The translations under genes and the position numbers were made by a program. A DNA stretch of 64,000 nt, taken from an uncultured virus (IMG/VR IMGVR_UViG_3300034073_004395). Its lineage: Duplodnaviria > Heunggongvirae > Uroviricota > Caudoviricetes. How positions within the stretch are numbered: the stretch's first letter is position 1; every line of letters starts with the position of its first letter. The stretch lies in the IMG/VR virus record IMGVR_UViG_3300034073_004395. One strand, given 5' to 3'. Positions 1 to 64,000 of this stretch are shown here, one piece after another. The notes under the pieces are model-generated. The model ran no database searches, was not told the DNA's origin, and was given only the letters and a program-made list of their open reading frames with translations.

Positions 1-831
1 TCCCGTCCAGCTACCCCCTAATCTTGATACTTCAAGACGTGTGGATGTTGAATTGTTCGCGCCAACACCAACATTCCCGCTACTATCAACAAACAACCGC
101 CCAGTGCCATTAGTCGAGATGGCTACTTGGTCTGCGCCGGGGGAATAGATGCCGGTGTTAGTATCGCCAGTAAAGGCAATCGAAGGAGCGGCAGCACTGC
201 CACCAGCAGCGCTAATAATGCCAGTAGTTTGAATGGTTTGACTGCCAAAATTAGGGCTAATCTTTGTACCAGCAATAGCGGCACTTGCATTAACATCAGC
301 ATTGACAATGGTGCCGTCGGCAATCATTGTGCTAGTAACCGTCCCACTATCGCCAGTAGTAACTACCGTGCCAGTAACATTAGGCAGCGTAATAGTACGA
401 TCAGCAGTGGGATTGACAACAGTAAGCGTCGTTTCAAAACCGTCATCAACACTACCTTCAAACACCACATTGGCATTATTCATGACGAGGTCGCCCGTCA
501 TCGTATCGCCAGTAGCGTTTACAAATTCGCCGGCTTCACTGCGCCATGCAGCACCGTCCCAAATCTTGAACACATAAGTGCCACCACTGGTATCAAGCCA
601 TTGCTCGCCAATAGAATTGCCAGCAGTACCACCACTTGCGGGCACGACATTAGGAGCACCGCTGCCCACATGCACAGGCCCCACTTTTACCAAGCTTCCA
701 TTGCTGTCCTTGAAGAACATGCCAGGAGCGCCACTTGCATAGTTAATGGCAATTTGCCCATCAACCATAGAAGCAGGATTTGGACGCTTATCCAGCGTCG
801 AGGAACGTAAATGCTGAAGAACGCCAGCCAT
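1..831 (-). CDS. Tail fibre protein, N-terminal part (runs off window edge)
   Basis: ATG at 831, open to window start: MAGVLQHLRSSTLDKRP..GQIAINYASGAPGMFFKDSNGSLVKVGP..EQWLDT..KIWDG, cyanophage fibre-type motifs; shares a module with the upstream fibre. Confidence 0.8.
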   Translation of the reverse strand, partial: MAGVLQHLRSSTLDKRPNPASMVDGQIAINYASGAPGMFFKDSNGSLVKVGPVHVGSGAPNVVPASGGTAGNSIGEQWLDTSGGTYVFKIWDGAAWRSEAGEFVNATGDTMTGDLVMNNANVVFEGSVDDGFETTLTVVNPTADRTITLPNVTGTVVTTGDSGTVTSTMIADGTIVNADVNASAAIAGTKISPNFGSQTIQTTGIISAAGGSAAAPSIAFTGDTNTGIYSPGADQVAISTNGTGRLFVDSSGNVGVGANNSTSTRLEVSRLGGSWTG

Positions 832-904
832 AATTAAAAGCCTTTCAAAATTGAAAAAGACTAAATAGTCTTTCGCAATTCTAAAAGGCTTTGTTTACTA
901 TTGA

Positions 905-3900
905 TCAGAATGTTCCTTCATCAATGGTGGCATCAATGGTGCCAGCGGAGAAATTGCCGCTTCCATCGCGGGCAACAATTGCGCTAACAGTGTTTGCGCT
1001 AGTGGCAGTGGTGGCACTATTGCTAACTTTGCCTGCAGTGGAGATGGTGTTGAGTTTAGTATCTGCAATACTGCCAGCCAGCATTGTGTTTGTAACAGTG
1101 CCGGTGTCTCCAGTGGTAATGACAGTGCCAGTTACGTTTGGGAGCGTAATGGTTCTGTCTGCCGTTGGATTAGCAACAGTAAGAGTGGTTTCAAAACCAT
1201 CGTTAATGCTGCCTTCAAAAACAACAGTGACGTTGGTTCCAAGATTCAACGTGCCGGTCATTGTCCCGCCGGCTACTGGCAATGCAGCATTGGCTAGGTC
1301 ATAGGCGCTCTTAACTGCAGTGGCAGTAGCAGCAAGCGTTGAGCTAGTAGTAGACGTACTATCAGTGAGCTGAACAACGCCAACTGCAGCAGTGGTAGCG
1401 CCGCTGATCGTGATATGAGGCGTGGTCGTACCACTAACAACAGCTAATGGTGCAGTGGCATTCACGCTAAGTACCGTGCCGCTAGCAGGCACTGCCCACT
1501 TCACGCCAGAAGTTTCAGCAGAATCTGCAGTAAGAACAGCGCCATTTGCCCCAACTGCAAGTTTTGCGAATCCTCCAGTGCCCGATGCAACGAGAATGTC
1601 CCCCTTCGCATAGGAAGATTGTCCGGTGCCGCCATAACCAATGGCTAATACGCCACTTGCAACGTTATTAACATTCCTGCATTCATTACTTACTTCTTCA
1701 ATGGCAGCTTGTACATTGGTGCTGCCAATGCTTGCGGCTGGACTAAAGCCAACTTGCGATGCTGTTTGGCTCACATAAGTGGAGCTAACGTCAATCTCCA
1801 CCCATGCAGTGCCATTGCAAAGAATGATATCGGGAGGAGCAAGGAGGCTTTCGGGGGCGGGAGAAGTGCCAGTACCGCCACTTTCTACCACCACGTAATA
1901 GCTATTAAACGTTGCAGTGGCAGCAGGGAGGGGCTGACCAATTGTTAAACCAACTGCAGCACCTTCAGTGGTGGTAGAAGAAACAGTGTTGCCACTTGCA
2001 TTGTAAGTACCAGCAAAAACAATTTCGCCAATACTGACACCCACTGGATTCCAAACGTTACCATCCCAAAGGTATAAATCCTTGGACAATGGATTGAAGA
2101 AGTATTGCCCAATGAAATCAGCGGCAGGCAGCGCTTCGCCAAATTTTGTAGTGGAATAGTTTGCAAGATTCGTTGCAAGAATGGCATCGTCAGCAATAAA
2201 TCCGCTACCAAAGAAGCCGGTGGTAATTTTGCTCGCGTCTAACGCTGGAATGTCATCAGCAACAAGAGCAGTCGCTCCGGAACTTACATGCCCCTCGCTG
2301 TCAACTTCAACTTTATAAAAAACACCACTTGCAATACTATTGGTGTGTCCAATCGCATCGCCAGTCATAGAAAGACCAGCGCCAGCGGCGACAGCTCCTT
2401 TAACGCTTGCAGTGGCAGTAGGTAGATCGTTGCTGGTTAAAGCCCTAAATGTAGGAGCGGCGTCGCTACCACTAGCGGGACCAATAAATACGCGATTTGC
2501 AGCTTGCGTATTTAACGCTGGAGTGATAATAGCTGAATATTCATCTGGATAAGCTGTAGAGAACGAATAAACAGTGTCCCCAGAAATTGTTACAACGCCA
2601 AGAGCAGATTGCTGCAGCCATTCCGTACCAGTCCAGGTGTATTCAACTGCGTTGTTCGTATTAATCCATTGTTGACCAATGAAGGCGCCGCTTGCACTAG
2701 GCGATGCAGCAGCAACAATCGAGGCACTTTGATCTGCTAACGCAACAGCTTCAACGGCTCCATCGGCAATCTTGCTGCTCGTAACTGCACTATCTGCAAT
2801 CTTTGTTTCCGTGACAGATCCAGTGGCGATGGTGGCGGCAAAACTTCCGGTGCCAGTGCCAGTAACGTCTCCAGTGAGAACAATGGTTTGATCGCCAGTA
2901 TTAGTGCCAGTAGAAGTGCCAGAGAAGGTGCCGTTTTGAACAGCGAGCGTGCCAAGGCCTAGCGTTGCCCGGATGTCTTCTACAGTGGCGTCATCAAGAA
3001 TAGATCTAGCTGCAGCAGTACAAGCAATTTCTTCTAAAGTGCCGCTTCCAGCAGTTGCGCGACCAATAATTACATCAGACTGACTAGAGTTTTGAATTTT
3101 GGCAAAAGAAATAGCCCTGTCTTGCACTGAAGCAGTGGCAATGCTATCGGCAGCCATTTTGTCTGCAGTGATTGCCGCATCAACAATTTTGGCAGTCGTA
3201 ATGCCACTATCAACAAGCTTTGCAGTGGTAACGCCACTGTCAGCAATTTTGGCGGTGGTGATTGCGCTATTGGCAATGTCGGCAGCAAAAATAGAACCAG
3301 CGTCATAATTGCCGCTGGCAACTGTATTTTGTACTGCCAAAGAGCCAAGTCCAAGAGTGGTCCGCTGGGCGCTAGCGTCTGCATCGTCGAGCAACGCAAG
3401 GCCAGCAGTGGTAATTGAAGACGTGGTATAAGTGTCGGAGGCGGTGGTGTAAATAATCTGCCCAGAAGCAGTGGTGAGTCCAGCGATGGAAGCCAGTGCT
3501 GGGTCATAAGCTTGCACATCAGTGCCGATGACAAGACCAAGATTAGTGCGGGCGTCAGAAGCAGTGGAAGCGCCAGTGCCTCCGTCTTCAACCGCAAGAT
3601 CAGTGATACCACTGATCACGCCACCATTGATGGTTGCATAAGAGATGGTGCCACTGCTGAGCACAGCCGTGCCGCCTGTAATGACCACGCCAGAGGCGGC
3701 TTGAATGGCCATGCTTTCAAGGCCAAGAGTGGTGCGCTGCGCCGTAGCGTCTGCATCATCCAGGAGGGCGCGACCAGCTTCAGTGAGAGTGATGGCTTCT
3801 ACATTGCCACTACCAGCACTTGCCCTGCCAAGCAGCACTCCAGATGCCACTTGCTGGATTTTGGCGAAAGTAACTGCATTGTCAGCAATGTCAGCAGTGA

Positions 3901-6157
3901 CAATAGATGCGCTTGCATAGCTTCCCGATGGGATGGAAGAAGCGGTGATGACAGCTCCAGTTAATTCTCCCGATGACAGAGAAAGTTTCTCAATTGTGAC
4001 TGCGCCAGATGCGATTTTGGCGGTAGTCACTCCGCTATCAACAAGATTGATTGTTGCAACTGCGTCAGTGGCAAGCTTGCTTTGCGTAATACCACTATCT
4101 GCCACATTGACAGTGGCTACGGCATCAGCAGCAAGTTTTTCTTGCGTAATGCCGCTTGCAATTAACTGAGCAGTATCTACACTGTTGCTTGCCATTTTCG
4201 CAAGCGTTACAGCGGAGTCAATAATGTTGACAGTAGCAACGGCTCCGCTAGCGAGCTTGGCTTGGGTAATGCCACTAGCAACAAGCTGAGCAGTGTCAAC
4301 ACTGCCGCTTGCCATCTTGGCCAGTGTCACTGCCGAATCAAGAATATTAACTGTATTTACCGCATTGCTCGCAAGTTTAGATTGCGTGATGCCAGAATCG
4401 ACAACATTAATTGTCGCCACTGCATCGGCCGCGAGCTTTGATTGAGTGACGCCACTATCAACAATCTTGGCGGTAGTCACACCGCTGTCAATTAGCTTCG
4501 TGGTGTCAACAGAATCGCTTGCAAGTTTATCTAGAGTTACATTGCCGTCCGCAATTTTAATTGCAGTAACACCACTGTCTGCCAGTTTTGATGTAATAAT
4601 TGCGCCATCTGCGATATCGATAGAGGCGATGGAAGCTGCGTCATAATCTCCGCTCCCAACCGTGTTTTGAATGGCTAAAGTGCCCAGACCAAGGGTGGCT
4701 CTCTGTGCGCTGGCGTCATTATCATCTAGCAGTGCTCTTCCCGCTGCAGTAAGCGTGATGGTTTCTACATTTCCACTCCCTGCACTAGCGCGTCCAAGCA
4801 GGACGCCAGATGCCACTTGTTGGATTTTGGCAAATGTAACTGCATTATCAGCTAGGTCGGCAGTTGCAATAGAGCCAGCGGCATAACTTCCTGGCAAAAT
4901 AGAGCTAGCAGTAATTACAGTGCCACTCAGTTCTCCCGATGCAATATTTAGCTTGCCAATAGTGACGCTACCGGATGCCAACTTACTATTTGTGACGCCA
5001 CTGTCAATTAAATTGATCGTTGCGACAGAATTCGCGGCAAGTTTAGACTGCGTAACGCCACTGTCGACGAGATTAATAGTCGCCACTGCATTAGCAGAAA
5101 GCTTGTCTTGCGTAACGCCACTAGCGATGAGCTGAGCAGTATTGATACTGTCGCTTGCCATCTTTGCAAGCGTAACTGCGGCGTCGAGAATGTTGACAGT
5201 CGCCACTGCATTGCTTGAAAGCTTTGCTTGAGTGACGCCAGAATCAATAATGTTAATCGTTGCGACAGATCCGCTAGCAAGTTTTGCTTGTGTAACTCCA
5301 GAGTTAACAAGATTAATAGTCGCCACTGCATTAGCAGCGAGCTTCTCTTGCGTAACGCCGCTAACGACAAGCTGAGCACTATCAACGCTTCCGCTGGCCA
5401 TCTTGGCAAGCGTTACTGCAGAATCAGCAATGTTGACTGTATTGATTGCATCGGCAGCAAGCTTGGGCTGAGTAATGCCACTATCTGCAATGTTGACAGT
5501 GGCCACTGCGCTAGCAGCTAGTTTTGCTTGCGTAACGCCACTATCGACGATATTGACAGTAATAACAGAATTAGAAGCAAGCTTTCCTTGCACAACGCCG
5601 CTAGCTGCTAATTGAGCGCTATCAACTGCTCCACTTGCAATCTTTGCATTAGTAACGTTTGCATCGGCAATTTTTGCAGTGGTAACTGCATCATCATTGA
5701 TTTTGCCAGTGGTAATGGCAAGATCTTCAATGAGGGAAGTATTGATAGTGTTGCCAGTCGCGACAATTCCAAGAGAAAGTGTTGAACGCGCCGCCGCTGC
5801 ATCTGCATCGTCAAGCAATGACCGAGCAAATGAAGTGCAAATGATTTCTTGTACATTGCCAGCACCTGCACTGCTTCTTCCCAGTAAGCGATCAGTATTA
5901 CTAACTTGCTGAATCTTGTCATACGTGATGACATTAGTTCCGATGGCTGCCGTGCCAAGTTTTGCAGTGCTTGCCTGGTTAATCTTGGAAATATCAAGCG
6001 TCGAAGCATCTGCAAGATTAAAACCCGCCTGGATCAGGCTCTTCACTTGTACCTTCTTTGTTTGACTCGCGCTAACGTCTGCAATAGGCAGTACGTCATT
6101 AGAAGATACGCCTCCCTGGGGAAGTTCTACAAGCTCCGTAATTCTTTGATCAGCCAT
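905..6157 (-). CDS. Long repetitive tail fibre / L-shaped fibre protein (1750 aa)
   Basis: N-term MADQRITEL; many ~20-aa DSGVTQAKLAxNAVATVNI repeats and several LLGRASAGSGNVExITLT..ALLDD modules; position after tail tip genes. Confidence 0.85.
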   Translation of the reverse strand: MADQRITELVELPQGGVSSNDVLPIADVSASQTKKVQVKSLIQAGFNLADASTLDISKINQASTAKLGTAAIGTNVITYDKIQQVSNTDRLLGRSSAGAGNVQEIICTSFARSLLDDADAAAARSTLSLGIVATGNTINTSLIEDLAITTGKINDDAVTTAKIADANVTNAKIASGAVDSAQLAASGVVQGKLASNSVITVNIVDSGVTQAKLAASAVATVNIADSGITQPKLAADAINTVNIADSAVTLAKMASGSVDSAQLVVSGVTQEKLAANAVATINLVNSGVTQAKLASGSVATINIIDSGVTQAKLSSNAVATVNILDAAVTLAKMASDSINTAQLIASGVTQDKLSANAVATINLVDSGVTQSKLAANSVATINLIDSGVTNSKLASGSVTIGKLNIASGELSGTVITASSILPGSYAAGSIATADLADNAVTFAKIQQVASGVLLGRASAGSGNVETITLTAAGRALLDDNDASAQRATLGLGTLAIQNTVGSGDYDAASIASIDIADGAIITSKLADSGVTAIKIADGNVTLDKLASDSVDTTKLIDSGVTTAKIVDSGVTQSKLAADAVATINVVDSGITQSKLASNAVNTVNILDSAVTLAKMASGSVDTAQLVASGITQAKLASGAVATVNIIDSAVTLAKMASNSVDTAQLIASGITQEKLAADAVATVNVADSGITQSKLATDAVATINLVDSGVTTAKIASGAVTIEKLSLSSGELTGAVITASSIPSGSYASASIVTADIADNAVTFAKIQQVASGVLLGRASAGSGNVEAITLTEAGRALLDDADATAQRTTLGLESMAIQAASGVVITGGTAVLSSGTISYATINGGVISGITDLAVEDGGTGASTASDARTNLGLVIGTDVQAYDPALASIAGLTTASGQIIYTTASDTYTTSSITTAGLALLDDADASAQRTTLGLGSLAVQNTVASGNYDAGSIFAADIANSAITTAKIADSGVTTAKLVDSGITTAKIVDAAITADKMAADSIATASVQDRAISFAKIQNSSQSDVIIGRATAGSGTLEEIACTAAARSILDDATVEDIRATLGLGTLAVQNGTFSGTSTGTNTGDQTIVLTGDVTGTGTGSFAATIATGSVTETKIADSAVTSSKIADGAVEAVALADQSASIVAAASPSASGAFIGQQWINTNNAVEYTWTGTEWLQQSALGVVTISGDTVYSFSTAYPDEYSAIITPALNTQAANRVFIGPASGSDAAPTFRALTSNDLPTATASVKGAVAAGAGLSMTGDAIGHTNSIASGVFYKVEVDSEGHVSSGATALVADDIPALDASKITTGFFGSGFIADDAILATNLANYSTTKFGEALPAADFIGQYFFNPLSKDLYLWDGNVWNPVGVSIGEIVFAGTYNASGNTVSSTTTEGAAVGLTIGQPLPAATATFNSYYVVVESGGTGTSPAPESLLAPPDIILCNGTAWVEIDVSSTYVSQTASQVGFSPAASIGSTNVQAAIEEVSNECRNVNNVASGVLAIGYGGTGQSSYAKGDILVASGTGGFAKLAVGANGAVLTADSAETSGVKWAVPASGTVLSVNATAPLAVVSGTTTPHITISGATTAAVGVVQLTDSTSTTSSTLAATATAVKSAYDLANAALPVAGGTMTGTLNLGTNVTVVFEGSINDGFETTLTVANPTADRTITLPNVTGTVITTGDTGTVTNTMLAGSIADTKLNTISTAGKVSNSATTATSANTVSAIVARDGSGNFSAGTIDATIDEGTF

Positions 6158-6211
6158 TGCAGGAAGGTGCGGGTCTCAGTACAGTCTAGTCTTAAACGAT
6201 ATTAGCTATTA

Positions 6212-7222
6212 TCAGTCGGTTATTTCCTGAAGCAGATAATCAAGGCTCTGTTCGACGGAAATACGATCATCGTCTTCCTTGAGGATGTATTCCGTAGGCA
6301 CTCCCACCCTCAATTTGAAATCTCCGGTAGTAACAAAATCAATTGAGCATGCGACTAAGGCATCAGAATTGACCGTCACTCCCGCTCTCGTTACTACTGC
6401 CTCAATGTCATAATATACTTCTTCTCTGAACGACGGGGATTTATCAATGGAAGAAAGAGAAAGAAGCGCCTTAAAGCTACTACCAACATCCAGTCGATTA
6501 ATCACTTGCAATAAGAACAATGGTATTTCCTCATTGCCTACTGTTTCATAACTAAATAGACATTCGATGCTGCCATTGCCACTTAATAGTCCGGCGGAAT
6601 ATTGTTGCTTGAACCTATCCGACAGGCTAGTTGTCTCCATCGCGGCCCTATCTGTATTGATCTCAAAAGAGGTGACAGAACCAAGCGTGTTGTATCTAGT
6701 GTCCCTGATTGCAACTGTTATTTCAATGGGTTCTCCGTAAAAAGCGGCAAGCTCGTATTCGTCTGCTCTCTCGTTATTTATTGCATCGTTAAAGTTTTCA
6801 AATAAGCGTATACCGCCTACGGCATTAATATTGGCATATGCGCGTGCGTTGTCTGAGAAAATATAGTCGCCTAGCCTAAATTCGTCGTATCCGTCGGGAG
6901 GCAAATCTGAGCTAGTTGTAATATTGTCATCATCCCAGCCGACAAGACCGGCTGTACTTCCAGACGCCCATACAACTTCGTCATAGCCGTCTACTGGCTC
7001 TCCTGGAATACTCCAAAACGATGGGGGAAGAAAAAGAAGACCACGCGGATCCTCGGTCGTAATTTCAAGAAGATCTCCAGTAATTAAATTGTCGTCACCA
7101 CCTTCAAAGCTAAATCTATTCAGTGAAATATTAACATCATCTGGAGAAACAATGGCAGTGAAAACATTTTCACCACCACGCTGTAGCTTGATTGCGCCTG
7201 TATGGCCAACAAAAAATGTCAT
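6212..7222 (-). CDS. Tail/baseplate structural protein (tail-tube-like fold)
   Basis: ETTSLSD..SGNGS motif parallels the adjacent tube-like protein; structural operon context. Confidence 0.6.
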   Translation of the reverse strand: MTFFVGHTGAIKLQRGGENVFTAIVSPDDVNISLNRFSFEGGDDNLITGDLLEITTEDPRGLLFLPPSFWSIPGEPVDGYDEVVWASGSTAGLVGWDDDNITTSSDLPPDGYDEFRLGDYIFSDNARAYANINAVGGIRLFENFNDAINNERADEYELAAFYGEPIEITVAIRDTRYNTLGSVTSFEINTDRAAMETTSLSDRFKQQYSAGLLSGNGSIECLFSYETVGNEEIPLFLLQVINRLDVGSSFKALLSLSSIDKSPSFREEVYYDIEAVVTRAGVTVNSDALVACSIDFVTTGDFKLRVGVPTEYILKEDDDRISVEQSLDYLLQEITD

Positions 7223-7264
7223 CTCGCTACAGCCTTAATTATTCCATTGTACCTACGCCTAAAA

Positions 7265-7684
7265 TCAGGTGGTGCCAGTAAGCGTGACGGTGGTCAGTGG
7301 GCCATCAATGGTGAAATTAAACGATACTGTTGTAAGCTCATCGGTGGCGGAAGAAATGCTGGCGCTATTAATGAAACCACTTGCTGCGAATGACTGGCCA
7401 GTGCCCACTTCAAAAGTAAGTGCCACGCGATCACTATCAGTGATGGCTCCGGTTTTGGCAATTCGCTCCAGAAGATTAGTAGTATCAGTGGCGTCGCCAT
7501 TGTAATACGACAGAGACGCACTACCAGTGGCGCTAAAAAGACCAGGCGTAAAAGTATTGGCAGTATCGCCAAGAGAAGTGGTGTCCAGCATGTTGACGGA
7601 CGTATCAAGCGTCCAGTTCTTCACTTTGGAAACTTCGCTTCCACCAAGACGAAGCTTGCCAGTGCGACCAGTGTAAAAGGGCAT
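7265..7684 (-). CDS. Tail tube-like protein
   Basis: KVKNWTLD..LDTTSLGD..SGFINSASI..VSFNFTIDG pattern of siphoviral tube proteins. Confidence 0.65.
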   Translation of the reverse strand: MPFYTGRTGKLRLGGSEVSKVKNWTLDTSVNMLDTTSLGDTANTFTPGLFSATGSASLSYYNGDATDTTNLLERIAKTGAITDSDRVALTFEVGTGQSFAASGFINSASISSATDELTTVSFNFTIDGPLTTVTLTGTT

Positions 7685-7724
7685 TGTTCTAAGGCTTTTG
7701 TTTAAATACTAGCATCATTCAACA

Positions 7725-10700
7725 TTAGCTGATGTCATATAGCCCTTTATCAAATCTCACAATTAAGCTTTTTGTTTGTCCCCCCTCCTCAACGCAAGGA
7801 TGTTCAACGGCTCTAATAGTCACTTCTCCTTCTTCTTCCATTGCCACTTCTACAGTTCTAAAAACTCGCTTGCCACTAATTGCCGTTCCAAGCACAAACA
7901 ATGCATTTGGGAAAGCAGACAATGCCGATGCCTGTCCGTTTGTGTAGGTGATATTCTGCTTAATTGGGGCTTCGCCTTGCCTGTAGATCAATGTGGAATA
8001 GGTGCCATTAATGGATTCACTTGCAAATGGAATATTAAGAGAGCCATCTGCTAAAACCATTCCAGAATGCACATCATTCCATTGATTTTCCTCCATATGC
8101 ACGTAAATATAAGCGCCTGGCTGAATAGGTGCTTCTGTGGGAAATGTTTTAAATTCAACGGCGCGACGAATGTGCCTACGCTGAGAGCACAAAAGCTGAG
8201 CGTAATTAATCGCTTGGTTCCTGTTCGTCACAAAATTAGACAAATCAAGCGTGCGTCTAGATGCAAGCGCTTCGTTGGTATCCTTAAGCTTCACAGTGAC
8301 GCTTGTGTTCCTTGGAAATGGTTCGGTAGGCGGCTGGTCTCTATAAACCACGGTGATAATTACGTCCTGCGTTGATTCCCCGTAATCAATAAAATCTTCT
8401 TTGTAGCTATCTTCCAGAATATTTCCCTGGTTAAACAATGCCGCTACGTTAATATCGCGAGTGATGGTGCCATCACCAATTATTGGCACTGCAGGAATCA
8501 AGGTTTCTTTGCCCCCAATTTTTGCAAGCTCTAACAAGCTATAAGGCGCCACTTCGCTCCAAAAGGCACGCCATGCAGTTTTGTCTGCAATCAGGCCATC
8601 CATGTAATATTTGTTTTTAATGCAAAATGCTTTTGCCAATGCAAGGCTATTTATGTCAATACTGCTCGCGTCAACATACTCTCCAATGCCATTGGTCCTG
8701 TCCAAAATGGTATCCAAAAAGATATCAGGAGCCCAGCATGACGCCACATTTGGTGACGATGGATACGATGGAGGCGAAAGTTCAATATTTCTAACCAGCT
8801 TGCCTTTAGTAACAAAAGCGCTCAAATTACGCACATTTGTTAAGCCAGCAGAGCTATAAGCATTCACGCCAAGCGTGGTCATGCCCGAATACAATTGCGG
8901 ATAGTTTGCCAGTGGCTCAAGCTGCTGCTCTGTGACAGTGACTAAGCGAAACTCTGGGCCGCTATCGAAAGAATATTGAATGGAAGTATCGGCATGAGTG
9001 GAAAACACTGTCCATTCATCCACGCCATACGGAGAATGGTTGCGAGGAGGAAGATTGTTGATTCCCGGCTGTCTTCTATATCCGCGATAACGGAATGGTC
9101 CGGCGTTTTTAACTGGACCACGCGCCTCAAGATAGACAAAATTCAAGGCAGTGCCAGCTTTGACTGCTTCAGACGGCGCATCAAAAACAGGCTCAAATTT
9201 AAACTGCCATTTTGTCCGCGCTTCCGGATTTTGAAAAATCAATGGAATAAAAGTATCTTTGTCATATGTTTTTCTGATGCAAAAAATTGTATTTGGTGAT
9301 TGCCAATTTGTCTCCCCAATTTTTCTATAAAAAGCTCTAAACATTGCAGTACGGGCTTTATAGCCATTGTCCGAATCCTTGTATTTATCTACGTCAGTTT
9401 CGCCATATTTACTTGCTCTTCCTTGAATGCGCATAAATACTTTCGCTTTAAAGGAAAAATGCACAAAATCAACTGGAGACAACGTTTCATAGTCGGCCTC
9501 ATGTAAGCGAACCAAGCATTTCGTGCCAAGATAGTCATTAAAGCTATTGGGATTTTTAAGCTGAGTCTTAATATTGTTTAATTGACTTGTAACTGTGCCA
9601 ATGCTGCTATTTAACTGATTTATTCTTGCATCGTATGCAGTTTGGTCAATTTGCCCAACTGCTGCTACTTGAGACTGCAGACGATGGAAAGCCTTGACTA
9701 ATTTGCGCAGTTTTTTCCTTTCGGCGCTAGCGCTAGTATCATTGTTGCTGAGATCAGGAAAAGAATTTCTATCCACTTGAATAAGGCCTTCAAATACATA
9801 CTGAATGCCTCCAGGACTAAAAACAATTTGCTGAGCACGAGCCAATTGATCCGCCACTATGCCTGCTGCAACACCGTGCTCTTCAATTGCGCGGGATAAT
9901 TTGCTGCGCCATTGCTTTAAGCTTTTCTTTGCGCTTTTAATCTGATTAATGACTTTTGCCTTTTGCTCTCGCAATCTTTTTCTCTTATCCTCATCCCCTT
10001 TTGCGTCTGCAATATCCTCTTGAATCGCGTCAATGTTATTTCTAAGGTTCTCAATATGTTGCTCGTGATTATCCACTTCTGTAGCAAATTCAACAACAAC
10101 TCTGTCAAATGAACCAGCCTCTGCCTGCAAGACCAATTCATCCATCTGCCCTTTATTGCGCCGGAAAGAAACAACTGCGTCGTATAAATCTTCTACTTCT
10201 TCTGCTGCGGCGTATAATTTTTGCAAAATTCTTTGCTGCTTTCCAGTGAGATCAGATACAAAATAGTCTGTAATTTTTACGCTATCTCTTTCATTAGACA
10301 AAGAAATGAGTAAATCTTGCAAGCGCTTTTGCTCAGCCTCTAATTCCGCCTCTTGTTCCTGAATGTCTTCTGTTTGATAGTCTTCAAACGGTCCCACTCC
10401 ACTGCCATCGGCAGTGCATTCCAGCGTAACACTAAGGCGCTGTTGGTCTAGTTCAGTGTCGCCATTGATATCAACAATCTGAAACTTAGCGCTGCCAAGC
10501 TTATAAAGACCGCCAAGTTCTATAGATTCAGCGGCGGCGCTCCTGATTTCATCGGCAAAATCATCGGCCTCATTATCGTTTCTCCTGTTTTTAACTTTTG
10601 CAATGGTAATTACAATGCGAGTTCCGGGGGTGATGCTAGGCCGGCTTCCAGCTTGATAAAAGGCGGGCCAAAACGCTCCCCTGTCAGACGCCTCAATATT

Positions 10701-11507
10701 GACGGCTTGTTTTTTGATTTGCCCTTCGTCATTTCTTGCAAATACATTTACTTTGATTGGAATGGGAGAAGTGATGCCAAACTCGCTTGCCGATGATGGT
10801 GAATAGGCTTGACTAAAGCCCTCGCTCCTTGCATTGAAATCAACAATGGGATCATAAACAGTTCGCGATAGTGCTGTGCCTTGCTGCGCTGGATCGCGAT
10901 CATTGCCAAGTTTTTTGTCGGAAAATAAAATGCGGCCATTATCACGAGCATAAATCCACGCTCCTCCACTCGTAAATAATCGAGTGAGAGTAGAGCCAAA
11001 AGCAGTGCGATTGTAATCAATGGCACTAATATCAGAGGCTCCAATAACCGCCATCATTTGCAAATACTGTACATTGCCATAGCTGTACACTGCAGACCAC
11101 AAAAGCGATGTATTAACCCTTACGCCGCCATTTGGATTGTCATTAAAGCCAGTGCCTTGATTTGTATAGACCAAATTTACTGGATCACCATATTGCGCCA
11201 GCTCTTGCACGGAATCAAAACCATAACGCGGCGCAAAGCGCCTGTCTCTTGCTCTTCTACTTCCCCCTCCAATCTCTGGAGCCTCTGGGCGCGGCGCAAG
11301 CAATGCCGCCGCCACTTGGGCGACAGTACCAACAATGGAAAGGATGAGCGCAACAGTGCCCGCCTCTAGGCCATTTCTAATATCTAAAGCTGTGCCAATT
11401 TTGGGGTCAATGTATTCTTGCTGTGCTTTTCTAAATGCAAAATATTCTTCCTCGCTAATGCCAAGCTCCTTAATAAGGGCATGCTCGTAAGGAAGAAGCT
11501 TTCTCAT
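7725..11507 (-). CDS. Tail tip / host-specificity (lambda J-like) protein with central coiled-coil insertion
   Basis: 1260 aa; DSVQELAQYGDPVNLVY N-term; lambda M-L-K-J-like synteny. Confidence 0.7.
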   Translation of the reverse strand: MRKLLPYEHALIKELGISEEEYFAFRKAQQEYIDPKIGTALDIRNGLEAGTVALILSIVGTVAQVAAALLAPRPEAPEIGGGSRRARDRRFAPRYGFDSVQELAQYGDPVNLVYTNQGTGFNDNPNGGVRVNTSLLWSAVYSYGNVQYLQMMAVIGASDISAIDYNRTAFGSTLTRLFTSGGAWIYARDNGRILFSDKKLGNDRDPAQQGTALSRTVYDPIVDFNARSEGFSQAYSPSSASEFGITSPIPIKVNVFARNDEGQIKKQAVNIEASDRGAFWPAFYQAGSRPSITPGTRIVITIAKVKNRRNDNEADDFADEIRSAAAESIELGGLYKLGSAKFQIVDINGDTELDQQRLSVTLECTADGSGVGPFEDYQTEDIQEQEAELEAEQKRLQDLLISLSNERDSVKITDYFVSDLTGKQQRILQKLYAAAEEVEDLYDAVVSFRRNKGQMDELVLQAEAGSFDRVVVEFATEVDNHEQHIENLRNNIDAIQEDIADAKGDEDKRKRLREQKAKVINQIKSAKKSLKQWRSKLSRAIEEHGVAAGIVADQLARAQQIVFSPGGIQYVFEGLIQVDRNSFPDLSNNDTSASAERKKLRKLVKAFHRLQSQVAAVGQIDQTAYDARINQLNSSIGTVTSQLNNIKTQLKNPNSFNDYLGTKCLVRLHEADYETLSPVDFVHFSFKAKVFMRIQGRASKYGETDVDKYKDSDNGYKARTAMFRAFYRKIGETNWQSPNTIFCIRKTYDKDTFIPLIFQNPEARTKWQFKFEPVFDAPSEAVKAGTALNFVYLEARGPVKNAGPFRYRGYRRQPGINNLPPRNHSPYGVDEWTVFSTHADTSIQYSFDSGPEFRLVTVTEQQLEPLANYPQLYSGMTTLGVNAYSSAGLTNVRNLSAFVTKGKLVRNIELSPPSYPSSPNVASCWAPDIFLDTILDRTNGIGEYVDASSIDINSLALAKAFCIKNKYYMDGLIADKTAWRAFWSEVAPYSLLELAKIGGKETLIPAVPIIGDGTITRDINVAALFNQGNILEDSYKEDFIDYGESTQDVIITVVYRDQPPTEPFPRNTSVTVKLKDTNEALASRRTLDLSNFVTNRNQAINYAQLLCSQRRHIRRAVEFKTFPTEAPIQPGAYIYVHMEENQWNDVHSGMVLADGSLNIPFASESINGTYSTLIYRQGEAPIKQNITYTNGQASALSAFPNALFVLGTAISGKRVFRTVEVAMEEEGEVTIRAVEHPCVEEGGQTKSLIVRFDKGLYDIS

Positions 11508-11526
11508 GACTATTTTCTGTCTTGAC

Positions 11527-11922
11527 TTAGTTTAATACAGCGGAGTCAATGGGAGCCCAAAACTTTGCGTCTTTAATTGTATTACTCCAAAAAGAAGGCC
11601 CAGTTTCCGTGATAGTAAGAATGCCGCCATTGATTACAACGCCAAGTCCAATAGTATTTGATGTGGTTTGCATCACTGCAAGATCTCCTTCTTCGGGCTT
11701 TTCTATGCGCCTTGCGATGCTTTTCATTGCCTTAGCTATTTTGCGCAATGGCAGCTCTTTCCCTTCCATTTCTTCGTACACCCATTGGAAGTCCTCCTCA
11801 TAGCTATAAAGCCCCAAACGCTTTCGCGTTTCAATGAACAGACCAAGGCAATCAATGGTTGTACAGCCAGGAAAAAACTTGGCGGCTGTTTCGTGGCGCA
11901 AGCCAATAAGATCGTTAACCAT
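11527..11922 (-). CDS. NlpC/P60-like tail assembly protein (lambda K-like)
   Basis: DLIGL..IDCLGL..GDL..GLGVV motif; synteny. Confidence 0.65.
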   Translation of the reverse strand: MVNDLIGLRHETAAKFFPGCTTIDCLGLFIETRKRLGLYSYEEDFQWVYEEMEGKELPLRKIAKAMKSIARRIEKPEEGDLAVMQTTSNTIGLGVVINGGILTITETGPSFWSNTIKDAKFWAPIDSAVLN

Positions 11923-12431
11923 TAGCGCAAATTAATGTCAGAATTCAATGGAAGGATGCCAGTATTTTGTCTTGTGAATGAAAGAGCTGGAATATTTGCA
12001 TTAACGCTATCCATTGCGCTTTTAAAACGCAGTTCAATCGTAGTATCGGAAAAACTAGCACCCACGCCAATGTAAAAATCAGTGTACTGAGCGCTCACCA
12101 AATAGTCCGCTGGCTCGCTTGTGCTTTTATTGTTTTCAAGCCATACAGTTTTAATTTCCATGCGAGAGAGGCGATTTCCATCGCCCTCTTCTACTAAACG
12201 CACGCCAAACGTTGTGAATGGAAACAACACTTGCACTGTTTCGTTCTCGCCATTAAGCTGAGCAGTGGCGCCTTCCACCCTGAACGGAGCAAAAGCATAC
12301 AATGGAGAAGCGGTGCCCGGCACCGCAATTAAAGGGCTGGACGATGATGCATAGAAAAAGTTTTGAAAGCGCCTTTCTATCGCGCCGGTCTGTTTTGGCG
12401 TGATAGTAATGAAATGAGCGATGTTAATCAT
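11922..12431 (-). CDS. Minor tail protein (L-like)
   Basis: Size and synteny between distal tail and K-like genes. Confidence 0.5.
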   Translation of the reverse strand: MINIAHFITITPKQTGAIERRFQNFFYASSSSPLIAVPGTASPLYAFAPFRVEGATAQLNGENETVQVLFPFTTFGVRLVEEGDGNRLSRMEIKTVWLENNKSTSEPADYLVSAQYTDFYIGVGASFSDTTIELRFKSAMDSVNANIPALSFTRQNTGILPLNSDINLR

Positions 12432-12434
12432 TAT

Positions 12435-12851
12435 TTATGGTGTATAACGAAGCTCGCCAGCAAGTCTAACTTGTACAGTGCTTCTTGATCGCTCCACGCT
12501 CTCAATACTTGGTGGTTCGATGTAGAACCAGGTGATGTAGTTTATGCGATTAACTCGACTAATCAGACCTTCAGGACGACCAGTTGTTTCATTCGTAGAA
12601 TAGCCACTAAAAATGCTATCTGGCAAACTGAAGCCGTTTTGTAAATTTTGATTATCGTGATAATGGTCCCAAATCAATGAGACAGAAGCTTCTGTAATAT
12701 TCTGAAAAGTAAGCTCTACTACATAGCCAAAACGCTTGTTGCCAAAGCTCCGTCGAACAGTGGCACCATTAAGAGCACGATATTCTTTAATGGGCGCTTG
12801 CCCCATTGAAATGGTGCGTTGTGCTGGTCGCAACGAAGGAAAAGCTGCCAT
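12435..12851 (-). CDS. Distal tail / minor tail protein (M-like)
   Basis: MAAFPSLRP..LTFQNI..W.Y.EPPSIE; immediately after tape measure. Confidence 0.6.
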   Translation of the reverse strand: MAAFPSLRPAQRTISMGQAPIKEYRALNGATVRRSFGNKRFGYVVELTFQNITEASVSLIWDHYHDNQNLQNGFSLPDSIFSGYSTNETTGRPEGLISRVNRINYITWFYIEPPSIESVERSRSTVQVRLAGELRYTP

Positions 12852-12853
12852 GT

Positions 12854-15800
12854 TTAGAAGCCTAGTTGACGGCGAGTAGTGGGAGAATTCTTGAGCTTAT
12901 TTAAGGCTAATTGACTTCCTTGCGCAGCGCCTTCACGAGAAGCAAGCCGGCGAGTCGATGCCATTGCTTGTTCTAATTGCTCTCTGCTTACATACTCTAC
13001 GCCATTGATCTTGGTGGTTTCAAATTTCATATTGAGAGCAGGGGCAGCAGGCATACCAGGAGCATTGTTGCCCATTAGATCACGAGCGGAGCGTCCGCCA
13101 AGCTGCACGGGAATACTCTTGCCATCGGGAAGGGGAACAATGGCTTCGTTGTAACGCCCTTCACCTACAAGGCCAAGAGTGGGGCCGGAGACAACTCCGC
13201 CATTGGCGAAGGCTCGGAAGCCACCAGTGGCAATGCCGCCATTCGCAAAAGCCATGCCAGCGGGCATTTGAGCAACGGGCACATCAACGCCTTGCACAAC
13301 GGACGACTGACCCCCGCCACCAAAACCAGCAAACATTTTTGCAATACCAATGGCGATATAAGTGGAAATCATTTGCGCCGCAGCTTGAGAAAGCGCTTGG
13401 CCAACACTTTGCAAGAAGCTGGCAAACACTTCTTTGGCAGTAGCAGTGCCGCTGATCATGCCGGCAATGCCTTCGGTAAGTACATTGGCAAAGGCAGAGC
13501 TAACGCCTTGAATTGCGCCTTGCAGCCCTTCAAAAACACTACGGAGCTGCATGGCTGTTGTTTCAAGATTAGCCATTTGCGTCGCATAGTCAACATTGCC
13601 TTTCGTATCAATCATTGTCTGTTCAAACACCGAAGCGGCTTCTCCAATGAAACCTGCTCTCAAGCCCCCACCAATCATGCCAAGTTGACCGCGCTTGTCT
13701 TCTAGTGCCTGGTTAAGTTCTCGTTCTTTTCTAATTTCTTTCTCTACGCCAAGCAAACGATCAAGCTCGGCTGCTAGTTCCATAATTTTTTGCTTTCTTG
13801 CTTCAACTAGCACAAGATCTTCTTCTTTTACATCTTTCAATTGCTCAAGCAGCATGAGTTCTGTTTTTTGAGCATTGGTCACTTCGCCTTCGGATGTATT
13901 CAAAGCATTAATGGCCAAAGTAACTTGCGAAATTTGTTTTTCGTAGTCCTCTGTCATATTAAATAAATCTCCCAACACCGCTTTATTGTATTCATACTTC
14001 AAACTGCTTCTTTCGCTCGCGGCAGTTTGATTTGCTTCAGCCATTGCCAATTTGGCATCAGCTTCAGACATCTTGCCTTTTTCTTTTCTTACCTCCTTAA
14101 GCTGTTCTTCAATAATTTTCAGCCCATATTCATATTCTTTGGAAGCGATGCTTAGTTCTTTTTGCCTAGTGCTCAATTGATCGCTAGTTTGAATGGCGAG
14201 CGTTTCCTCCTTTAATCGAGCCCTAAGCACTTCAATTACTTTGCTGTTATAAGCTTGTAATCGTGTTGTCTTTTCTTTTTCGCCCTTGCCTCCAGTGGTG
14301 TCCAGGCTCATGCCAGCACCTGGTCCGCCGAATTGAATTCCCTTAGGAATCGTCGCGGATGCCATGGCGGCACTGCCACCAGTCGCTTTGAATTGTTTTT
14401 GGGCATCTTCATACCGTTTAGCCGCCTTATCGTATTCAATCTTGTCGCTCATATATCCAATTTGGCCTTGTTGAAACTTGGTCCTTCCAGGTCCGTACTT
14501 TTTCATTGCAGCAAAAGCGGCATCCATTTCTGCGCGAGAAGAGGCAGCCGTAGCAGTGCCAGTCATAACGCGAAGTCGATTAATTACTTCTCCGATATAA
14601 CCAAGGACAGGCCCCATCACTTTCATGATTGCATTACCGGCTTGTGAGGCGAGTGAGGCAATGCCAGAGAAAAGAACTGAAAAATCTTTTCCCACTTGAA
14701 TAAGTAAATCTTTATTTTTAGTGACAAAACCAGTGATAGATTCAATGGCGCTGGTCGCAAAATCTTGGAATTGCGCTCCTGCGGGACCAAGTACAGATCC
14801 GATGGCGATCTGCATGTCATTCATTGCTTTCTCAAGACGACGACCAGCAAATTCAGGAGCCGTTGCTAATTGCTCTGAAAATTTTGCGTAGTCTTCGTAG
14901 TTCTTTTTGGCAAAATTAACGAAGTCACCAACTGTTACTTGTCCTTGCTCTAGAGCCTTTTGCAGCTCATCAAAGCTCATTTTGTTTGCTTGCGCAAACT
15001 TAACCACTGCGCCGGGGAACCGTTCGCCTAATTGTCCGCGAAGTTCTTCTGCCTGGACACTCCCCTTGCTGAAGATTTGCACCACTGCTCGCATGGCGCC
15101 ATCTACGTCTTCCATTGAACCACCAACGGAAGAAACGGCTAACACAACGCCTTCTAAAATTTGCTGCGTTTCTTCAACGCTCATATTGTATTGCTTAGTA
15201 TTCACTCGCAATTGAGTGAATTGACGATACACTTGTTCAATGGGAACAACAAGCGTATCGCTACTTTCCGCAATTGCTTTTTGCGCTTCAGCAAAATCAT
15301 TTGCATCAATGGAAGCAAGCGCCAGTCCACGTTGCAATTGTTGAATAGTCGCGGCAGTTTTTGTTGCTCCTCCTGCCATTGTGCCAAGATTATCTGCTAA
15401 CTGACCAAAAGCAGCACCTGCAAACGCTCCAGGGACGCCTCCCATTAAACCGCCAGCAATACCACCAACGGCACTGCCGACACCTCCTCCCAAGCCTCCG
15501 CCATAGAGGAATGCGCCACCAGCAGCGCCTAGGCGTTGCCCGCCAGTAAGGGGACGGCGAGTTTGTTTTTCAATGGCTCCTTCTGTATCAAGAATCTCCT
15601 TGTTTAGTTTTTTCCATTCACGCAAGGTTTCTCCGGAAGGAGAGATTTCTCTTGCTCTATTTCGTAATATGGTAAGCTTTGCCTCAAGCGCATTCAAACT
15701 TCCAGGGGAATACGCCCCTAGTTGCTCTTGCATTTGAACGCTTTGAGCCAACCGTTCCGAAGCTTTTAGTTGAACATTGATCTGCCCAATTTGTCGCTGA

Positions 15801-16225
15801 AATGCCACCCACTCTGCAGTGTTAGGCGAAATCTGCGATGCTTCAATGCGGGCTGCTTCTAATTGTCTTTGTAAGCGCTGGACGCTGCCAATGTCAAACG
15901 CTTCTGCTTGCGCACCAAGCTGAATTGCACCAGCTTGCATGCCAGCACGCTGTCGAGTGCCTTCTGTAATGCCAATAGCAGTGGCTTGCTGTTGGAATTT
16001 CCTGCTTCCAATGGGAAGATTGGCAAGCTTGCGCTGCATTCGCGCAATTTGATTATCAAGCTGTCTAAACGTGTCATCAAGACTTGCGCGAAGAGGTGCT
16101 ACATCCAGTTTGATTTGTACGCTTTTACCAGTGCGGGCTACTTGCGCGACCTTCCTATTGACTTCTTCGATTTCACGAACAATTCTGCTGGCGTTAGTAG
16201 TAAAGTCAATTGTGTAACGTGCCAT
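12854..16225 (-). CDS. Tape measure protein (1123 aa)
   Basis: QIFSKGSVQAEELRGQLGERFPGA tape-measure domain; coiled coils; C-term FANGGVVSGPTLGLVGEG. Confidence 0.92.
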   Translation of the reverse strand: MARYTIDFTTNASRIVREIEEVNRKVAQVARTGKSVQIKLDVAPLRASLDDTFRQLDNQIARMQRKLANLPIGSRKFQQQATAIGITEGTRQRAGMQAGAIQLGAQAEAFDIGSVQRLQRQLEAARIEASQISPNTAEWVAFQRQIGQINVQLKASERLAQSVQMQEQLGAYSPGSLNALEAKLTILRNRAREISPSGETLREWKKLNKEILDTEGAIEKQTRRPLTGGQRLGAAGGAFLYGGGLGGGVGSAVGGIAGGLMGGVPGAFAGAAFGQLADNLGTMAGGATKTAATIQQLQRGLALASIDANDFAEAQKAIAESSDTLVVPIEQVYRQFTQLRVNTKQYNMSVEETQQILEGVVLAVSSVGGSMEDVDGAMRAVVQIFSKGSVQAEELRGQLGERFPGAVVKFAQANKMSFDELQKALEQGQVTVGDFVNFAKKNYEDYAKFSEQLATAPEFAGRRLEKAMNDMQIAIGSVLGPAGAQFQDFATSAIESITGFVTKNKDLLIQVGKDFSVLFSGIASLASQAGNAIMKVMGPVLGYIGEVINRLRVMTGTATAASSRAEMDAAFAAMKKYGPGRTKFQQGQIGYMSDKIEYDKAAKRYEDAQKQFKATGGSAAMASATIPKGIQFGGPGAGMSLDTTGGKGEKEKTTRLQAYNSKVIEVLRARLKEETLAIQTSDQLSTRQKELSIASKEYEYGLKIIEEQLKEVRKEKGKMSEADAKLAMAEANQTAASERSSLKYEYNKAVLGDLFNMTEDYEKQISQVTLAINALNTSEGEVTNAQKTELMLLEQLKDVKEEDLVLVEARKQKIMELAAELDRLLGVEKEIRKERELNQALEDKRGQLGMIGGGLRAGFIGEAASVFEQTMIDTKGNVDYATQMANLETTAMQLRSVFEGLQGAIQGVSSAFANVLTEGIAGMISGTATAKEVFASFLQSVGQALSQAAAQMISTYIAIGIAKMFAGFGGGGQSSVVQGVDVPVAQMPAGMAFANGGIATGGFRAFANGGVVSGPTLGLVGEGRYNEAIVPLPDGKSIPVQLGGRSARDLMGNNAPGMPAAPALNMKFETTKINGVEYVSREQLEQAMASTRRLASREGAAQGSQLALNKLKNSPTTRRQLGF

Positions 16226-16227
16226 GA

Positions 16228-16749
16228 TCAGCGCCCCTCACGATTGATCATGGTATCAATAATCCCTTCAATGCTGTCCAGTGTTGGCTCTGTCCATGGG
16301 CGAGCAGGAAGTCTCTTGCCAGATTTGGCAACCATTCCATCGTGTACGCCCTGCGCTACGTCGTCTTCCCAAATAAATTCAGTGATACTAGAGCTAATCG
16401 GATCTCGTTTTTTACTTTGCAGCAAGGCGCCAGTGTCGATAATGTCGCGAGGACTCCTGACTACTTCGCCATTTTTTCTTCGTGTTGTGTTAGGCCAATC
16501 TCCAGTGAGTGGCCATTTTTCGCTTGCCATTTGCTGATCAAAATCTTTATCCGCCCAATCCATTGCTCCCTCAAAGGTTCGCTGACAAACTCCCCTTAAT
16601 GTCATGAGTTTATTCACTTCGTCGGCTCGCACTTTTGCACCAGCCATGCGCTGTGCATTGCGAGAAACAGCTATCAACCCATCTAACGCTTTGCCGATCA
16701 TTGAGTCAGCTTCAAATGCATTACTTTCAAAGCGAAGCTGATAGGCCAT
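16228..16749 (-). CDS. Tail completion / neck protein (HK97 gp10-like)
   Basis: PRDIIDTGALLQS..VHDG..LPARPW motif. Confidence 0.65.
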   Translation of the reverse strand: MAYQLRFESNAFEADSMIGKALDGLIAVSRNAQRMAGAKVRADEVNKLMTLRGVCQRTFEGAMDWADKDFDQQMASEKWPLTGDWPNTTRRKNGEVVRSPRDIIDTGALLQSKKRDPISSSITEFIWEDDVAQGVHDGMVAKSGKRLPARPWTEPTLDSIEGIIDTMINREGR

Positions 16750-16785
16750 TATTAATTAAGCCATAATAGCTCCAATCTAACATTT

Positions 16786-17714
16786 TCAACTAAGTTCAGC
16801 GCCAATCATGCCTACAATTGCGGCTGGCAACTTCTCATTCTTCAACGCCCATTCAAGCGCTTCTTTTGTTGATGGTTTCAATGAAGACAGGCCATCATCA
16901 AGCTCATACGGAAGAAACTGATCAAGCTTTACTTTCCCTCCCTTCGCTCCCAGCGCTCCCATTACAACCATTGCCAGCTTCGCAGTGCTAATGCTTGCCG
17001 CATTTGTTCTTGCATGCAAAGTCTTATAGCTTTTTTCTAAGACATCAGCAATTAGCTTGACGGGAAGACGAGCAAAATTACCCGCTTGAAACAATGGATC
17101 GACCAATTGCAAAGAAGCTAATTGACAATATATTTCCGTCCAATCAGTGGCATTATTAATGGCCTCGTCGGCTTGCCTTGCAAGCCGCTCTGTTAGTTTT
17201 TTCCTTCTTCCTCCTCTGGCTCTTGCTCTTTATCGCTTTCTTGCCCCCTATCTTCAGCGGCCATAAAAGCTTCCACTTGCTCTAGCCATGCTTGAGGAAG
17301 TTTTTGCGTATCTTCAATAGTCCAATCATCAGTGGCCGCCCATTTCTTGCCGCTCAAGATCTCACCGCGATTACGGAAGAAAATGGTAATTAGCTCGCCA
17401 AACTGCTCTCGTGCAGACGGCATGCTGCTCATTAACGCCACGGCCTCTTCTGAATACTCCGATAAAATGCTTTCTCCCTCATAGTCTCCTTGAAGCATCG
17501 CGAATGCTTCATCTTGATTCACTTCTTTTTCAATGGCAATCTTCTTTGCCAAGGCAATAGCTCGCAAGGTGAACTGTGCCCGCTTCTGTCCTTGCTCTTC
17601 ACGCTTCCAAGCCTCTTCAGCAAGCCAGCTCCCAAACTTACGAAGCCTCAAGCAATCGCCAATATTCTCATATTCTGCATCGCTAAGCAGGAAAATGTTT
17701 GAATACTTGCTCAT
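16786..17714 (-). CDS. Tail assembly chaperone G (17193-17714) and -1 frameshift product GT (to 16786)
   Basis: A-AAA-AAC slippery site at 17196-17202 just before the stop; 8-bp hairpin 8 nt downstream; -1 frame is open into ORF 16786-17112; lies between major tail and tape measure genes. Confidence 0.85.
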
Positions 17715-17722
17715 GATTTTCT

Positions 17723-17941
17723 CTATTGCAGAAAGAGTCTAGCATTGGCAATTCGTAGCGGCACTCCACTATTAATTGCTTTCAATGGAAGGCAAGCTTC
17801 AATTTTTTTGTCCTTATAGACGAAAGCGGCAAATGCAGGACACTGAGAAAGAAAGCAAGCAAGGCCGGCCTTAATTGATATATCATCCACTTCTGCATCA
17901 AATAGCCAGATTTTCTCGCAACTGCTTTTTAAGACTTTCAC
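17723..17941 (-). CDS. Hypothetical protein
   Basis: ATGA overlap with upstream gene in the structural operon. Confidence 0.55.
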   Translation of the reverse strand: MKVLKSSCEKIWLFDAEVDDISIKAGLACFLSQCPAFAAFVYKDKKIEACLPLKAINSGVPLRIANARLFLQ

Positions 17942-18348
17942 GATGCAGGGTAAATGTTTAGTAATTCCGTGTCTGGAATTCTAATGCGATACTGTCCATA
18001 AACTACATCTGATTCGGGGCGAAATGAAAATTGAGCATCGGGAAATCGCCTTGCCATTCTTGTTGCTGCAGCTTGCAAAGCATTAGAGCTAGTTGTGTAA
18101 TCAACTAGCACGACAGTCCATTGCTTATTATTTTGCACTTTTCCAACCATCGCCCTAGGAGAAATGGAGGCGAATTCTTCAATTGTTACTTCCAGCCCTT
18201 TTACTTTCCACTCATTCGGGACGCCCTGTCTCCCCACAACGTACACGGCAGGAAGCGTGGCATTGTTAGGCAGCGTATAAGTGCCAATTAAATTAGGCGA
18301 TGCAGAAAGCAGCTCAGTTACTGTTTCCCGAAGTTGCGTAATGTTCAC
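17938..18348 (-). CDS. Putative tail terminator
   Basis: Size and synteny next to major tail protein. Confidence 0.5.
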   Translation of the reverse strand: MNITQLRETVTELLSASPNLIGTYTLPNNATLPAVYVVGRQGVPNEWKVKGLEVTIEEFASISPRAMVGKVQNNKQWTVVLVDYTTSSNALQAAATRMARRFPDAQFSFRPESDVVYGQYRIRIPDTELLNIYPAS

Positions 18349-18352
18349 AATA

Positions 18353-18378
18353 AAAAGCCTTCCCGTAAAGGAAGGCTA
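18353..18378 (-). terminator. Intrinsic terminator after major tail gene
   Basis: AGCCTTCC stem plus T-tract on minus strand. Confidence 0.6.
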
Positions 18379-18401
18379 GCAAAGAACAATGGAAAGATGA
18401 A

Positions 18402-18980
18402 TCAGCTATTGGGAGCCGAAGGGATGATCGAACCAGTCTCGGAAGCATTCTGGTGAATGCCAATGCGACCACGGCTGATTAAATCAAAGGTGCATTCCAC
18501 GAGATTGTCGGCAGGATAGCTCTCGTTGTAGTTCATCACGCAAGCAGTAAATGCCACGCGATCATAATAATAAGTGGTGCCAGAAGCACCAAGCTGCTTA
18601 TTGATTTCTACGTACACTTCGTGGTTCTTGTCATAGCGCGAAGCGCTAATCACCTGGAAAGCTTCGTCAAAGCTATTGGGCAGGAACACAGTGCCATCAA
18701 CATCCTTCTGGAAGTAGGAAGTGATGGAAGCAGTGGCTTGGCTGGTAACAATCACGCTATCAGCGAAGCCGCCGCCGCCAAGCAGATAAAATTCTTGGTT
18801 GCCATCGTTAAAGGCAACAGAAGCCGTGGTAGCGGCTTGCAGAGTGTAAAGAGTGGGAGCGCCGCTTACAGTGAAGGTGGCGCCGCTCTGGGTGATCACA
18901 GGACGTGCAGTGCCGTTGATCGAGCCAACGCGCACAATCACGTCTTGGCTCTTCACCAGCTCCGTAGGATGGTAAAGCAT
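18402..18980 (-). CDS. Major tail (tube) protein
   Basis: 192 aa; YNESYPADNLVECTFDLISRG; synteny; followed by terminator. Confidence 0.7.
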   Translation of the reverse strand: MLYHPTELVKSQDVIVRVGSINGTARPVITQSGATFTVSGAPTLYTLQAATTASVAFNDGNQEFYLLGGGGFADSVIVTSQATASITSYFQKDVDGTVFLPNSFDEAFQVISASRYDKNHEVYVEINKQLGASGTTYYYDRVAFTACVMNYNESYPADNLVECTFDLISRGRIGIHQNASETGSIIPSAPNS

Positions 18981-19033
18981 GAGAAGATCCTCAGCAATGG
19001 AAAGAATGATTAAGCGGCGAAGTCTTGATTAAA

Positions 19034-19423
19034 TCAAGCATTGTCAACGCTTCCTTTGCCAATCAGTCTAAAAATTCCCCTAATTGGCGCGCCGAGGAAC
19101 TGCCAATAATGAATAGCAATCTCCTCGTTTGGTAATAGTTCAAAGCGTCCTTCTCTTCCATTGATTGTTGCCCGAGCAGAATCTCCAGGTGTTACGCCAG
19201 ATAACGTAAGCGGAGAAGTGAGACGGCCTTCCATGTAAACAGCCGTCTGATCCGCGCCAAGCAAATAATCGTACTGAGGATTGCGTTTTTGTCTTAACGA
19301 TGCGTAATAAGTGACGCCAGTTGCAACTGCCACGTAATTCCCTGTTTCACTATCAAGCGCATAGCCTGAAGCCACCGACCATACCAATGTGGAATTAGCA
19401 AGTGGCTCCAGGAAGTTGCTCAT
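19034..19423 (-). CDS. Head closure / head-tail joining protein
   Basis: Synteny after adaptor; beta-rich. Confidence 0.5.
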   Translation of the reverse strand: MSNFLEPLANSTLVWSVASGYALDSETGNYVAVATGVTYYASLRQKRNPQYDYLLGADQTAVYMEGRLTSPLTLSGVTPGDSARATINGREGRFELLPNEEIAIHYWQFLGAPIRGIFRLIGKGSVDNA

Positions 19424-19731
19424 ACAACGAAACCAACAGAAGAAGAAGGGAGCGTATTCAACATACGCTTGAACTCTTGACCATATTGAGTGGCATCTAG
19501 CCCCTCACCATACACTTTGCCTTCAGTGGCACCAATTTGAATGCCCATCTGCGCAAGTTGAATGGCAATGATATGAGCAGCAAGAAACTTAACCGCCCTA
19601 TCCGTTTGTTCCCCAAACACATCTTCTGAGGCATCGTAAGTAGCTTCAGAGATGGCGCCATTCACGATCCCCGATGGATGGGGAGTGAATTCAGGGAACC
19701 GCTCAAGAAAACTCGCATAAGTGACGGCCAT
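19420..19731 (-). CDS. Head-tail adaptor (DUF4054 family)
   Basis: FLERFPEF..LAAH..TQYGQEF signature. Confidence 0.85.
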   Translation of the reverse strand: MAVTYASFLERFPEFTPHPSGIVNGAISEATYDASEDVFGEQTDRAVKFLAAHIIAIQLAQMGIQIGATEGKVYGEGLDATQYGQEFKRMLNTLPSSSVGFVV

Positions 19732-19733
19732 AA

Positions 19734-20120
19734 TCAGGCTTTCCCAATGCGAATGTTTTCAATGCGCTTGTTAATAGCATTACGCACCCTTACGCGGCCT
19801 TCAATCTTTTTCCAGCCATTCAACTGATCCGGGTCATGAATGAGTTCAATCATGCGGATGGCTTCCACCATTGGCATCTGAGAAAGCGTTTGCACATCTT
19901 GCGGAATGTCTTCCACCATGATCTGCTCGCGCACTTCCTCGATGGCTCCAATGTTCATAAGGCGTTTAACTGCCTTATTCTCACGAGCTACTTTCCATTG
20001 ATACTCTGGAATGTCTTGATTAAGGCCAGGCGTGAGTTGAATCATGCCTGTTTGCGTAATAATGCCAAACCCGCCTTCACGGGGCGGGTTCTCAAGTTCG
20101 GGACGATAAGCAATGAGCAT
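19734..20120 (-). CDS. Hypothetical virion-associated protein
   Basis: IQLTPGLN..EGRVRVRNAI; typical gene after DUF2184 capsids. Confidence 0.6.
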   Translation of the reverse strand: MLIAYRPELENPPREGGFGIITQTGMIQLTPGLNQDIPEYQWKVARENKAVKRLMNIGAIEEVREQIMVEDIPQDVQTLSQMPMVEAIRMIELIHDPDQLNGWKKIEGRVRVRNAINKRIENIRIGKA

Positions 20121-20175
20121 TGTTCAAAAGAAACAATTGTCCATAGCTTAACGTCCTTCGCTTGATCAACTATCC

Positions 20176-21084
20176 TCAGGCAGAAGCCTGAACGTAGATA
20201 ACACTCTTGGGATAGTACAGAGCCACGCCACCCACGCGAGCATGAGCGGGAACAATGAACTCAAGACCGCGCTGCTGGGGCGGGAAGAGTTCCAGGGGCT
20301 GAGGAATGTGCAGTTGCACCTTCTCGGGATCGCGCTTGTACACAACCATGCGGTTGGTATTGAGCACGCTGTTACCAGCATCCAGTTGGTTGATCGGCTC
20401 AACGTTGCGGATGTAGGGGTTGGTGCGCAGGAAGTATTCCAGCACAGTCACGTCCGAAGAATCGGAGTTGCGAGTGGTGCTCACCTTGTTGTAATCCTCA
20501 TAAGCCATGAGGATAGTGTCGGGCTGCTCCTTCATCTTGGAGGCATTAATAATGGCGCTCACGCCATAGTTCAGCAGCTCCAGCATTTCCTGAGCAGTGG
20601 TGCCGCTATCGGTGAACCACTTGTCAGCAGCAACAACATCCACGGTGGAGTTGTTGAAGAAACCAGACAGACCAACAGTGCTCTCGCCGAACAGAGCCAC
20701 TTCTTCCACTTTCTCCTCATAGGCGCGACGCACAGCAGCAGCACGACGCTGCTCCAGAGCAATGTTGGCCATTTGAGCAGCACGCAGTTCCTGCACGGTG
20801 TAACCGAAGGAACCACCGAAGGAGCGGATGTTGATGCTCTTCTCAACTTGGCTGATATCGGCACGGGGCAGATCATCAGCAGCATCAGCGATCAGCTTGA
20901 ACTCACCAGTGGAGTCCATGATGCGATAGGTGAAGGTCTGAGCGCCAGGGCCAGCTTCACTAGTGACAGGCAGAATGGTCGGATATTTAATATCCGCATA
21001 CTGCACTTCAAACACTTGGGGGCGGATGTACTCAAGCTGACGCTCAAGGAACAGACCCGCGTCATCCATACGGAATTCAGACAT
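20176..21084 (-). CDS. Major capsid protein (DUF2184, HK97 fold)
   Basis: FLERQLEYI..FGYTVQELRAA..NRMVVY..GGVALYYP. Confidence 0.9.
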   Translation of the reverse strand: MSEFRMDDAGLFLERQLEYIRPQVFEVQYADIKYPTILPVTSEAGPGAQTFTYRIMDSTGEFKLIADAADDLPRADISQVEKSINIRSFGGSFGYTVQELRAAQMANIALEQRRAAAVRRAYEEKVEEVALFGESTVGLSGFFNNSTVDVVAADKWFTDSGTTAQEMLELLNYGVSAIINASKMKEQPDTILMAYEDYNKVSTTRNSDSSDVTVLEYFLRTNPYIRNVEPINQLDAGNSVLNTNRMVVYKRDPEKVQLHIPQPLELFPPQQRGLEFIVPAHARVGGVALYYPKSVIYVQASA

Positions 21085-21099
21085 TGTTAGGGCCTCCTA

Positions 21100-21660
21100 T
21101 CAAGAATCAGCGGAAAGAGTAAAGCTGGGGCCATTCAGCTCCAGAATTGCAATGCCGCTGGAAGTGGTGGTGCTCAGGAAACGTGCGCCAGCGAGGCGAA
21201 CAGTTTTGCCAGAAGCAAAAGCATGCGAGAATTGACCAGCCTTGCCAGTGCCGCTAGCGGAATACAGCACACGCACGGGCGAAGTGGGCGAAACAGCGCC
21301 GGTCACATAGACGGCCACTGCACCCTCGTTAGCCACGTTCAGCACTTGCTGATTCTTCACACCAGGACGGCTGTCGCCATCCAGAGCGGTTTCGTCAACG
21401 TAGGTGAGGACGTTCACGCCTTGAACAGTGTCAGAAGCGCCGGAGATGGTAGCAGCAGAGTTTGCGACAGTGCCGGCAGTGTTATACACAACCACATTAC
21501 CGAAAGGCAGCACAGCGCCAGTTTCGTTGACGTAGGTGCCGATGGTGTTGTCGCGAATATCGGACAGTTGACCTTCCAGCAGTGCAGTGTGCTCCAGAGC
21601 GTAGCTCTGTTGCACGCCACCAGCGGAGGCAGTGCCCGAAGCAGAGAAAGTTACGGCCAT
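21100..21660 (-). CDS. Capsid cement / decoration protein
   Basis: Between DUF2213 and capsid; LPFG..EGAVAV. Confidence 0.75.
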   Translation of the reverse strand: MAVTFSASGTASAGGVQQSYALEHTALLEGQLSDIRDNTIGTYVNETGAVLPFGNVVVYNTAGTVANSAATISGASDTVQGVNVLTYVDETALDGDSRPGVKNQQVLNVANEGAVAVYVTGAVSPTSPVRVLYSASGTGKAGQFSHAFASGKTVRLAGARFLSTTTSSGIAILELNGPSFTLSADS

Positions 21661-21662
21661 GA

Positions 21663-22856
21663 TTACTTAGCCTCCTTGGAGATGGAAAGGGGCTTCTTCC
21701 AAGCATTCTGCAGCATGTCCATGTAGGCAGATGGTGCAGAAACAGGAGAAGCAATGGAAGCTACGGCTTTACGCAGCTCGTCAGTGGTGGCAGAGTCAGA
21801 ACGGCCCTCAGAGAGAGTGTCGAACATTGCCTGCACGTAGTCATCGCTCTTCTCAGAAAGATCAAGCTCATCACCACGCACTGCTTTGATGGAATCAACC
21901 ATCACTTCGCGAGCAGTTTTGCCAGCGAATGCATAGGCACTATCAAGAACAGGCTTAGCCTTCTCGATAAGAGCCACGCGCTCTTCAACCATGGAATCAA
22001 GGTTGATTTCTTGAGCAGTAGCCAGTTCGGCTTTCAGTTCTTCGATCTGCTCAGCCAGAGCATCAGCACGACCCTCAGCGGAATCGCACTTGCCCTTCAT
22101 TTCTTTTTCCATTGCATCCATTTCTTCTTTCATGGAAGCAGCGGAGGCTTGCAGTTCGTCGTACTTTTTCTTCATGTCCTCGTAGGACATACGGCCATCT
22201 TCCCGTTCTTTGGTGATAGCAAGAGCAACGCCCTCACTCACCTCGAACTCGGCGCCGTCGAATACGACTTTGGCAGTCATAAGACGTTCCTCAGTTTTTT
22301 TAAATAAAGATGGATCGGCAGCATCTTGCCTATCAAGATGGAGCTTCACTTGCGGGCCGGCGCGGCCCCGGCGAACAACAGCGATGTGATTGCCGATGAT
22401 TTCCTTTTGGACTCCATCGTAATGCTCACCGTTTTCTGTAACGCCAGGCGTAGGATCATAATTCACCCTATAGCCCGCGCTTACCTCACGAGCATCGCCT
22501 TTCATGATGCGCTTGATGGTGTCTTCGTCAGTGATTGTCATCACTGCCTTTACGAAACCATTGTCGTACACCACTTCTGTGCCACTAAAGCCCACTTGGT
22601 AGTCTTTAGTGTTCTCTGAGTCGAGAAGCACAGGCGGATGCTCTGAAGTGATGGCCTTGCCCGCAAACGAAGCAAGACTATCGGGAGACGCCACTTCTGT
22701 TTCAGGACGATATTCGCGACGAATGGAGCCATCACTATCTGTGTAGTGTTGGATGCCAGTGCGTGCGATAGAAGCCCATGCCCGAAGATAACCTTCCGGC
22801 GTGAGTTCGTATTTCTCAATAGGAGAGAAATCGTATCGGCAGGAAATGGTGCTCAT
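21663..22856 (-). CDS. DUF2213 head maturation protease / scaffold
   Basis: TPEGYL..IARTGIQ.Y..EVSAGY..NHIAVVRRGRAG; coiled-coil C-term. Confidence 0.9.
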   Translation of the reverse strand: MSTISCRYDFSPIEKYELTPEGYLRAWASIARTGIQHYTDSDGSIRREYRPETEVASPDSLASFAGKAITSEHPPVLLDSENTKDYQVGFSGTEVVYDNGFVKAVMTITDEDTIKRIMKGDAREVSAGYRVNYDPTPGVTENGEHYDGVQKEIIGNHIAVVRRGRAGPQVKLHLDRQDAADPSLFKKTEERLMTAKVVFDGAEFEVSEGVALAITKEREDGRMSYEDMKKKYDELQASAASMKEEMDAMEKEMKGKCDSAEGRADALAEQIEELKAELATAQEINLDSMVEERVALIEKAKPVLDSAYAFAGKTAREVMVDSIKAVRGDELDLSEKSDDYVQAMFDTLSEGRSDSATTDELRKAVASIASPVSAPSAYMDMLQNAWKKPLSISKEAK

Positions 22857-22921
22857 ATTCATACTTTATCAAGAAGCAAATGTTATACTTTATGAGCTTA
22901 TGCAAAACGGAATAAATTCTT

Positions 22922-23200
22922 GTGATGTTCTTGGCACGTAGCACGACAGACGCTCTTAAACTTCCCCATCAAGAAGCTCGTATTCTTATTGCAAGTCGCA
23001 TTAAAGAAGCCCGGCTCAATGCCGGGCTCACTCAACATGACGTGGCGAAAGAGCTCCACATTAGTCAAAGCTCTTATTGCCGCATCGAAAAAGGCACTGC
23101 CCCGCCAGATTGCGTGCAAATTCGCACTCTTAGTGGTCTCTATGGAATTAGCGTGCTGTGGTTAATGGGCTACCCATCATTCATCGCAAAAATTAATTGA
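22922..23200 (+). CDS. XRE-family HTH regulator
   Basis: IKEARLNAGLTQHDVAKELHISQSSYCRIEKG. Confidence 0.85.
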   Translation: MMFLARSTTDALKLPHQEARILIASRIKEARLNAGLTQHDVAKELHISQSSYCRIEKGTAPPDCVQIRTLSGLYGISVLWLMGYPSFIAKIN

Positions 23201-23237
23201 TTTATCAATAAATGGCGTTTATTGAGAAGCGCAATAA

Positions 23238-23549
23238 TCAATCCTCGTCGTCGTCTTCGCCACGAATACTGGCAAGCTGATTTTCAACATCTTCCATAAT
23301 ATAAGACTTTGCCATTGCCTCAATTTCAAACGTGAGGAACTTTGTCGGCTCAAAATGCTCGTCTGGCTTTTCGTAAACGCTCATCACATAGATGTGCGTT
23401 TCATCTAGTCGGCCATTTTTAAAGCATTGTTTTTCGACAAGCTCCCATCGCGAAGTATTGCGATGCTCATTAGCCGACAAAATAGACAGAGCCTTTAAAA
23501 GACCAATGCCTTCGTCCTCTTCTTCGATGACACGCACGTATTCGCTCAT
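23238..23549 (-). CDS. Hypothetical protein
   Basis: ATGA overlap with upstream gene; acidic. Confidence 0.6.
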   Translation of the reverse strand: MSEYVRVIEEEDEGIGLLKALSILSANEHRNTSRWELVEKQCFKNGRLDETHIYVMSVYEKPDEHFEPTKFLTFEIEAMAKSYIMEDVENQLASIRGEDDDED

Positions 23550-24156
23550 TGGTCTTTTTTGCGACTCTCTACCATCTTAATGATGCGATTTACCCACGCC
23601 CTACCAGCGTCTCCTCCCCACAAAAGCCACGCAATGTAGCCAGCATCGTTTTCGCCTCCGCTTTTATTCTTTTCATGACGAGAAAAGAACGCTGACATAC
23701 GTTTAATAGTAGCGAAGCTTACAGCCCCGCCACCAGCTAAATCAGAAGCCCTGGCTACTCCACTGCCAATACCTTGTTTGTCCGCCTCCTGCGTCGTCAA
23801 TCCTCCTTTCCCATGCTTCTTGCGCAGCTCCAGGCCGCGACGAGCTGCAGATCGCACAGCAGCAGGAGGGGCAAAGCTTTCAGCGTCGCCCCTCAGCGCT
23901 TTTTTCCGCAGGAACCATCCTCCGTCTCTTCGCCTTCCTCTTCTTCCTCTTCTTCCTCTTCCCCGATGAGAGTCATGAAGTAATTATCCCAATAGGCATC
24001 GCTCTTGCCTTGACGGCTCATGCCAGCTTCTGACAGCGCAATTGCAATCGCTTGCTTGCGATTCTTCACGGGCTTCTTATCGCTCCCCTTCAAAGTGCCA
24101 GCTTTAAATTCACGCATCACTTTCGCAACTTTTGCTTGCTTTTCTTTCGTGGTCAT
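23546..24156 (-). CDS. DUF6496-like basic peptide (23893-24156) fused by probable -1 frameshift to a head-associated domain (to 23546)
   Basis: KVMREFKAGTL..RKQAIAIALSEAG; A-AAA-AAG at 23899-23905 with upstream GGAGG and downstream hairpin; second domain AARRGLELR..RMSAFFSRHE..LWGGDAG. Confidence 0.75.
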
Positions 24157-24174
24157 GATTAAATCTGGGCGTAG

Positions 24175-24891
24175 CTAATCAATAAATCCTATCGGAGCCG
24201 TAGCAATTTTTACGCCTGGAAGAATTCTGTCTCTACATAAAACCATTCCAGTAATTAAGCGTTCGGCGATAAAAGCAATTGCACGCTTGTCATATCCTTC
24301 AATGGAAAGAAAATGCTCTTTGTTTTCGCGCCAAATTGGAGCAAGTCCGGCGAATAGCATCGTCATAAAGTGCAAGTAAGACTGCCTGGGTCCGCGTGCC
24401 ATATTGCAGCCAATAAAGGAAGATTGAGCCCAAATCTTATCAATCTCCTCACGCGTAAAAATCCACTTTCCTTCATCTGCTAATTTGCGCGTAATTGCTG
24501 GCGCATCAAACGCGGAATGACCGCCATAAAACTGCTGTTCAAGCGTGCAAGAGAATTGAGCCGGCTCTGGTACATACAAAGTTTCTGGACAATACCATTG
24601 ATCTTCCGGCTCTAACCAATTACGTCGATACTGAGCATTGCCAATATTGTTTTCTTTTGCATTGTTAATCATCCAATGCACGCACGAAAGCTCTCCCCAC
24701 CGATCATTCAATGGAGAAAGCACGGCGTTTTCATCGTCAAAAACATAACCTTCAGCACGAAGACTTTCGCGCTCTTCATTGCTCAGTGCATGACTTCCTC
24801 CCATAATGGGAACAATGCGAGACCTAGCCGCGTAGCGCACCTTCTCGCTAGGAATGCACACGGCATAAATCGTGCTATCAACCATCGCCAT
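24175..24891 (-). CDS. DUF4422-like glycosyltransferase
   Basis: ELSC..W..IGNAQYRR..CNM..RAIAFIAERL. Confidence 0.7.
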   Translation of the reverse strand: MAMVDSTIYAVCIPSEKVRYAARSRIVPIMGGSHALSNEERESLRAEGYVFDDENAVLSPLNDRWGELSCVHWMINNAKENNIGNAQYRRNWLEPEDQWYCPETLYVPEPAQFSCTLEQQFYGGHSAFDAPAITRKLADEGKWIFTREEIDKIWAQSSFIGCNMARGPRQSYLHFMTMLFAGLAPIWRENKEHFLSIEGYDKRAIAFIAERLITGMVLCRDRILPGVKIATAPIGFID

Positions 24892-25594
24892 ACACCTTAC
24901 GCGTCTGCCACAGCTCATTGTAATTATTGACGCCCTTGGCGCCAAGCCCAGTTAAGTCGCCGCCGCCAGCAGGTTTGCTCCATGCCATGATCGTGCCATC
25001 GGGGAGCACAAAGGCTCTATTCTTCTGGCCGTGCATAGGCGTCAGCTCAAGGTAGTCGCCATAGACAAAATCAGCTTGACTGCCATTCGCCGCCAAAGCT
25101 TTGCCAAGCAGCGTGGGGCCAGTGGGGCACAATGGAGTGATGCCGTAATATTGCTCGATGCAATTTGCCACGATCATTTCAATGGCAGTTTGCAAAGCTG
25201 GATTATCTGGCTGGGAATAAAGCACTGTCGTGGCACACGCCCAGCTTGTATAACTAAAGCGCTGAATATCACGAAAAGCCAAGAATTTAATTCGTGGCCC
25301 AAGATCTACTGCATTGAAAGCCCTCACGCCAATATCAAAGTACCAGCCGCCAAGTTTGTTTAGCAAACAAAAGCGGCCAAGATCGGCCTTGTAAGAAAAA
25401 GGCTTAAGGGTGTCATATGCCCAAAGAACTTGCTCTTCGTAATTATCAGCAATGAAGGCCCGAAGTGAATCATTGTTATAAATGACATGTTTTGCTTCAG
25501 GGAAGCAAGCATCAATAGTGCCCGTAGCGTGCTCCAGGAACGGGCTAAGTTTTTCCGCTGGGTCAGTGGAAAGAAAAATTTGTGAAATTTGCAT
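24878..25594 (-). CDS. Glycosyltransferase, GT32/OCH1-like
   Basis: KADLGRFCLLNKLGGWYFD..TGPTLL. Confidence 0.8.
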   Translation of the reverse strand: MQISQIFLSTDPAEKLSPFLEHATGTIDACFPEAKHVIYNNDSLRAFIADNYEEQVLWAYDTLKPFSYKADLGRFCLLNKLGGWYFDIGVRAFNAVDLGPRIKFLAFRDIQRFSYTSWACATTVLYSQPDNPALQTAIEMIVANCIEQYYGITPLCPTGPTLLGKALAANGSQADFVYGDYLELTPMHGQKNRAFVLPDGTIMAWSKPAGGGDLTGLGAKGVNNYNELWQTRKVYGDG

Positions 25595-25596
25595 GA

Positions 25597-26820
25597 TCAA
25601 ACAATCTTTGCGGGAGTTCCAAAGCCTTTAAATTCAGGCGCGGCTGCCTTTGCATTAAGAGTGCGCTCTACCACGTCAAGAAGCTGCTGTTGAATATAAG
25701 GCCAAGTAAAAGGTTCTTCGTGCAGACGTTTGTAACACCATTGTCCATCTTTTTTCAGAGCATCGCGGTTTTCGTAGTAATACGACAAGATTTCTGCCGC
25801 ACTTTCAGGGTCAGGAAGCAGTCGCTCAAGACCATAATTCCGATCCGTTTCGGAAGCATTGCATTGAATGCGAGGCATCTCATCAAAGATCTCAGCCAGG
25901 CTCGTATGATCGGGCACAACTTGTGCCACACCAACAGAACCATGCTCGCTATTGACTAAGCCCCAGCCCTCTCCAATGCAAGTGTTAATTCCTACATCAG
26001 CGGCGTTGTACACTTTATTGAGCTGCTCAATGGTGAGGCAGTTATCCACAGAGAAATGAGGACTTGTCAAAATTAGTCTGCCCGTAGGGTCGAAGCCTTC
26101 ATCGCGGGCAATGCGTTTGAACAATGGAATGATCTCCCATCCCAAGTCTTTGCTGCCCATATTCAACCATAGGCGGGCATCATCTTTGTCTTTTGCAAAT
26201 TTAATAAAAGCCTTAAGCGTCAGATCAATGCGCTTACGCGGCTGATTTCTATTGCCATTAAAAACAATAAACACATCTTCTGGTACACCGAGCTCTTTTC
26301 TGCATTGCTGCTTATCAAGCGGAAAGAACTTTTCAAAGTCAGTACCATGGCCAATAATGTCAATCGGCTTGTCGTAGCCCATGCGCACCAATTCGTTATT
26401 CGCGAATAGCGTATACGTGGCAAGGCCGTCCCATTCTTCCATTTGAGCTTTCAGCTCCGGAAACAAACCGTAAGAATCAATGGGAGTATAGACAAACCAT
26501 TTGAAGCCCATCTTCTCCTTGAGTGACTTCGCTTGTTGCCATAAATTGATGGCAATCCAGATGTCGTTTGTCACCCACACCAGATCCGGCTTTTCAATCT
26601 GGATTATGCTGGCAATGCGATGCGATCCGAATGGATCTGATCCGTGCAGCATGGCTGGATAAACCTTGTATTTTCTCGCCTCGGGATGAGGATCGCCGTG
26701 GTAGTTCGTGCTCATCACCACCACCTCATGCTTTTCGGCCAGAGCGGGCAGCAAGTATTGAGCTACTCGCCCAAATCCTGTTTCTACAAAAGCATCGCCT
26801 GCGTAGAGAATTTTTGCCAT
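25597..26820 (-). CDS. Glycosyltransferase, GT4 (GT-B)
   Basis: TGFGRVA..GHGTD..NRNQPRKR..GEGWGL..E. Confidence 0.88.
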   Translation of the reverse strand: MAKILYAGDAFVETGFGRVAQYLLPALAEKHEVVVMSTNYHGDPHPEARKYKVYPAMLHGSDPFGSHRIASIIQIEKPDLVWVTNDIWIAINLWQQAKSLKEKMGFKWFVYTPIDSYGLFPELKAQMEEWDGLATYTLFANNELVRMGYDKPIDIIGHGTDFEKFFPLDKQQCRKELGVPEDVFIVFNGNRNQPRKRIDLTLKAFIKFAKDKDDARLWLNMGSKDLGWEIIPLFKRIARDEGFDPTGRLILTSPHFSVDNCLTIEQLNKVYNAADVGINTCIGEGWGLVNSEHGSVGVAQVVPDHTSLAEIFDEMPRIQCNASETDRNYGLERLLPDPESAAEILSYYYENRDALKKDGQWCYKRLHEEPFTWPYIQQQLLDVVERTLNAKAAAPEFKGFGTPAKIV

Positions 26821-26882
26821 GTTTCTCTTGAAATCTTCGTCATCATAAGCAGCTTCTATACTTACGGCACAAGGAGACAATC

Positions 26883-27572
26883 ATGCTGCCACCATCCTCT
26901 GTGCGCTTCTGTATTAGCACCTGCAATAAGTTTGCCGCTCATACACTGCCCAAGATCATCCCCTCTCTCACTCGCGCTGGAATTGGCACTAATGAAATCC
27001 TGATCATCAATGGAGGCCAAGAAAACTGGCAAATTGACCATTATGGCGACGTGCCAATGATTTGCACACCGCAAAACTCCTTTGAATATACGCCCCTCAT
27101 TGAAATTGTCGAACACAATCTCATGAGCCCTTTCTGGTTCCTCCTTCACGACACCTGCATTGCCGGGCCAGCATTCAAAAAGCTCGTCTACGATCCGCCA
27201 GAAGCTTTTGAAAAGGTGGCAATGAAGCACACGCCATCAATGAGCATCGGTCTTTACAGCATGGACTATCTCATGCGCCATAAAGACCGCCTCACGGCGA
27301 TTAAAAACATGGATGGCTCGCCACAAGCGTTGCAAGCATGGAAGCAATGGGGAGTACCTAACGAGGACTACATGCTCTGGAAGCTGCAAGACTCACCAAC
27401 TGGCCTTTACCACCCCGATAAGCATGGCGCTGATGAATGGAACTACCAAGGGCATGCTGATGTCTATGGAACTGGCATGCCTCGCCGCATAGAATATTTT
27501 CCACAGTTGGACCTGTTCAAAGCCAAATCAAACTGGCAAGGAGTGCAGCCAACACTTTGCATTGATATTTAA
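26883..27572 (+). CDS. Putative GT-A-like glycosyltransferase
   Basis: FCIST..ILII.GG..FLLHDTC; cluster context. Confidence 0.45.
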   Translation: MLPPSSVRFCISTCNKFAAHTLPKIIPSLTRAGIGTNEILIINGGQENWQIDHYGDVPMICTPQNSFEYTPLIEIVEHNLMSPFWFLLHDTCIAGPAFKKLVYDPPEAFEKVAMKHTPSMSIGLYSMDYLMRHKDRLTAIKNMDGSPQALQAWKQWGVPNEDYMLWKLQDSPTGLYHPDKHGADEWNYQGHADVYGTGMPRRIEYFPQLDLFKAKSNWQGVQPTLCIDI

Positions 27573-28549
27573 TGGCGCTCAAAATTGCAATTGTCGGCGG
27601 CGGCTGGACGGGATGCCATTTGGCTTCGCGTTTGATGGGCGAAGCTGATGTGACATTGTTTGAGCGCAATGAAATACTTATTTCTGAGGCGTCGTTGATC
27701 AATCAAAACCGATTGCACTATGGCTACCACTATGCCAGGAATCACGCCACGCGCATGTTGTGCAAAAATACGTTTGAGCGGTTCATGCTTGACTACGGTC
27801 ATCTAACAGAGAACATTCAAAATAATTTCTATGCAGTGTCAGAAGATGAAAGCCTGCTAGACGCAGAAACCATTCGACTTATTTTCAAGGATTGGCCACA
27901 TACGGAAGCGGACGCAGGCTTGCTAAATCACTCTTCACTGATTTTGCACACTATCGAAAAATATATATCACCAACTGCCACTGGTAAATACTTTGAAGAG
28001 TTATTGCTTCCCATTGTTAGAAGAGAAGAAATCAACGAAAGTTCTATTGCGCTGCTAAAGCAAGACTATGATTTTGTCTTTGATTGCACCAACAATTCTC
28101 TTTTGCCTGCTATCGACGGAGATTATTTCGAGGCAGTAGCAATGTTTGTCTATCGTCCAATTAAAACGCCACCATTTGGCGCCCTCACCTTTATTGACGG
28201 GGAATTGTTTTCCATTTATCCATATGGCTCTTCAATGTTTTCACTGAGCCATGTCAAGCTTGGCATTATTGAACAAAAACAAATGAATTGCTTCGGCAAT
28301 AACTATGGCTCAATGCATGATCGTCGATACTTAATGGAGGAGCATGTAATGCGCTACTGGCCCGAGTTTCACGATTATTTTAAATACGTATTTCCAGTGG
28401 TATCAATTAAAGCAAAAAGCAAAAATGCCAGCGCCCAGCGCACTCCTATCTTTAGGCAACAAGATAATCTGTTGTCTTTTTATACAGGCAAAATTCAAGG
28501 GATCTACGCTATCGAAGCAATGGCTAAAGAAGCCTTGTCTCAAGCATAA
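27572..28549 (+). CDS. FAD-dependent oxidoreductase
   Basis: IAIVGGGWTG..NQNRLHYGYHYAR..TGKI. Confidence 0.85.
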   Translation: MALKIAIVGGGWTGCHLASRLMGEADVTLFERNEILISEASLINQNRLHYGYHYARNHATRMLCKNTFERFMLDYGHLTENIQNNFYAVSEDESLLDAETIRLIFKDWPHTEADAGLLNHSSLILHTIEKYISPTATGKYFEELLLPIVRREEINESSIALLKQDYDFVFDCTNNSLLPAIDGDYFEAVAMFVYRPIKTPPFGALTFIDGELFSIYPYGSSMFSLSHVKLGIIEQKQMNCFGNNYGSMHDRRYLMEEHVMRYWPEFHDYFKYVFPVVSIKAKSKNASAQRTPIFRQQDNLLSFYTGKIQGIYAIEAMAKEALSQA

Positions 28550-29280
28550 ATGCTGCGGAATAGTGGATAGTCGCGCATGTGCTTTTTAGCTTGAAACAGC
28601 TCGCGAACAATTGCCCCTTCGTAATTAATGCCATCAAGCATCCGCTTTATTTGCTTGTGTTCGTATTTATTAAGCAGCGGACCATTGTCAGTATCGCTGA
28701 TATGCACATGGGCAATGTAAGGCCAGTAATGATTTAACAGCTTCTTGGGACTATCGCCTTGAAGCCAAGCATTATTGGTGTCAAGCATTGTCTTGACATT
28801 TTTAAGATTGCAAAAATCAATGTGATTAACAATCTCGTTGACTGTAAAGAAATAAGACCCTCCGTAGCATTTTGCTACAGGCTCGATGCAGAGGATGGAT
28901 CCGTTTGCTTCCAACACTGCATCCATGCGCTTTAAAACGTTCATCAAACAAGATGGACTTCCCTTGCGCAGATTAGGGCTCCCCAAAACAAAGCGCTTGA
29001 TTCCCATGAGAGAACCAAGGCTAATCACTTTTAGTAAATGCTCCGACACTGCTGTTGTGTCTTGAAAGCTTTGCACATTGCTTTGGAAAAACAATGCTTG
29101 AGCTGAATATGCCCATAAGCCATAGCTCTCGCGGTATTCTTTCGCAATATCGGCGCAGTCTTTATTTTGAGCGAAGATGCGTGCTGGTACGATTTCTAGC
29201 ACGTTAAATGCCCCCGCGTTAGCACTTAAGATTTGCTCTTCTTCTTCATCGGTCCAGCCGATGGCACTAATTCCAAGCAT
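28540..29280 (-). CDS. Sugar-phosphate isomerase/epimerase (xylose-isomerase-like TIM barrel)
   Basis: VLGSPNLR..CIEP..MLDT..HVHISD. Confidence 0.8.
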   Translation of the reverse strand: MLGISAIGWTDEEEEQILSANAGAFNVLEIVPARIFAQNKDCADIAKEYRESYGLWAYSAQALFFQSNVQSFQDTTAVSEHLLKVISLGSLMGIKRFVLGSPNLRKGSPSCLMNVLKRMDAVLEANGSILCIEPVAKCYGGSYFFTVNEIVNHIDFCNLKNVKTMLDTNNAWLQGDSPKKLLNHYWPYIAHVHISDTDNGPLLNKYEHKQIKRMLDGINYEGAIVRELFQAKKHMRDYPLFRSIYA

Positions 29281-29989
29281 TGATAAAAGCCTCCATCTTC
29301 TTCATTATCTTTGCTTTGTCATCTTTATATGGAGGAATATTGTATTCCACTCGCGGACCACTGCCTACTTTTGCGTCCGGAAAAAAGCGTTCAACAATTT
29401 CCGCTGTTTCAATGGGAGCTGTATACAGTTCATTCGTGGTGCCACTGATCGCCCTCTTTGTATCTGTCCACAAATCATCCAAACAGTACCATTGATAAGC
29501 CGAATTAATGTTAATGTTTTCCACGTTATTGTTTGTTAATAGGTCGAACAGAATATTCTTTTTAATGAGACGATGGAACAACGCGGGAAGACGAATGATT
29601 GTCACCACCGAATCGCGAAACGCGGCTTTCACAAGCATCTCGAAGATGTAACGATTAGTGCCATAATCAATAGCAAAAATTTCCGGAGTGCCATCTGCGT
29701 AGTACGCAGTTTGCCCATGCACGTCAATCGTTGAATAAACAATGACTTCCGCTGGCTTTGGAAGATGTCGGATGTTTTGAATGATGCAGCTCATATTGTC
29801 AAAGTCATCCAGCGGCGCTGCATTAGCCTTCCACTTCTCTGCTGGCATGCAAGCCAAGTACAGTCTTTCAATGGGCTCCTTGAACAATGGCGCCTCGTGA
29901 ATATTTTGGGAATTGAAGCAAGCGCCAAATTCATGCGCCTCACGAAGCACTTGCCCAATGAGGCCAGTGCTGCCAACTAAAACGTCCAT
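29267..29989 (-). CDS. NAD(P)-dependent epimerase/dehydratase-like protein
   Basis: LVGSTGLIG..PAEKWKAN..STIDV..YG.NR..RLPALF..KKN. Confidence 0.8.
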   Translation of the reverse strand: MDVLVGSTGLIGQVLREAHEFGACFNSQNIHEAPLFKEPIERLYLACMPAEKWKANAAPLDDFDNMSCIIQNIRHLPKPAEVIVYSTIDVHGQTAYYADGTPEIFAIDYGTNRYIFEMLVKAAFRDSVVTIIRLPALFHRLIKKNILFDLLTNNNVENININSAYQWYCLDDLWTDTKRAISGTTNELYTAPIETAEIVERFFPDAKVGSGPRVEYNIPPYKDDKAKIMKKMEAFINAWN

Positions 29990-29990
29990 C

Positions 29991-30671
29991 TCAAACGGCC
30001 ACAGTCGGCGCTTGTTGTCGGAAGTATTTTACGCTGCATCGGCAGTTCGCGCGGCATGCGCAGCGCTGTCCAGGAAGCGGCACGCTGCCAATGGGAATCA
30101 TGCCGCGAGCTGCATAGTCCAAGCAATCTTGACAATGCTTCGCTTGAGAATCAAGAATACGCCGCATCAAAGTGTATCCTTGTTTTTCTTGCCGAATACT
30201 AGCTCCTTCCCAGAAACTGCCGCGTACACTTTGAGCATATAAGCCGATGCGAGCAAGAGACTGGGCAACAGAAACGCGACCGCCCAGAAGGTCATTAGCA
30301 AAATTCTGTAGGTAAGCATATTCCACACGGAGACGCTGCCCGATGCGCCCCCAGTCGGTAGCCACCATTGTTTCGCGTCCGCCATTGCCGATGATTGCCG
30401 CTTGTACATGGACAAGCTTAAGCGCTTCCCTTACGCTTCCTTGCCATTGATCAAGCGTAATATCACCAGCGCTAAGCATACGTGTAAAACGCCGTAGCTC
30501 AGCGCCAAGCTTGTTAATTCGACCATCCACCAGTGCTTCCACTGCACGAGCGCTGAGAAAGCGTCCGTTAGCGCCGCGATACCGACCACTGATAGGGTCA
30601 TAACGCCAGGATGATTCGTCAAAACGAACAATGGCTTCAGAGAATTGAGAAAGATCATTGAGGCTGGACAT
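29991..30671 (-). CDS. Minor head morphogenesis protein (gpF/SPP1 gp7-like)
   Basis: HCQDC..PLPG..CRANCRC; directly after portal. Confidence 0.75.
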   Translation of the reverse strand: MSSLNDLSQFSEAIVRFDESSWRYDPISGRYRGANGRFLSARAVEALVDGRINKLGAELRRFTRMLSAGDITLDQWQGSVREALKLVHVQAAIIGNGGRETMVATDWGRIGQRLRVEYAYLQNFANDLLGGRVSVAQSLARIGLYAQSVRGSFWEGASIRQEKQGYTLMRRILDSQAKHCQDCLDYAARGMIPIGSVPLPGQRCACRANCRCSVKYFRQQAPTVAV

Positions 30672-32742
30672 CCTCTGCCTCCAGGATATCTTTGAAGCGC
30701 TCAGGCGCTTCTTCTTTCCATTGATTCAATGCAGCAGCGATGTCTTCTTCATCAATGAGAGAAGCTTCGTCAATATCAGCAAGAATTAGCCCACTTGTTT
30801 TTAGCGGCTCAATTGCGTCCGTTTTGCTACTAACCATTTTTGCAGGCCCTTTCCGTTCCGGGTCAGGATCGGCAGCACGTTTGCGACGCACAATTGTTTG
30901 ACGCTCTTCTTTGCTCATGGCTTGAGCTTTGGCCTGAGGGAGGCACTTAGGCTTGCCTTCTTTTTCTTCGCGAGCACCACAAGGCCCGAGAATTTCGCCG
31001 TTAGCGCCAATCCTCACCCATTTCTCTTTGAACCACTTGTCAAGATCATCGGCATGCAGCTCGCCTTCATCGCTTTTAAAAGCGCCGCTCAATGAACCAT
31101 GCTTTTTCTTGTACATTTGCTTGTACTGCTGTACGACATATCCACTTGCATATGCAGATGGCCACACTTTGAACTTAGCCTTGGCAGCACTCACTGCACG
31201 AGAATGAAGCTCTTTATCAGTAAAAGTTACGTCACCACGAATTTCTTCTAAATCACGAGGCAGAAAAAGACCTGCAGCGCTATCTTCTACCTCCCTGCTT
31301 CCATCCATAGGAAGAGTGCCATTCTCTTCGTTCATTGGATCGCGACCACCAGGCGGCACTGCCAAGCCACCCCGATTAGGGGTGGCTTCACTCATTTCTG
31401 GAGTGGGCATCTCATTGGCGCGTTCCACTGACGGATCGAGCGTAAGTTCCATGCTCCACTCAGAACCGCCGTAACGGGCATCCGCCACCTCTTTCGGCGT
31501 CAATACTCCCAGTTGGATGTAACGGCCATCTACAGCCGCCACGCGAGCCCTTACGTCGGCCATTTCGCGCTCATTCAGCTCGAACAATGGATTGAATGCG
31601 ATGCGCCACGAATCAGGCATTTCTCCCTTCGTTGGACCCTCCTTGCTCAGCATGATGTATTCAAGCAGCTTCTTCATTGGCCGCTTGAAATGGACGCTTT
31701 GATAGTCAGAAAGCATCTTTGCGAAATCACGCTCTTCGCTACGACCAGTGGAACCAAGACCACTTGGGCTTTCGCCAAACAGCACTGTATGGGGAATTTT
31801 GCTGGCACCAATAATATCTACGCGCAGCTTTTCAAGGATTTCTCCAATGCCACCAAAGTTACGACTAATGAATTCAAGCTCTTCTTTTTCAGCATCAATC
31901 GCGTAGCCGCGATAAATGCTCTTGCTCATATCGTTCACTTGCAAACGATCGCGAATGGAGCTTTCTTTGCCAGCAGCAAGCATTGCCGCCAAGCCCCTCA
32001 CTTTGTGAACAAAAATATCAAATTCAGTGAGAAGTGTGGCCGCCGAATTCAAGCCAGTCCAATAATGACGGAAGCTGTCATAAACAGTTTGCAAACTGCT
32101 CATGCCCCAGCCATAATTGCGCTGCCTCACGCGGTAAGGCAGCCAATCGCCATCAAAACGCAAAATCCTATCTTTATGAATATAAGTGAGCGTGGGTTCG
32201 TTAATTAAATCTCCAGAGATGATCTGATAATAAGTGGCTTTTGAATAGTCGTATAAGTTTTCCTCGTTGATAACTGGAGCAATTTGCCATCTATCAAGAC
32301 ATTCAATTTCTTCAATGCGACGGATGTTGCGTTTATCGACAGGCATGTAAGCGGGACGCCCATCGTCAATAAAGAGAAGTAGACAAGCACCCCCATAAAG
32401 GCGGGCGTTTTTGGCTGCGAGATTAAGGTGTTCGAGGATGTAGAGGTCTTCAATCGTTTGCTCAATGCCTTGCACTTCCTCGGCCCTTACGCCATCACCA
32501 CCGAACAACACTTTAAAGCCTTTCCTAGTGGCTTGATCGGCATAGATATCAACGATGCGACGAGGCAGCCATTCGCCGTAAAGATTTTCAAGCTCCTCCT
32601 GGGCAAGAAAAACAGTGGCAGTGGTCTTTGTGTACTGGGCCTTATCACGACCAGTTCCCATGCCAATCAGCACGTTTTGGAGGCCATCTGCGCGAATGCC
32701 GCCTGCGGTGGCATGCCCTAAATCAATTGCTTCGCCTTCCAT
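30655..32742 (-). CDS. Portal protein (DUF1073 family) with C-terminal extension
   Basis: ARLYGG..IHKDRILRF..IPHTVLFGESPSGL; C-terminal WPSAYASG/KWFKEKW domain. Confidence 0.88.
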   Translation of the reverse strand: MEGEAIDLGHATAGGIRADGLQNVLIGMGTGRDKAQYTKTTATVFLAQEELENLYGEWLPRRIVDIYADQATRKGFKVLFGGDGVRAEEVQGIEQTIEDLYILEHLNLAAKNARLYGGACLLLFIDDGRPAYMPVDKRNIRRIEEIECLDRWQIAPVINEENLYDYSKATYYQIISGDLINEPTLTYIHKDRILRFDGDWLPYRVRQRNYGWGMSSLQTVYDSFRHYWTGLNSAATLLTEFDIFVHKVRGLAAMLAAGKESSIRDRLQVNDMSKSIYRGYAIDAEKEELEFISRNFGGIGEILEKLRVDIIGASKIPHTVLFGESPSGLGSTGRSEERDFAKMLSDYQSVHFKRPMKKLLEYIMLSKEGPTKGEMPDSWRIAFNPLFELNEREMADVRARVAAVDGRYIQLGVLTPKEVADARYGGSEWSMELTLDPSVERANEMPTPEMSEATPNRGGLAVPPGGRDPMNEENGTLPMDGSREVEDSAAGLFLPRDLEEIRGDVTFTDKELHSRAVSAAKAKFKVWPSAYASGYVVQQYKQMYKKKHGSLSGAFKSDEGELHADDLDKWFKEKWVRIGANGEILGPCGAREEKEGKPKCLPQAKAQAMSKEERQTIVRRKRAADPDPERKGPAKMVSSKTDAIEPLKTSGLILADIDEASLIDEEDIAAALNQWKEEAPERFKDILEAEDVQPQ

Positions 32743-32816
32743 AACCAACGCTAATGGCTAAGTTGTATTGCTTTTAGTCTAAAAGCTGGATACATTGTCC
32801 GTAGAAGCTGGCCATT

Positions 32817-33320
32817 ATGGACTTCTTGGCTCCGCCACTGACTTTTGCATTCAGCGAAGACCAGCGGCAACGCGCTCGCGCTGAAGCATTTCGCAGACAA
32901 GCTCTCAATGAACAGCAGGGCAGAAAGGGTAGGAACAATGGAGCAGAGAATGGCGAATTAGCTCTGCGTCATCACTTGCTCGGCGCCGCAGGTGAAATGG
33001 CTGTAGCCGTCATGCTTGGCATGGAAGATAAGCTCTATCAAGAAACAGAAGCAAAACGCGGCTCCGCAGATCTCCCTCCCAATATTGATGTCAAAACTCG
33101 CTCTAAGCATTATTACGATTTAATCGTTCAGCTAGATGAAAGTCCAGATAAGATATTGGTGCTCGTCACAATTGAAAACCGCATTACGCTCATCCATGGT
33201 TGGATACAAGCTGCTGATGCCATGAAGGAACAATGGAAAAAAGATCCAGCAGGAGGACGCCCTGCATATTTCGTTCCGAAGACTGAGCTATTATCTTTAA
33301 GCACCCTAAAGGCGTTATGA
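32817..33320 (+). CDS. Hypothetical protein, PD-(D/E)xK-like
   Basis: GAAGEMAVA..AD..IDVKTR. Confidence 0.55.
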   Translation: MDFLAPPLTFAFSEDQRQRARAEAFRRQALNEQQGRKGRNNGAENGELALRHHLLGAAGEMAVAVMLGMEDKLYQETEAKRGSADLPPNIDVKTRSKHYYDLIVQLDESPDKILVLVTIENRITLIHGWIQAADAMKEQWKKDPAGGRPAYFVPKTELLSLSTLKAL

Positions 33321-34054
33321 CGAAAGATCCTCGGCGCTTTTACGTTTACGCATTCTTAAGAGAAAAAGACTCGGCGAATGGCAAGCGCATGAGCCCCTAT
33401 TACATTGGCAAAGGCAAGGATAATCGGGCATTTCGTAAACGTTATCGCGGAACTCGCCCACCAAAAGACAAGTCTCTGATTATCTTTATCCAAGAGGGGC
33501 TGACTGAAGAAGAAGCACTATCTCTTGAGCGATATTGCATTGCGCTTTATGGACGACTAGATCTTGGCACTGGAACTCTTCATAATCTCACCGATGGCGG
33601 AGAGGGTACTGTAACGCTTTCTCCTGAAATCAGGCGCAAATTATCGGAAGCGAGCAAGGGCCGTCGACATTCTGAAAAAACTAGGCGCAAGATGTCAAAA
33701 TCAAGATCCGGACCAGGTAACCCAAACTATGGGAAAAAGGGGATGCCTAGCAGCTTTAAAGGTCGCAATCACACCGAAGAGTCGAAACGTAAAATTTCCG
33801 AAGCAAAGAAAGGGCGCAAGCAATCACCAGAGGAGCGTCGCATGAGATCAGAATGCGCTCCGCCAAGGTATGAATATGAAGCAATCTCGCCTTCTGGTCA
33901 AGTTTTTATCGTGTATAACTTGGCCGCTTTTGCGCGAGAACATGGAATGAAGCAGCACAATCTTGCGTCGGTTGCTAGGGGCAGGATTAAACAGCACAAA
34001 GGGTGGAAAATTAAAATCTTGAAAAACTTGAGGCAAGAAAATGCTGAAGTGTAG
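33317..34054 (+). CDS. Free-standing GIY-YIG homing endonuclease with NUMOD3 repeats
   Basis: FYVYA..YYIGKG..R..E..NLTDGGEG; HSEKTRRKMS and HTEESKRKISE repeats. Confidence 0.85.
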   Translation: MTKDPRRFYVYAFLREKDSANGKRMSPYYIGKGKDNRAFRKRYRGTRPPKDKSLIIFIQEGLTEEEALSLERYCIALYGRLDLGTGTLHNLTDGGEGTVTLSPEIRRKLSEASKGRRHSEKTRRKMSKSRSGPGNPNYGKKGMPSSFKGRNHTEESKRKISEAKKGRKQSPEERRMRSECAPPRYEYEAISPSGQVFIVYNLAAFAREHGMKQHNLASVARGRIKQHKGWKIKILKNLRQENAEV

Positions 34055-35408
34055 CGATTTTGCCAAGCATGCCCTTGGCTTAACTCTCTATCCCAAACAG
34101 GCCGAATTACTTGACGACTTCTTTCGTCCTGGTATTTCAACTGCTATCTGGGCGCTTGGTAGACGCAGCGGCAAAAGCTTTCTTGCTGCGATTGCGTGCA
34201 TCTACATGTGCTTTGTATTAGAACAAGACTACAGAAGCCGAGTGAGAAAAGGCGAAAAGTGGTACATTGTTGCGGTAGCCAACTCGCAAGACCAGGCCCG
34301 CATCGCCCTAAATAATATTCGACAATTAATCCTTGAGAGTCCATTTGCTCAAGAAATTGTTCGCGAAACTGCGGACATTATTGAAATTAGTAATGGATGC
34401 GTATTCAAGGCAATTCCCACATCAGGAAGAGCCGCTCGTGGTCTTGCTTGCGCAGGCGCGGTATTTGACGAGCTGGCCTTCGCAACAGAAGGTGATGCAA
34501 ATAGCGGAGGAAGGGGAATCTATGACGCTATTTCTCCTTCAATTGCTCAATTCTCCGGCAAGGGGCGAATTCTTGAGCTTTCTTCTCCATGGTTGACGAC
34601 GGGTATTTTTCACGATCATTACAAAGAGGCCGCCTCGGGAAGATTCCCGTTCATGATTGCGGCAAACTATCCCACTTGGGAGATGAATCCAACCATCTCA
34701 AGAGACTTCCTTGATGCCGAAAGACAACGAGATCCCGACAAGTTTGCCGTAGAGTATGGAGCCCAGTTTGCTAGCAATCTTTCGGCGCTAGTCAATAGCG
34801 ATGTGATTGATGCTTGTATTGATGATCGCCGTGCAGCACTACCACCACGCCCTGAATTCCAAGGAGCTTACGTCCTTGCCCTTGACCCCGCCCGTGGTGG
34901 CGTTGGCCGTGACGACTACACTGCTTGTATTGTCCACTACGAAAATGGTACGTTAGTCGTAGACAAATTTCATTCTTTCGTGGCTGATTTTGAAATCAAT
35001 GGAAGAATGGAAGTGAATATCAATGCTGTGGAAGATTGGATTAAGGAACAACATCGTCTATATGTGTTTGACACGATTGTGATGGACCAATTCAATAGTG
35101 CTGGCACCATTCAAAGCTTGGCTAGCGACCTGCCCATTACAGAACTAACGTGGACAGTTAGTTCAAAGATGAAAGCTTTCAGCAAAATGCGAGAGCTTTT
35201 CAATGCGGGGCAAATTAATATCTATCGCCACGAAAAAGCTTTAATGCAGCTCAAAAACCTTACCGTCATCTATAAGCCCAGTGGACAGTGGAGTGTTACT
35301 GGCGGTAAAGCCACTGGTATTGACGACTTGGCATTTGCCATGGCCGGTGCCATTCTTGCCGCGAGTAAAGATGATGACATTGGTTGGATCGAAAGCTTAA
35401 TCTCCTAG
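34041..35408 (+). CDS. terL: Terminase large subunit
   Basis: GRRSGKS Walker A; VFDE Walker B; LSSP; ALDPA nuclease domain; C-term DDLAFA. Confidence 0.92.
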   Translation: MLKCSDFAKHALGLTLYPKQAELLDDFFRPGISTAIWALGRRSGKSFLAAIACIYMCFVLEQDYRSRVRKGEKWYIVAVANSQDQARIALNNIRQLILESPFAQEIVRETADIIEISNGCVFKAIPTSGRAARGLACAGAVFDELAFATEGDANSGGRGIYDAISPSIAQFSGKGRILELSSPWLTTGIFHDHYKEAASGRFPFMIAANYPTWEMNPTISRDFLDAERQRDPDKFAVEYGAQFASNLSALVNSDVIDACIDDRRAALPPRPEFQGAYVLALDPARGGVGRDDYTACIVHYENGTLVVDKFHSFVADFEINGRMEVNINAVEDWIKEQHRLYVFDTIVMDQFNSAGTIQSLASDLPITELTWTVSSKMKAFSKMRELFNAGQINIYRHEKALMQLKNLTVIYKPSGQWSVTGGKATGIDDLAFAMAGAILAASKDDDIGWIESLIS

Positions 35409-35439
35409 TATGATTTTCAAACAATAGTTCTGTCATGAA

Positions 35440-35703
35440 GTGACTTATTGCAAATTAACTATGCAGGAAACAAAGTTTCTTGTGGCCTTGCTGGAAAATG
35501 CTCCTACTAGCAAGCAAACTTCTCTTCAGCTTCTTGCTGCCGAACACTTATATATTCCTACATTGCTTCCCAAGCTTAAAGCTCATGCCAAGCGACTAAA
35601 AGAAGAGGAGCAACTGGAGCGCTCTTGGGAAGCGGAAGCCACTACTGACGACTACATGCCAGACCACGACGGGAGTGAAAGCTTAAGAGAATATGACGCC
35701 TGA
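35440..35703 (+). CDS. Hypothetical protein
   Basis: ORF track; follows a -10-like TATGAT. Confidence 0.5.
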   Translation: MTYCKLTMQETKFLVALLENAPTSKQTSLQLLAAEHLYIPTLLPKLKAHAKRLKEEEQLERSWEAEATTDDYMPDHDGSESLREYDA

Positions 35704-35727
35704 TCGTCGTCGTGTTATGATTTCAAA

Positions 35728-35876
35728 GCTTTCGCGAAGCACGCTGGCCGGCGTTTTAAAAGAACGGTATCGGGGGATGCTGTTCGTTGCCACAAAATGG
35801 AGCCAAGGCCATGGGCCGACCCATGGTTAAAAGCTGTGCAAAGGCGGATTGAAGCCCCGCCCTCAGCACCTTTGCT
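35728..35876 (+). ncRNA. Candidate multi-hairpin ncRNA / tRNA leader
   Basis: Extended -10 TGtTATGAT at 35713-35721; five consecutive stems. Confidence 0.45.
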
Positions 35877-35882
35877 CCTCAC

Positions 35883-35964
35883 GCCTCCATGGTGAAACTG
35901 GTAAACACAGCGGATTTAAGCTCCGCTGCCGAAAGGCTTGCAGGTTCAAGTCCTGCTGGGGGCA
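35883..35964 (+). tRNA. tRNA-Leu(TAA)
   Basis: Acceptor GCCTCCA/TGGGGGC; anticodon arm GCGGA-TTTAAGC-TCCGC; long variable arm; GGTTCAAGTCC T-arm; no encoded CCA. Confidence 0.92.
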
Positions 35965-35983
35965 TCATGCTAAGCTGAAAGAA

Positions 35984-36037
35984 CGTTCGCTCCAGCGATG
36001 GAGTGCATGACAATGCGGCAGGGAACGGGGCCGCATT
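35984..36037 (+). promoter_or_regulatory. Downstream-peptide (glutamine-II) riboswitch-like RNA
   Basis: P1 CGTTC/GAACG; P2 CTCCA-GCGA-TGGAG; pseudoknot AATGCGGC/GCCGCATT; precedes a YRG peptide; own promoter TGcTAAGCT. Confidence 0.75.
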
Positions 36038-36052
36038 TCATCGGGAACTCTC

Positions 36053-36172
36053 ATGAACCCACTTGCCCTGATCAAGCAGCAGCTTGAGAAAGCTGCTCGT
36101 CTACGTGAAGCCCAAATGGCTTCGCTCGTTTATCGCGGCGTTGCCTACGTGCCCAAGCCCCATTGGTTTTAG
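36053..36172 (+). CDS. DUF4278-type YRG small peptide (39 aa)
   Basis: MNPLALIKQQLEKAARLREAQMASLVYRGVAYVPKPHWF; below ORF-track cutoff; terminator at ~36197-36219. Confidence 0.8.
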   Translation: MNPLALIKQQLEKAARLREAQMASLVYRGVAYVPKPHWF

Positions 36173-36231
36173 CTAATGCCTTGGTTCTGAAGAGACGGGG
36201 AGCTAAGGCTCCCCTTTTTGTAGCTTGCCGG

Positions 36232-36993
36232 CTACATTGCCAGTTCCTTGATCCTTTGCAGTGGAACGGCGGCCACCTGCGGAACAATACTGTTTCCTAA
36301 TTGCTTAAGTCGGTCCACCCTATTGGATAGCCCATCATCTCCTCGACAAAGGACGGGGACAGATAGGTAGCTCCTCCATTCTGGGTTGAGCATTGGACTA
36401 CAATTGCCCCAGGGAGTCGTCCCTTCTCCGCCGCTTTCTGGTAGTTCACATTCGGGCCGCTGTCCTTGTAGTCCCTTGTTGTTGGCGTGGGCAATAATCC
36501 AAATACGCTCTCGACGGTGGCAGGCTCCCAAGTCACTTGCTGGAATAACTGCCCATTCTGCATCGTACCCTGCTTTGGCAATTTGAAAGAGGGTTTCTTG
36601 GAACGTTTCCCCGTTTTTGTGGGATAGTAAATTTCTAACGTTTTCAAGCAAGAGGAAGTCAGGTTGAAGCTCCCTAGCCAAACGGATGATTTCATAAAAC
36701 AACACACTTCGCTCTCCATCGTATCCTGCCTGTTTTCCTGCGACGCTAAGGTCTTGACAGGGGAAACCTGCAGTAATGAGAGAAAGTCCGTTTGGACAAA
36801 GTGGTGCGATGTCTTCCGCTGAGAGCGAACGAACGTCCGTGAAGATAGGCGTATTGGGCCAGTGCTTGCGAAGCACTCTCCTGCAAGGCTCGTCTGAATC
36901 ACAGAAGGCAATGGTCTTGAAACCACCGACAAGTTGCTCGGCTGCATAGCTGAAGCCTCCTATGCCAGAGAAGAGATCTAGAACCGTAAGCAT
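36232..36993 (-). CDS. C5-cytosine DNA methyltransferase, alpha chain (motifs I-VIII and X)
   Basis: DLFSGIGG, GFPCQ, LENV, HRRERIWIIA, LGNS. Confidence 0.92.
   Translation of the reverse strand: MLTVLDLFSGIGGFSYAAEQLVGGFKTIAFCDSDEPCRRVLRKHWPNTPIFTDVRSLSAEDIAPLCPNGLSLITAGFPCQDLSVAGKQAGYDGERSVLFYEIIRLARELQPDFLLLENVRNLLSHKNGETFQETLFQIAKAGYDAEWAVIPASDLGACHRRERIWIIAHANNKGLQGQRPECELPESGGEGTTPWGNCSPMLNPEWRSYLSVPVLCRGDDGLSNRVDRLKQLGNSIVPQVAAVPLQRIKELAM
36297..36947 (-). CDS. Overlapping alternative-frame beta chain of the C5 methyltransferase (start uncertain)
   Basis: LLPTPTTRDYKD and LSPSFVEEMMGYPIGWT (motif IX, missing from alpha); EcoHK31I-like layout. Confidence 0.7.
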   Translation of the reverse strand: MQPSNLSVVSRPLPSVIQTSLAGECFASTGPIRLSSRTFVRSQRKTSHHFVQTDFLSLLQVSPVKTLASQENRQDTMESEVCCFMKSSVWLGSFNLTSSCLKTLEIYYPTKTGKRSKKPSFKLPKQGTMQNGQLFQQVTWEPATVESVFGLLPTPTTRDYKDSGPNVNYQKAAEKGRLPGAIVVQCSTQNGGATYLSPSFVEEMMGYPIGWTDLSN

Positions 36994-36996
36994 GCC

Positions 36997-37399
36997 TCAG
37001 GATCGCTGAAGACACTCCACTGTATCGCGCACCGACTCGTTCGGCAAGCCCCTGTTCCAATGACGCCAAGCATTGGCAACAATAGCAATATTTGTAATCA
37101 AATAAGAAGCAAAAATAAACGTGCGGACAATTGCGATTGTATCTGCTTCGCGATTATGCTTCCCCGCCTTCTCCCCCAGCGCCTTTGCCCAGATTCTCCA
37201 CATTTGCTTCTTGCCGATGAATGTAAGATTTTAGTTCATGAAGATAAGTCCTAAGCATGGCGGCTTTCTCTAAATGCCACGGGTCGTGACAGGTAAGATA
37301 CAAAGCCATGTGGGCATCTATGGCTTTAAGAATATTATGAATGGGAGCGTTCCATGGCTCCCTGATGGGCGTATTAAACGTGCGTCTTTCTTGAGTCAC
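36997..37399 (-). CDS. Two small hypothetical proteins (36997-37203, 37154-37399)
   Basis: MWRIWAKALGEK..IVANAWRHW and TPIREPWN, overlapping small genes. Confidence 0.6.
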
Positions 37400-37931
37400 G
37401 GAAGTAATCCTTCACCCTCTCAAACTCTACTGGAGAAAAGTCATTCACTTCTAGGCAACAGTTGAAATAACGCTTATCAATCTGTCCATTGTCATCCAGA
37501 ATACGATGGCAATGCAAATGGCCATGTACATTGCCTGTGTAATGCCCAGAAAGACACGATGGATGTACAGGGATGTGCGTAAAAATTAAGCCACCAGGAA
37601 ACGTGCTGTCACAAGGATGGAAGAATGCTCCTCTCACGTCTTCAAAATATGGCAAATAGTCTTTTAATGCGCCTTGGTCATGGTTGCCACGAATGAGAAT
37701 CTTCCTTCCATTGAGACGAGAAAGAAGCTTTAACGATGCACGAGGAATAACCACATCACCAAGATGGTAAACAGTATCACGCTTGCCTACTTTTGCGTTC
37801 CATCGCTCAACAATCGTTTCGTCCATCTCTTCGCACGATGCAAATGGACGCAATGGCTCGCCATCGGGGCGAGCAAAATCAATCATCTTCGCGTGACCGA
37901 AGTGAGTGTCGCTTGTGATGAAGGCGCTCAT
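37374..37931 (-). CDS. Calcineurin-like metallophosphoesterase
   Basis: SDTHFGH, LGD, GNHD, THIP, HGHLH. Confidence 0.9.
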   Translation of the reverse strand: MSAFITSDTHFGHAKMIDFARPDGEPLRPFASCEEMDETIVERWNAKVGKRDTVYHLGDVVIPRASLKLLSRLNGRKILIRGNHDQGALKDYLPYFEDVRGAFFHPCDSTFPGGLIFTHIPVHPSCLSGHYTGNVHGHLHCHRILDDNGQIDKRYFNCCLEVNDFSPVEFERVKDYFRDSRKTHV

Positions 37932-38391
37932 TTCTCTTTGCTCCGCATGTGCTCGATAGCGGCATCAATAGCGGCACTTAATTTACAGCCCGTCACTTGT
38001 CCGCCTTTCCCAATATTGATAACGTAAGAATCCTCTCCTTGTATTTTGATGGCTTCTTCTATTGCTGCCACTCCCATTGCAATGATGGTGCCGGTGCTTA
38101 CATTCAGTCTTCTTGCAAGATATTTGAGAACTGTTTGCAAATCTTCACCAACGTCATACGTGGCCGCACGAGGCGATGGTTTGAACATTATTTATACTCG
38201 CCTACCACGCAAGTTTTTACAAATGGCCGCTCAAGACTTTCAATTAATTTGATTGTCCATTCTTCGGCTTCATTTAAATCGTTAAACACGTTACGAAAAT
38301 TCCACCACCAAAGCTCTTTTTCCTGCACTTCATACATGGGCCTCCGTGGATCTAATATTGAAGGCTTTTGGACGATGCGAAACCGTGCCAT
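37928..38391 (-). CDS. Two small hypothetical proteins (37928-38188, 38188-38391)
   Basis: Coupled start/stop codons. Confidence 0.5.
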
Positions 38392-38419
38392 GGTTCAATG
38401 GACAAGAAAGCTCATCATA

Positions 38420-38489
38420 GGACAGCCCCAGGAATCGAACCTGGCATTCTGGGCTATCTGCCCAACGTGTACCACAACACTTAACCGTC
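38420..38489 (-). tRNA. Degenerate tRNA-like element (anticodon position GAT, Ile-like)
   Basis: Perfect T-arm CCAGG-TTCGATT-CCTGG; D-arm GTGT/ACAC; anticodon arm TTGGG-CAGATAG-CCCAG; wobble-rich acceptor; non-canonical A8 and A33. Confidence 0.5.
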
Positions 38490-38766
38490 AGGGCCCCTCC
38501 TGTTTGTGCATCATCCCTAGAGACCATATTGTTGGCGCCAACAAAATGGTCTCCGTCTGGGAGCTAAGCATGGAGGGGAGTGATGGGACAAGCGTGACTG
38601 GCCTACCGACAATCGAGTTGTGAGTTATCCAAACAGAGGCTTGCCCTCTATCAAAACGCAAGCCAGGAAAGGCACTCCACAACCAACGGTGGACCTCAGA
38701 ACTGGCTGCACACTGCCGACAGAGCAGCAGTGGTGGTGGCCCGATGCAAAGCAGAGCGGGAACTCA
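38490..38766 (-). ncRNA. Candidate large structured ncRNA upstream of the tRNA-like element
   Basis: Extended -10 TGcTATGCT at 38770-38778; closing stem GAGTT/AACTC; many internal helices. Confidence 0.5.
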
Positions 38767-38815
38767 ACAAGCATAGCAAAAGGCGCCCTGAAAGGCGCCC
38801 TGCATTAAAAATGTA

Positions 38816-39547
38816 TCAAGCGCTACCATAATTTGGAAGATTTAGCGCATTTGTTTCAAAGAACGCTGGTACAGACGACGCCCTTGTAGTATTCAGCTCA
38901 GGAGCTTTGCCACTGTAAAACAAGCTGTCACTTTGACGCAGCCAAAAATCCTTGTCAAGGTATTTATTAGTTGAGCTGCCAAGTTTGTCATAAATCCACA
39001 GTGCAGTCATTTTGCGCAGCTTATTCAGGCTCTCACCATATTTTTCATTTGCTTCTTCGCAAATTTTTGTATGGCAATATGCGTGACAAATCTCATCACG
39101 ACTTATGTCCGTCGCGACAGTGCGCAGCCCCTTGTCTCCATTAAAACGGAAAAATGGCAAAATCGTAAAGAATAAGCTCCGCTCAAGCGTGGCCACTTTT
39201 GCAATGGGATGGGCGGGATGATCGTACCAGGCTTGACGAATACGCAGGGCTTCCGCCTCGGCTTTTTCATCTACTCCATGAGCAGCAGCCACGTAGTTCA
39301 ACGCAAGGTCGTGTTTCTCTTCATCCAAAATATTGCTTTCAATACTTTCTACAAGACCAGGAGAATCAGGCAGATCCCGCTTTAGCCCTTCCAAAAGCAT
39401 ATCTTTAACGGGAAGCTCAAGATGGCGAATAGCAAGAGCCCGAAAAATAGTCTCTTCGGAGCCAGGAACAAACTCGCCTTTCGTCACGGCCATTGCTTGC
39501 CAAGGACGTTTTTTGGCCACTGCAGAAAAATAATCAAGAACCGCCAT
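38816..39547 (-). CDS. nrdB: Ribonucleotide reductase class I beta subunit (cyanophage-type, ferritin-like)
   Basis: LELPV..DEEKHD..LERS..DISRDE..H di-metal motifs; follows the alpha gene. Confidence 0.75.
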   Translation of the reverse strand: MAVLDYFSAVAKKRPWQAMAVTKGEFVPGSEETIFRALAIRHLELPVKDMLLEGLKRDLPDSPGLVESIESNILDEEKHDLALNYVAAAHGVDEKAEAEALRIRQAWYDHPAHPIAKVATLERSLFFTILPFFRFNGDKGLRTVATDISRDEICHAYCHTKICEEANEKYGESLNKLRKMTALWIYDKLGSSTNKYLDKDFWLRQSDSLFYSGKAPELNTTRASSVPAFFETNALNLPNYGSA

Positions 39548-39623
39548 GATTTGCTATTTGCGAATGGAGAATGAGACAGCAAAGGGCAGCTAATGCTGCC
39601 CTAAATTAAACAAAAGAAGAGGA

Positions 39624-41057
39624 TTATTCAGCGCAACTGCTGCAAAATCCTGCCTCCATGGAGCAAGCTTGTGGCTCGCTTTCTAGCCCGAAGAAATCGG
39701 TCAGACTCTCCCCTAATTCTACTCCAACATCGTCCTTAGCTTGAGTGCCAGTTTGCACTTGAAGAGCGTAATACAAAGAAGTTTGCGGGCTTTGTAGCCA
39801 GTCACGAAGGAACGCTTCGTCACAAGCAACAAGATCAGACCACCAGTTCATGGAATAACCATGAAGAAGGCCAGTGCGGCCCATTAGGCGCATAATGCCA
39901 TCAGCTACTTTCCTGAAAGCTTCCCAGCCCACTTCCTCGGCAATTTCCACTGGTCCATATTCAAAACGTTCTACGCCCATGGTTTCACTATCCCGATCAA
40001 CAATGCGATCAATGGGAGGAGCAATTTCTGGGGCAGTGGTGAAGCCGCGAGTATCGAGGTAGCGATAAGAGCAAGATGCAGTAGGGGCAATGGTAAAAGC
40101 CCGCTCCATTCCATTTTCACGCGCCACTTCAGCAGCAGAGCGAAGACCTTTATCAAAAGCGTAGACGGCTTTTCCGGCCACGGTATCTGTCCAATGGTAA
40201 GCCCAAGGATGGAGGTCGTCCATCAAATAAGCTTCAATGGCATCGCCAAAATCTTTATAACTAATTCCATGGATGGAAAGAAAATTGGCAAGGCCAAGCA
40301 CGCCCAAGCCCACTTGCTTGTCAATCTCAGGGGCAAGATATTCGCCAGTATCGCCCACGCCAGTACGCCCATGCAGCTCGCACAATTCCGTCATGCCAGC
40401 CACAAAAGCGCCTTCAAGATTATCAATGGAACAAGCGCCAAGATTAATATGCTCAAGAAGGCAAGTGCCACGATGGGGAATCAAAATTTCAAGGCAAACA
40501 TTCCCATAAATACGCTTGCCATTTTTGTCATAGCTGATTTTTGTCAGCCACAAATCACCATTGGCAATTGCCTTCAGGCAAGCTGCAATTAATTCAGGCG
40601 ATGCTTTGTCTAGGAAATCTTTATCAACGTTCAAGCAACGTTTTGCCCAAGGAAGTTCAGAGCGTGATGCTTTTACGAAATCAATAGCATCAGGATGGAA
40701 ATAATCAAGATGAAGCGTAATTGCCCCATTGCGGAATTTGCCGCCCCGACGCAAGATTTCATTGAGCTTGCTATAGATGGTCGCAAAGCTTACAGGACCA
40801 CTGGCAATCAGCCCTTTTCCATTGTCGCTCCCCTTCGGGCGCAGCTTGGAAAGATGCACTGCCACGCCTGCAGCATTACGCAGGCCATGGCTTACGAAGC
40901 GCCAAGAGGCCTCAATGCCATCTGGTGCTTCCATATCGTCTTCCACTACAAACGTTGTACAGGAAACTGGTAGACGACTTTCAGGGTTGTCCATCCAGTC
41001 TTGCACCCTACCAGTGCGTGCAATTGGCTCGCATGTGGCTTTTTCTTTCAGGCTCAT
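39624..41057 (-). CDS. nrdA: Ribonucleotide reductase alpha subunit (small cyanophage type)
   Basis: RLPVSC, NVCLE, TCLL, TIAPTASCS, TSLYY, C-term CSSC. Confidence 0.88.
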   Translation of the reverse strand: MSLKEKATCEPIARTGRVQDWMDNPESRLPVSCTTFVVEDDMEAPDGIEASWRFVSHGLRNAAGVAVHLSKLRPKGSDNGKGLIASGPVSFATIYSKLNEILRRGGKFRNGAITLHLDYFHPDAIDFVKASRSELPWAKRCLNVDKDFLDKASPELIAACLKAIANGDLWLTKISYDKNGKRIYGNVCLEILIPHRGTCLLEHINLGACSIDNLEGAFVAGMTELCELHGRTGVGDTGEYLAPEIDKQVGLGVLGLANFLSIHGISYKDFGDAIEAYLMDDLHPWAYHWTDTVAGKAVYAFDKGLRSAAEVARENGMERAFTIAPTASCSYRYLDTRGFTTAPEIAPPIDRIVDRDSETMGVERFEYGPVEIAEEVGWEAFRKVADGIMRLMGRTGLLHGYSMNWWSDLVACDEAFLRDWLQSPQTSLYYALQVQTGTQAKDDVGVELGESLTDFFGLESEPQACSMEAGFCSSCAE

Positions 41058-41141
41058 GAGACGACAAAGCCCCGCTCAGCGGGGCGCGATCAACTTAGGC
41101 AGGCTAGCTCAGACAGGACGATGGAAAAGGGAAATTTCCCT

Positions 41142-41333
41142 TTAGTCGCATAAGTTCTCAGGATCCTCGTTTGAGACCAAATCTTTAATAAACAACTTGG
41201 CTTCGTTAAGGCTACGGAAGTAATGGGGAGAACCGTCTATTGCTGCAAACCATTGAAATTCTGGCCTGCTAAAACACGGCCAAAGCTTTACGCCTCCATA
41301 GTTAAATGGTTGACGTTCTGGCAAACCAAGCAT
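41142..41333 (-). CDS. Hypothetical protein
   Basis: ORF upstream of nrdA. Confidence 0.5.
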   Translation of the reverse strand: MLGLPERQPFNYGGVKLWPCFSRPEFQWFAAIDGSPHYFRSLNEAKLFIKDLVSNEDPENLCD

Positions 41334-41409
41334 GGGGCTAGTTCGTAATTACATTACGCTAGCCCGTTTCAATGGAAAGGAAAGTGGCGTTTTATACAAG
41401 CTTTAGCTT

Positions 41410-42015
41410 TCACGCACGCAAAGTGCCCCTCCTTTTCTTTTCTTTAATCTCTTCTACTTTCTTCAATCCATCAATCTCCTTTTGACCACTATTGCTTAGT
41501 TCAAGCCTTCTTGATGGAAGTTTTACAATCTTCCCCTGCTCGGTGAGCACATTGATAGTGTTGTAAATGGTCTTGGGCTTGTAGAAGCGATTGGCAGGAT
41601 GCTTGATTAATAGGCTTGGAAAGCATTGCTCATTCTCTTGCGCAAGTTCGTCAATAGCCCACATCACAAAACGCTCTGCGTTCTTGACGAAGCCAGGAAG
41701 ACTCCTATCCATCTGCGCCTCAATGAGCATTTGCTGCTTATCAGGCTCTGCTGGGCACCAGCGCAAGCGACGATGATCCATCCCGCACTCCCTCTTGAGA
41801 AGCAGCGTTTCGCATACCGCTTCAGTTTCTAAAAAGCGCTTTAAGCCAGTGCGCAGGGCGTACCAATTATCAAACTTGTGGCAATCCTTGAAGCGCTCCG
41901 CCAGTTCCGTCTCCCGCCTGCTAGCGGCTTGGAAAGCTTTGACGACGACGAGCAGTTCGTGGTTCGCGAATAGCAAATGCTCCAGCAGCCCCGCAGGATT
42001 GTCCGTGCAATCCAT
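41410..42015 (-). CDS. Hypothetical protein with C-terminal winged-helix-like segment (start uncertain)
   Basis: KTIYNTINVLTEQGKIVK..LELSNSG. Confidence 0.5.
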   Translation of the reverse strand: MDCTDNPAGLLEHLLFANHELLVVVKAFQAASRRETELAERFKDCHKFDNWYALRTGLKRFLETEAVCETLLLKRECGMDHRRLRWCPAEPDKQQMLIEAQMDRSLPGFVKNAERFVMWAIDELAQENEQCFPSLLIKHPANRFYKPKTIYNTINVLTEQGKIVKLPSRRLELSNSGQKEIDGLKKVEEIKEKKRRGTLRA

Positions 42016-42234
42016 GCGAAGTACGGTTTCATTCGACGACCAATAGGAAAAAATCAGCCATTTGGCAGTGCCCATGGAGACGATGGAGATCAATTTCTCC
42101 CCACCATAGCACGGCTGGGAACGTTGGGAAAAACAGTTGCCCCTCCGCGTTAGATATGATGTCCATAGGCGGAGCACGCTTTGTTTTAGCTGGCTTCTCC
42201 CGCACTGGCCCGACTAGCCGCGCATCAAGACGCT

Positions 42235-42358
42235 GTGAGCCTCCAAAGGCGAACATTCCTGACAAGCGGCGAAAATCAAAAGGGCTTGACTAGCTGCGTT
42301 CTCTAGACCAGTGAGCCCCCAAGGCGAACGTCTCAGACAAGCAGCGAAAATCAAAAGG
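42235..42358 (+). repeat. Two ~48-bp imperfect direct repeats
   Basis: GTGAGCCYCCAA(A)GGCGAAC..GACAAGCRGCGAAAATCAAAAGG at 42235 and 42311. Confidence 0.85.
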
Positions 42359-42683
42359 CCAGTGCTAAACAAAAGCCCGCGCAAGAAAGGCTGAGCCAGC
42401 TCCTAAGTAATGGCTCGGGCAAATAGTGCGTATCACTAGACAGGGCTTAAAAATTGCTTTTTCTATCTAAGAAAGCTTGAACGGCGGCTTTAGGCCGCCT
42501 TCTTGCTAAAGACGATGGAAAGGAAAATGCGCGATCTTGTGCGTCATTTCAGCGCCTTGGGGCGCTTTCATTGGAGAAGCTAATCGTCTGAAACGCTTCA
42601 AGCGGCGCTCTCTACGAGAGCTTGCTTTCAGCGTATGGCAACTAGCTTTTTGCTAGTTAGCTTCGTCATGACAAGCTTTCGTC

Positions 42684-43043
42684 ATGACCGTCTATTCCAT
42701 AGAACCAACAAAGCTTTGCCAGCTTTGCAAAGAACGCAAGCCTCTCATCGCCTTCCCCTCCCAGCCTCGTAATCGTGACAACCTCGACTCCCGTTGCCGC
42801 ATGTGCATTCGTCAACACACAACATTACGCTCTCAATTAAAAAAGCAATTCCCGCGTCCATTGCCAAGCCCTTGTCCAATCTGCTCAAAACATACAGAAC
42901 GCTGGGTATTGGACCATTGTCATACAACAGACCAGTTTAGAGGCTACATCTGCAGCTCCTGCAATCTTGGCCTAGGCCACTTTGACGATTCTCCCGCATT
43001 AGTACAATCAGCACTGAACTATTTGCTAGGTATAAATACCTAG
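42684..43043 (+). CDS. Endonuclease VII-family protein
   Basis: CPIC..LDHCH..RGYICSSCNLGLG. Confidence 0.85.
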   Translation: MTVYSIEPTKLCQLCKERKPLIAFPSQPRNRDNLDSRCRMCIRQHTTLRSQLKKQFPRPLPSPCPICSKHTERWVLDHCHTTDQFRGYICSSCNLGLGHFDDSPALVQSALNYLLGINT

Positions 43044-43277
43044 AGGGTGAAAAAGCAGGTCATTTTTGATTGCACTTTTTTTGGAGGTATGCCCGGCCCA
43101 CCACTGTACTATTGCCGTACTAGTGCTCCCTAGTACACCAGTACCATCAGCCAAGCTTATGGCAAGCATAAGCAGAACTGTTTGAAGAAATGTTACAAAG
43201 TATCGAAAACTGGCGCACAGTTCTGTATGCTTTAAGTGCAGAAGCGATTCTGTAACGAACCTCGCAAACTCAAAGCT

Positions 43278-43424
43278 ATGTCAATTGCAGACATGTTCGC
43301 CGCTCAGTTACAAGAACTGAAGCAACGAGATATTGAGTCACAGCGTCGCACTCAAGAATTAATCGAACGATCCCGTCGTTTAATTGAAGAACTAGAGGCG
43401 ATGGATTGGGATTCGGAAGTATAG
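43278..43424 (+). CDS. Small coiled-coil protein (48 aa)
   Basis: Own promoter (-10 TATGCT at 43226) and terminator AGGCCCCT/AGGGGCCT at ~43430-43451. Confidence 0.6.
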   Translation: MSIADMFAAQLQELKQRDIESQRRTQELIERSRRLIEELEAMDWDSEV

Positions 43425-43607
43425 CTAAAAGGCCCCTACAATAGGGGCCTTCTTTATTCTTTATATTATGCGGCTATGCGCATAGGGGATATTCCCTCCG
43501 TTGCGCACTATGCGTGATGGCGCATACAGAGAGGCAAGACGAAGGCCCGTCATCCTGAGGAGCCAGGAGACGGGCTTGAGAGGCTATGGGAGAGGCCTGA
43601 GAGGCTG

Positions 43608-43838
43608 CTAGCTAGGAGGGTAGCCTATCCGCTTGAGACGGGCTTGAGAGGGGAGAGAGCGGAGGAGGAGGAGCCAGAGGCCAGGGAGGCGAAGGGAGAG
43701 GAGAGAGAGCCAGCCAGATTCTCGAGAGCGCCACGAGGCGAAGCGAGCGAGGAGGGGGAGGCCAGGAGGAGGAGCGGAGCGGGAGACGATGAGGAGAGCG
43801 CGAGAGGAGCGAGAGGGGAGACGGTAGGAGCGAATCAT
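43608..43838 (-). CDS. Island hypothetical protein (76 aa)
   Basis: ATGA overlap with upstream gene; L/S/R/P-rich. Confidence 0.5.
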   Translation of the reverse strand: MIRSYRLPSRSSRALLIVSRSAPPPGLPLLARFASWRSRESGWLSLLSLRLPGLWLLLLRSLPSQARLKRIGYPPS

Positions 43839-44059
43839 GCGAGGAGCTCCTCCTCTGCCTCTGAGGCCTCGAGGAGGAGCTCCTCGAGCTGAGAGGCCAG
43901 GGAGCGAAGGAAGGAAGCACGGGAAGGGGAGGCCTCCTCGAGCTCAGAGAGGAGGGAGGAGAGCGCCTCCTCTGCCTCCTCGAGAGAAGCGAAGGAGGCG
44001 AGGCTATCGTTCACGCCGTATTCGTCAGGAGCCGTGAGAGAGAAGAGAGGGAGAGCCAT
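43835..44059 (-). CDS. Island acidic protein (74 aa)
   Basis: MALPLFSLTAPDEYGVNDSLASFASLEEAEEAL..; preceded by cassette hairpin. Confidence 0.65.
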   Translation of the reverse strand: MALPLFSLTAPDEYGVNDSLASFASLEEAEEALSSLLSELEEASPSRASFLRSLASQLEELLLEASEAEEELLA

Positions 44060-44114
44060 GAGAGGAGAGCGAAGGAGAGGAGCGGGAGGCCTTGAGGCCT
44101 CCCTAAAGAGGAGC

Positions 44115-45230
44115 TCAGATGCGAGAGAAGGCGAAGGAGCCGCCACCAGCCATAGGAGCGAAAGCGCCAGAGCCAGGAGCGAGAGCGAAGCGAGGAGCAG
44201 CGTCAGGAGAGGCGCCTCGAGAGCGCTTGAGACGGAGGAGCACGGCGAGGCCAGAGAAGCCAGGAGCGGGAGCGGGATCGAGCATCCGTAGGTCGTTTGC
44301 GTCTCCATCGATGCACTGCAGGAGCGCCTCACGGCCTCGATCATCACGGAGGAGGAGGGAGCGCGGGAGCTCCTCTCCCTTGCTAGCCAGGATTGGCACG
44401 GCGAGAGAGAAGCCTGCCTCGATGGCATCGAGAGCGCGAGAGGCGCCTCCCTCACGATCAGCGGCGAGGGAGGCCGTCGTGTGGATGCCGGCCTGTCTCA
44501 TGGCCAGGAGGCCAGAGCGGCCATAGACGGGGGCCTTCGCGTAATCGTACAGATCAAGGAAGGGAGCGGAGCGGAGCGCTTCGGGGATCGTGCAGATGCC
44601 CTGAGAGATCTCACTCCCGAACAGAGCGGAGAGAGCCTCTGCCTCCTCACGAGAGAGGCGAACAGAGAGCCAGGCCTCTGTCCATGGGAGTTCTTGAGTG
44701 CCGTTAAGACGGAGAGCGAAGGGGAGGCTGAGACGCCGGGCCTTGCGATAAGAGAGGCCAGCCGCCCATAGAACGGAGAGAGCGAAGGCCTCGCGATCAG
44801 CGAGGAGCGCGAGAGCGCGGCGAGCTCTGCAGGCCCCCACGCTCTGACTGATTCCCCCATGGCCAGAGAAGGCGAGGCAAAGCTCCTGGCAGGCCTCTGA
44901 GGCGAAGGGGCAAGCATTAAAGAGGAGAGCTCGAGCGGTGAGGCCTTCTCTGTCTGCCAGAGCGCGGATGCCAGGGAGCTCTCCTCTCACGAGAGAGGCA
45001 TGAGAGCCAGGGGAGACGGCTCGAGCGAGGCCACGAGAGGGGAGGAGATGGAGAATCGAGGAGAAGGCGAGGCCGCTCCCTTTAGCGAGCTTTGCATTGG
45101 CAGAGCCTGAGGTGAGGAGGCTCTCAGGAGAGAGGCCGAACCTAGGGAGGAGAGAGCGAACGCGCTCAGGAGCGCGAGGAGCGCGAGAGAGGCGAGCGGG
45201 AGCGGGAGGAGCAAGGAGAGCGGGAGCCAT
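44115..45230 (-). CDS. GP88-family phage protein (Cys-triad, possible Fe-S)
   Basis: NAKLAKG..LHL.P..CPFASEACQELCL..G.G..RLNGT..YDYAK..IDGDANDLRMLD..L.LK resemble recalled GP88 motifs. Confidence 0.75.
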   Translation of the reverse strand: MAPALLAPPAPARLSRAPRAPERVRSLLPRFGLSPESLLTSGSANAKLAKGSGLAFSSILHLLPSRGLARAVSPGSHASLVRGELPGIRALADREGLTARALLFNACPFASEACQELCLAFSGHGGISQSVGACRARRALALLADREAFALSVLWAAGLSYRKARRLSLPFALRLNGTQELPWTEAWLSVRLSREEAEALSALFGSEISQGICTIPEALRSAPFLDLYDYAKAPVYGRSGLLAMRQAGIHTTASLAADREGGASRALDAIEAGFSLAVPILASKGEELPRSLLLRDDRGREALLQCIDGDANDLRMLDPAPAPGFSGLAVLLRLKRSRGASPDAAPRFALAPGSGAFAPMAGGGSFAFSRI

Positions 45231-45288
45231 GAGAACAGAGAGCGAGAGGGAAGGAGAGGCCTCCTCGCGGAGGCCATGAGGCAGAGCC

Positions 45289-45501
45289 TCAGGAGAGAAG
45301 GAGAGAGGCAGAGGCGAGAGGGAGCCAGAGAGCGAAGGCCTCGAGCTCTGACAGGCTCTGGCTCTCGTGAGCGATCGAGGGGGAGGCCGTCTCGATCAGA
45401 GAGTAGGAGCCGTGAGAGAAGGAGAGGCGAAGGCCTCGAGAGAGAGCCAGGAGGGAGAGGAGAGGAGCCGCGTCAGAAGCTCGATCGAGAGGGGAGAGCA
45501 T
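45289..45501 (-). CDS. Island hypothetical protein (70 aa)
   Basis: Preceded by cassette hairpin and CTCTGTTC leader. Confidence 0.55.
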   Translation of the reverse strand: MLSPLDRASDAAPLLSLLALSRGLRLSFSHGSYSLIETASPSIAHESQSLSELEAFALWLPLASASLLLS

Positions 45502-45553
45502 GGCAGGAACGAGGCGAACAGAGAGAAGGCCTCCCTATGGGGAGGCCAGGAGC

Positions 45554-45793
45554 TCAGGAGCGAGAGGAGCGGGAGAGCTTCTCTCCTGCCTCGCAGGCAG
45601 CAGCAGCAGCGAGAGCCACAGAGGCAGCAGCAGCAGAGGCGAACAGAGCGAAGGGAGCGGCGAAGGGAGCCGCTTCTCTAGCGGAGGGAGCCAGAGCGAT
45701 GCGATCGCCGTAGGAGGAGGCACAGAGTCCGAAGGCTACAGAGCCTGCGAACAGAGCGAGGGTAGGAGCGAGAGCGCGAACAGAGCGGAGCAT
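45554..45793 (-). CDS. Island Ala-rich membrane protein
   Basis: First gene after the promoter at 45840; two hydrophobic stretches. Confidence 0.55.
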   Translation of the reverse strand: MLRSVRALAPTLALFAGSVAFGLCASSYGDRIALAPSAREAAPFAAPFALFASAAAASVALAAAAACEAGEKLSRSSRS

Positions 45794-45839
45794 GAGACAG
45801 AGAGCGAGAGGGGAGGCGATTGCTCGCCTCATGCCAGAG

Positions 45840-45900
45840 ACAATAGGCGATACAGAGGGGGAGGCCAGAGCCTCCCGCTCCTCTTGAAATATTTCGTAAC
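45840..45900 (-). promoter_or_regulatory. Promoter: -10 TATTGT plus HLR1/RpaB-like box 37 bp upstream
   Basis: GTTACGAA-AT-ATTTCAAG at 45883-45900; AT-rich break in the island. Confidence 0.55.
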
Positions 45901-45909
45901 AATCCGCGC

Positions 45910-46080
45910 TCAGAGATCAGAGGAGGAGAGCTCCTCGAGATCAGAGAGAAAGGCCTCGATTGTGGGAGACGGCAGCCACCTAGCGAGCTCCTCGAGGAGG
46001 AGGGGGAGGCCAGAGGAGGCGAGGCCGAGCTCCTCCGCGCGATCGAGGAGCCGAGCTCGTAAGTAGGAAGGGAGAGCCAT
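45910..46080 (-). CDS. Island hypothetical protein (56 aa)
   Basis: MALPSYLRARLLDRAEELGL..LLEELARWLPSPTIEAFLSDLEEL; below ORF-track cutoff. Confidence 0.6.
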   Translation of the reverse strand: MALPSYLRARLLDRAEELGLASSGLPLLLEELARWLPSPTIEAFLSDLEELSSSDL

Positions 46081-46089
46081 GAGAGAGCC

Positions 46090-46266
46090 TTAGGAGGAGA
46101 GATCAGCAGAGCGAACAGAGAGAGGGAGCTCGGCACCTAGTGGGATGCCATGGCGAAGGCGAAGGAGGGAGCGCCTCTCACGGAGGAGGCGCTCCTCTGC
46201 CTCTCCTGAGAGGCGAGGGAGGAGGCGCTCGATTGTGGCGAGGCGCCTCTCGAGAAAGGAGAGCAT
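46090..46266 (-). CDS. Island hypothetical protein (58 aa)
   Basis: MLSFLERRLATIERLLPRLSGEAEERLLRERR..; below ORF-track cutoff; tightly packed. Confidence 0.55.
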   Translation of the reverse strand: MLSFLERRLATIERLLPRLSGEAEERLLRERRSLLRLRHGIPLGAELPLSVRSADLSS

Positions 46267-46275
46267 GGCAGAGCC

Positions 46276-46473
46276 TCAGGAGACGGGAGAGAACAGAAGG
46301 GAGAGGAGCTCCTCGAGCGCCTCCTCTCTGTCAGCTCGAGCCTCAGGAGAGAGCGAGGGGGAGGAGAGCTCCTCCTCGAGCTCGCGAGCAAACAGAGCGG
46401 CCTCACGACGAGAGGAGAAGGAGAAGCGAGGCCAGGAGAGATCAGAGGCGAGGAGTTCGTGAGTGGGAGCCAT
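46276..46473 (-). CDS. Island acidic protein (65 aa)
   Basis: Preceded by cassette hairpin and leader. Confidence 0.55.
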   Translation of the reverse strand: MAPTHELLASDLSWPRFSFSSRREAALFARELEEELSSPSLSPEARADREEALEELLSLLFSPVS

Positions 46474-46548
46474 GGGAGCGAGAGCGAGAGAACAGAGAAG
46501 GAAGGAGAGGAGGGAGGCCTCCCTTGAGGGGAGGCCAGAGGCAGAGCC

Positions 46549-46923
46549 TCAGAGGAGGCCGAGACGAGATGCGCGGCGAAGGAGAGCGGAGCGGGAGGCC
46601 TTCGCCAGAGCGGGAGCTTTCTCTCCTGCCTCTGTCAGAGCCTCGATCAACAGAGCGCGAGGAGAGGAGGAGGAGAGAGGCTCTGGCAGAGCGGAGGCGA
46701 GGCGCTCGAGCGAGGAGGCTACAGAGCGAAGGAGAGGAGCGAGACGGCCTCGAGCCTGCCAGAGGCGAGCGGTGAGAGCATGGCAGAGAGCCAGAGAGAA
46801 CAGGAGCGCCTCGAGAGCCTGAGAGGCGATCGCCTCCCATGGGAGAGAGGAGAGCGCCTCGATCAGATCAGAGAGAGGAGGGAAGGAGGGAGAGGCAGAG
46901 CCTCTGAGAGAAGGGGAGAGCAT
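46549..46923 (-). CDS. Island hypothetical protein (124 aa)
   Basis: First gene after the promoter at 46967. Confidence 0.6.
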   Translation of the reverse strand: MLSPSLRGSASPSFPPLSDLIEALSSLPWEAIASQALEALLFSLALCHALTARLWQARGRLAPLLRSVASSLERLASALPEPLSSSSPRALLIEALTEAGEKAPALAKASRSALLRRASRLGLL

Positions 46924-46966
46924 GAGAGCCAGAGAACAGAGAGGAGGCCTCGCGGCCTTGCCAGAG

Positions 46967-47027
46967 ACAATAGAAAGAAGGAGAGGAGGAGCCAGAGGCG
47001 CGGAGCCGTATTGTCACATCTCTTAAC
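46967..47027 (-). promoter_or_regulatory. Promoter: -10 TATTGT plus HLR1/RpaB-like box 37 bp upstream
   Basis: GTTAAGAG-AT-GTGACAAT at 47010-47027; same -10 context (CTATTGTCTCTGGCA) as the 45840 promoter. Confidence 0.55.
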
Positions 47028-47032
47028 ACCAG

Positions 47033-47180
47033 GATCATGATCATGATCAGAGCGGGATCGTGATCATGAGAGGGAGCGAGAGCCGATCATGATGAGGATC
47101 CCCATCAAAGCGCCATCGTGATCATGATCGTGATCAACCGAGAGTGTGATCATGATCAGTAGCGTGAATGATCATGATCA
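47033..47180. repeat. GATC/TGATCA array
   Basis: 14 GATC sites counted by hand in ~150 bp. Confidence 0.9.
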
Positions 47181-47582
47181 TGGCCAGTATCTGCTACGGA
47201 TACGTATCAGTATCAGTCAGGATATCAGCACACAGCCCTATGTCAGCGTCTCCTGACATGCGTGTATGCGCATATGCGTGTAGGCGCATAGAAGCATGGG
47301 CGAGGCCGAAAATGGGGGTGTGGGGAGGGCCTTACTATACCGCGTTCCCGTTAGTTTCCATACCATTTTTCATTTAGTCCCTTTACCGTGTTTTAACGAG
47401 TTTCCTTTACCGCCTTTCGTTTTGTTTCTACCAACCATGACCATCAAAAGCCGCCTTTAGGGCGGCTTCTTCACTGGCAAACGGCCCTCCTACGAAACTT
47501 TCATCATCATCGGCATAGAAATACCAGCCTTCCACTAATTCAGTGCCTTTACAGCAGTCTTCAGAAAAGAAATCAACAAGAA

Positions 47583-49706
47583 TCATGAGAATTCTCCAAT
47601 GATGTAGTCGAAAGGCCCTTCACCATGACCGATGCAATGCCCTGCAAGCAAAGCATGCCTGGCAAGACCATAAGGCCCTATTTCTGCATAGTTGTCTTTT
47701 AGCCATTGTTTATCAAAGAGCTTACCAGGCTTACCGCTCCTATCCCAGACAATGGAGAAGAACTTTCCATTATCAACAAAGTCTCCATATTCATCTCTTA
47801 TTTCGTAGTCATGATCTTTCGTTAAATAATCAATGCGGCTCCATAGTTGCTGCCAATTATTGATGCCATCTTCTGGATATACGTGAAGACCAAAGCACCA
47901 GCCATAAGAGCTTTTGCCAAGATGCAAAGGAGGCTCTTTTTCTTTGCCGCAATGAAAGCATTTAGGAGCGTGAAGATAGTAATTAGTGCCCATTATTTCA
48001 TCACCTGCTGAAGCCTCTTCCACAACCATTGCTCTTTGGTATCAGGGCGCATCAGCTCATAGCCTTCATGATCAATGATGCTATCACCAGCGCTGTCTAC
48101 ATATCCTTCAACGTCCCTGCGCCAGATGCCCCTGCAAGAGCCTTGCTGGTCAAAGACGGCAATAATGTCTTCCCGATCCTCCATCGCTTGCCTGACGTGG
48201 AAGAGAAGATCTCTCAATCGGGCCGCTTGGTAGCGGCCTTTAGTGGGAGGGAAATACGGGCCGTTGTCTTGATAAGTGGAAATGGTCAACATGGTTCAGA
48301 AAGCAGGGCGATCAGGAAGGGTTTCAGGCTCTTCTTCAGCCTCGTGGACAATTTCTTTGAGCTGGTCAATAATGCAGCGAATAGCGTAGGCAGCACCTGG
48401 CCCCACGTTGTCTAATGCTTCGTCCATTGTCCTAATTTCATCGTGCACGTCTTGAATGGTTTCAAAAGTCTTGAGGGCGTATGGAACACCCCATTCATCA
48501 TCGACAATGAGAGAGTAAGGCATTGTCATTTAAAGAGAGGGGAGAGGGCTGCGGGGGCAGCCCTTGGCTGAGCCAGGCCAAGCTTCACGAGGCAAGGCTT
48601 TAACGACACTCAGTTGCCGGTAACGCTCCAATGAAGAAAAATTGGGCGAGACAATGGTAGTGAAATCAGACGGTGGCCGTCGCTTTTGCTGGCAGCATGA
48701 TCCAAGCGGTGTAGTTAGCAGCAGAACGATCCACACGAATCAGTCCTTTCTTTTCTAATGCTTCGAGAGCGTTTAAATACAGTTCAAGGCGATTGCCAAC
48801 AAGAAAGTTCTTTGGTACAAAACATGGTGCATTTTTGTTGCGTTTTTGATGAGCAAGAAAGTAACAATAAAGATTGCGCTGATTGATGGAAAGTCCAGAG
48901 TTAATCATGAATGAATGATGTTGTTGAAGAACTGTTCAGCTTGCCATTTATGGTCAAAGATGCCGTAGGAAGTGGTATGGATGGAGAGTTCGCTTAAACG
49001 TTCCCAGCCATATGCTTCCCACTTGCGGGAACCATCGGCGCAGAAATATTGCTGAATGCCGTAGCCAGAGTGTTGAGACTGGCGGTCAGCTTCTAAGCGA
49101 GCTTCGTAAGAAGGATAATGTTTCATGATGAGAGAGGAGAAGGGGCCTTGCGGCCCCGTTGACAATCAGCGCTGTTGGTCGCAGATGCCCATGAGCATCT
49201 CACCAACGTACTGTTGAGCAGCGCGAAGCTTGTCGAACGCTTCATCACGCTCCTTGCGAGCTTGATAGTAGGCGTCAGGGCCTTGCGGATAAAAATCCCT
49301 CCCGTTAAGCTCCGCTACTGCAAGTGCGTCGATTGCCTTGTCAATGGCATCGTAAGCAGCAGCGTAACCATCTCTAAGATCCGTGAAGCTGGTGCCGTTG
49401 AGATGGATGGTGGGGATGGTGGCCATGGTTGCGAGAGGCGCGAACAAGAGAACAATACAGCAGAAAGGCCCTGTTTCCAGGGCCTGTTACAAAACGTCAC
49501 AATTAATAGAGGCTCTCAATGCGAAACGGGCCAAGCCTGCCCACGCGCAGAGCTTTTTCTTTTACAAATTGCTGACTATTTGTCTTGGTATTCTTTATTT
49601 TGTAGAGACCAGTTTCGGGAATAGCTTTAACAATGATATATTCTCCTCTCCATTGTTTAAAACCAAAGTCGTAAAGATCGACAATAAGACCAACAGAGAA
49701 TTTCAT
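47583..49706 (-). CDS. Cluster of small early hypothetical genes (47583-47993, 47993-48292, 48296-48529, 48666-48908 wHTH-like, 48905-49126, 49166-49426, 49503-49706)
   Basis: Co-oriented, tightly packed ORFs with coupled starts/stops. Confidence 0.6.
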
Positions 49707-49894
49707 GAGGACAACAGCCGCTTAATGTCTCGCTCTACATTCTTCAATGCTCGCCAATCAGTGCAGCTTGTGCTGCAAACGAGAGTCTTGCCGGAAGAAT
49801 GCTTAAACACATAATGTTTGTTCTTTCTATGAAGAACAAAGCCATGTTGCTTAACGAGCTCAAACAATGCGCGTCTATTGTCCTTTAATGCCAT
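49703..49894 (-). CDS. HicA-like small protein
   Basis: GFVLHRKNKHYVFKHSSGKTLV..TDWRALKNVERDI. Confidence 0.55.
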   Translation of the reverse strand: MALKDNRRALFELVKQHGFVLHRKNKHYVFKHSSGKTLVCSTSCTDWRALKNVERDIKRLLSS

Positions 49895-50133
49895 TACAAG
49901 AAGCGCCAGATATCGTCTTGCATACTGTCAGCAAGCGTTAGGAAGAAAGCTTTTGTGCGCTTATTTGGTTGACTTGCTGGGGCATGCTGAGGGGCTTCAT
50001 GAACAAGGGCCAGAAGCTTAGAGCGAGCAGCAGAGCGATCATCGCGAGAATAGTTTGACAAAGAATAGCCAGCGTCTTTCACCATACGAGAAATGGCACG
50101 CTGGGAGCGAGTGAGGAAGGGAGTGCAGGTCAT
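49894..50133 (-). CDS. Hypothetical protein
   Basis: Coupled to neighbours. Confidence 0.5.
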   Translation of the reverse strand: MTCTPFLTRSQRAISRMVKDAGYSLSNYSRDDRSAARSKLLALVHEAPQHAPASQPNKRTKAFFLTLADSMQDDIWRFL

Positions 50134-50136
50134 TGT

Positions 50137-50427
50137 TCAGAAGACGAGAGTTTGACCATTGGCTTTGATGCTCAATACGCGCTCACAATCAAACGAGCGC
50201 CATGCACCTTCGCCTGCAGTGCGAGCAATGGTGAAATCACGGCAACGAATAATGCTGGGCTTCTTTACGGAAGTTCCCGTGCCCTTGATTTCTTTGGTAT
50301 CGCGAGGATTGAAGCAAAGACTACGAACGCTGCCGTCTGCTTTTACAAAGCGCACGTTCACAATGCTGCCACCAGCATTGAAGATGAAGCTTTTGATTTT
50401 GTCAGTTTTAGTCATTGGAGGAGCCAT
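50137..50427 (-). CDS. WYL-like / SH3 beta-barrel protein
   Basis: VRFVKADGSVR..D..AWRSFDCERV. Confidence 0.65.
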   Translation of the reverse strand: MAPPMTKTDKIKSFIFNAGGSIVNVRFVKADGSVRSLCFNPRDTKEIKGTGTSVKKPSIIRCRDFTIARTAGEGAWRSFDCERVLSIKANGQTLVF

Positions 50428-50485
50428 CGCTGGCAAAGGACTAGGGAAGAAAGAAGCCCCCGAAGGGGCTCTCCGTACCAAGGGA

Positions 50486-50514
50486 ACAATATAGCTAGTT
50501 GACCTGGTTGTCAA
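50486..50514 (-). promoter_or_regulatory. Sigma70-type promoter TTGACA-17-TATTGT
   Basis: Near-consensus hexamers with 17-bp spacer. Confidence 0.7.
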
Positions 50515-50686
50515 GCGGCTCAACTGGGAAGCCGTTGGCAATGCGGCAATAGCGTTCTGGGTGGAGCTTTAGGCATTTTGTCAAGCCCTCTTGATTTGGC
50601 ATTACTTGAGGGGCAGCCACCAGAGCAAAGGCGCCAAGCCCAAAGGCGCAGATGACAAGCATGAAAGAAGCGAGATTAGCAGTCAT
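50495..50686 (-). CDS. Small membrane protein
   Basis: N-terminal TM segment; CLKLHPERYC. Confidence 0.5.
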   Translation of the reverse strand: MTANLASFMLVICAFGLGAFALVAAPQVMPNQEGLTKCLKLHPERYCRIANGFPVEPLDNQVN

Positions 50687-50690
50687 GGTT

Positions 50691-51047
50691 TTAGAGGCGA
50701 GCAATGCAGACGCGGGCAGTGCCTTGGCTTTGCTTGGCAATGCGAGAGAAGCTGCCAGCAGATATGTCAAGGATGCGCCCTCCATGAAAAGACCCTCTGT
50801 CGGAAATTGTCAATACCACCTGCCTTCCATTGTCACGATTTGTAACAAGAAGCTTCGTTCCAAATGGGAGCGATGGATGGGCGGCTGTCATGGCTGCTGG
50901 GTTCATTGGCCGTCCGTTGGCCATTGTCTGCCAGGCATAACCATCAGAAGCTGTTCCGTAGAAGCTGGCTTCGCCGCATTGTTTGGCTTGTGCAGCAGGT
51001 GCTGCGGCTCCGAGGAGGAGCAAAGAAAGAAGAAATCGTGAAAGCAT
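50691..51047 (-). CDS. RlpA-like (DPBB) lytic transglycosylase with signal peptide
   Basis: ASFYG..ANG..TAAHPSLPFGT..VTN..DRG..RILDIS. Confidence 0.88.
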   Translation of the reverse strand: MLSRFLLSLLLLGAAAPAAQAKQCGEASFYGTASDGYAWQTMANGRPMNPAAMTAAHPSLPFGTKLLVTNRDNGRQVVLTISDRGSFHGGRILDISAGSFSRIAKQSQGTARVCIARL

Positions 51048-51150
51048 CAAAATGGTGGAAAGAACTAGAGAGGCCCATCGCCATCGCTGACGACAGTCTT
51101 ACCATTGTGCCATGGTCGTCAAGGGGCTTGCTGGATGCTATGCTTTGAAA

Positions 51151-51371
51151 GCAGTCGGTTCTAGCGGCTTAATTGCTGCTCCTGTCTTTGGGCGGGCCGT
51201 GAGGGTGAACGGGCATAGGCAGTGTGGGCGATGCCGTATGGCTTCGCCAAGGAGCTAGTCATTCTCCTGAGAGGCACACTGCCCTTCTAGGCGAGGAGAT
51301 TTCCCCTAGTTGTTTTTGTTTATCGGAGACTGCGCAAGGGAGGGAGGGCGAAAGCCCTCCTTTCTTTGCGC
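51151..51371 (+). ncRNA. Candidate multibranch ncRNA
   Basis: Extended -10 TGcTATGCT at 51136-51144; closing stem GCAGTC/GACTGC; GGCAGTGTG/CACACTGCC; terminal GAAA hairpin. Confidence 0.55.
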
Positions 51372-51420
51372 CTATACATGACTAGCCGACAGTAGGCTAT
51401 ACAAGACCAGCCAATTTTCC

Positions 51421-51600
51421 ATGGAAAAGAAACTGTCTAAAGAGCAAGAGCGTGAACGTCTTGCACGATGGCTAGGAAAAGGAGAAGTTTACGATCCGCG
51501 CAATGAACCAGACTTTGATACGTTTTTATACGGGACTGAGCCCATTCCTGGCGATACCACTTGGACAAAAGAAAAGGCCCCTGATGGGGCCTTAGGTTAA
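51421..51600 (+). CDS. Hypothetical protein (59 aa)
   Basis: MEKKLSKEQERERLARWL..; below ORF-track cutoff. Confidence 0.45.
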   Translation: MEKKLSKEQERERLARWLGKGEVYDPRNEPDFDTFLYGTEPIPGDTTWTKEKAPDGALG

Positions 51601-51618
51601 ACATGGCAGAGAAGGTGA

Positions 51619-51978
51619 CTACTCGTTGTCGGGAAGTTGTTCAAGGGCGCGGCGGATGGTGTCTGCACCAAGTTGAGTAGAGCTGTTATTGAGAATGTGA
51701 ACTAACGCCTCTAGCGCCTGCTTCTTCAAGCTCGGCGGCTTGGAGCGCATTGCTTCTACCAAACCCTTACCAGTTGGAGTGATTGTCAAATGTGGCGCAT
51801 CCAAGGAATTTCGGTCTAACCACTCCGCGTCTGCCTCAAGTTGGAGGTCTGCGCCCCATTGGGCGGCAAGCGTACAAAGTACGTTCGGATCAGGTGGGCG
51901 CTTCCACGGTTCAGGTTTGGCAATCTCTATCCAGTCTTCAATCAGCTCCGGCGGTGGGGTGATTTTGGGTCCAATCAT
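51619..51978 (-). CDS. Hypothetical protein
   Basis: ITPPPEL..AAQWGAD..SLKKQAL. Confidence 0.6.
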   Translation of the reverse strand: MIGPKITPPPELIEDWIEIAKPEPWKRPPDPNVLCTLAAQWGADLQLEADAEWLDRNSLDAPHLTITPTGKGLVEAMRSKPPSLKKQALEALVHILNNSSTQLGADTIRRALEQLPDNE

Positions 51979-52463
51979 GAGTCAATCCAGTGGTTTTCGA
52001 GACGGTGGGCAACTGCTGCGAGATGGGCCGACAAAGCATCAGCAAAGCGACCAACAAACACTTGGCGCTTGGTTTTTGGGTGAGTGTATTGCCCAGTATA
52101 TTTACCACGGGATTTGTGGACATAGCGATACGGCACGGATCCCAGTACCTTCCGATTAGCTAGATTGCCGCTGCGGTCTACCCAACGCAAATTTGACAGA
52201 AGGTTATTCGACGGATTTCTGTCTATATGGTCCACCTCGTTACCTGGTATTAGCTGCGGCTTGCCGCTAATAAGTAAGATTAACCGATGGCATTTATAAT
52301 TTTTACCTTTAAACCTGACAATCCAATAACCCTTGTCGTTGAGATATCCTGCCCTTTTTCCGCTCTTTGTTTTCTTGGTTTGCCAAGAAAGACCAGAGGG
52401 AGATGCTTCGTCAATCTCAAGACAATTTAAAAGTTCATCTGGGATAGGGTGTTGTTGTGTCAT
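51975..52463 (-). CDS. HNH homing endonuclease
   Basis: HRLI..VDHIDRNPSNNLLSNLRWV..N; AP2-like tail. Confidence 0.85.
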   Translation of the reverse strand: MTQQHPIPDELLNCLEIDEASPSGLSWQTKKTKSGKRAGYLNDKGYWIVRFKGKNYKCHRLILLISGKPQLIPGNEVDHIDRNPSNNLLSNLRWVDRSGNLANRKVLGSVPYRYVHKSRGKYTGQYTHPKTKRQVFVGRFADALSAHLAAVAHRLENHWIDS

Positions 52464-52482
52464 GGGTGATTAGTGGTAATGG

Positions 52483-54758
52483 CTACTGGGATTCAATCTC
52501 GTCAGCGATAGCAAGGATATTTGGACGGTAAATCCAATAGCCTTCACCATCGTCGCACTTGCAATGCTCTGCAATGGCACGAAGAACAGCAGCAATAGCA
52601 GTGGTTTTATTGGCTGCTAATTTCCGTTGATCGTATGCAGTAAGCACGGCTTGCGCAGCGGGGGAAAGGTTAGCCATTTTCAATGCCAATAGCTTGTTTG
52701 TTTGCATAGTCACTTACCAAGTGATTAGAGCAAATCACTTGTGTCGTTCAATTGATATGCAAATACTGCCAACGCAGCAAAGCTGGAATAGAAGCAGGCT
52801 CAAGGCCCATGTCTTCAAGCACAAGTTCAAACCATTCTGCCATGACATCAATCACTGCAATCACTTGCGGATCATCAGGAAGAATGTCATCTTCCATGGC
52901 TTCTGCAATCATTTGCTGAAGTTTGGTGAATTTGTTCATGATTAAATGCCAGTGGCAGCACGGTAAAGTTTAAGGCACAAAAGCTCATGCTTTTGTTTCC
53001 ATAGCTCAAGACGACCTTCCAATTGCTGGAGACTGAGCTGCCTGTTTAAGCGTTGAGGACGCTCCCAATCAAGCTCAGGATCGTTGTCGTAATCACCATC
53101 AGTAAAGAAGGCCACAGTCAGAAAGCTCCTTCTTTGATGGCACGCGCGTAAGAAAGCATATATTCTTCCAGATCTGCGCCAGTAGGGGTTTCTTCGATAA
53201 TCTGTTCATGATCCTTTTGTGCTTGCTTTAGAGAGGCTTGAAAAATGTGCTTGATAGAACCAAGTGCAATGCGTTGCTTGACATTTGGCTCATCGTCAAT
53301 TGCCTGCTCTAACGTGCAAACAAAATCTTGAAGCTCCTTCACTGTGATGGGCACGCTGGCAATGGGAGAGCCAAAGCTCATTACCAAGCGATTATCAGAA
53401 GTGAAGGCTGAAAGCTTCTCTCCCCAATGATAAAACCTTGCAGTCATTGCTTTAAAGAGAAAGGGCATGCAAGCTCTCGCCCGCATGCCCAGTAGTATGC
53501 CGCCTTCAGGAAGCCAGGTCAAGCGTTGTAACAATTCTTTACAGAGCCTGCCCTTTCCCTCAGTTCAAGCGTGGTGCGATAAGCGGCCTTGTGGCTTGGC
53601 AATGGTTTGTCCCGCCATTTAGTAGCAATGCAATGGCAGGCGCCCATAGGCTCTAGCACGGCATGCCTGTTGGTCCTGTCAAGCAGAATTTGCAGGGCCT
53701 GGCGTTTCCGTTTTGTAAGGTCAGGCTCTGGCTCTTCAATGCCAACGCGGGCATAATCCGCCAGCTCAGACAAATCGTCTAACGAATTGGTGGTGATGAC
53801 GAAATGGCGTCCACGATGCTGAGCTTTGTTCCATGCAGGGTGGATGTTTTCTGCTGCTAGAGCTTTGGCATCTTCCTGAAGCTCAGGAGGAAGCACAATG
53901 TGAACTGTGGGCGCCAATGGCGTGCCTTCAACAATAAAGGAAGGCTGATGCGTGTCCATGAAGAATCAATGGAAAAGGAATTCACGGCTTTTGAAGATAA
54001 CAAGCACATTGCCCCACCTGCGATGTGGAGCAAAGGCATAAGAGCCCATGCTGTTTTGCCAACTGATAGAAAGCGGGCCGAACCATGCAGTGCCCCAATC
54101 GCTTGTGCAAATTAGTCCAATGAAATCATTCATCGCAATTGTTCTGGAAGACTCTCTGGAAGAGGCTTGATTTCTTCAATCAAAGCAATCTTAATATCAG
54201 GGCGTATTGCAAGCATAAAATGTTCAGCCTGCTTAGCAGAAATAGCCCCCAATGCAATAGTTTTACCTTCGGAAGTAGTTATCTTCCAAGTGCGACAAGG
54301 AGTCATAAGTCTTCCTCAATGTGCTCAAGAATGGCTTGAGAGAGTTCTTTCTCCAGCATAATTTTCCAATCTTGATCACCGCCGAGGCTTCCCACTTCGT
54401 AAATGAGATGAAGGCTGTCTGAAATGCGCGTGGCATCCATCATGCAAGCCACTGCCTCTGGCATTTGACCAGTGGCAAACAGATCTTCTGCAGCTTCCGT
54501 ATGGGCTTCAAACCACTTGCCAAGGGCGAACAGCGCCACTTGCCGGTAGGTCTCATCGCCATAGCTCTCCAGGAGCCTCTCAATGCTCTTATGGAGCTTT
54601 GGCGGAATGCCTACAGTGCCATGGTCGGCAAGATGAGGAGCAATGGAAGCGGAGATCGCATCACGCTTGCTTTGCTTGGCTGCAGCAGCCTCTCGCAGAA
54701 AGGCTTCGGCAGTGGAGAAGCTGAAGGGATGATCGCTGTGACCTGGAGAGACAGACAA
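52483..54758 (-). CDS. Cluster of small hypothetical genes (52483-52713, 52748-52939, 52943-53116, 53118-53447, 53519-53959, 54303-54758)
   Basis: Co-oriented packed ORFs. Confidence 0.55.
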
Positions 54759-54803
54759 GAGAGGAGCGCAACAATGACAGTGTGCCTACGCTAGCGGCGC
54801 TTG

Positions 54804-55553
54804 TCAATAGTCGTCTTTATTAATTGTTTGTAAAGGAATGGCTTCAGGCCATTCCTCTTTCTCTGGTTCTGCATCGAAGCTCACTTCCGCCGATGCTGGT
54901 AAAGAATTCTTCCTGCGTTCTTCAGTGGCATTGGCTTCTTTTTCTTTTGCAATCGTGGTGGAAAGGTCTTTAAGGAATTTCCTATAGGAATTGTCTTGTT
55001 GTGATTCTTGTTTGATTTCATTAAGACCAAGCAGCTTGGCTTGTTCGACAAGAGAGTTCTTTGCCACATTGAGAAACGATGCATCGCCAGCACTTTCTTC
55101 AATCTTGATCATTTCCTTGCTTCCATCGTCACCACCTTCCATCATTGTTATCACGCGCTTCCTTTTGCTCTTCTCAAAGCTATCCAGAGCCAGGTCTTTC
55201 AAGTCCATTTGCTCCTTCAAAAGACGTGCTCGATGCACGTCTTGGTTTTTGAGAATTTCTTCAGTATATAGCTGCCTATTAAAGTGTCTATCTCCGTTAA
55301 CTGTTTCCTTGCTTAGCTTTAGAACATTTGCTATTTGACGATTACTCATCTTTGCAGCAAGAAGCTCTTGCACCATCCATCGCCTAAGACCAAGCATTTC
55401 TTTGGAATAGCCAGCGGCGCCAGTGCCGCCATTAACTTTTGTTTCCCTTACTGCCTCAAACTGCGTCAAGCTTACGCCTGCTTTTTTCAATGCATTAGCA
55501 GCATATTCAAGCTCTTCTTCTGGCGATGTAAATTCAATCTCAGGCTTAGCCAT
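54804..55553 (-). CDS. HTH DNA-binding protein, possible terminase small subunit
   Basis: MSNRQIANVLKLSKETV HTH; GDASFL..AKLLGL. Confidence 0.5.
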   Translation of the reverse strand: MAKPEIEFTSPEEELEYAANALKKAGVSLTQFEAVRETKVNGGTGAAGYSKEMLGLRRWMVQELLAAKMSNRQIANVLKLSKETVNGDRHFNRQLYTEEILKNQDVHRARLLKEQMDLKDLALDSFEKSKRKRVITMMEGGDDGSKEMIKIEESAGDASFLNVAKNSLVEQAKLLGLNEIKQESQQDNSYRKFLKDLSTTIAKEKEANATEERRKNSLPASAEVSFDAEPEKEEWPEAIPLQTINKDDY

Positions 55554-55569
55554 TACGCAGTTCTATTCT

Positions 55570-56249
55570 CTAACGAATTGTATCTCCTTTTCCATGGAGA
55601 GAACGAACAAATAGTTCCGTGAAACGTTCCATTTTGGCAGTAGCAATGCTTGCTGGATAGCCATCAATGGCTTCTTTCAAGCTGCATAGTTCCTGCCATT
55701 CTTCTTGCGAAAGCTCTTCTTCTGACGATGCAGGGAAAATAGTCATAGCAAAAGGGGCGCCCAAAGCGCCCCGTTCTAGAAGATCAATGATACTGCCAAA
55801 AGACTTGATCCATCAAGGCATCTAGCTCAACCAAGCGCTTAGGGCAATACTTCCTTACAAACTCCTCCATCTCTCCATGGAAGGAACTGATGATTTCTGC
55901 ATAGGCAGCGTCAAGCCCTGCAGGAATTAGCTCTTCGTCTGTTTCACGTCGATAAGCAACTGCCATGCAAGACTTAGGGCTCTCGCAGTATTCGTTTTTC
56001 ATGGCCCTTTCATTCTGCATCGCTCTGCTCCTGAGCGGCAAAGCCACTATCAATTAGCTTTTCAATTTCATGCAGGCTAGAGCGCCAATGGCGCTCTCCA
56101 TTATTATCCCGTGCTCCGTAAAGCGTACGGGCCGCTGGTTGCGGCCCTTTCCTAGGAGAAGAAAAGCCATAGTGAACAATAGGCAAAATTTCAGTGCCGT
56201 TATGTTCAAGCAGAGGCAAGTGGTCAACTGCTCGTGGAGCGTTAAGCAT
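55570..56249 (-). CDS. Three small hypothetical genes (55570-55746, 55784-56002, 56010-56249)
   Basis: Packed ORFs; terminator near 55750. Confidence 0.5.
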
Positions 56250-56313
56250 TGTTCAGGAAAATTCCTTCGCAATACTAAAGAGAATTCTGTTCAATGAAGG
56301 CTTCATTGCCTTG

Positions 56314-56457
56314 TGTCTTGAACGTTTCGCCCTTGGGGGCTCCACTTTGGCTTGAGCGGCATTGCGGAGGTTTTTGGTCTTGTACAGGCTCTTGTTCTTT
56401 TAGGGAATCTTGGCCTACTGGACTGAACGCTCCGCCCGTGGGGGCTCCGCTCTGGCT
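56314..56457 (-). repeat. Two ~34-bp imperfect repeats related to the 42.2-kb repeats
   Basis: Minus strand GAGCCCCCAAGGGCGAAACGTTC and GAGCCCCCACGGGCGGAGCGTTC. Confidence 0.7.
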
Positions 56458-56621
56458 GGTGGCCATGCCTGAGCGTAGTGAGGCAACGGTGAAGCTCTTG
56501 CTGGTGAGGCAAGGCTTGTCTGGCTTTAGGGTAAAGGGATTTTGGCAAAAGTCAATACGGGGCTGGGCAGCTTTTCTTACTGGCACAACGCTTTCCCCGA
56601 GATGCCGCGTTCGGCTTCAGT

Positions 56622-57034
56622 ATGACCTTGTTCTCCATCCTCTCTATGGGACACCCGCTCTTCTCCGATCCATCGCAGGACTTAGGAGCAGCCAATCCGG
56701 TATTCACTGACGAATGGCTCGCAGCCAACGGCCATGATCGCCAATGGCTACAGGAATGGTTCATGAAGCATGAAACTGATTCTTTCGCAATGCAGGAATG
56801 GGTAGTGCACCACAAGTACAACAAACACAGCGATCCGCGCCTGCTACGCACACCTCGCCAAGCCTTTTGACAATCATGGACACTTCCAATTTCAAAGTAA
56901 TTAAGCTGCCTGCCAACGGACCCAAACCTGGGCAAAGCATGGACGCCTGGCTCTACGGCAAAGACAAGGACACTGAGCGCACACGCAAAATTCTTGAGCA
57001 GCGCGAGTTCAACGGGAAACGCGCTCCCAAGTAA
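56622..57034 (+). CDS. Two small hypothetical genes (56622-56870, 56876-57034)
   Basis: ORF track; terminator at ~57045-57068. Confidence 0.45.
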
Positions 57035-57337
57035 AGCAAAAGAAAGGCGGCTCAAGGGCCGCCTTTTTCATTCTTCATCGTCATCTTCAAAATCTGGTTG
57101 AGCCTTGAACCAATCTTCTGCAAGTTCAACAAGCTTCTTTTGTGCTTCAGGCGAAAGCGGCGCCACAAGCGCCGCGCTCTCACTGTTGTCCCAAATAATT
57201 TTCACTTTTTCATCGCGATGGAATTTTCATGGTAATTGAAAACTATCGCCTGCTGAAAAAGCTAGACTATTCAAGCTGCTCGCGACGGTAAGCAGCGGGG
57301 AGGCTAGCAATAGAGCCTCCCTCCTATTGCGAGAGAG

Positions 57338-59374
57338 CTAGAACCAATCCTCCTGGTCTTCCTTTTCGGGAAGATTTTCATTGAGAACCATGGAAACAGG
57401 CGGAGCAGTTTGCAGTTCTTCCTGGTCGGGAGCAATATTTTGCTCTTCATTGGGAGAACTGAAATTCAGATCGGGGCCTTGGTAGTCCCATGAGTGGTAC
57501 ATGCGGGTGCGTTCGTCATGCGGGCCAACAATGAAACTGCTAGTAATAAGCCCTTGACGACGGGCCATCTCTAGCAGCTTGCCAGTGGTGACATTCTCAT
57601 TCATGCCAGTTCCCAGTGACACCTGCTGTTTGCTGAAACGCTCGTGCGGACGCATGTTCACATAGTTGGCCACACGATCCAGCTCAGCAATGGAATTACC
57701 AAGCGGACCGGCATAGTCCCATCCATAATTCACGGCATTGCGCTTTAAGACGTGTTTACCAGCTAAGCCACTCCTGCTCTTCACCCATTCCAAGATAAAC
57801 TGATTTTGATCGTAGTTGCCCTCTTGGCGATAGAGCTTCACCACTTCACTCACATTGTCAACAAAGCTAGAACTGTCACGAAGTCCACCTTGCCGGTTTA
57901 AGTGGTGGAGAATGACGATGGAGCATTTGTAGACATTAGCCATGTCCCGCAATGCATAGAGAGAATCACCCGCATTACTTTTAATGAGATCAACGTTCAT
58001 GCCAGCGAAACAAGCCGTGAGCGAGTCGATCACGACAAACACTGGACGATGCTTCTTGATGAAGCGCTCAAGCTGTTGCATATGAGCAAAGCGCCAGGTT
58101 TCCCAGAAGGAAATCATGCCAGGCTGAATGTTGGCTTCTTGATAGCCGATGATGGAAAGCTTTTCTTTGGTGTCTGACAATGGTTCGTCAGCAGAGATGA
58201 GGAGGCATTTGCCAGGCAGACAACGCCTGCCGCTCCACGATGAGCCAGTGGCCACGCCCAAGGCCCAGTTGTAAACCAAACTTGTCTTTCCTGTTCCCCC
58301 CTGCGCAGCAAGGAGAGTGACGCTACCAAGCGGAACGATGCCAGCAATCAACCACTCACGAACGGAATCATCATCAATAAGCTGCAGCACGTCAATGGTT
58401 TCTATTTCTTCTTTGCCAAATAAGCGAGAACGAGCCTCGTCAATCATCTTGTCAATATTTGCTTGCGGCATCTTCACGCCATGAGCTTCTAGCCATTTAG
58501 AAGCTTCAAACGCCACGCGAGCATCATTATCGAATAGTCCGACCATGCGCTCGAAGGTGCCAATGATTTCCTCATAGGAAGGAAGACCGTCTTTGCCTTC
58601 GTGGCGATCTTTTGAAACAATGGAGGAAAGGATTAGCTCTTGGTCTGCACCATCGTCAAGCCAATCAGCTAGGTCATAGCCGCCGTTCTGAGGAAGACTG
58701 TCCCATTCAAAATTGCCAGGATCGGCGTAAAGCCATTGCGCTCCGGGATTGTCTGAAGCCACTTCTCGCATGAGAGCAATGCCAGGCTCATCACGATCAG
58801 GACATAGAACAATCTTTTTGCCGCGAAACAGCAAGGAATAGTCGCCATTTGCGCGATACTGGCCACTTCCGCCAAGAAAAGTGACCGAGGGAATCCCGGT
58901 CTCCCATAGCCTGTCACAAGTGAGTTCCCCTTCAACAATAAAGATGGGAAGTCCCGTCACTTGTGAAGCAGTGAGGGCTTCATCAAAGCGATAGGGAAGA
59001 ATGGTGCTCCTTATTTCATCAATATACGCCTTGCGTTGATGCGCACCTTGTGGCACTGACGGATAGCTTTGCTTGATTGTTTTCTTGCCACTTGCGTCAT
59101 CGCGATGCACGTTAATAGTAGTTTCACCTTGCCTATTTTTGTAGGGGAAAGTGTAAGACTGTGGTTCACGAAGAGGGCGCTCCCAGCGATCAAGTGGAGC
59201 AAGGATGTTGCGAATTTCGGCGCGGTGCTTTGCTGAATCATCATTGAAACAGTTGTAGGCACCATTGTTGGTGTTGATGGAGAGGTCGTTGCCTCCGCAT
59301 GCCGGACAGATGTATTTCCCTGGATGATCGCTTGTCTCAAGCTTCTCAATGTGGTCCAGGATGGAGAATGCCAT
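57338..59374 (-). CDS. Primase-helicase (Zn finger, TOPRIM, RecA-type AAA_25)
   Basis: CPAC..C; VEGE..PDRD..G; AQGGTGKT; VVIDS; ILHH. Confidence 0.9.
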   Translation of the reverse strand: MAFSILDHIEKLETSDHPGKYICPACGGNDLSINTNNGAYNCFNDDSAKHRAEIRNILAPLDRWERPLREPQSYTFPYKNRQGETTINVHRDDASGKKTIKQSYPSVPQGAHQRKAYIDEIRSTILPYRFDEALTASQVTGLPIFIVEGELTCDRLWETGIPSVTFLGGSGQYRANGDYSLLFRGKKIVLCPDRDEPGIALMREVASDNPGAQWLYADPGNFEWDSLPQNGGYDLADWLDDGADQELILSSIVSKDRHEGKDGLPSYEEIIGTFERMVGLFDNDARVAFEASKWLEAHGVKMPQANIDKMIDEARSRLFGKEEIETIDVLQLIDDDSVREWLIAGIVPLGSVTLLAAQGGTGKTSLVYNWALGVATGSSWSGRRCLPGKCLLISADEPLSDTKEKLSIIGYQEANIQPGMISFWETWRFAHMQQLERFIKKHRPVFVVIDSLTACFAGMNVDLIKSNAGDSLYALRDMANVYKCSIVILHHLNRQGGLRDSSSFVDNVSEVVKLYRQEGNYDQNQFILEWVKSRSGLAGKHVLKRNAVNYGWDYAGPLGNSIAELDRVANYVNMRPHERFSKQQVSLGTGMNENVTTGKLLEMARRQGLITSSFIVGPHDERTRMYHSWDYQGPDLNFSSPNEEQNIAPDQEELQTAPPVSMVLNENLPEKEDQEDWF

Positions 59375-59606
59375 GGAGGGGAGTGGGAATGCCTCCGTTG
59401 TAGCAAGGAATTCAAGGGGCAACAGCCCCATAAATTAAAGTGATGCGAGATACGGCAATCGATAACTCATTGCAATACGTGCTCTGGTTGGCAGCTTTGA
59501 AAACTATGGCTAGTCTGGCCATGTTCCCGATGCCTCTCACCCATGGAACTTTGGCTGGCCGCCATTATCGGCTTTTCAGTCGGCTATCTGCTTGGCCCCT
59601 TGTTTT

Positions 59607-59849
59607 ATGACAAATAGCAACAAAGAACTGAAAAAGGGCCGCCATTTCAGCTTAACTGATACTGCCTACGCCCATCTCGGCAACATCGCCCATGAAGCTC
59701 GATTGAGCCTCAGCGAAACCCTAGAGCGGCTTGTACGCTCCACGCCCATCTGGGAAGGCAGTGCCACCTTGGCAAATGGCGCCTTCGATCTCATCGAAGA
59801 CTATTCCACGTCCCTTGAAACTGATTTCAATGAAAGTTTCCCAGCTTAA
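59607..59849 (+). CDS. Ribbon-helix-helix-like DNA-binding protein
   Basis: RHFSLTDTAYAHL..LSLSETLERLVR. Confidence 0.6.
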   Translation: MTNSNKELKKGRHFSLTDTAYAHLGNIAHEARLSLSETLERLVRSTPIWEGSATLANGAFDLIEDYSTSLETDFNESFPA

Positions 59850-60093
59850 ACTTGCCTGCGAAGAATTTCTTCTTGACCATGGCGATCAAGACGTAAAGCT
59901 TCTATGGGAGCAAGGCGTTATAGATGAAGGATTCGACTCAAAATACTACGAGCTTCCTACTGACATTCGCGCGGTTGCCGATTGGCCACTGCCTGGCAAG
60001 AGCATTATCACCAAGAACGAAGGTTCTGAGATGAGCGTTGATTTCGTCATTATGTATGGCGAATACATGAGCTTGCCGCAGTCGAAGCAGTGA
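59830..60093 (+). CDS. Hypothetical protein
   Basis: MKVSQLK..HGDQDV. Confidence 0.55.
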   Translation: MKVSQLKLACEEFLLDHGDQDVKLLWEQGVIDEGFDSKYYELPTDIRAVADWPLPGKSIITKNEGSEMSVDFVIMYGEYMSLPQSKQ

Positions 60094-61052
60094 ACCATTC
60101 CTTTATGCTCTACTCCCCGTCTGATTTTTCCTCCATGGACCCCGCCCAACAAGCCGCAATGGATCGTTATAACGGCATTTTCTCTCCGCTGGAGATTAGT
60201 GCTGAAGCCTTTAAAGCTGCCTACGACACGCCCGACATTGGCCCTCATATTGAGAAGGACTACAAGGGCTTGTCCTATTTGTCTTGGCCTTTTGCCTATC
60301 GCTATCTGAAGGAGCATTTCCCCACCTATTTTGTGGCCTTTGAAGAAAAGGCCATTGGGGAAGTGGTGTTTGGCACGCCAGGTGCTTACTATCTTCGCCC
60401 CTACCTCACTGATGGTTGCCGCCGTACTGTTGCATTGATCTTCCCGATCATGGACAGGAAGCACAATTCCATCAAAGAGCTTGATGGTCGTGCCATTTCT
60501 GACAACTGCCAGCGTGCTGCAGTAAAAGCTATTGCCACTTTTACTGGCCTTGGTCTGCGTCTCTATGCAGGAGAGGACATTCCTAAAGAAGATGAAAAAG
60601 GACCGGCCAAACTCCCGCTCCAACAGGAAGCTCCGAAGCAAGCTACGCGGACAAGCAAGGCGCCAACGGGAGCTAAAGCTCCTTCTGAGCCTGCTGGAGA
60701 AGGAGGGAATACTCCCGCCGCCGTGGCAGGGACCAGTGGAGAAGTGTTTGATGCTAAAACTGCCCTGACCACTATTTGCAAGGCCAATCCGTTTGGTTAT
60801 GCCGATGAAAAGGCAAGTATGGCTCTTGGCAAGGCTGCCCTAGAAGCCATTGGCTTGTCCCGTGCCACTGAAGTGAAGACGTGGCAGCAGTTCGGCAATG
60901 TGGCAGCAGCCATGATGACCGTATGGGCAAAGGAAGAACAAATGGTCATCACCAAAACGGAGATGACCAAAGAAATTGATCTTGTTCGTGCCTGTGACAC
61001 TACAGAAGCAATGGTTGAAGCAATGAAAGCTTTCGTTGCAAAAAAGCCATAG
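60090..61052 (+). CDS. Sak3/DUF1071-like single-strand annealing protein
   Basis: GLSYLSW..PIMD..QRAAVKAIA..GLGLRLYAGED. Confidence 0.8.
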   Translation: MNHSFMLYSPSDFSSMDPAQQAAMDRYNGIFSPLEISAEAFKAAYDTPDIGPHIEKDYKGLSYLSWPFAYRYLKEHFPTYFVAFEEKAIGEVVFGTPGAYYLRPYLTDGCRRTVALIFPIMDRKHNSIKELDGRAISDNCQRAAVKAIATFTGLGLRLYAGEDIPKEDEKGPAKLPLQQEAPKQATRTSKAPTGAKAPSEPAGEGGNTPAAVAGTSGEVFDAKTALTTICKANPFGYADEKASMALGKAALEAIGLSRATEVKTWQQFGNVAAAMMTVWAKEEQMVITKTEMTKEIDLVRACDTTEAMVEAMKAFVAKKP

Positions 61053-61240
61053 ATCTAGCAGCGGCCCGCTTTGCGCGGGCCTTTGCTGGAACCATTTGCA
61101 TCAATGAAGACCATGCTCCAATTGACAGCGTTCCTCCCAGCCTCTTTAGCTGACGATCCTCTTGGCTTGTTTCTGTTAGTTGCTTTTGCCTCTACAGCTC
61201 TAGCCTTGCTCATTCTGTTCCTTGCAAGTTTAGTTCTACC

Positions 61241-61787
61241 GTGAACGACCCTTCTCTTTCTCCATGGAAACATTCATGGAAGCATTCAATTACCAATCGC
61301 TATGGCGACCCAAGTTTTGACATTGAAGTGGTGAGCTACAAGGCAACTATATACGAAGTTGTCGAGGACTTTGCCTGCTATTTGATGGGCTGTGGCTATT
61401 CCCGTTCTCTCATTGTTGATGCCTTCAATGTACAAGCAGAAGAATTTGCAGACTTGTTGAAAGATGCTGACAAACAGACGGACGCTGATTGATGCTTGCC
61501 ATGAAGCATTCTGGAGCTTTCCTGAAGATACGCTTAGCAGCGATAAACGCATTGCTGCAATGCTGCTTGCTATTGCTGAATGCCCTGCCGCTGATCGAAC
61601 TTTTCTTTTTCAAACTGCACGGACTATTCTCATGCCCGATATTGCAATGTGCAAGGGCAACAAATGCCCTGTCAAGGAAGATTGCTGGCGTTACATGGCG
61701 CCCTCTGATCGCTTCCAAAGTTATTTTGCGACGCCGCCTTACACGGAAGAGGGCTGCGACTATTTCTGGGACATGAATGAAAAATGA
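61241..61787 (+). CDS. Two small hypothetical proteins (61241-61492; 61464-61787 with Cys-rich PDIAMC..CP..C.RY)
   Basis: ORF track, overlapping starts/stops. Confidence 0.5.
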
Positions 61788-62257
61788 AACCCTTTATCAT
61801 TGCCTCATTTGGTGGTGGTCCCCAATTCAACAAAAAATGGTTGGTGCCGCATGAATCGTTTAATCGTTTCAAGAGTCGCTACGAACTTGGTGATGTAGAG
61901 GGGTTTGGAGCTTCTTCCAAAGAATGGGACTTTCCATTTTTTGTTAACGCTTTAGCGTCTACTGGCTTTAGTCCCCAAAAGCGCCTCCATTACTCATCTT
62001 TTGACTTTACTTTTGTCAATCAATCAGTAAGTTGGCACAAGGATGATGGTTGTGGAATTTTAGTCGCGACATTAGTTGCACAATCTGAAAGCAAAGACCG
62101 CTGCGTGGGATCACGTCATGCGCTAATCACAAAACACGGAGAACTGCCTTTACAGCTAGGAGATATGTTTGTATTTAATGCATCATTACATCATGCTTGG
62201 ATTTCTTACGAAGCATGCGTATTAGCTTGTATAACAGTCAAGCGTAAGCGCAAATAA
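61784..62257 (+). CDS. 2OG-Fe(II)/cupin-like dioxygenase
   Basis: WHKD..GDMFVFNASLHHAW, HxD...H triad. Confidence 0.55.
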   Translation: MKPFIIASFGGGPQFNKKWLVPHESFNRFKSRYELGDVEGFGASSKEWDFPFFVNALASTGFSPQKRLHYSSFDFTFVNQSVSWHKDDGCGILVATLVAQSESKDRCVGSRHALITKHGELPLQLGDMFVFNASLHHAWISYEACVLACITVKRKRK

Positions 62258-63057
62258 TGCCCTGTTACGATCTATGTCTCGACGCCCTTTCGATGCCTTC
62301 TCTCGCCCGCTACGAACCCAATCGGCTTCAGATCAACAACCGTCGTTACTATTGCTTGCAAAATTTTCCAAATGCCCCAGAAGGCATTGTTTTGCCCTCT
62401 GTGACGACTATTGCGAGCGCGTGTTCGCCGCCTGGCAAGATTGCAGCGCTCATGAACTGGCGCAAGAAAGTAGGCAATGAAGAAGCCAATCGTCGTACAC
62501 GCTCTGCTGTAGAACGTGGCAATTGGCTTCATGGCGTGCTAGAAGATTTCTGGAACGGCGAGGACATCAACTGTCATCTTGACTCCCATCCATTGTTTGT
62601 TCCTTATTTCGACAGCATTGCCAACTTCCTAACTAGCGTGGCCAGTCCATTGTTGGTGGAAAGTGCCATTGCTTGGTATTGCCCCTCCACTGAAACTGGC
62701 TATTCGGGCACGTTTGACATGCTTGCGACCATGGGCAACGGTAATATCGCCTTGCTCGATTGGAAGACAAGCTACAAGCAAAAGCCTGATACGCAGTTAG
62801 GCGACTACCGCATGCAGCTCGGAGCTTATTCCCAAGCCATTGAGCAGATGTATGGCATCGAAATCAACGAGGCGCATTGCGCTATCGCCATTTACGATCC
62901 CGATACGGGCAAAGGACAGGAGGCTCAAATCGTGAGCCTTGATGGCACTGATCTTGCCATGCAGGCAGGGATCATGGCTCAGAAGACGCAACAGTACTTT
63001 TTCGAGCACTACCCTGGCGGACGCCCCTTAACCATTTCTATGGACCGTGGAGCTTGA
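62257..63057 (+). CDS. PD-(D/E)xK exonuclease
   Basis: PSVTTI..WRKKVG..RG.WLH..GTFD..DWKT..QLGAY. Confidence 0.85.
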   Translation: MPCYDLCLDALSMPSLARYEPNRLQINNRRYYCLQNFPNAPEGIVLPSVTTIASACSPPGKIAALMNWRKKVGNEEANRRTRSAVERGNWLHGVLEDFWNGEDINCHLDSHPLFVPYFDSIANFLTSVASPLLVESAIAWYCPSTETGYSGTFDMLATMGNGNIALLDWKTSYKQKPDTQLGDYRMQLGAYSQAIEQMYGIEINEAHCAIAIYDPDTGKGQEAQIVSLDGTDLAMQAGIMAQKTQQYFFEHYPGGRPLTISMDRGA

Positions 63058-63128
63058 CTCCCCGTCTGCACCAGCTATGCTTCTAGAGCCCCTCCAGGGC
63101 CGACCACTCTCCTTCTGAGGAACACTAC

Positions 63129-63413
63129 ATGCCCTCTGGCAATCTCCCCGTTTTCAGCGGTACTGTCGATCTCACCCCCGACATTCTGAATGCAGCCAAA
63201 AAGGCTGGTCCCAATGCACAAGGAAACTACAGCTTCCGCGTGGCACTGTGGAACAACGACAAGCGTGACAAGGACACAGCTCCTCATTTCAAAGGGCAAG
63301 TGACTGTCAACAAGATGGAAAATAGCCCTAAAGCTTATTCTTCCTTCTGGCAGAACGGCGAAAGCGCAGGTAGCAGCTTCGCATCATCTTCGTCTAACGA
63401 CGATCTGTTCTGA
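63129..63413 (+). CDS. Putative single-stranded DNA-binding protein
   Basis: VALW..PHFKGQV; acidic tail DDLF; follows annealase and exonuclease. Confidence 0.6.
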   Translation: MPSGNLPVFSGTVDLTPDILNAAKKAGPNAQGNYSFRVALWNNDKRDKDTAPHFKGQVTVNKMENSPKAYSSFWQNGESAGSSFASSSSNDDLF

Positions 63414-63613
63414 TGACGAAACGCTCCGAACCCACTGACTGGCCTGTCTATCTTTTGGCATTGGTCATTGCCTTGGGACTTAGTTTTGGAGCGGCATGTG
63501 TAGGGGCATGGGCGGTCCAGTCAATCTGGCCGTCTGTGCCCTTTTGGCCTGCCGCAATTTTGATTTGGCTCGTCATGGGCTTGTTTTCTCGCTCTTCAAA
63601 AAGTGCTTCTTAA
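63413..63613 (+). CDS. Small membrane protein
   Basis: Two hydrophobic segments. Confidence 0.5.
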   Translation: MTKRSEPTDWPVYLLALVIALGLSFGAACVGAWAVQSIWPSVPFWPAAILIWLVMGLFSRSSKSAS

Positions 63614-64000
63614 CGACAAGCAAATTAGCATTCTTGCTGAAAACGACATCATCTTTCCTTTCACTGGAGAGAAGCGTCGTGAATTAGACAATGGTACGAA
63701 AGCATTGTCTTACGGACTGTCTCACGCTGGTTATGACCTGCGCCTTTCTCCTGAAGGCTTTATGGTCATTGATAACAGCGTAAGTAAGGACTTCCCTCTG
63801 GATGTGAAAAGCTTCGACACGGAGCTGATGGAAGAGCAGACGCCTCGGCAAGAAAATGGCAGCACGTTCTTTGTGCTTCCGCCTTTTTCCTACGCTCTTG
63901 GCGTTAGCCTTGAACGCATCTCGATGCCTAACAATGTGATGGGCATCACGGATGGGAAGTCAACGTATGCTCGTCAAGGGACCATTCTTAACGTCTGCCC
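63603..64000 (+). CDS. dcd: dCTP deaminase (partial)
   Basis: GTG start; LLNDKQI..SYGLS..GYDLRL..GKSTYARQG. Confidence 0.88.
   Translation, partial: MLLNDKQISILAENDIIFPFTGEKRRELDNGTKALSYGLSHAGYDLRLSPEGFMVIDNSVSKDFPLDVKSFDTELMEEQTPRQENGSTFFVLPPFSYALGVSLERISMPNNVMGITDGKSTYARQGTILNVC

Follow-up and report, generated by a model that had tools for sequence, protein, structure and literature searches.

Why should a phage spell one sharply bounded block of its genes in a drastically reduced DNA vocabulary, and keep that spelling over evolutionary time? The window, a 64,000-nucleotide stretch of DNA from an uncultured S-CBS4-like cyanosiphovirus (IMG/VR record IMGVR_UViG_3300034073_004395), raises this question between positions 43530 and 47030, where the plus strand consists of A.257, C.233, G.407 and T.104, versus A.258, C.248, G.229 and T.264 elsewhere in the window. 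An earlier note on this DNA described abrupt edges and ordinary surroundings, and both descriptions hold: GC content moves from.44-.50 to.63-.66 at both ends within 1 to 2 steps of 150 nt. Its hand count for 45241-45480 (20 T, zero TT) is exact, T does lie mainly in CT or AT (190 of 363 T follow C and 82 follow A; 180 precede C), and TA, GT and AC are as scarce as it claimed (observed/expected.43,.33 and.32), as is AA (.41). With AG (1.79), GA (1.62), CT (2.25) and TC (2.13) enriched, these ratios show that the bias exceeds mononucleotide skew, and the word-entropy check that the note had proposed agrees: 6-mer entropy is 8.94 bits, versus 10.4 in mononucleotide shuffles of the island and 10.76 in flanking DNA. 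The objection that the island is an assembly chimera fails, since the same sharply bounded island sits within ordinary flanks in 30 of 30 related IMG/VR contigs, and in two runs that are not labeled as the source, Logan contigs read across the borders (X4, spanning 42900-44396 and 45327-47457; X12, spanning 46982-47159). We found no prior description of such an island in the literature.

The minus strand is the sense strand of the island (A.10, C.41, G.23, T.26), leaving the plus strand 67% purine with a GC skew of +0.2 to +0.46 over 3.5 kb. Its tightly packed genes are real, although they number nine and not about eight, as had been estimated. They cover 2981 of 3501 nt, each of the nine frames has both a third-position excess and conserved residues, and they likely form two operons, back to back:

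43530..47030, minus strand: compositional island with two likely transcription units (composition, word entropy, relatives)
46549..46923, minus strand: g1, 124 aa, helical, with one hydrophobic helix; clade-specific (model pLDDT 81)
46276..46473, minus strand: g2, 65 aa, acidic; found in part of the relatives only
46090..46266, minus strand: g3, 58 aa
45910..46080, minus strand: g4, 56 aa, widely conserved
45554..45832, minus strand: g5, 92 aa, hydrophobic, probably a membrane protein
45289..45501, minus strand: g6, 70 aa
44115..45230, minus strand: g7, GP88-family protein, 371 aa (Pfam match, predicted model)
43835..44059, minus strand: g8, 74 aa, acidic, E/L/S/A-rich (third-position excess in its frame)
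43608..43838, minus strand: g9, 76 aa, widely conserved, with its start overlapping the stop of g8

One product is a GP88-family enzyme whose fold is radical-SAM-like, and the other eight are small and clade-specific; the module holds no mobility gene. The residue counts reported for the 124-aa frame, g1, are exact (0 N, 0 Y, 1 V, 1 D, 2 K), and in its predicted model a C-terminal three-helix unit looks like a helix-turn-helix. The surrounding elements are these:

47258..47291, strand not applicable: TATGCGC..GCGCATA palindromes upstream of P1
47030..47190, strand not applicable: palindromic repeats of GATCATGATC type, arrayed upstream of P1
47010..47028, minus strand: P1, conserved promoter-like element TGTTAAGAGATGTGACAAT (motif and position before the composition switch)
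46924..46995, minus strand: untranslated 5' leader of operon 1, A 6%, C 39%, carrying the CTCTGTTC motif
45884..45902, minus strand: P2, second promoter-like copy TTGTTACGAAATATTTCAA (motif)
43530..43607, minus strand: 3' untranslated stretch in island vocabulary, A 12%, C 42% (composition)
43474..43526, strand not applicable: TATGCGC..GCGCATA palindromes at the downstream border
43430..43450: GC-rich hairpin separating the island from the convergent gene, a likely two-way terminator (sequence)
43278..43424, plus strand: convergent gene, 48 aa (GC 44% in the window)
43187..43198, plus strand: the promoter-like motif for a third time, ahead of the small convergent gene (motif)

The 64 kb contain 3 copies of GARATRTKNCAA, where 0.4 would be expected: one at P1, one at P2 and one at the convergent gene. 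P1 resembles the high-light element HLR1 (two direct octamers; consensus from PMC6525291) as well as an extended -10, and the promoter-like element agrees with HLR1 at 11-14 of 16 positions. The bias sets in about 0-10 nt downstream of the promoter-like element. Of 22 clade-1 loci, 15 have the element 17-28 nt ahead of the composition switch; of 8 clade-2 loci, at least 5 have it directly adjoining the switch. P2, which is followed by a GGGAGGC..GCCTCCC hairpin, is the sole stretch of ordinary composition within the island, and every spacer carries a GGGAGGCC/GGCCTCCC hairpin. Because the bias also pervades untranslated leader and spacers (389 nt in total, A 6.7%, C 43%), it is a trait of the transcription unit and not of codon choice; motif and composition, from which we predict the bounds of that unit, show that the odd spelling belongs to it. 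Beyond those bounds, the TATGCGC..GCGCATA motif family flanks both island borders, relatives carry other repeat words at the site of the array upstream of P1, and the convergent gene, of ordinary composition in the window, is GC-rich (60-64%) in 10 relatives.

Sense-strand A falls to 9.4, 13.7 and 7.5% at codon positions 1, 2 and 3 of the island genes, versus 29, 30 and 21% in 13 backbone genes, and since A is depleted and C enriched at all three positions, amino-acid usage is bent as well. Leucine, alanine, serine, arginine and proline rise at the expense of K, N, T, I, D, Q and Y; Asp drops from 6.1 to 2.5%, whereas Glu (GAG, template CTC) is unchanged at 6.6%, and Val, Thr, Ile and Tyr are 2.4- to 4.4-fold rarer. 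Fourfold sites obey strong context rules (CTC 140 vs CTT 12, GGC 38 vs GGT 2, GCT 81 vs GCC 46). The identification of a GP88 protein stands: g7 matches PF17338 at 37.1 bits against a Pfam cut-off of 24.4, sharing the conserved Cys, Arg and Asp columns of this family of mycobacteriophage right-arm genes, and its predicted model is a radical-SAM-like partial barrel with conserved cysteines C107, C114 and C118. It departs from that family in spelling, with L+S+A+R+P at 61% versus an average of 40% in 120 distant homologues. Over 239 columns aligned with distant GP88 homologues, L (17% vs 9%) and A (17% vs 10%) are raised and V (2.5% vs 6.7%) and K (2.5% vs 6.2%) lowered, which bears out the proposal that a nucleic acid-level constraint has bent the protein.

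The wealth of related sequence allows us to ask whether this spelling is a relic. Clade-1 contigs have 9-14% A and 36-43% C on the sense strand in 30 of 30 cases, and their fourfold sites differ at 0.3-0.6 between subclades, which is near saturation. A second clade carries an island at the same slot (GP88 about 48% identical) in a different dialect, with more G, less T and a preference for GCC, CTG, GGC, GTG and CCC codons; the traits common to both clades are that the islands are A-poor, C-rich and GC-rich. Island genes are more similar between relatives than flanking genes are, and S-CBS4 lacks an island across the part covered here, 40.8 of its 69.4 kb with the syntenic junction included. 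On young branches, in a test of one gene under a simple site-independent model, 33 third-position changes lead to A versus 11 from A. Simulations under stationarity, run on an identical tree with an identical filter, reached the observed A difference in 1 of 200 cases, and further simulations in 0-1 of 80 for each of five parameter sets; the 3:1 ratio was reached in 11 of 80 under one parameter set. A spelling kept despite near-saturated synonymous sites and young A gains argues for selection over a relic or mutation bias, and these data suggest that continuing selection against sense-strand A holds the island.

The explanation that we tentatively prefer is a conserved module with transcription-unit spelling under selection on its RNA. 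The message would be low in A and nearly devoid of UU, UA and AU-rich single-stranded stretches; GAG:CUC pairs would lock up most of the A that remains, and GC hairpins would stand between its genes, leaving few sites for RNases that need A and U, such as cyanobacterial RNase E. That enzyme has a signature of A at -3/-4 with U at +2 (PMC8682795). The island contains 17-27 A-N3-U pairs per kb and the flanks 58-75, and the predicted pairing of A is 0.60 versus 0.42, both in keeping with selection on RNA. Against it, first-order Markov copies of the island fully reproduce the A pairing, the A-U depletion shows no special dip at RNase E spacing (0.31 at k=1, 0.55 at k=2, 0.69 at k=3), folding z-scores are ordinary (-0.79 versus -0.7 to -1.1), recoding is confined to the island module while all other phage genes are unaffected, the dialects of the two clades overlap in no more than the three traits named above, and the GU avoidance and Val depletion of clade 1 are without an RNase rationale. 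Moreover, RNA-level and template-DNA-level constraints look alike in sequence.

An unlikely competitor is local directional mutation, in which a unit-specific process linked to transcription or single-stranded DNA replaces sense A by C (template T by G). Neutral sites would have reached their mutational equilibrium, and protein composition would have followed, much as it does under genome-wide GC pressure. This reading fits a bias that is most extreme at the least constrained sites (spacers and third positions, then second positions), that shares the motif- and composition-based bounds of the transcription unit and whose amino-acid shift is the one that A-to-C codon changes predict. The excess of young A gains above stationary simulations speaks against it, as do the context rules at fourfold sites, which demand extra assumptions. 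Known transcription-associated damage depletes C from the non-template strand, the opposite sign. Diversity-generating retroelements also lose sense-strand adenine, but they diversify regions of about 0.1 kb, whereas this island spans 3.5 kb of conserved sequence and has no template/variable repeat pair, and a search of 3 related genomes (2 rated complete) turned up no reverse transcriptase.

We regard template-strand hardening as distinctly less probable. Stripping T from the transcribed strand would leave fewer polymerase-blocking UV dimers or modified thymines, so that island genes could be read from damaged or modified DNA in a sunlit host. Template TT numbers 43 in 3.5 kb where backbone density would give about 300, dipyrimidines with a T number 413 instead of about 750, the promoter element has its high-light likeness, spore photoproduct lyase is among the radical-SAM matches of GP88 (rank 12, Z 5.3), and a gene cluster for a sugar transferase, an FAD oxidoreductase and a TIM barrel has the potential to modify DNA. 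However, the lyase match is no better than those to other radical-SAM enzymes, and DNA modification is hypothetical. Most template T lies in CTC, itself two dipyrimidine steps; Asp falls while Glu holds, so that template dipyrimidines are kept, and Val, Thr, Ile and Tyr, whose codons give no template dipyrimidine, are depleted all the same. The related suggestion of TT photodimers in the earlier note accounts for the TT loss but not for the CTC setting of template T, the contrast between Asp and Glu or the Val depletion.

It is improbable that the island is a foreign cassette that keeps the composition of a high-GC donor, its two dialects marking two acquisitions at one hot spot. GP88 relatives in the phage isolate collection come exclusively from phages of high-GC hosts (20 records: Mycobacterium 14, Xanthomonas 2, Stenotrophomonas 2, Caulobacter 2), clade-2 codon use looks like ordinary high-GC usage, and the similarity of island genes among relatives fits a mosaic module; the S-CBS4 result is also in its favor. 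Like acquired GC-rich islands or morons, this one has a sharp step, its own putative promoter and terminator, accessory genes and a mosaic distribution. Unlike them, it has held its composition through near-saturating divergence in 30 contigs, with no drift toward the 49-50% GC backbone, and its strand-asymmetric bias begins at the promoter-like element and not at a recombination scar. No donor of the CTC/GCT/TCT dialect emerged from 50,697 phage records (no DNA match, no g1 protein match), and 185,579 species genomes gave 1 match, on a 7.7-kb MAG contig.

Quite improbable, too, is that the nucleic acid is the product, either as an antisense purine strand forming R-loops for origin priming beside the repeat arrays or as an abundant CU-rich sense RNA that titrates a host factor (S1, Shine-Dalgarno sequences, or Rho where present). 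The sustained purine skew, the convergent promoter-like motif of the same type pointing into the island, the adjoining origin- or operator-like arrays and 33 sense-strand copies of CCTCCT, which we take to be the anti-Shine-Dalgarno core, would fit. Yet third-position excess and conserved residues in nine frames show that the proteins matter, a hairpin stands between the island and the convergent gene, and the purine skew is much weaker in clade 2.

Least credible, and for restriction sites contradicted, is the reading of the earlier note itself, a first-injected segment recoded against restriction sites, CRISPR PAMs or modification sites, because palindromes are denser in the island than elsewhere (4-bp, 62 vs 53 per kb; 6-bp, 24 vs 12.8). 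Hexamer palindromes number 84 versus a Markov expectation of 66.7 (sd 7.9), and four sites that the backbone avoids have 59 copies here (CTCGAG 19, GAGCTC 18, AGGCCT 17, CGATCG 5), versus 0, 3, 3 and 1 in the remaining 60 kb, where 10-17 of each are expected. The palindromes that it listed as retained are indeed there (GGCC 48, GATC 20, CGATCG 5). In its favor, 46 of 64 hexamer palindromes are missing, CTCGAG (0 vs 5.8 expected) and TCGA (1 vs 13.7) are depleted in the islands of relatives L020 and L029, respectively, and the S-CBS4 record ends at the syntenic place. CCGG is also rare (2 vs 17.5 expected), but equally so in the flanks (observed/expected 0.32 vs 0.27), and so this is not an island trait. 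GT and AC stand at about a third of expectation, yet 115 remain, so that PAMs are thinned and not removed, and the terminase genes lie 12 kb away. The T5-like pre-early, or first-step-transfer, region is likewise a small early-gene block apart from the rest, said to lack certain restriction sites; the island, in contrast, is enriched in sites that the backbone avoids, its terminal position is hypothetical, and we know of no whole-vocabulary recoding in T5.

Returning to selection on RNA, so C-rich a message could be afforded in cyanobacteria, since they have no Rho, the factor that elsewhere terminates transcripts with much C and little G. The lack of Rho in cyanobacteria is described in PMC12642595, and PMC13323073 gives long C-over-G, T-rich RNA as the target of Rho. 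The Rho-driven purine bias, or "hidden code," of the latter paper is, like the island, a strand-oriented constraint on whole transcripts that shapes codon and amino-acid choice; the island differs in its opposite sign (a pyrimidine-rich sense strand with C over G), its extreme degree and its restriction to a single module of 3.5 kb, in a phage presumed to infect hosts that have no Rho. On the explanation that we tentatively prefer, the island would be an early or accessory module that freshwater S-CBS4-like cyanosiphoviruses, with cyanobacteria as presumed hosts, have conserved, and its message could stay expressed while ordinary mRNAs are destroyed.

The island at 43530-47030 is a conserved module, bounded by a predicted transcription unit, with little adenine on its sense (minus) strand and with proteins bent in composition. 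Base counts on the plus strand give A.257, C.233, G.407 and T.104, the other 60 kb of the window lies close to.26/.25/.23/.26 for A/C/G/T, and GC content steps from.44-.50 to.63-.66 at both island ends inside one or two 150-nt steps. The bias exceeds base composition, as dinucleotide and 6-mer departures indicate: AG, GA, CT and TC occur at 1.6-2.25 times expectation and AA, AC, GT and TA at 0.32-0.43 times, and 6-mer entropy, a check proposed in the earlier note, is 8.94 bits in the island versus 10.4 bits in a composition-matched shuffle and 10.76 bits in flanking DNA. That note's hand count was exact (20 T and zero TT at 45241-45480), and the longest T-free run in the island is 82 nt. A short GCA/CAG-type run at 45597-45636, within g5, attracts many unrelated metagenome contigs, and the depth spike there in three runs is a mapping artefact.

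Nine tightly packed minus-strand genes, g1 to g9, cover 2981 of the 3501 nt. With the island aligned to 24 non-redundant relatives, mismatches peak at third codon positions in g1 to g7 and g9, and g8 shows the same peak once its start is set at 44059. Because stop codons are scarce (14-29 per frame versus 48 expected), every one of the six frames has long ORFs; those on the plus strand, of up to 211 aa, were rejected as by-products of this scarcity, and the periodicity of three alternative-frame minus-strand ORFs proved to be an echo of the overlapping real gene's phase. Among 18 ORFs tested on both strands, no plus-strand ORF matched a Pfam family, none besides GP88 passed a curated Pfam cut-off, and three others gave weak, sub-threshold matches (E 0.01-0.07). 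The nine island proteins had no match in PADLOC or NCBIfam, and Rfam returned nothing at gathering score across 42500-48500.

The spelling of these genes is extreme. CTC alone accounts for 140 of 912 codons, and CTC, GCT, TCT, GAG, TCC, CGC, GCC, GGC, CCT, TTC and CCC together for 604, about two thirds. Adenine occupies 9.4, 13.7 and 7.5% of codon positions 1, 2 and 3, versus 29, 30 and 21% in 13 backbone genes. Choices at 4-fold sites depend on context (CTC 140 versus CTT 12, GGC 38 versus GGT 2, CGC 50 versus CGT 15, with alanine running the other way, GCT 81 versus GCC 46), so that TT and GT are shunned besides A. The encoded proteins gain L, A, S, R and P and lose K, N, T, V, I, D, Q and Y by 2.4- to 10-fold. 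The window also carries two tRNA genes, Leu(TAA) at 35883-35964 (+) and Ile(GAT) at 38420-38489 (-), which serve A/T-rich codons nearly unused in the island.

The product of g7 (371 aa, minus strand) is itself bent in composition. Its assignment to the GP88 family, first made by eye, stands above the curated threshold (PF17338, 37.1 bits, cut-off 24.4, model positions 34-209 of 230; phrog_1617, E 5e-23), with 620 homologues at E<=0.001 and a conserved core in common with distant members: across 132 sequences C114, R174 and D313 are invariant, and C107, C118, K47 and K50, among others, are at least 90% conserved. L, S, A, R and P nonetheless make up 61% of its residues, versus a mean of 40% over 120 distant homologues, and the shift is also visible inside 239 homologous columns of the alignment, which bears out the earlier claim that a nucleic-acid constraint bends protein sequence. 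The predicted structure is confident (pLDDT 95.3, pTM.93). Its best 20 structural matches (VIA) reach Z of only 4.9-6.7, under the guide value of 8, and are all, to judge by their titles, radical-SAM enzymes; the three conserved cysteines are spaced C-x6-C-x3-C (107, 114, 118) and not as the canonical CxxxCxxC. On account of the low Z and this spacing we call g7 radical-SAM-like and withhold membership of the superfamily. The Radical_SAM Pfam model did not match g7 at E<=0.1, Foldseek found nothing for the g7 model at E<=0.001, a PDB sequence search with GP88 returned nothing, a literature search on GP88 function gave nothing usable, and the only Atlas leads were DUF7227 and DUF5131. For g1, the 124-aa ORF whose residue counts were exact on recount, the model predicts a helical protein that includes a hydrophobic helix and ends, at the C-terminus, in a unit resembling a helix-turn-helix; its 35 homologues, 51-96% identical and all unnamed, come from this clade only.

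The island is real, and it is a family trait. Viral contigs scanned with GP88 yielded 34 loci, 30 of them at 58-100% protein identity, the relatives compared being metagenomic throughout. All 30 of these clade-1 contigs, which carry the window type of island, hold one that is sharply bounded (1.1-4.0 kb, some cut by contig ends; sense-strand A.087-.142, C.356-.427), and two complete relatives (70.4 and 74.9 kb) have one apiece. Contigs from runs not marked as source bridge both borders, which disposes of the assembly chimera raised in the earlier note. A second clade (GP88 identity about 48%) comprises 13 loci, in all of which the GP88 gene has A.13-.16 and C.33-.37. Its six delimited islands (A.12-.15, C.37-.39, G.27-.32, T.16-.23) use codons of the ordinary high-GC type, GCC, CTG, GGC and GTG, and at least two of the clade-2 loci, L050 and L052, carry theirs in the slot used by the window, the downstream flanking DNA being homologous to that of the window. 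Common to both is an A-poor, C-rich, GC-rich sense strand, of which the window's CTC/GCT/TCT/GAG vocabulary is an extreme dialect.

Neither near nor distant DNA searches of the phage isolate collection matched the island, and g1 had no protein counterpart there. A search of 185,579 species genomes for host-resident copies, made with a single peptide pattern of low sensitivity, gave one match, a 7.7-kb contig (L058) of a MAG labelled Luminiphilus with a GP88 40% identical; most likely this contig is of phage origin and was binned into a gammaproteobacterial MAG. The window virus belongs with the siphoviruses, as a relative of Synechococcus phage S-CBS4: its DNA is 63-69% identical to that of cyanophages over the ribonucleotide reductase and neighbouring genes, and the two share a gene order of tail, head, portal, terminase, methylase, reductase, the island in the window, small genes, primase-helicase, annealing protein and exonuclease. 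No such island was found in the 40.8 of 69.4 kb of S-CBS4 examined, the syntenic junction included. IMG/VR classes the related records G002-G004 as linear, and end repeats were not found in them. Between portal and protease (24178-30671) lie two glycosyltransferases, an FAD oxidoreductase-like gene and a xylose-isomerase-like TIM-barrel gene, possibly concerned with virion or DNA modification.

The island's edges coincide with putative signals of transcription. Copies of a promoter-like element open two likely operons and recur near a third gene:

45884-45902, minus strand: P2, the 19-nt promoter-like element TTGTTACGAAATATTTCAA, the sole stretch of ordinary composition inside the island
47010-47028, minus strand: P1, a near copy of TTGTTACGAAATATTTCAA at the upstream island border
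Ahead of the convergent small gene: a third copy of the promoter-like motif

The motif common to the three copies occurs 3 times in 64 kb, versus 0.4 expected, and nowhere else. The element reads as an extended -10 plus an upstream half-site. It lies 17-28 nt before the composition switch in 15 of 22 clade-1 loci and directly adjoins it in at least 5 of 8 clade-2 loci. The island vocabulary thus appears to begin at about the predicted transcription start, which argues against codon-usage explanations and a recombination scar. The HLR1 site of RpaB consists, as PMC6525291 sets out, of two octamers (G/T)TTACA(T/A)(T/A) with 2 nt between them; best matches to it reach 11-14 of 16 positions at a fixed place in 15 of 22 loci, a likeness that is suggestive only, since 12 positions are matched in 8% of 100-nt windows drawn at random and 13 in 2%. 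Untranslated leader, spacers and 3' end, 389 nt in all, have A 6.7%, C 43%, G 20% and T 30%; every spacer contains a GGGAGGCC/GGCCTCCC hairpin, and in most CTCTGTTC precedes the start codon.

Several further features were noted around this unit. CTCTGTTC recurs five times on the sense strand at 85-100% identity (45514, 45639, 45747, 46111 and 46932; plus strand GCGAACAGAG..), often 10-20 nt ahead of start codons that lack a Shine-Dalgarno sequence, and is a candidate translation signal. The repeats in 43300-47700 are confined to short families of the vocabulary type, 60-94% identical. Upstream of the island, 550 nt of non-coding DNA (47030-47580) is made of repeat arrays, three or four GCGGTAWAGGGACT-like units beside a 52-aa gene, followed by numerous GATCATGATC palindromes; the layout recurs in relatives, where the palindrome word is replaced by TGATACGTATCA, CTAGTACGTTTGTACTAC, TAAATATACCCTACC or others, so that the region looks like an origin or an immunity/operator region of lineage-specific specificity. 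TATGCGC..GCGCATA palindromes stand at both island ends (43474-43526 and 47258-47291) in most relatives of both clades and are putative binding sites of one protein, possibly for looping or insulation. The convergent 48-aa gene (43278-43424, +), which carries the island's promoter motif, has a GC content of 44% in the window; homologues are found in 10 relatives, as seven distinct sequences at 45-52% identity (L003, L005, L006, L010, L015, L021 and L030), and these have 60-64% GC and are rich in CTCGAG and GAGCTC words.

We tentatively favour, at somewhat less than even confidence in the reading as a whole, a constraint on the message itself, which would have to be an A-poor RNA whose genes are separated by GC hairpins. 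Cyanobacterial RNase E acts, according to PMC8682795, on single-stranded RNA at sites that bear A at -3/-4 and U at +2. The island has 17-27 A-N3-U pairs per kb and its flanks 58-75, and predicted unpaired A is about four-fold lower in the island; the depletion is general, with no specific dip at the A-N3-U spacing. Special RNA structure was rejected (mean folding z -0.79, like the flanks), as was A-pairing as a special feature, which equals that of Markov copies and follows from the vocabulary alone. C-rich, G-poor RNA is the preferred target of Rho, described in PMC13323073 as stretches of >150 nt, T-rich and with C well above G, and on composition alone the sense strand qualifies over 3.5 kb (C.41, G.23, T.26). 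Cyanobacteria are without Rho, according to PMC12642595. In a host lacking Rho a C-rich dialect may be affordable, and any action of Rho on island RNA is moot if the host is, as presumed, a cyanobacterium.

The most probable of the rivals is a local mutational process, which we nonetheless consider unlikely. We polarised substitutions on six young groups of the GP88 alignment and found 33 third-position changes to A versus 11 from A. Under a stationary reversible model simulated with the tree and filter of the real data, a single run of 200 gave an A difference of at least 22, as did 0-1 of 80 for every one of five parameter sets, and a 3:1 ratio arose in 1-11 of 80 across parameter sets. An excess of C losses on young branches (93 versus 48) was rejected as a filter effect, since simulations give 96 versus 53. 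It seems that A's are gained more often than they are retained, although the result is modest, being drawn from a single gene under a simple model, and the composition is probably maintained by selection. Biased gene conversion is unable to set A and T apart within a single strand. A diversity-generating retroelement was likewise rejected: 43300-47700 contains no template/variable repeat pair, PF00078 had no match in three related records (two rated complete), and no reverse-transcriptase PHROG was found among 66 window ORFs.

Hardening of the template against lesions or modified T is improbable. Constraints on the RNA and on its template are complementary and inseparable by sequence, and the loss of TT fits the TT-photodimer idea of the earlier note; the template T kept inside CTC does not fit it, nor do the fall of Asp with Glu held level and the loss of Val, Thr, Ile and Tyr. 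Retained foreign composition, a less probable candidate still, would have had to outlast a divergence between subclades of 0.3-0.6 at 4-fold sites, near saturation for this composition, over which the composition is unmoved; amelioration toward the recipient was not seen in any of the 30 contigs (A 9-14%, C 36-43%). Slightly less probable again is that the nucleic acid itself is the product. Special RNA structure was rejected (mean folding z -0.79, like the flanks), as was A-pairing as a special feature, which equals that of Markov copies and follows from the vocabulary alone.

Recoding to minimise restriction targets, as the earlier note proposed, is the least probable reading, for the island, so far as its words permit, concentrates the very sites, CTCGAG, GAGCTC, AGGCCT and CGATCG, that the backbone avoids. 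Many palindromes containing G and C are scarce in the backbone. Against a maximal-order Markov expectation the backbone has CAGCTG 0 versus 16, GAGCTC 3 versus 17.1, CGATCG 1 versus 10.5 and AGGCCT 3 versus 10.2, and against base composition CTCGAG 0 versus 13.3 and CCCGGG 0 versus 11.1; such a pattern is typical of restriction avoidance and may hint at which enzymes the host has. Counts in the island versus the rest are CTCGAG 19 versus 0, GAGCTC 18 versus 3, AGGCCT 17 versus 3 and CGATCG 5 versus 1. Palindromes are denser per kb in the island than in the backbone (84 island 6-mer palindromes versus a Markov 66.7, sd 7.9), and across 13 divergent islands CTCGAG occurs 153 times versus 99.5 expected, and in their flanks once versus 16.6. 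CCGG is depleted in island and flanks alike and so is no island trait. Restriction pressure can act in islands, since two lineages, L020 and L029, have purged CTCGAG or TCGA there, but it does not create the vocabulary. PAM-type dinucleotides, also suggested as targets, are thinned and far from removed. In T5-type phages the first-step-transfer region is the genome end that enters first, within the terminal repeat; their pre-early region is said to be depleted in certain restriction sites relative to the rest, whereas the island is enriched in sites that the backbone avoids. Further hexamer palindromes avoided outside 43400-47300 are TTCGAA (0 versus 7), CACGTG (0 versus 6.7) and CCGCGG (0 versus 6.6), and a C-5 cytosine DNA methyltransferase at 36235-36993 (-; PF00145, E 3e-49) could bear on the palindrome pattern.

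To return to the A-poor message, a more specific form of it, which we regard as speculative and about as doubtful as a local mutational process, is a fail-safe operon in an adenine-free dialect, whose messages would be made and survive when ordinary mRNAs cannot. The setting could be a host defence directed at RNA, whether a surge of RNase E, collateral RNases of the HEPN or CRISPR kind or mRNA interferases, or else the shut-off of the host by the phage itself, and the design would be workable only in hosts without Rho. If it is true, genes made nuclease-proof could be recognised quite generally by reading their nucleotide vocabulary, which would offer a route to counter-defence modules.

The island is a clean natural case of a nucleic-acid constraint overriding protein composition, in which a conserved enzyme has been rewritten to 61% L/S/A/R/P and is still modelled confidently (pLDDT 95). 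Its assets are a boundary at a promoter-like element, a pair of dialects sharing one locus, and natural replicates by the dozen; our literature search turned up no account of a comparable island. The Rho-driven purine bias described recently is its mirror image, the island occurring where Rho is presumably absent, and this makes testable the question of what else reads transcript composition. Should the cause be nuclease evasion, metagenomes could be screened with this signature for counter-defence genes; should it be local mutation instead, the process at work would be a novel one. Either answer would be new.
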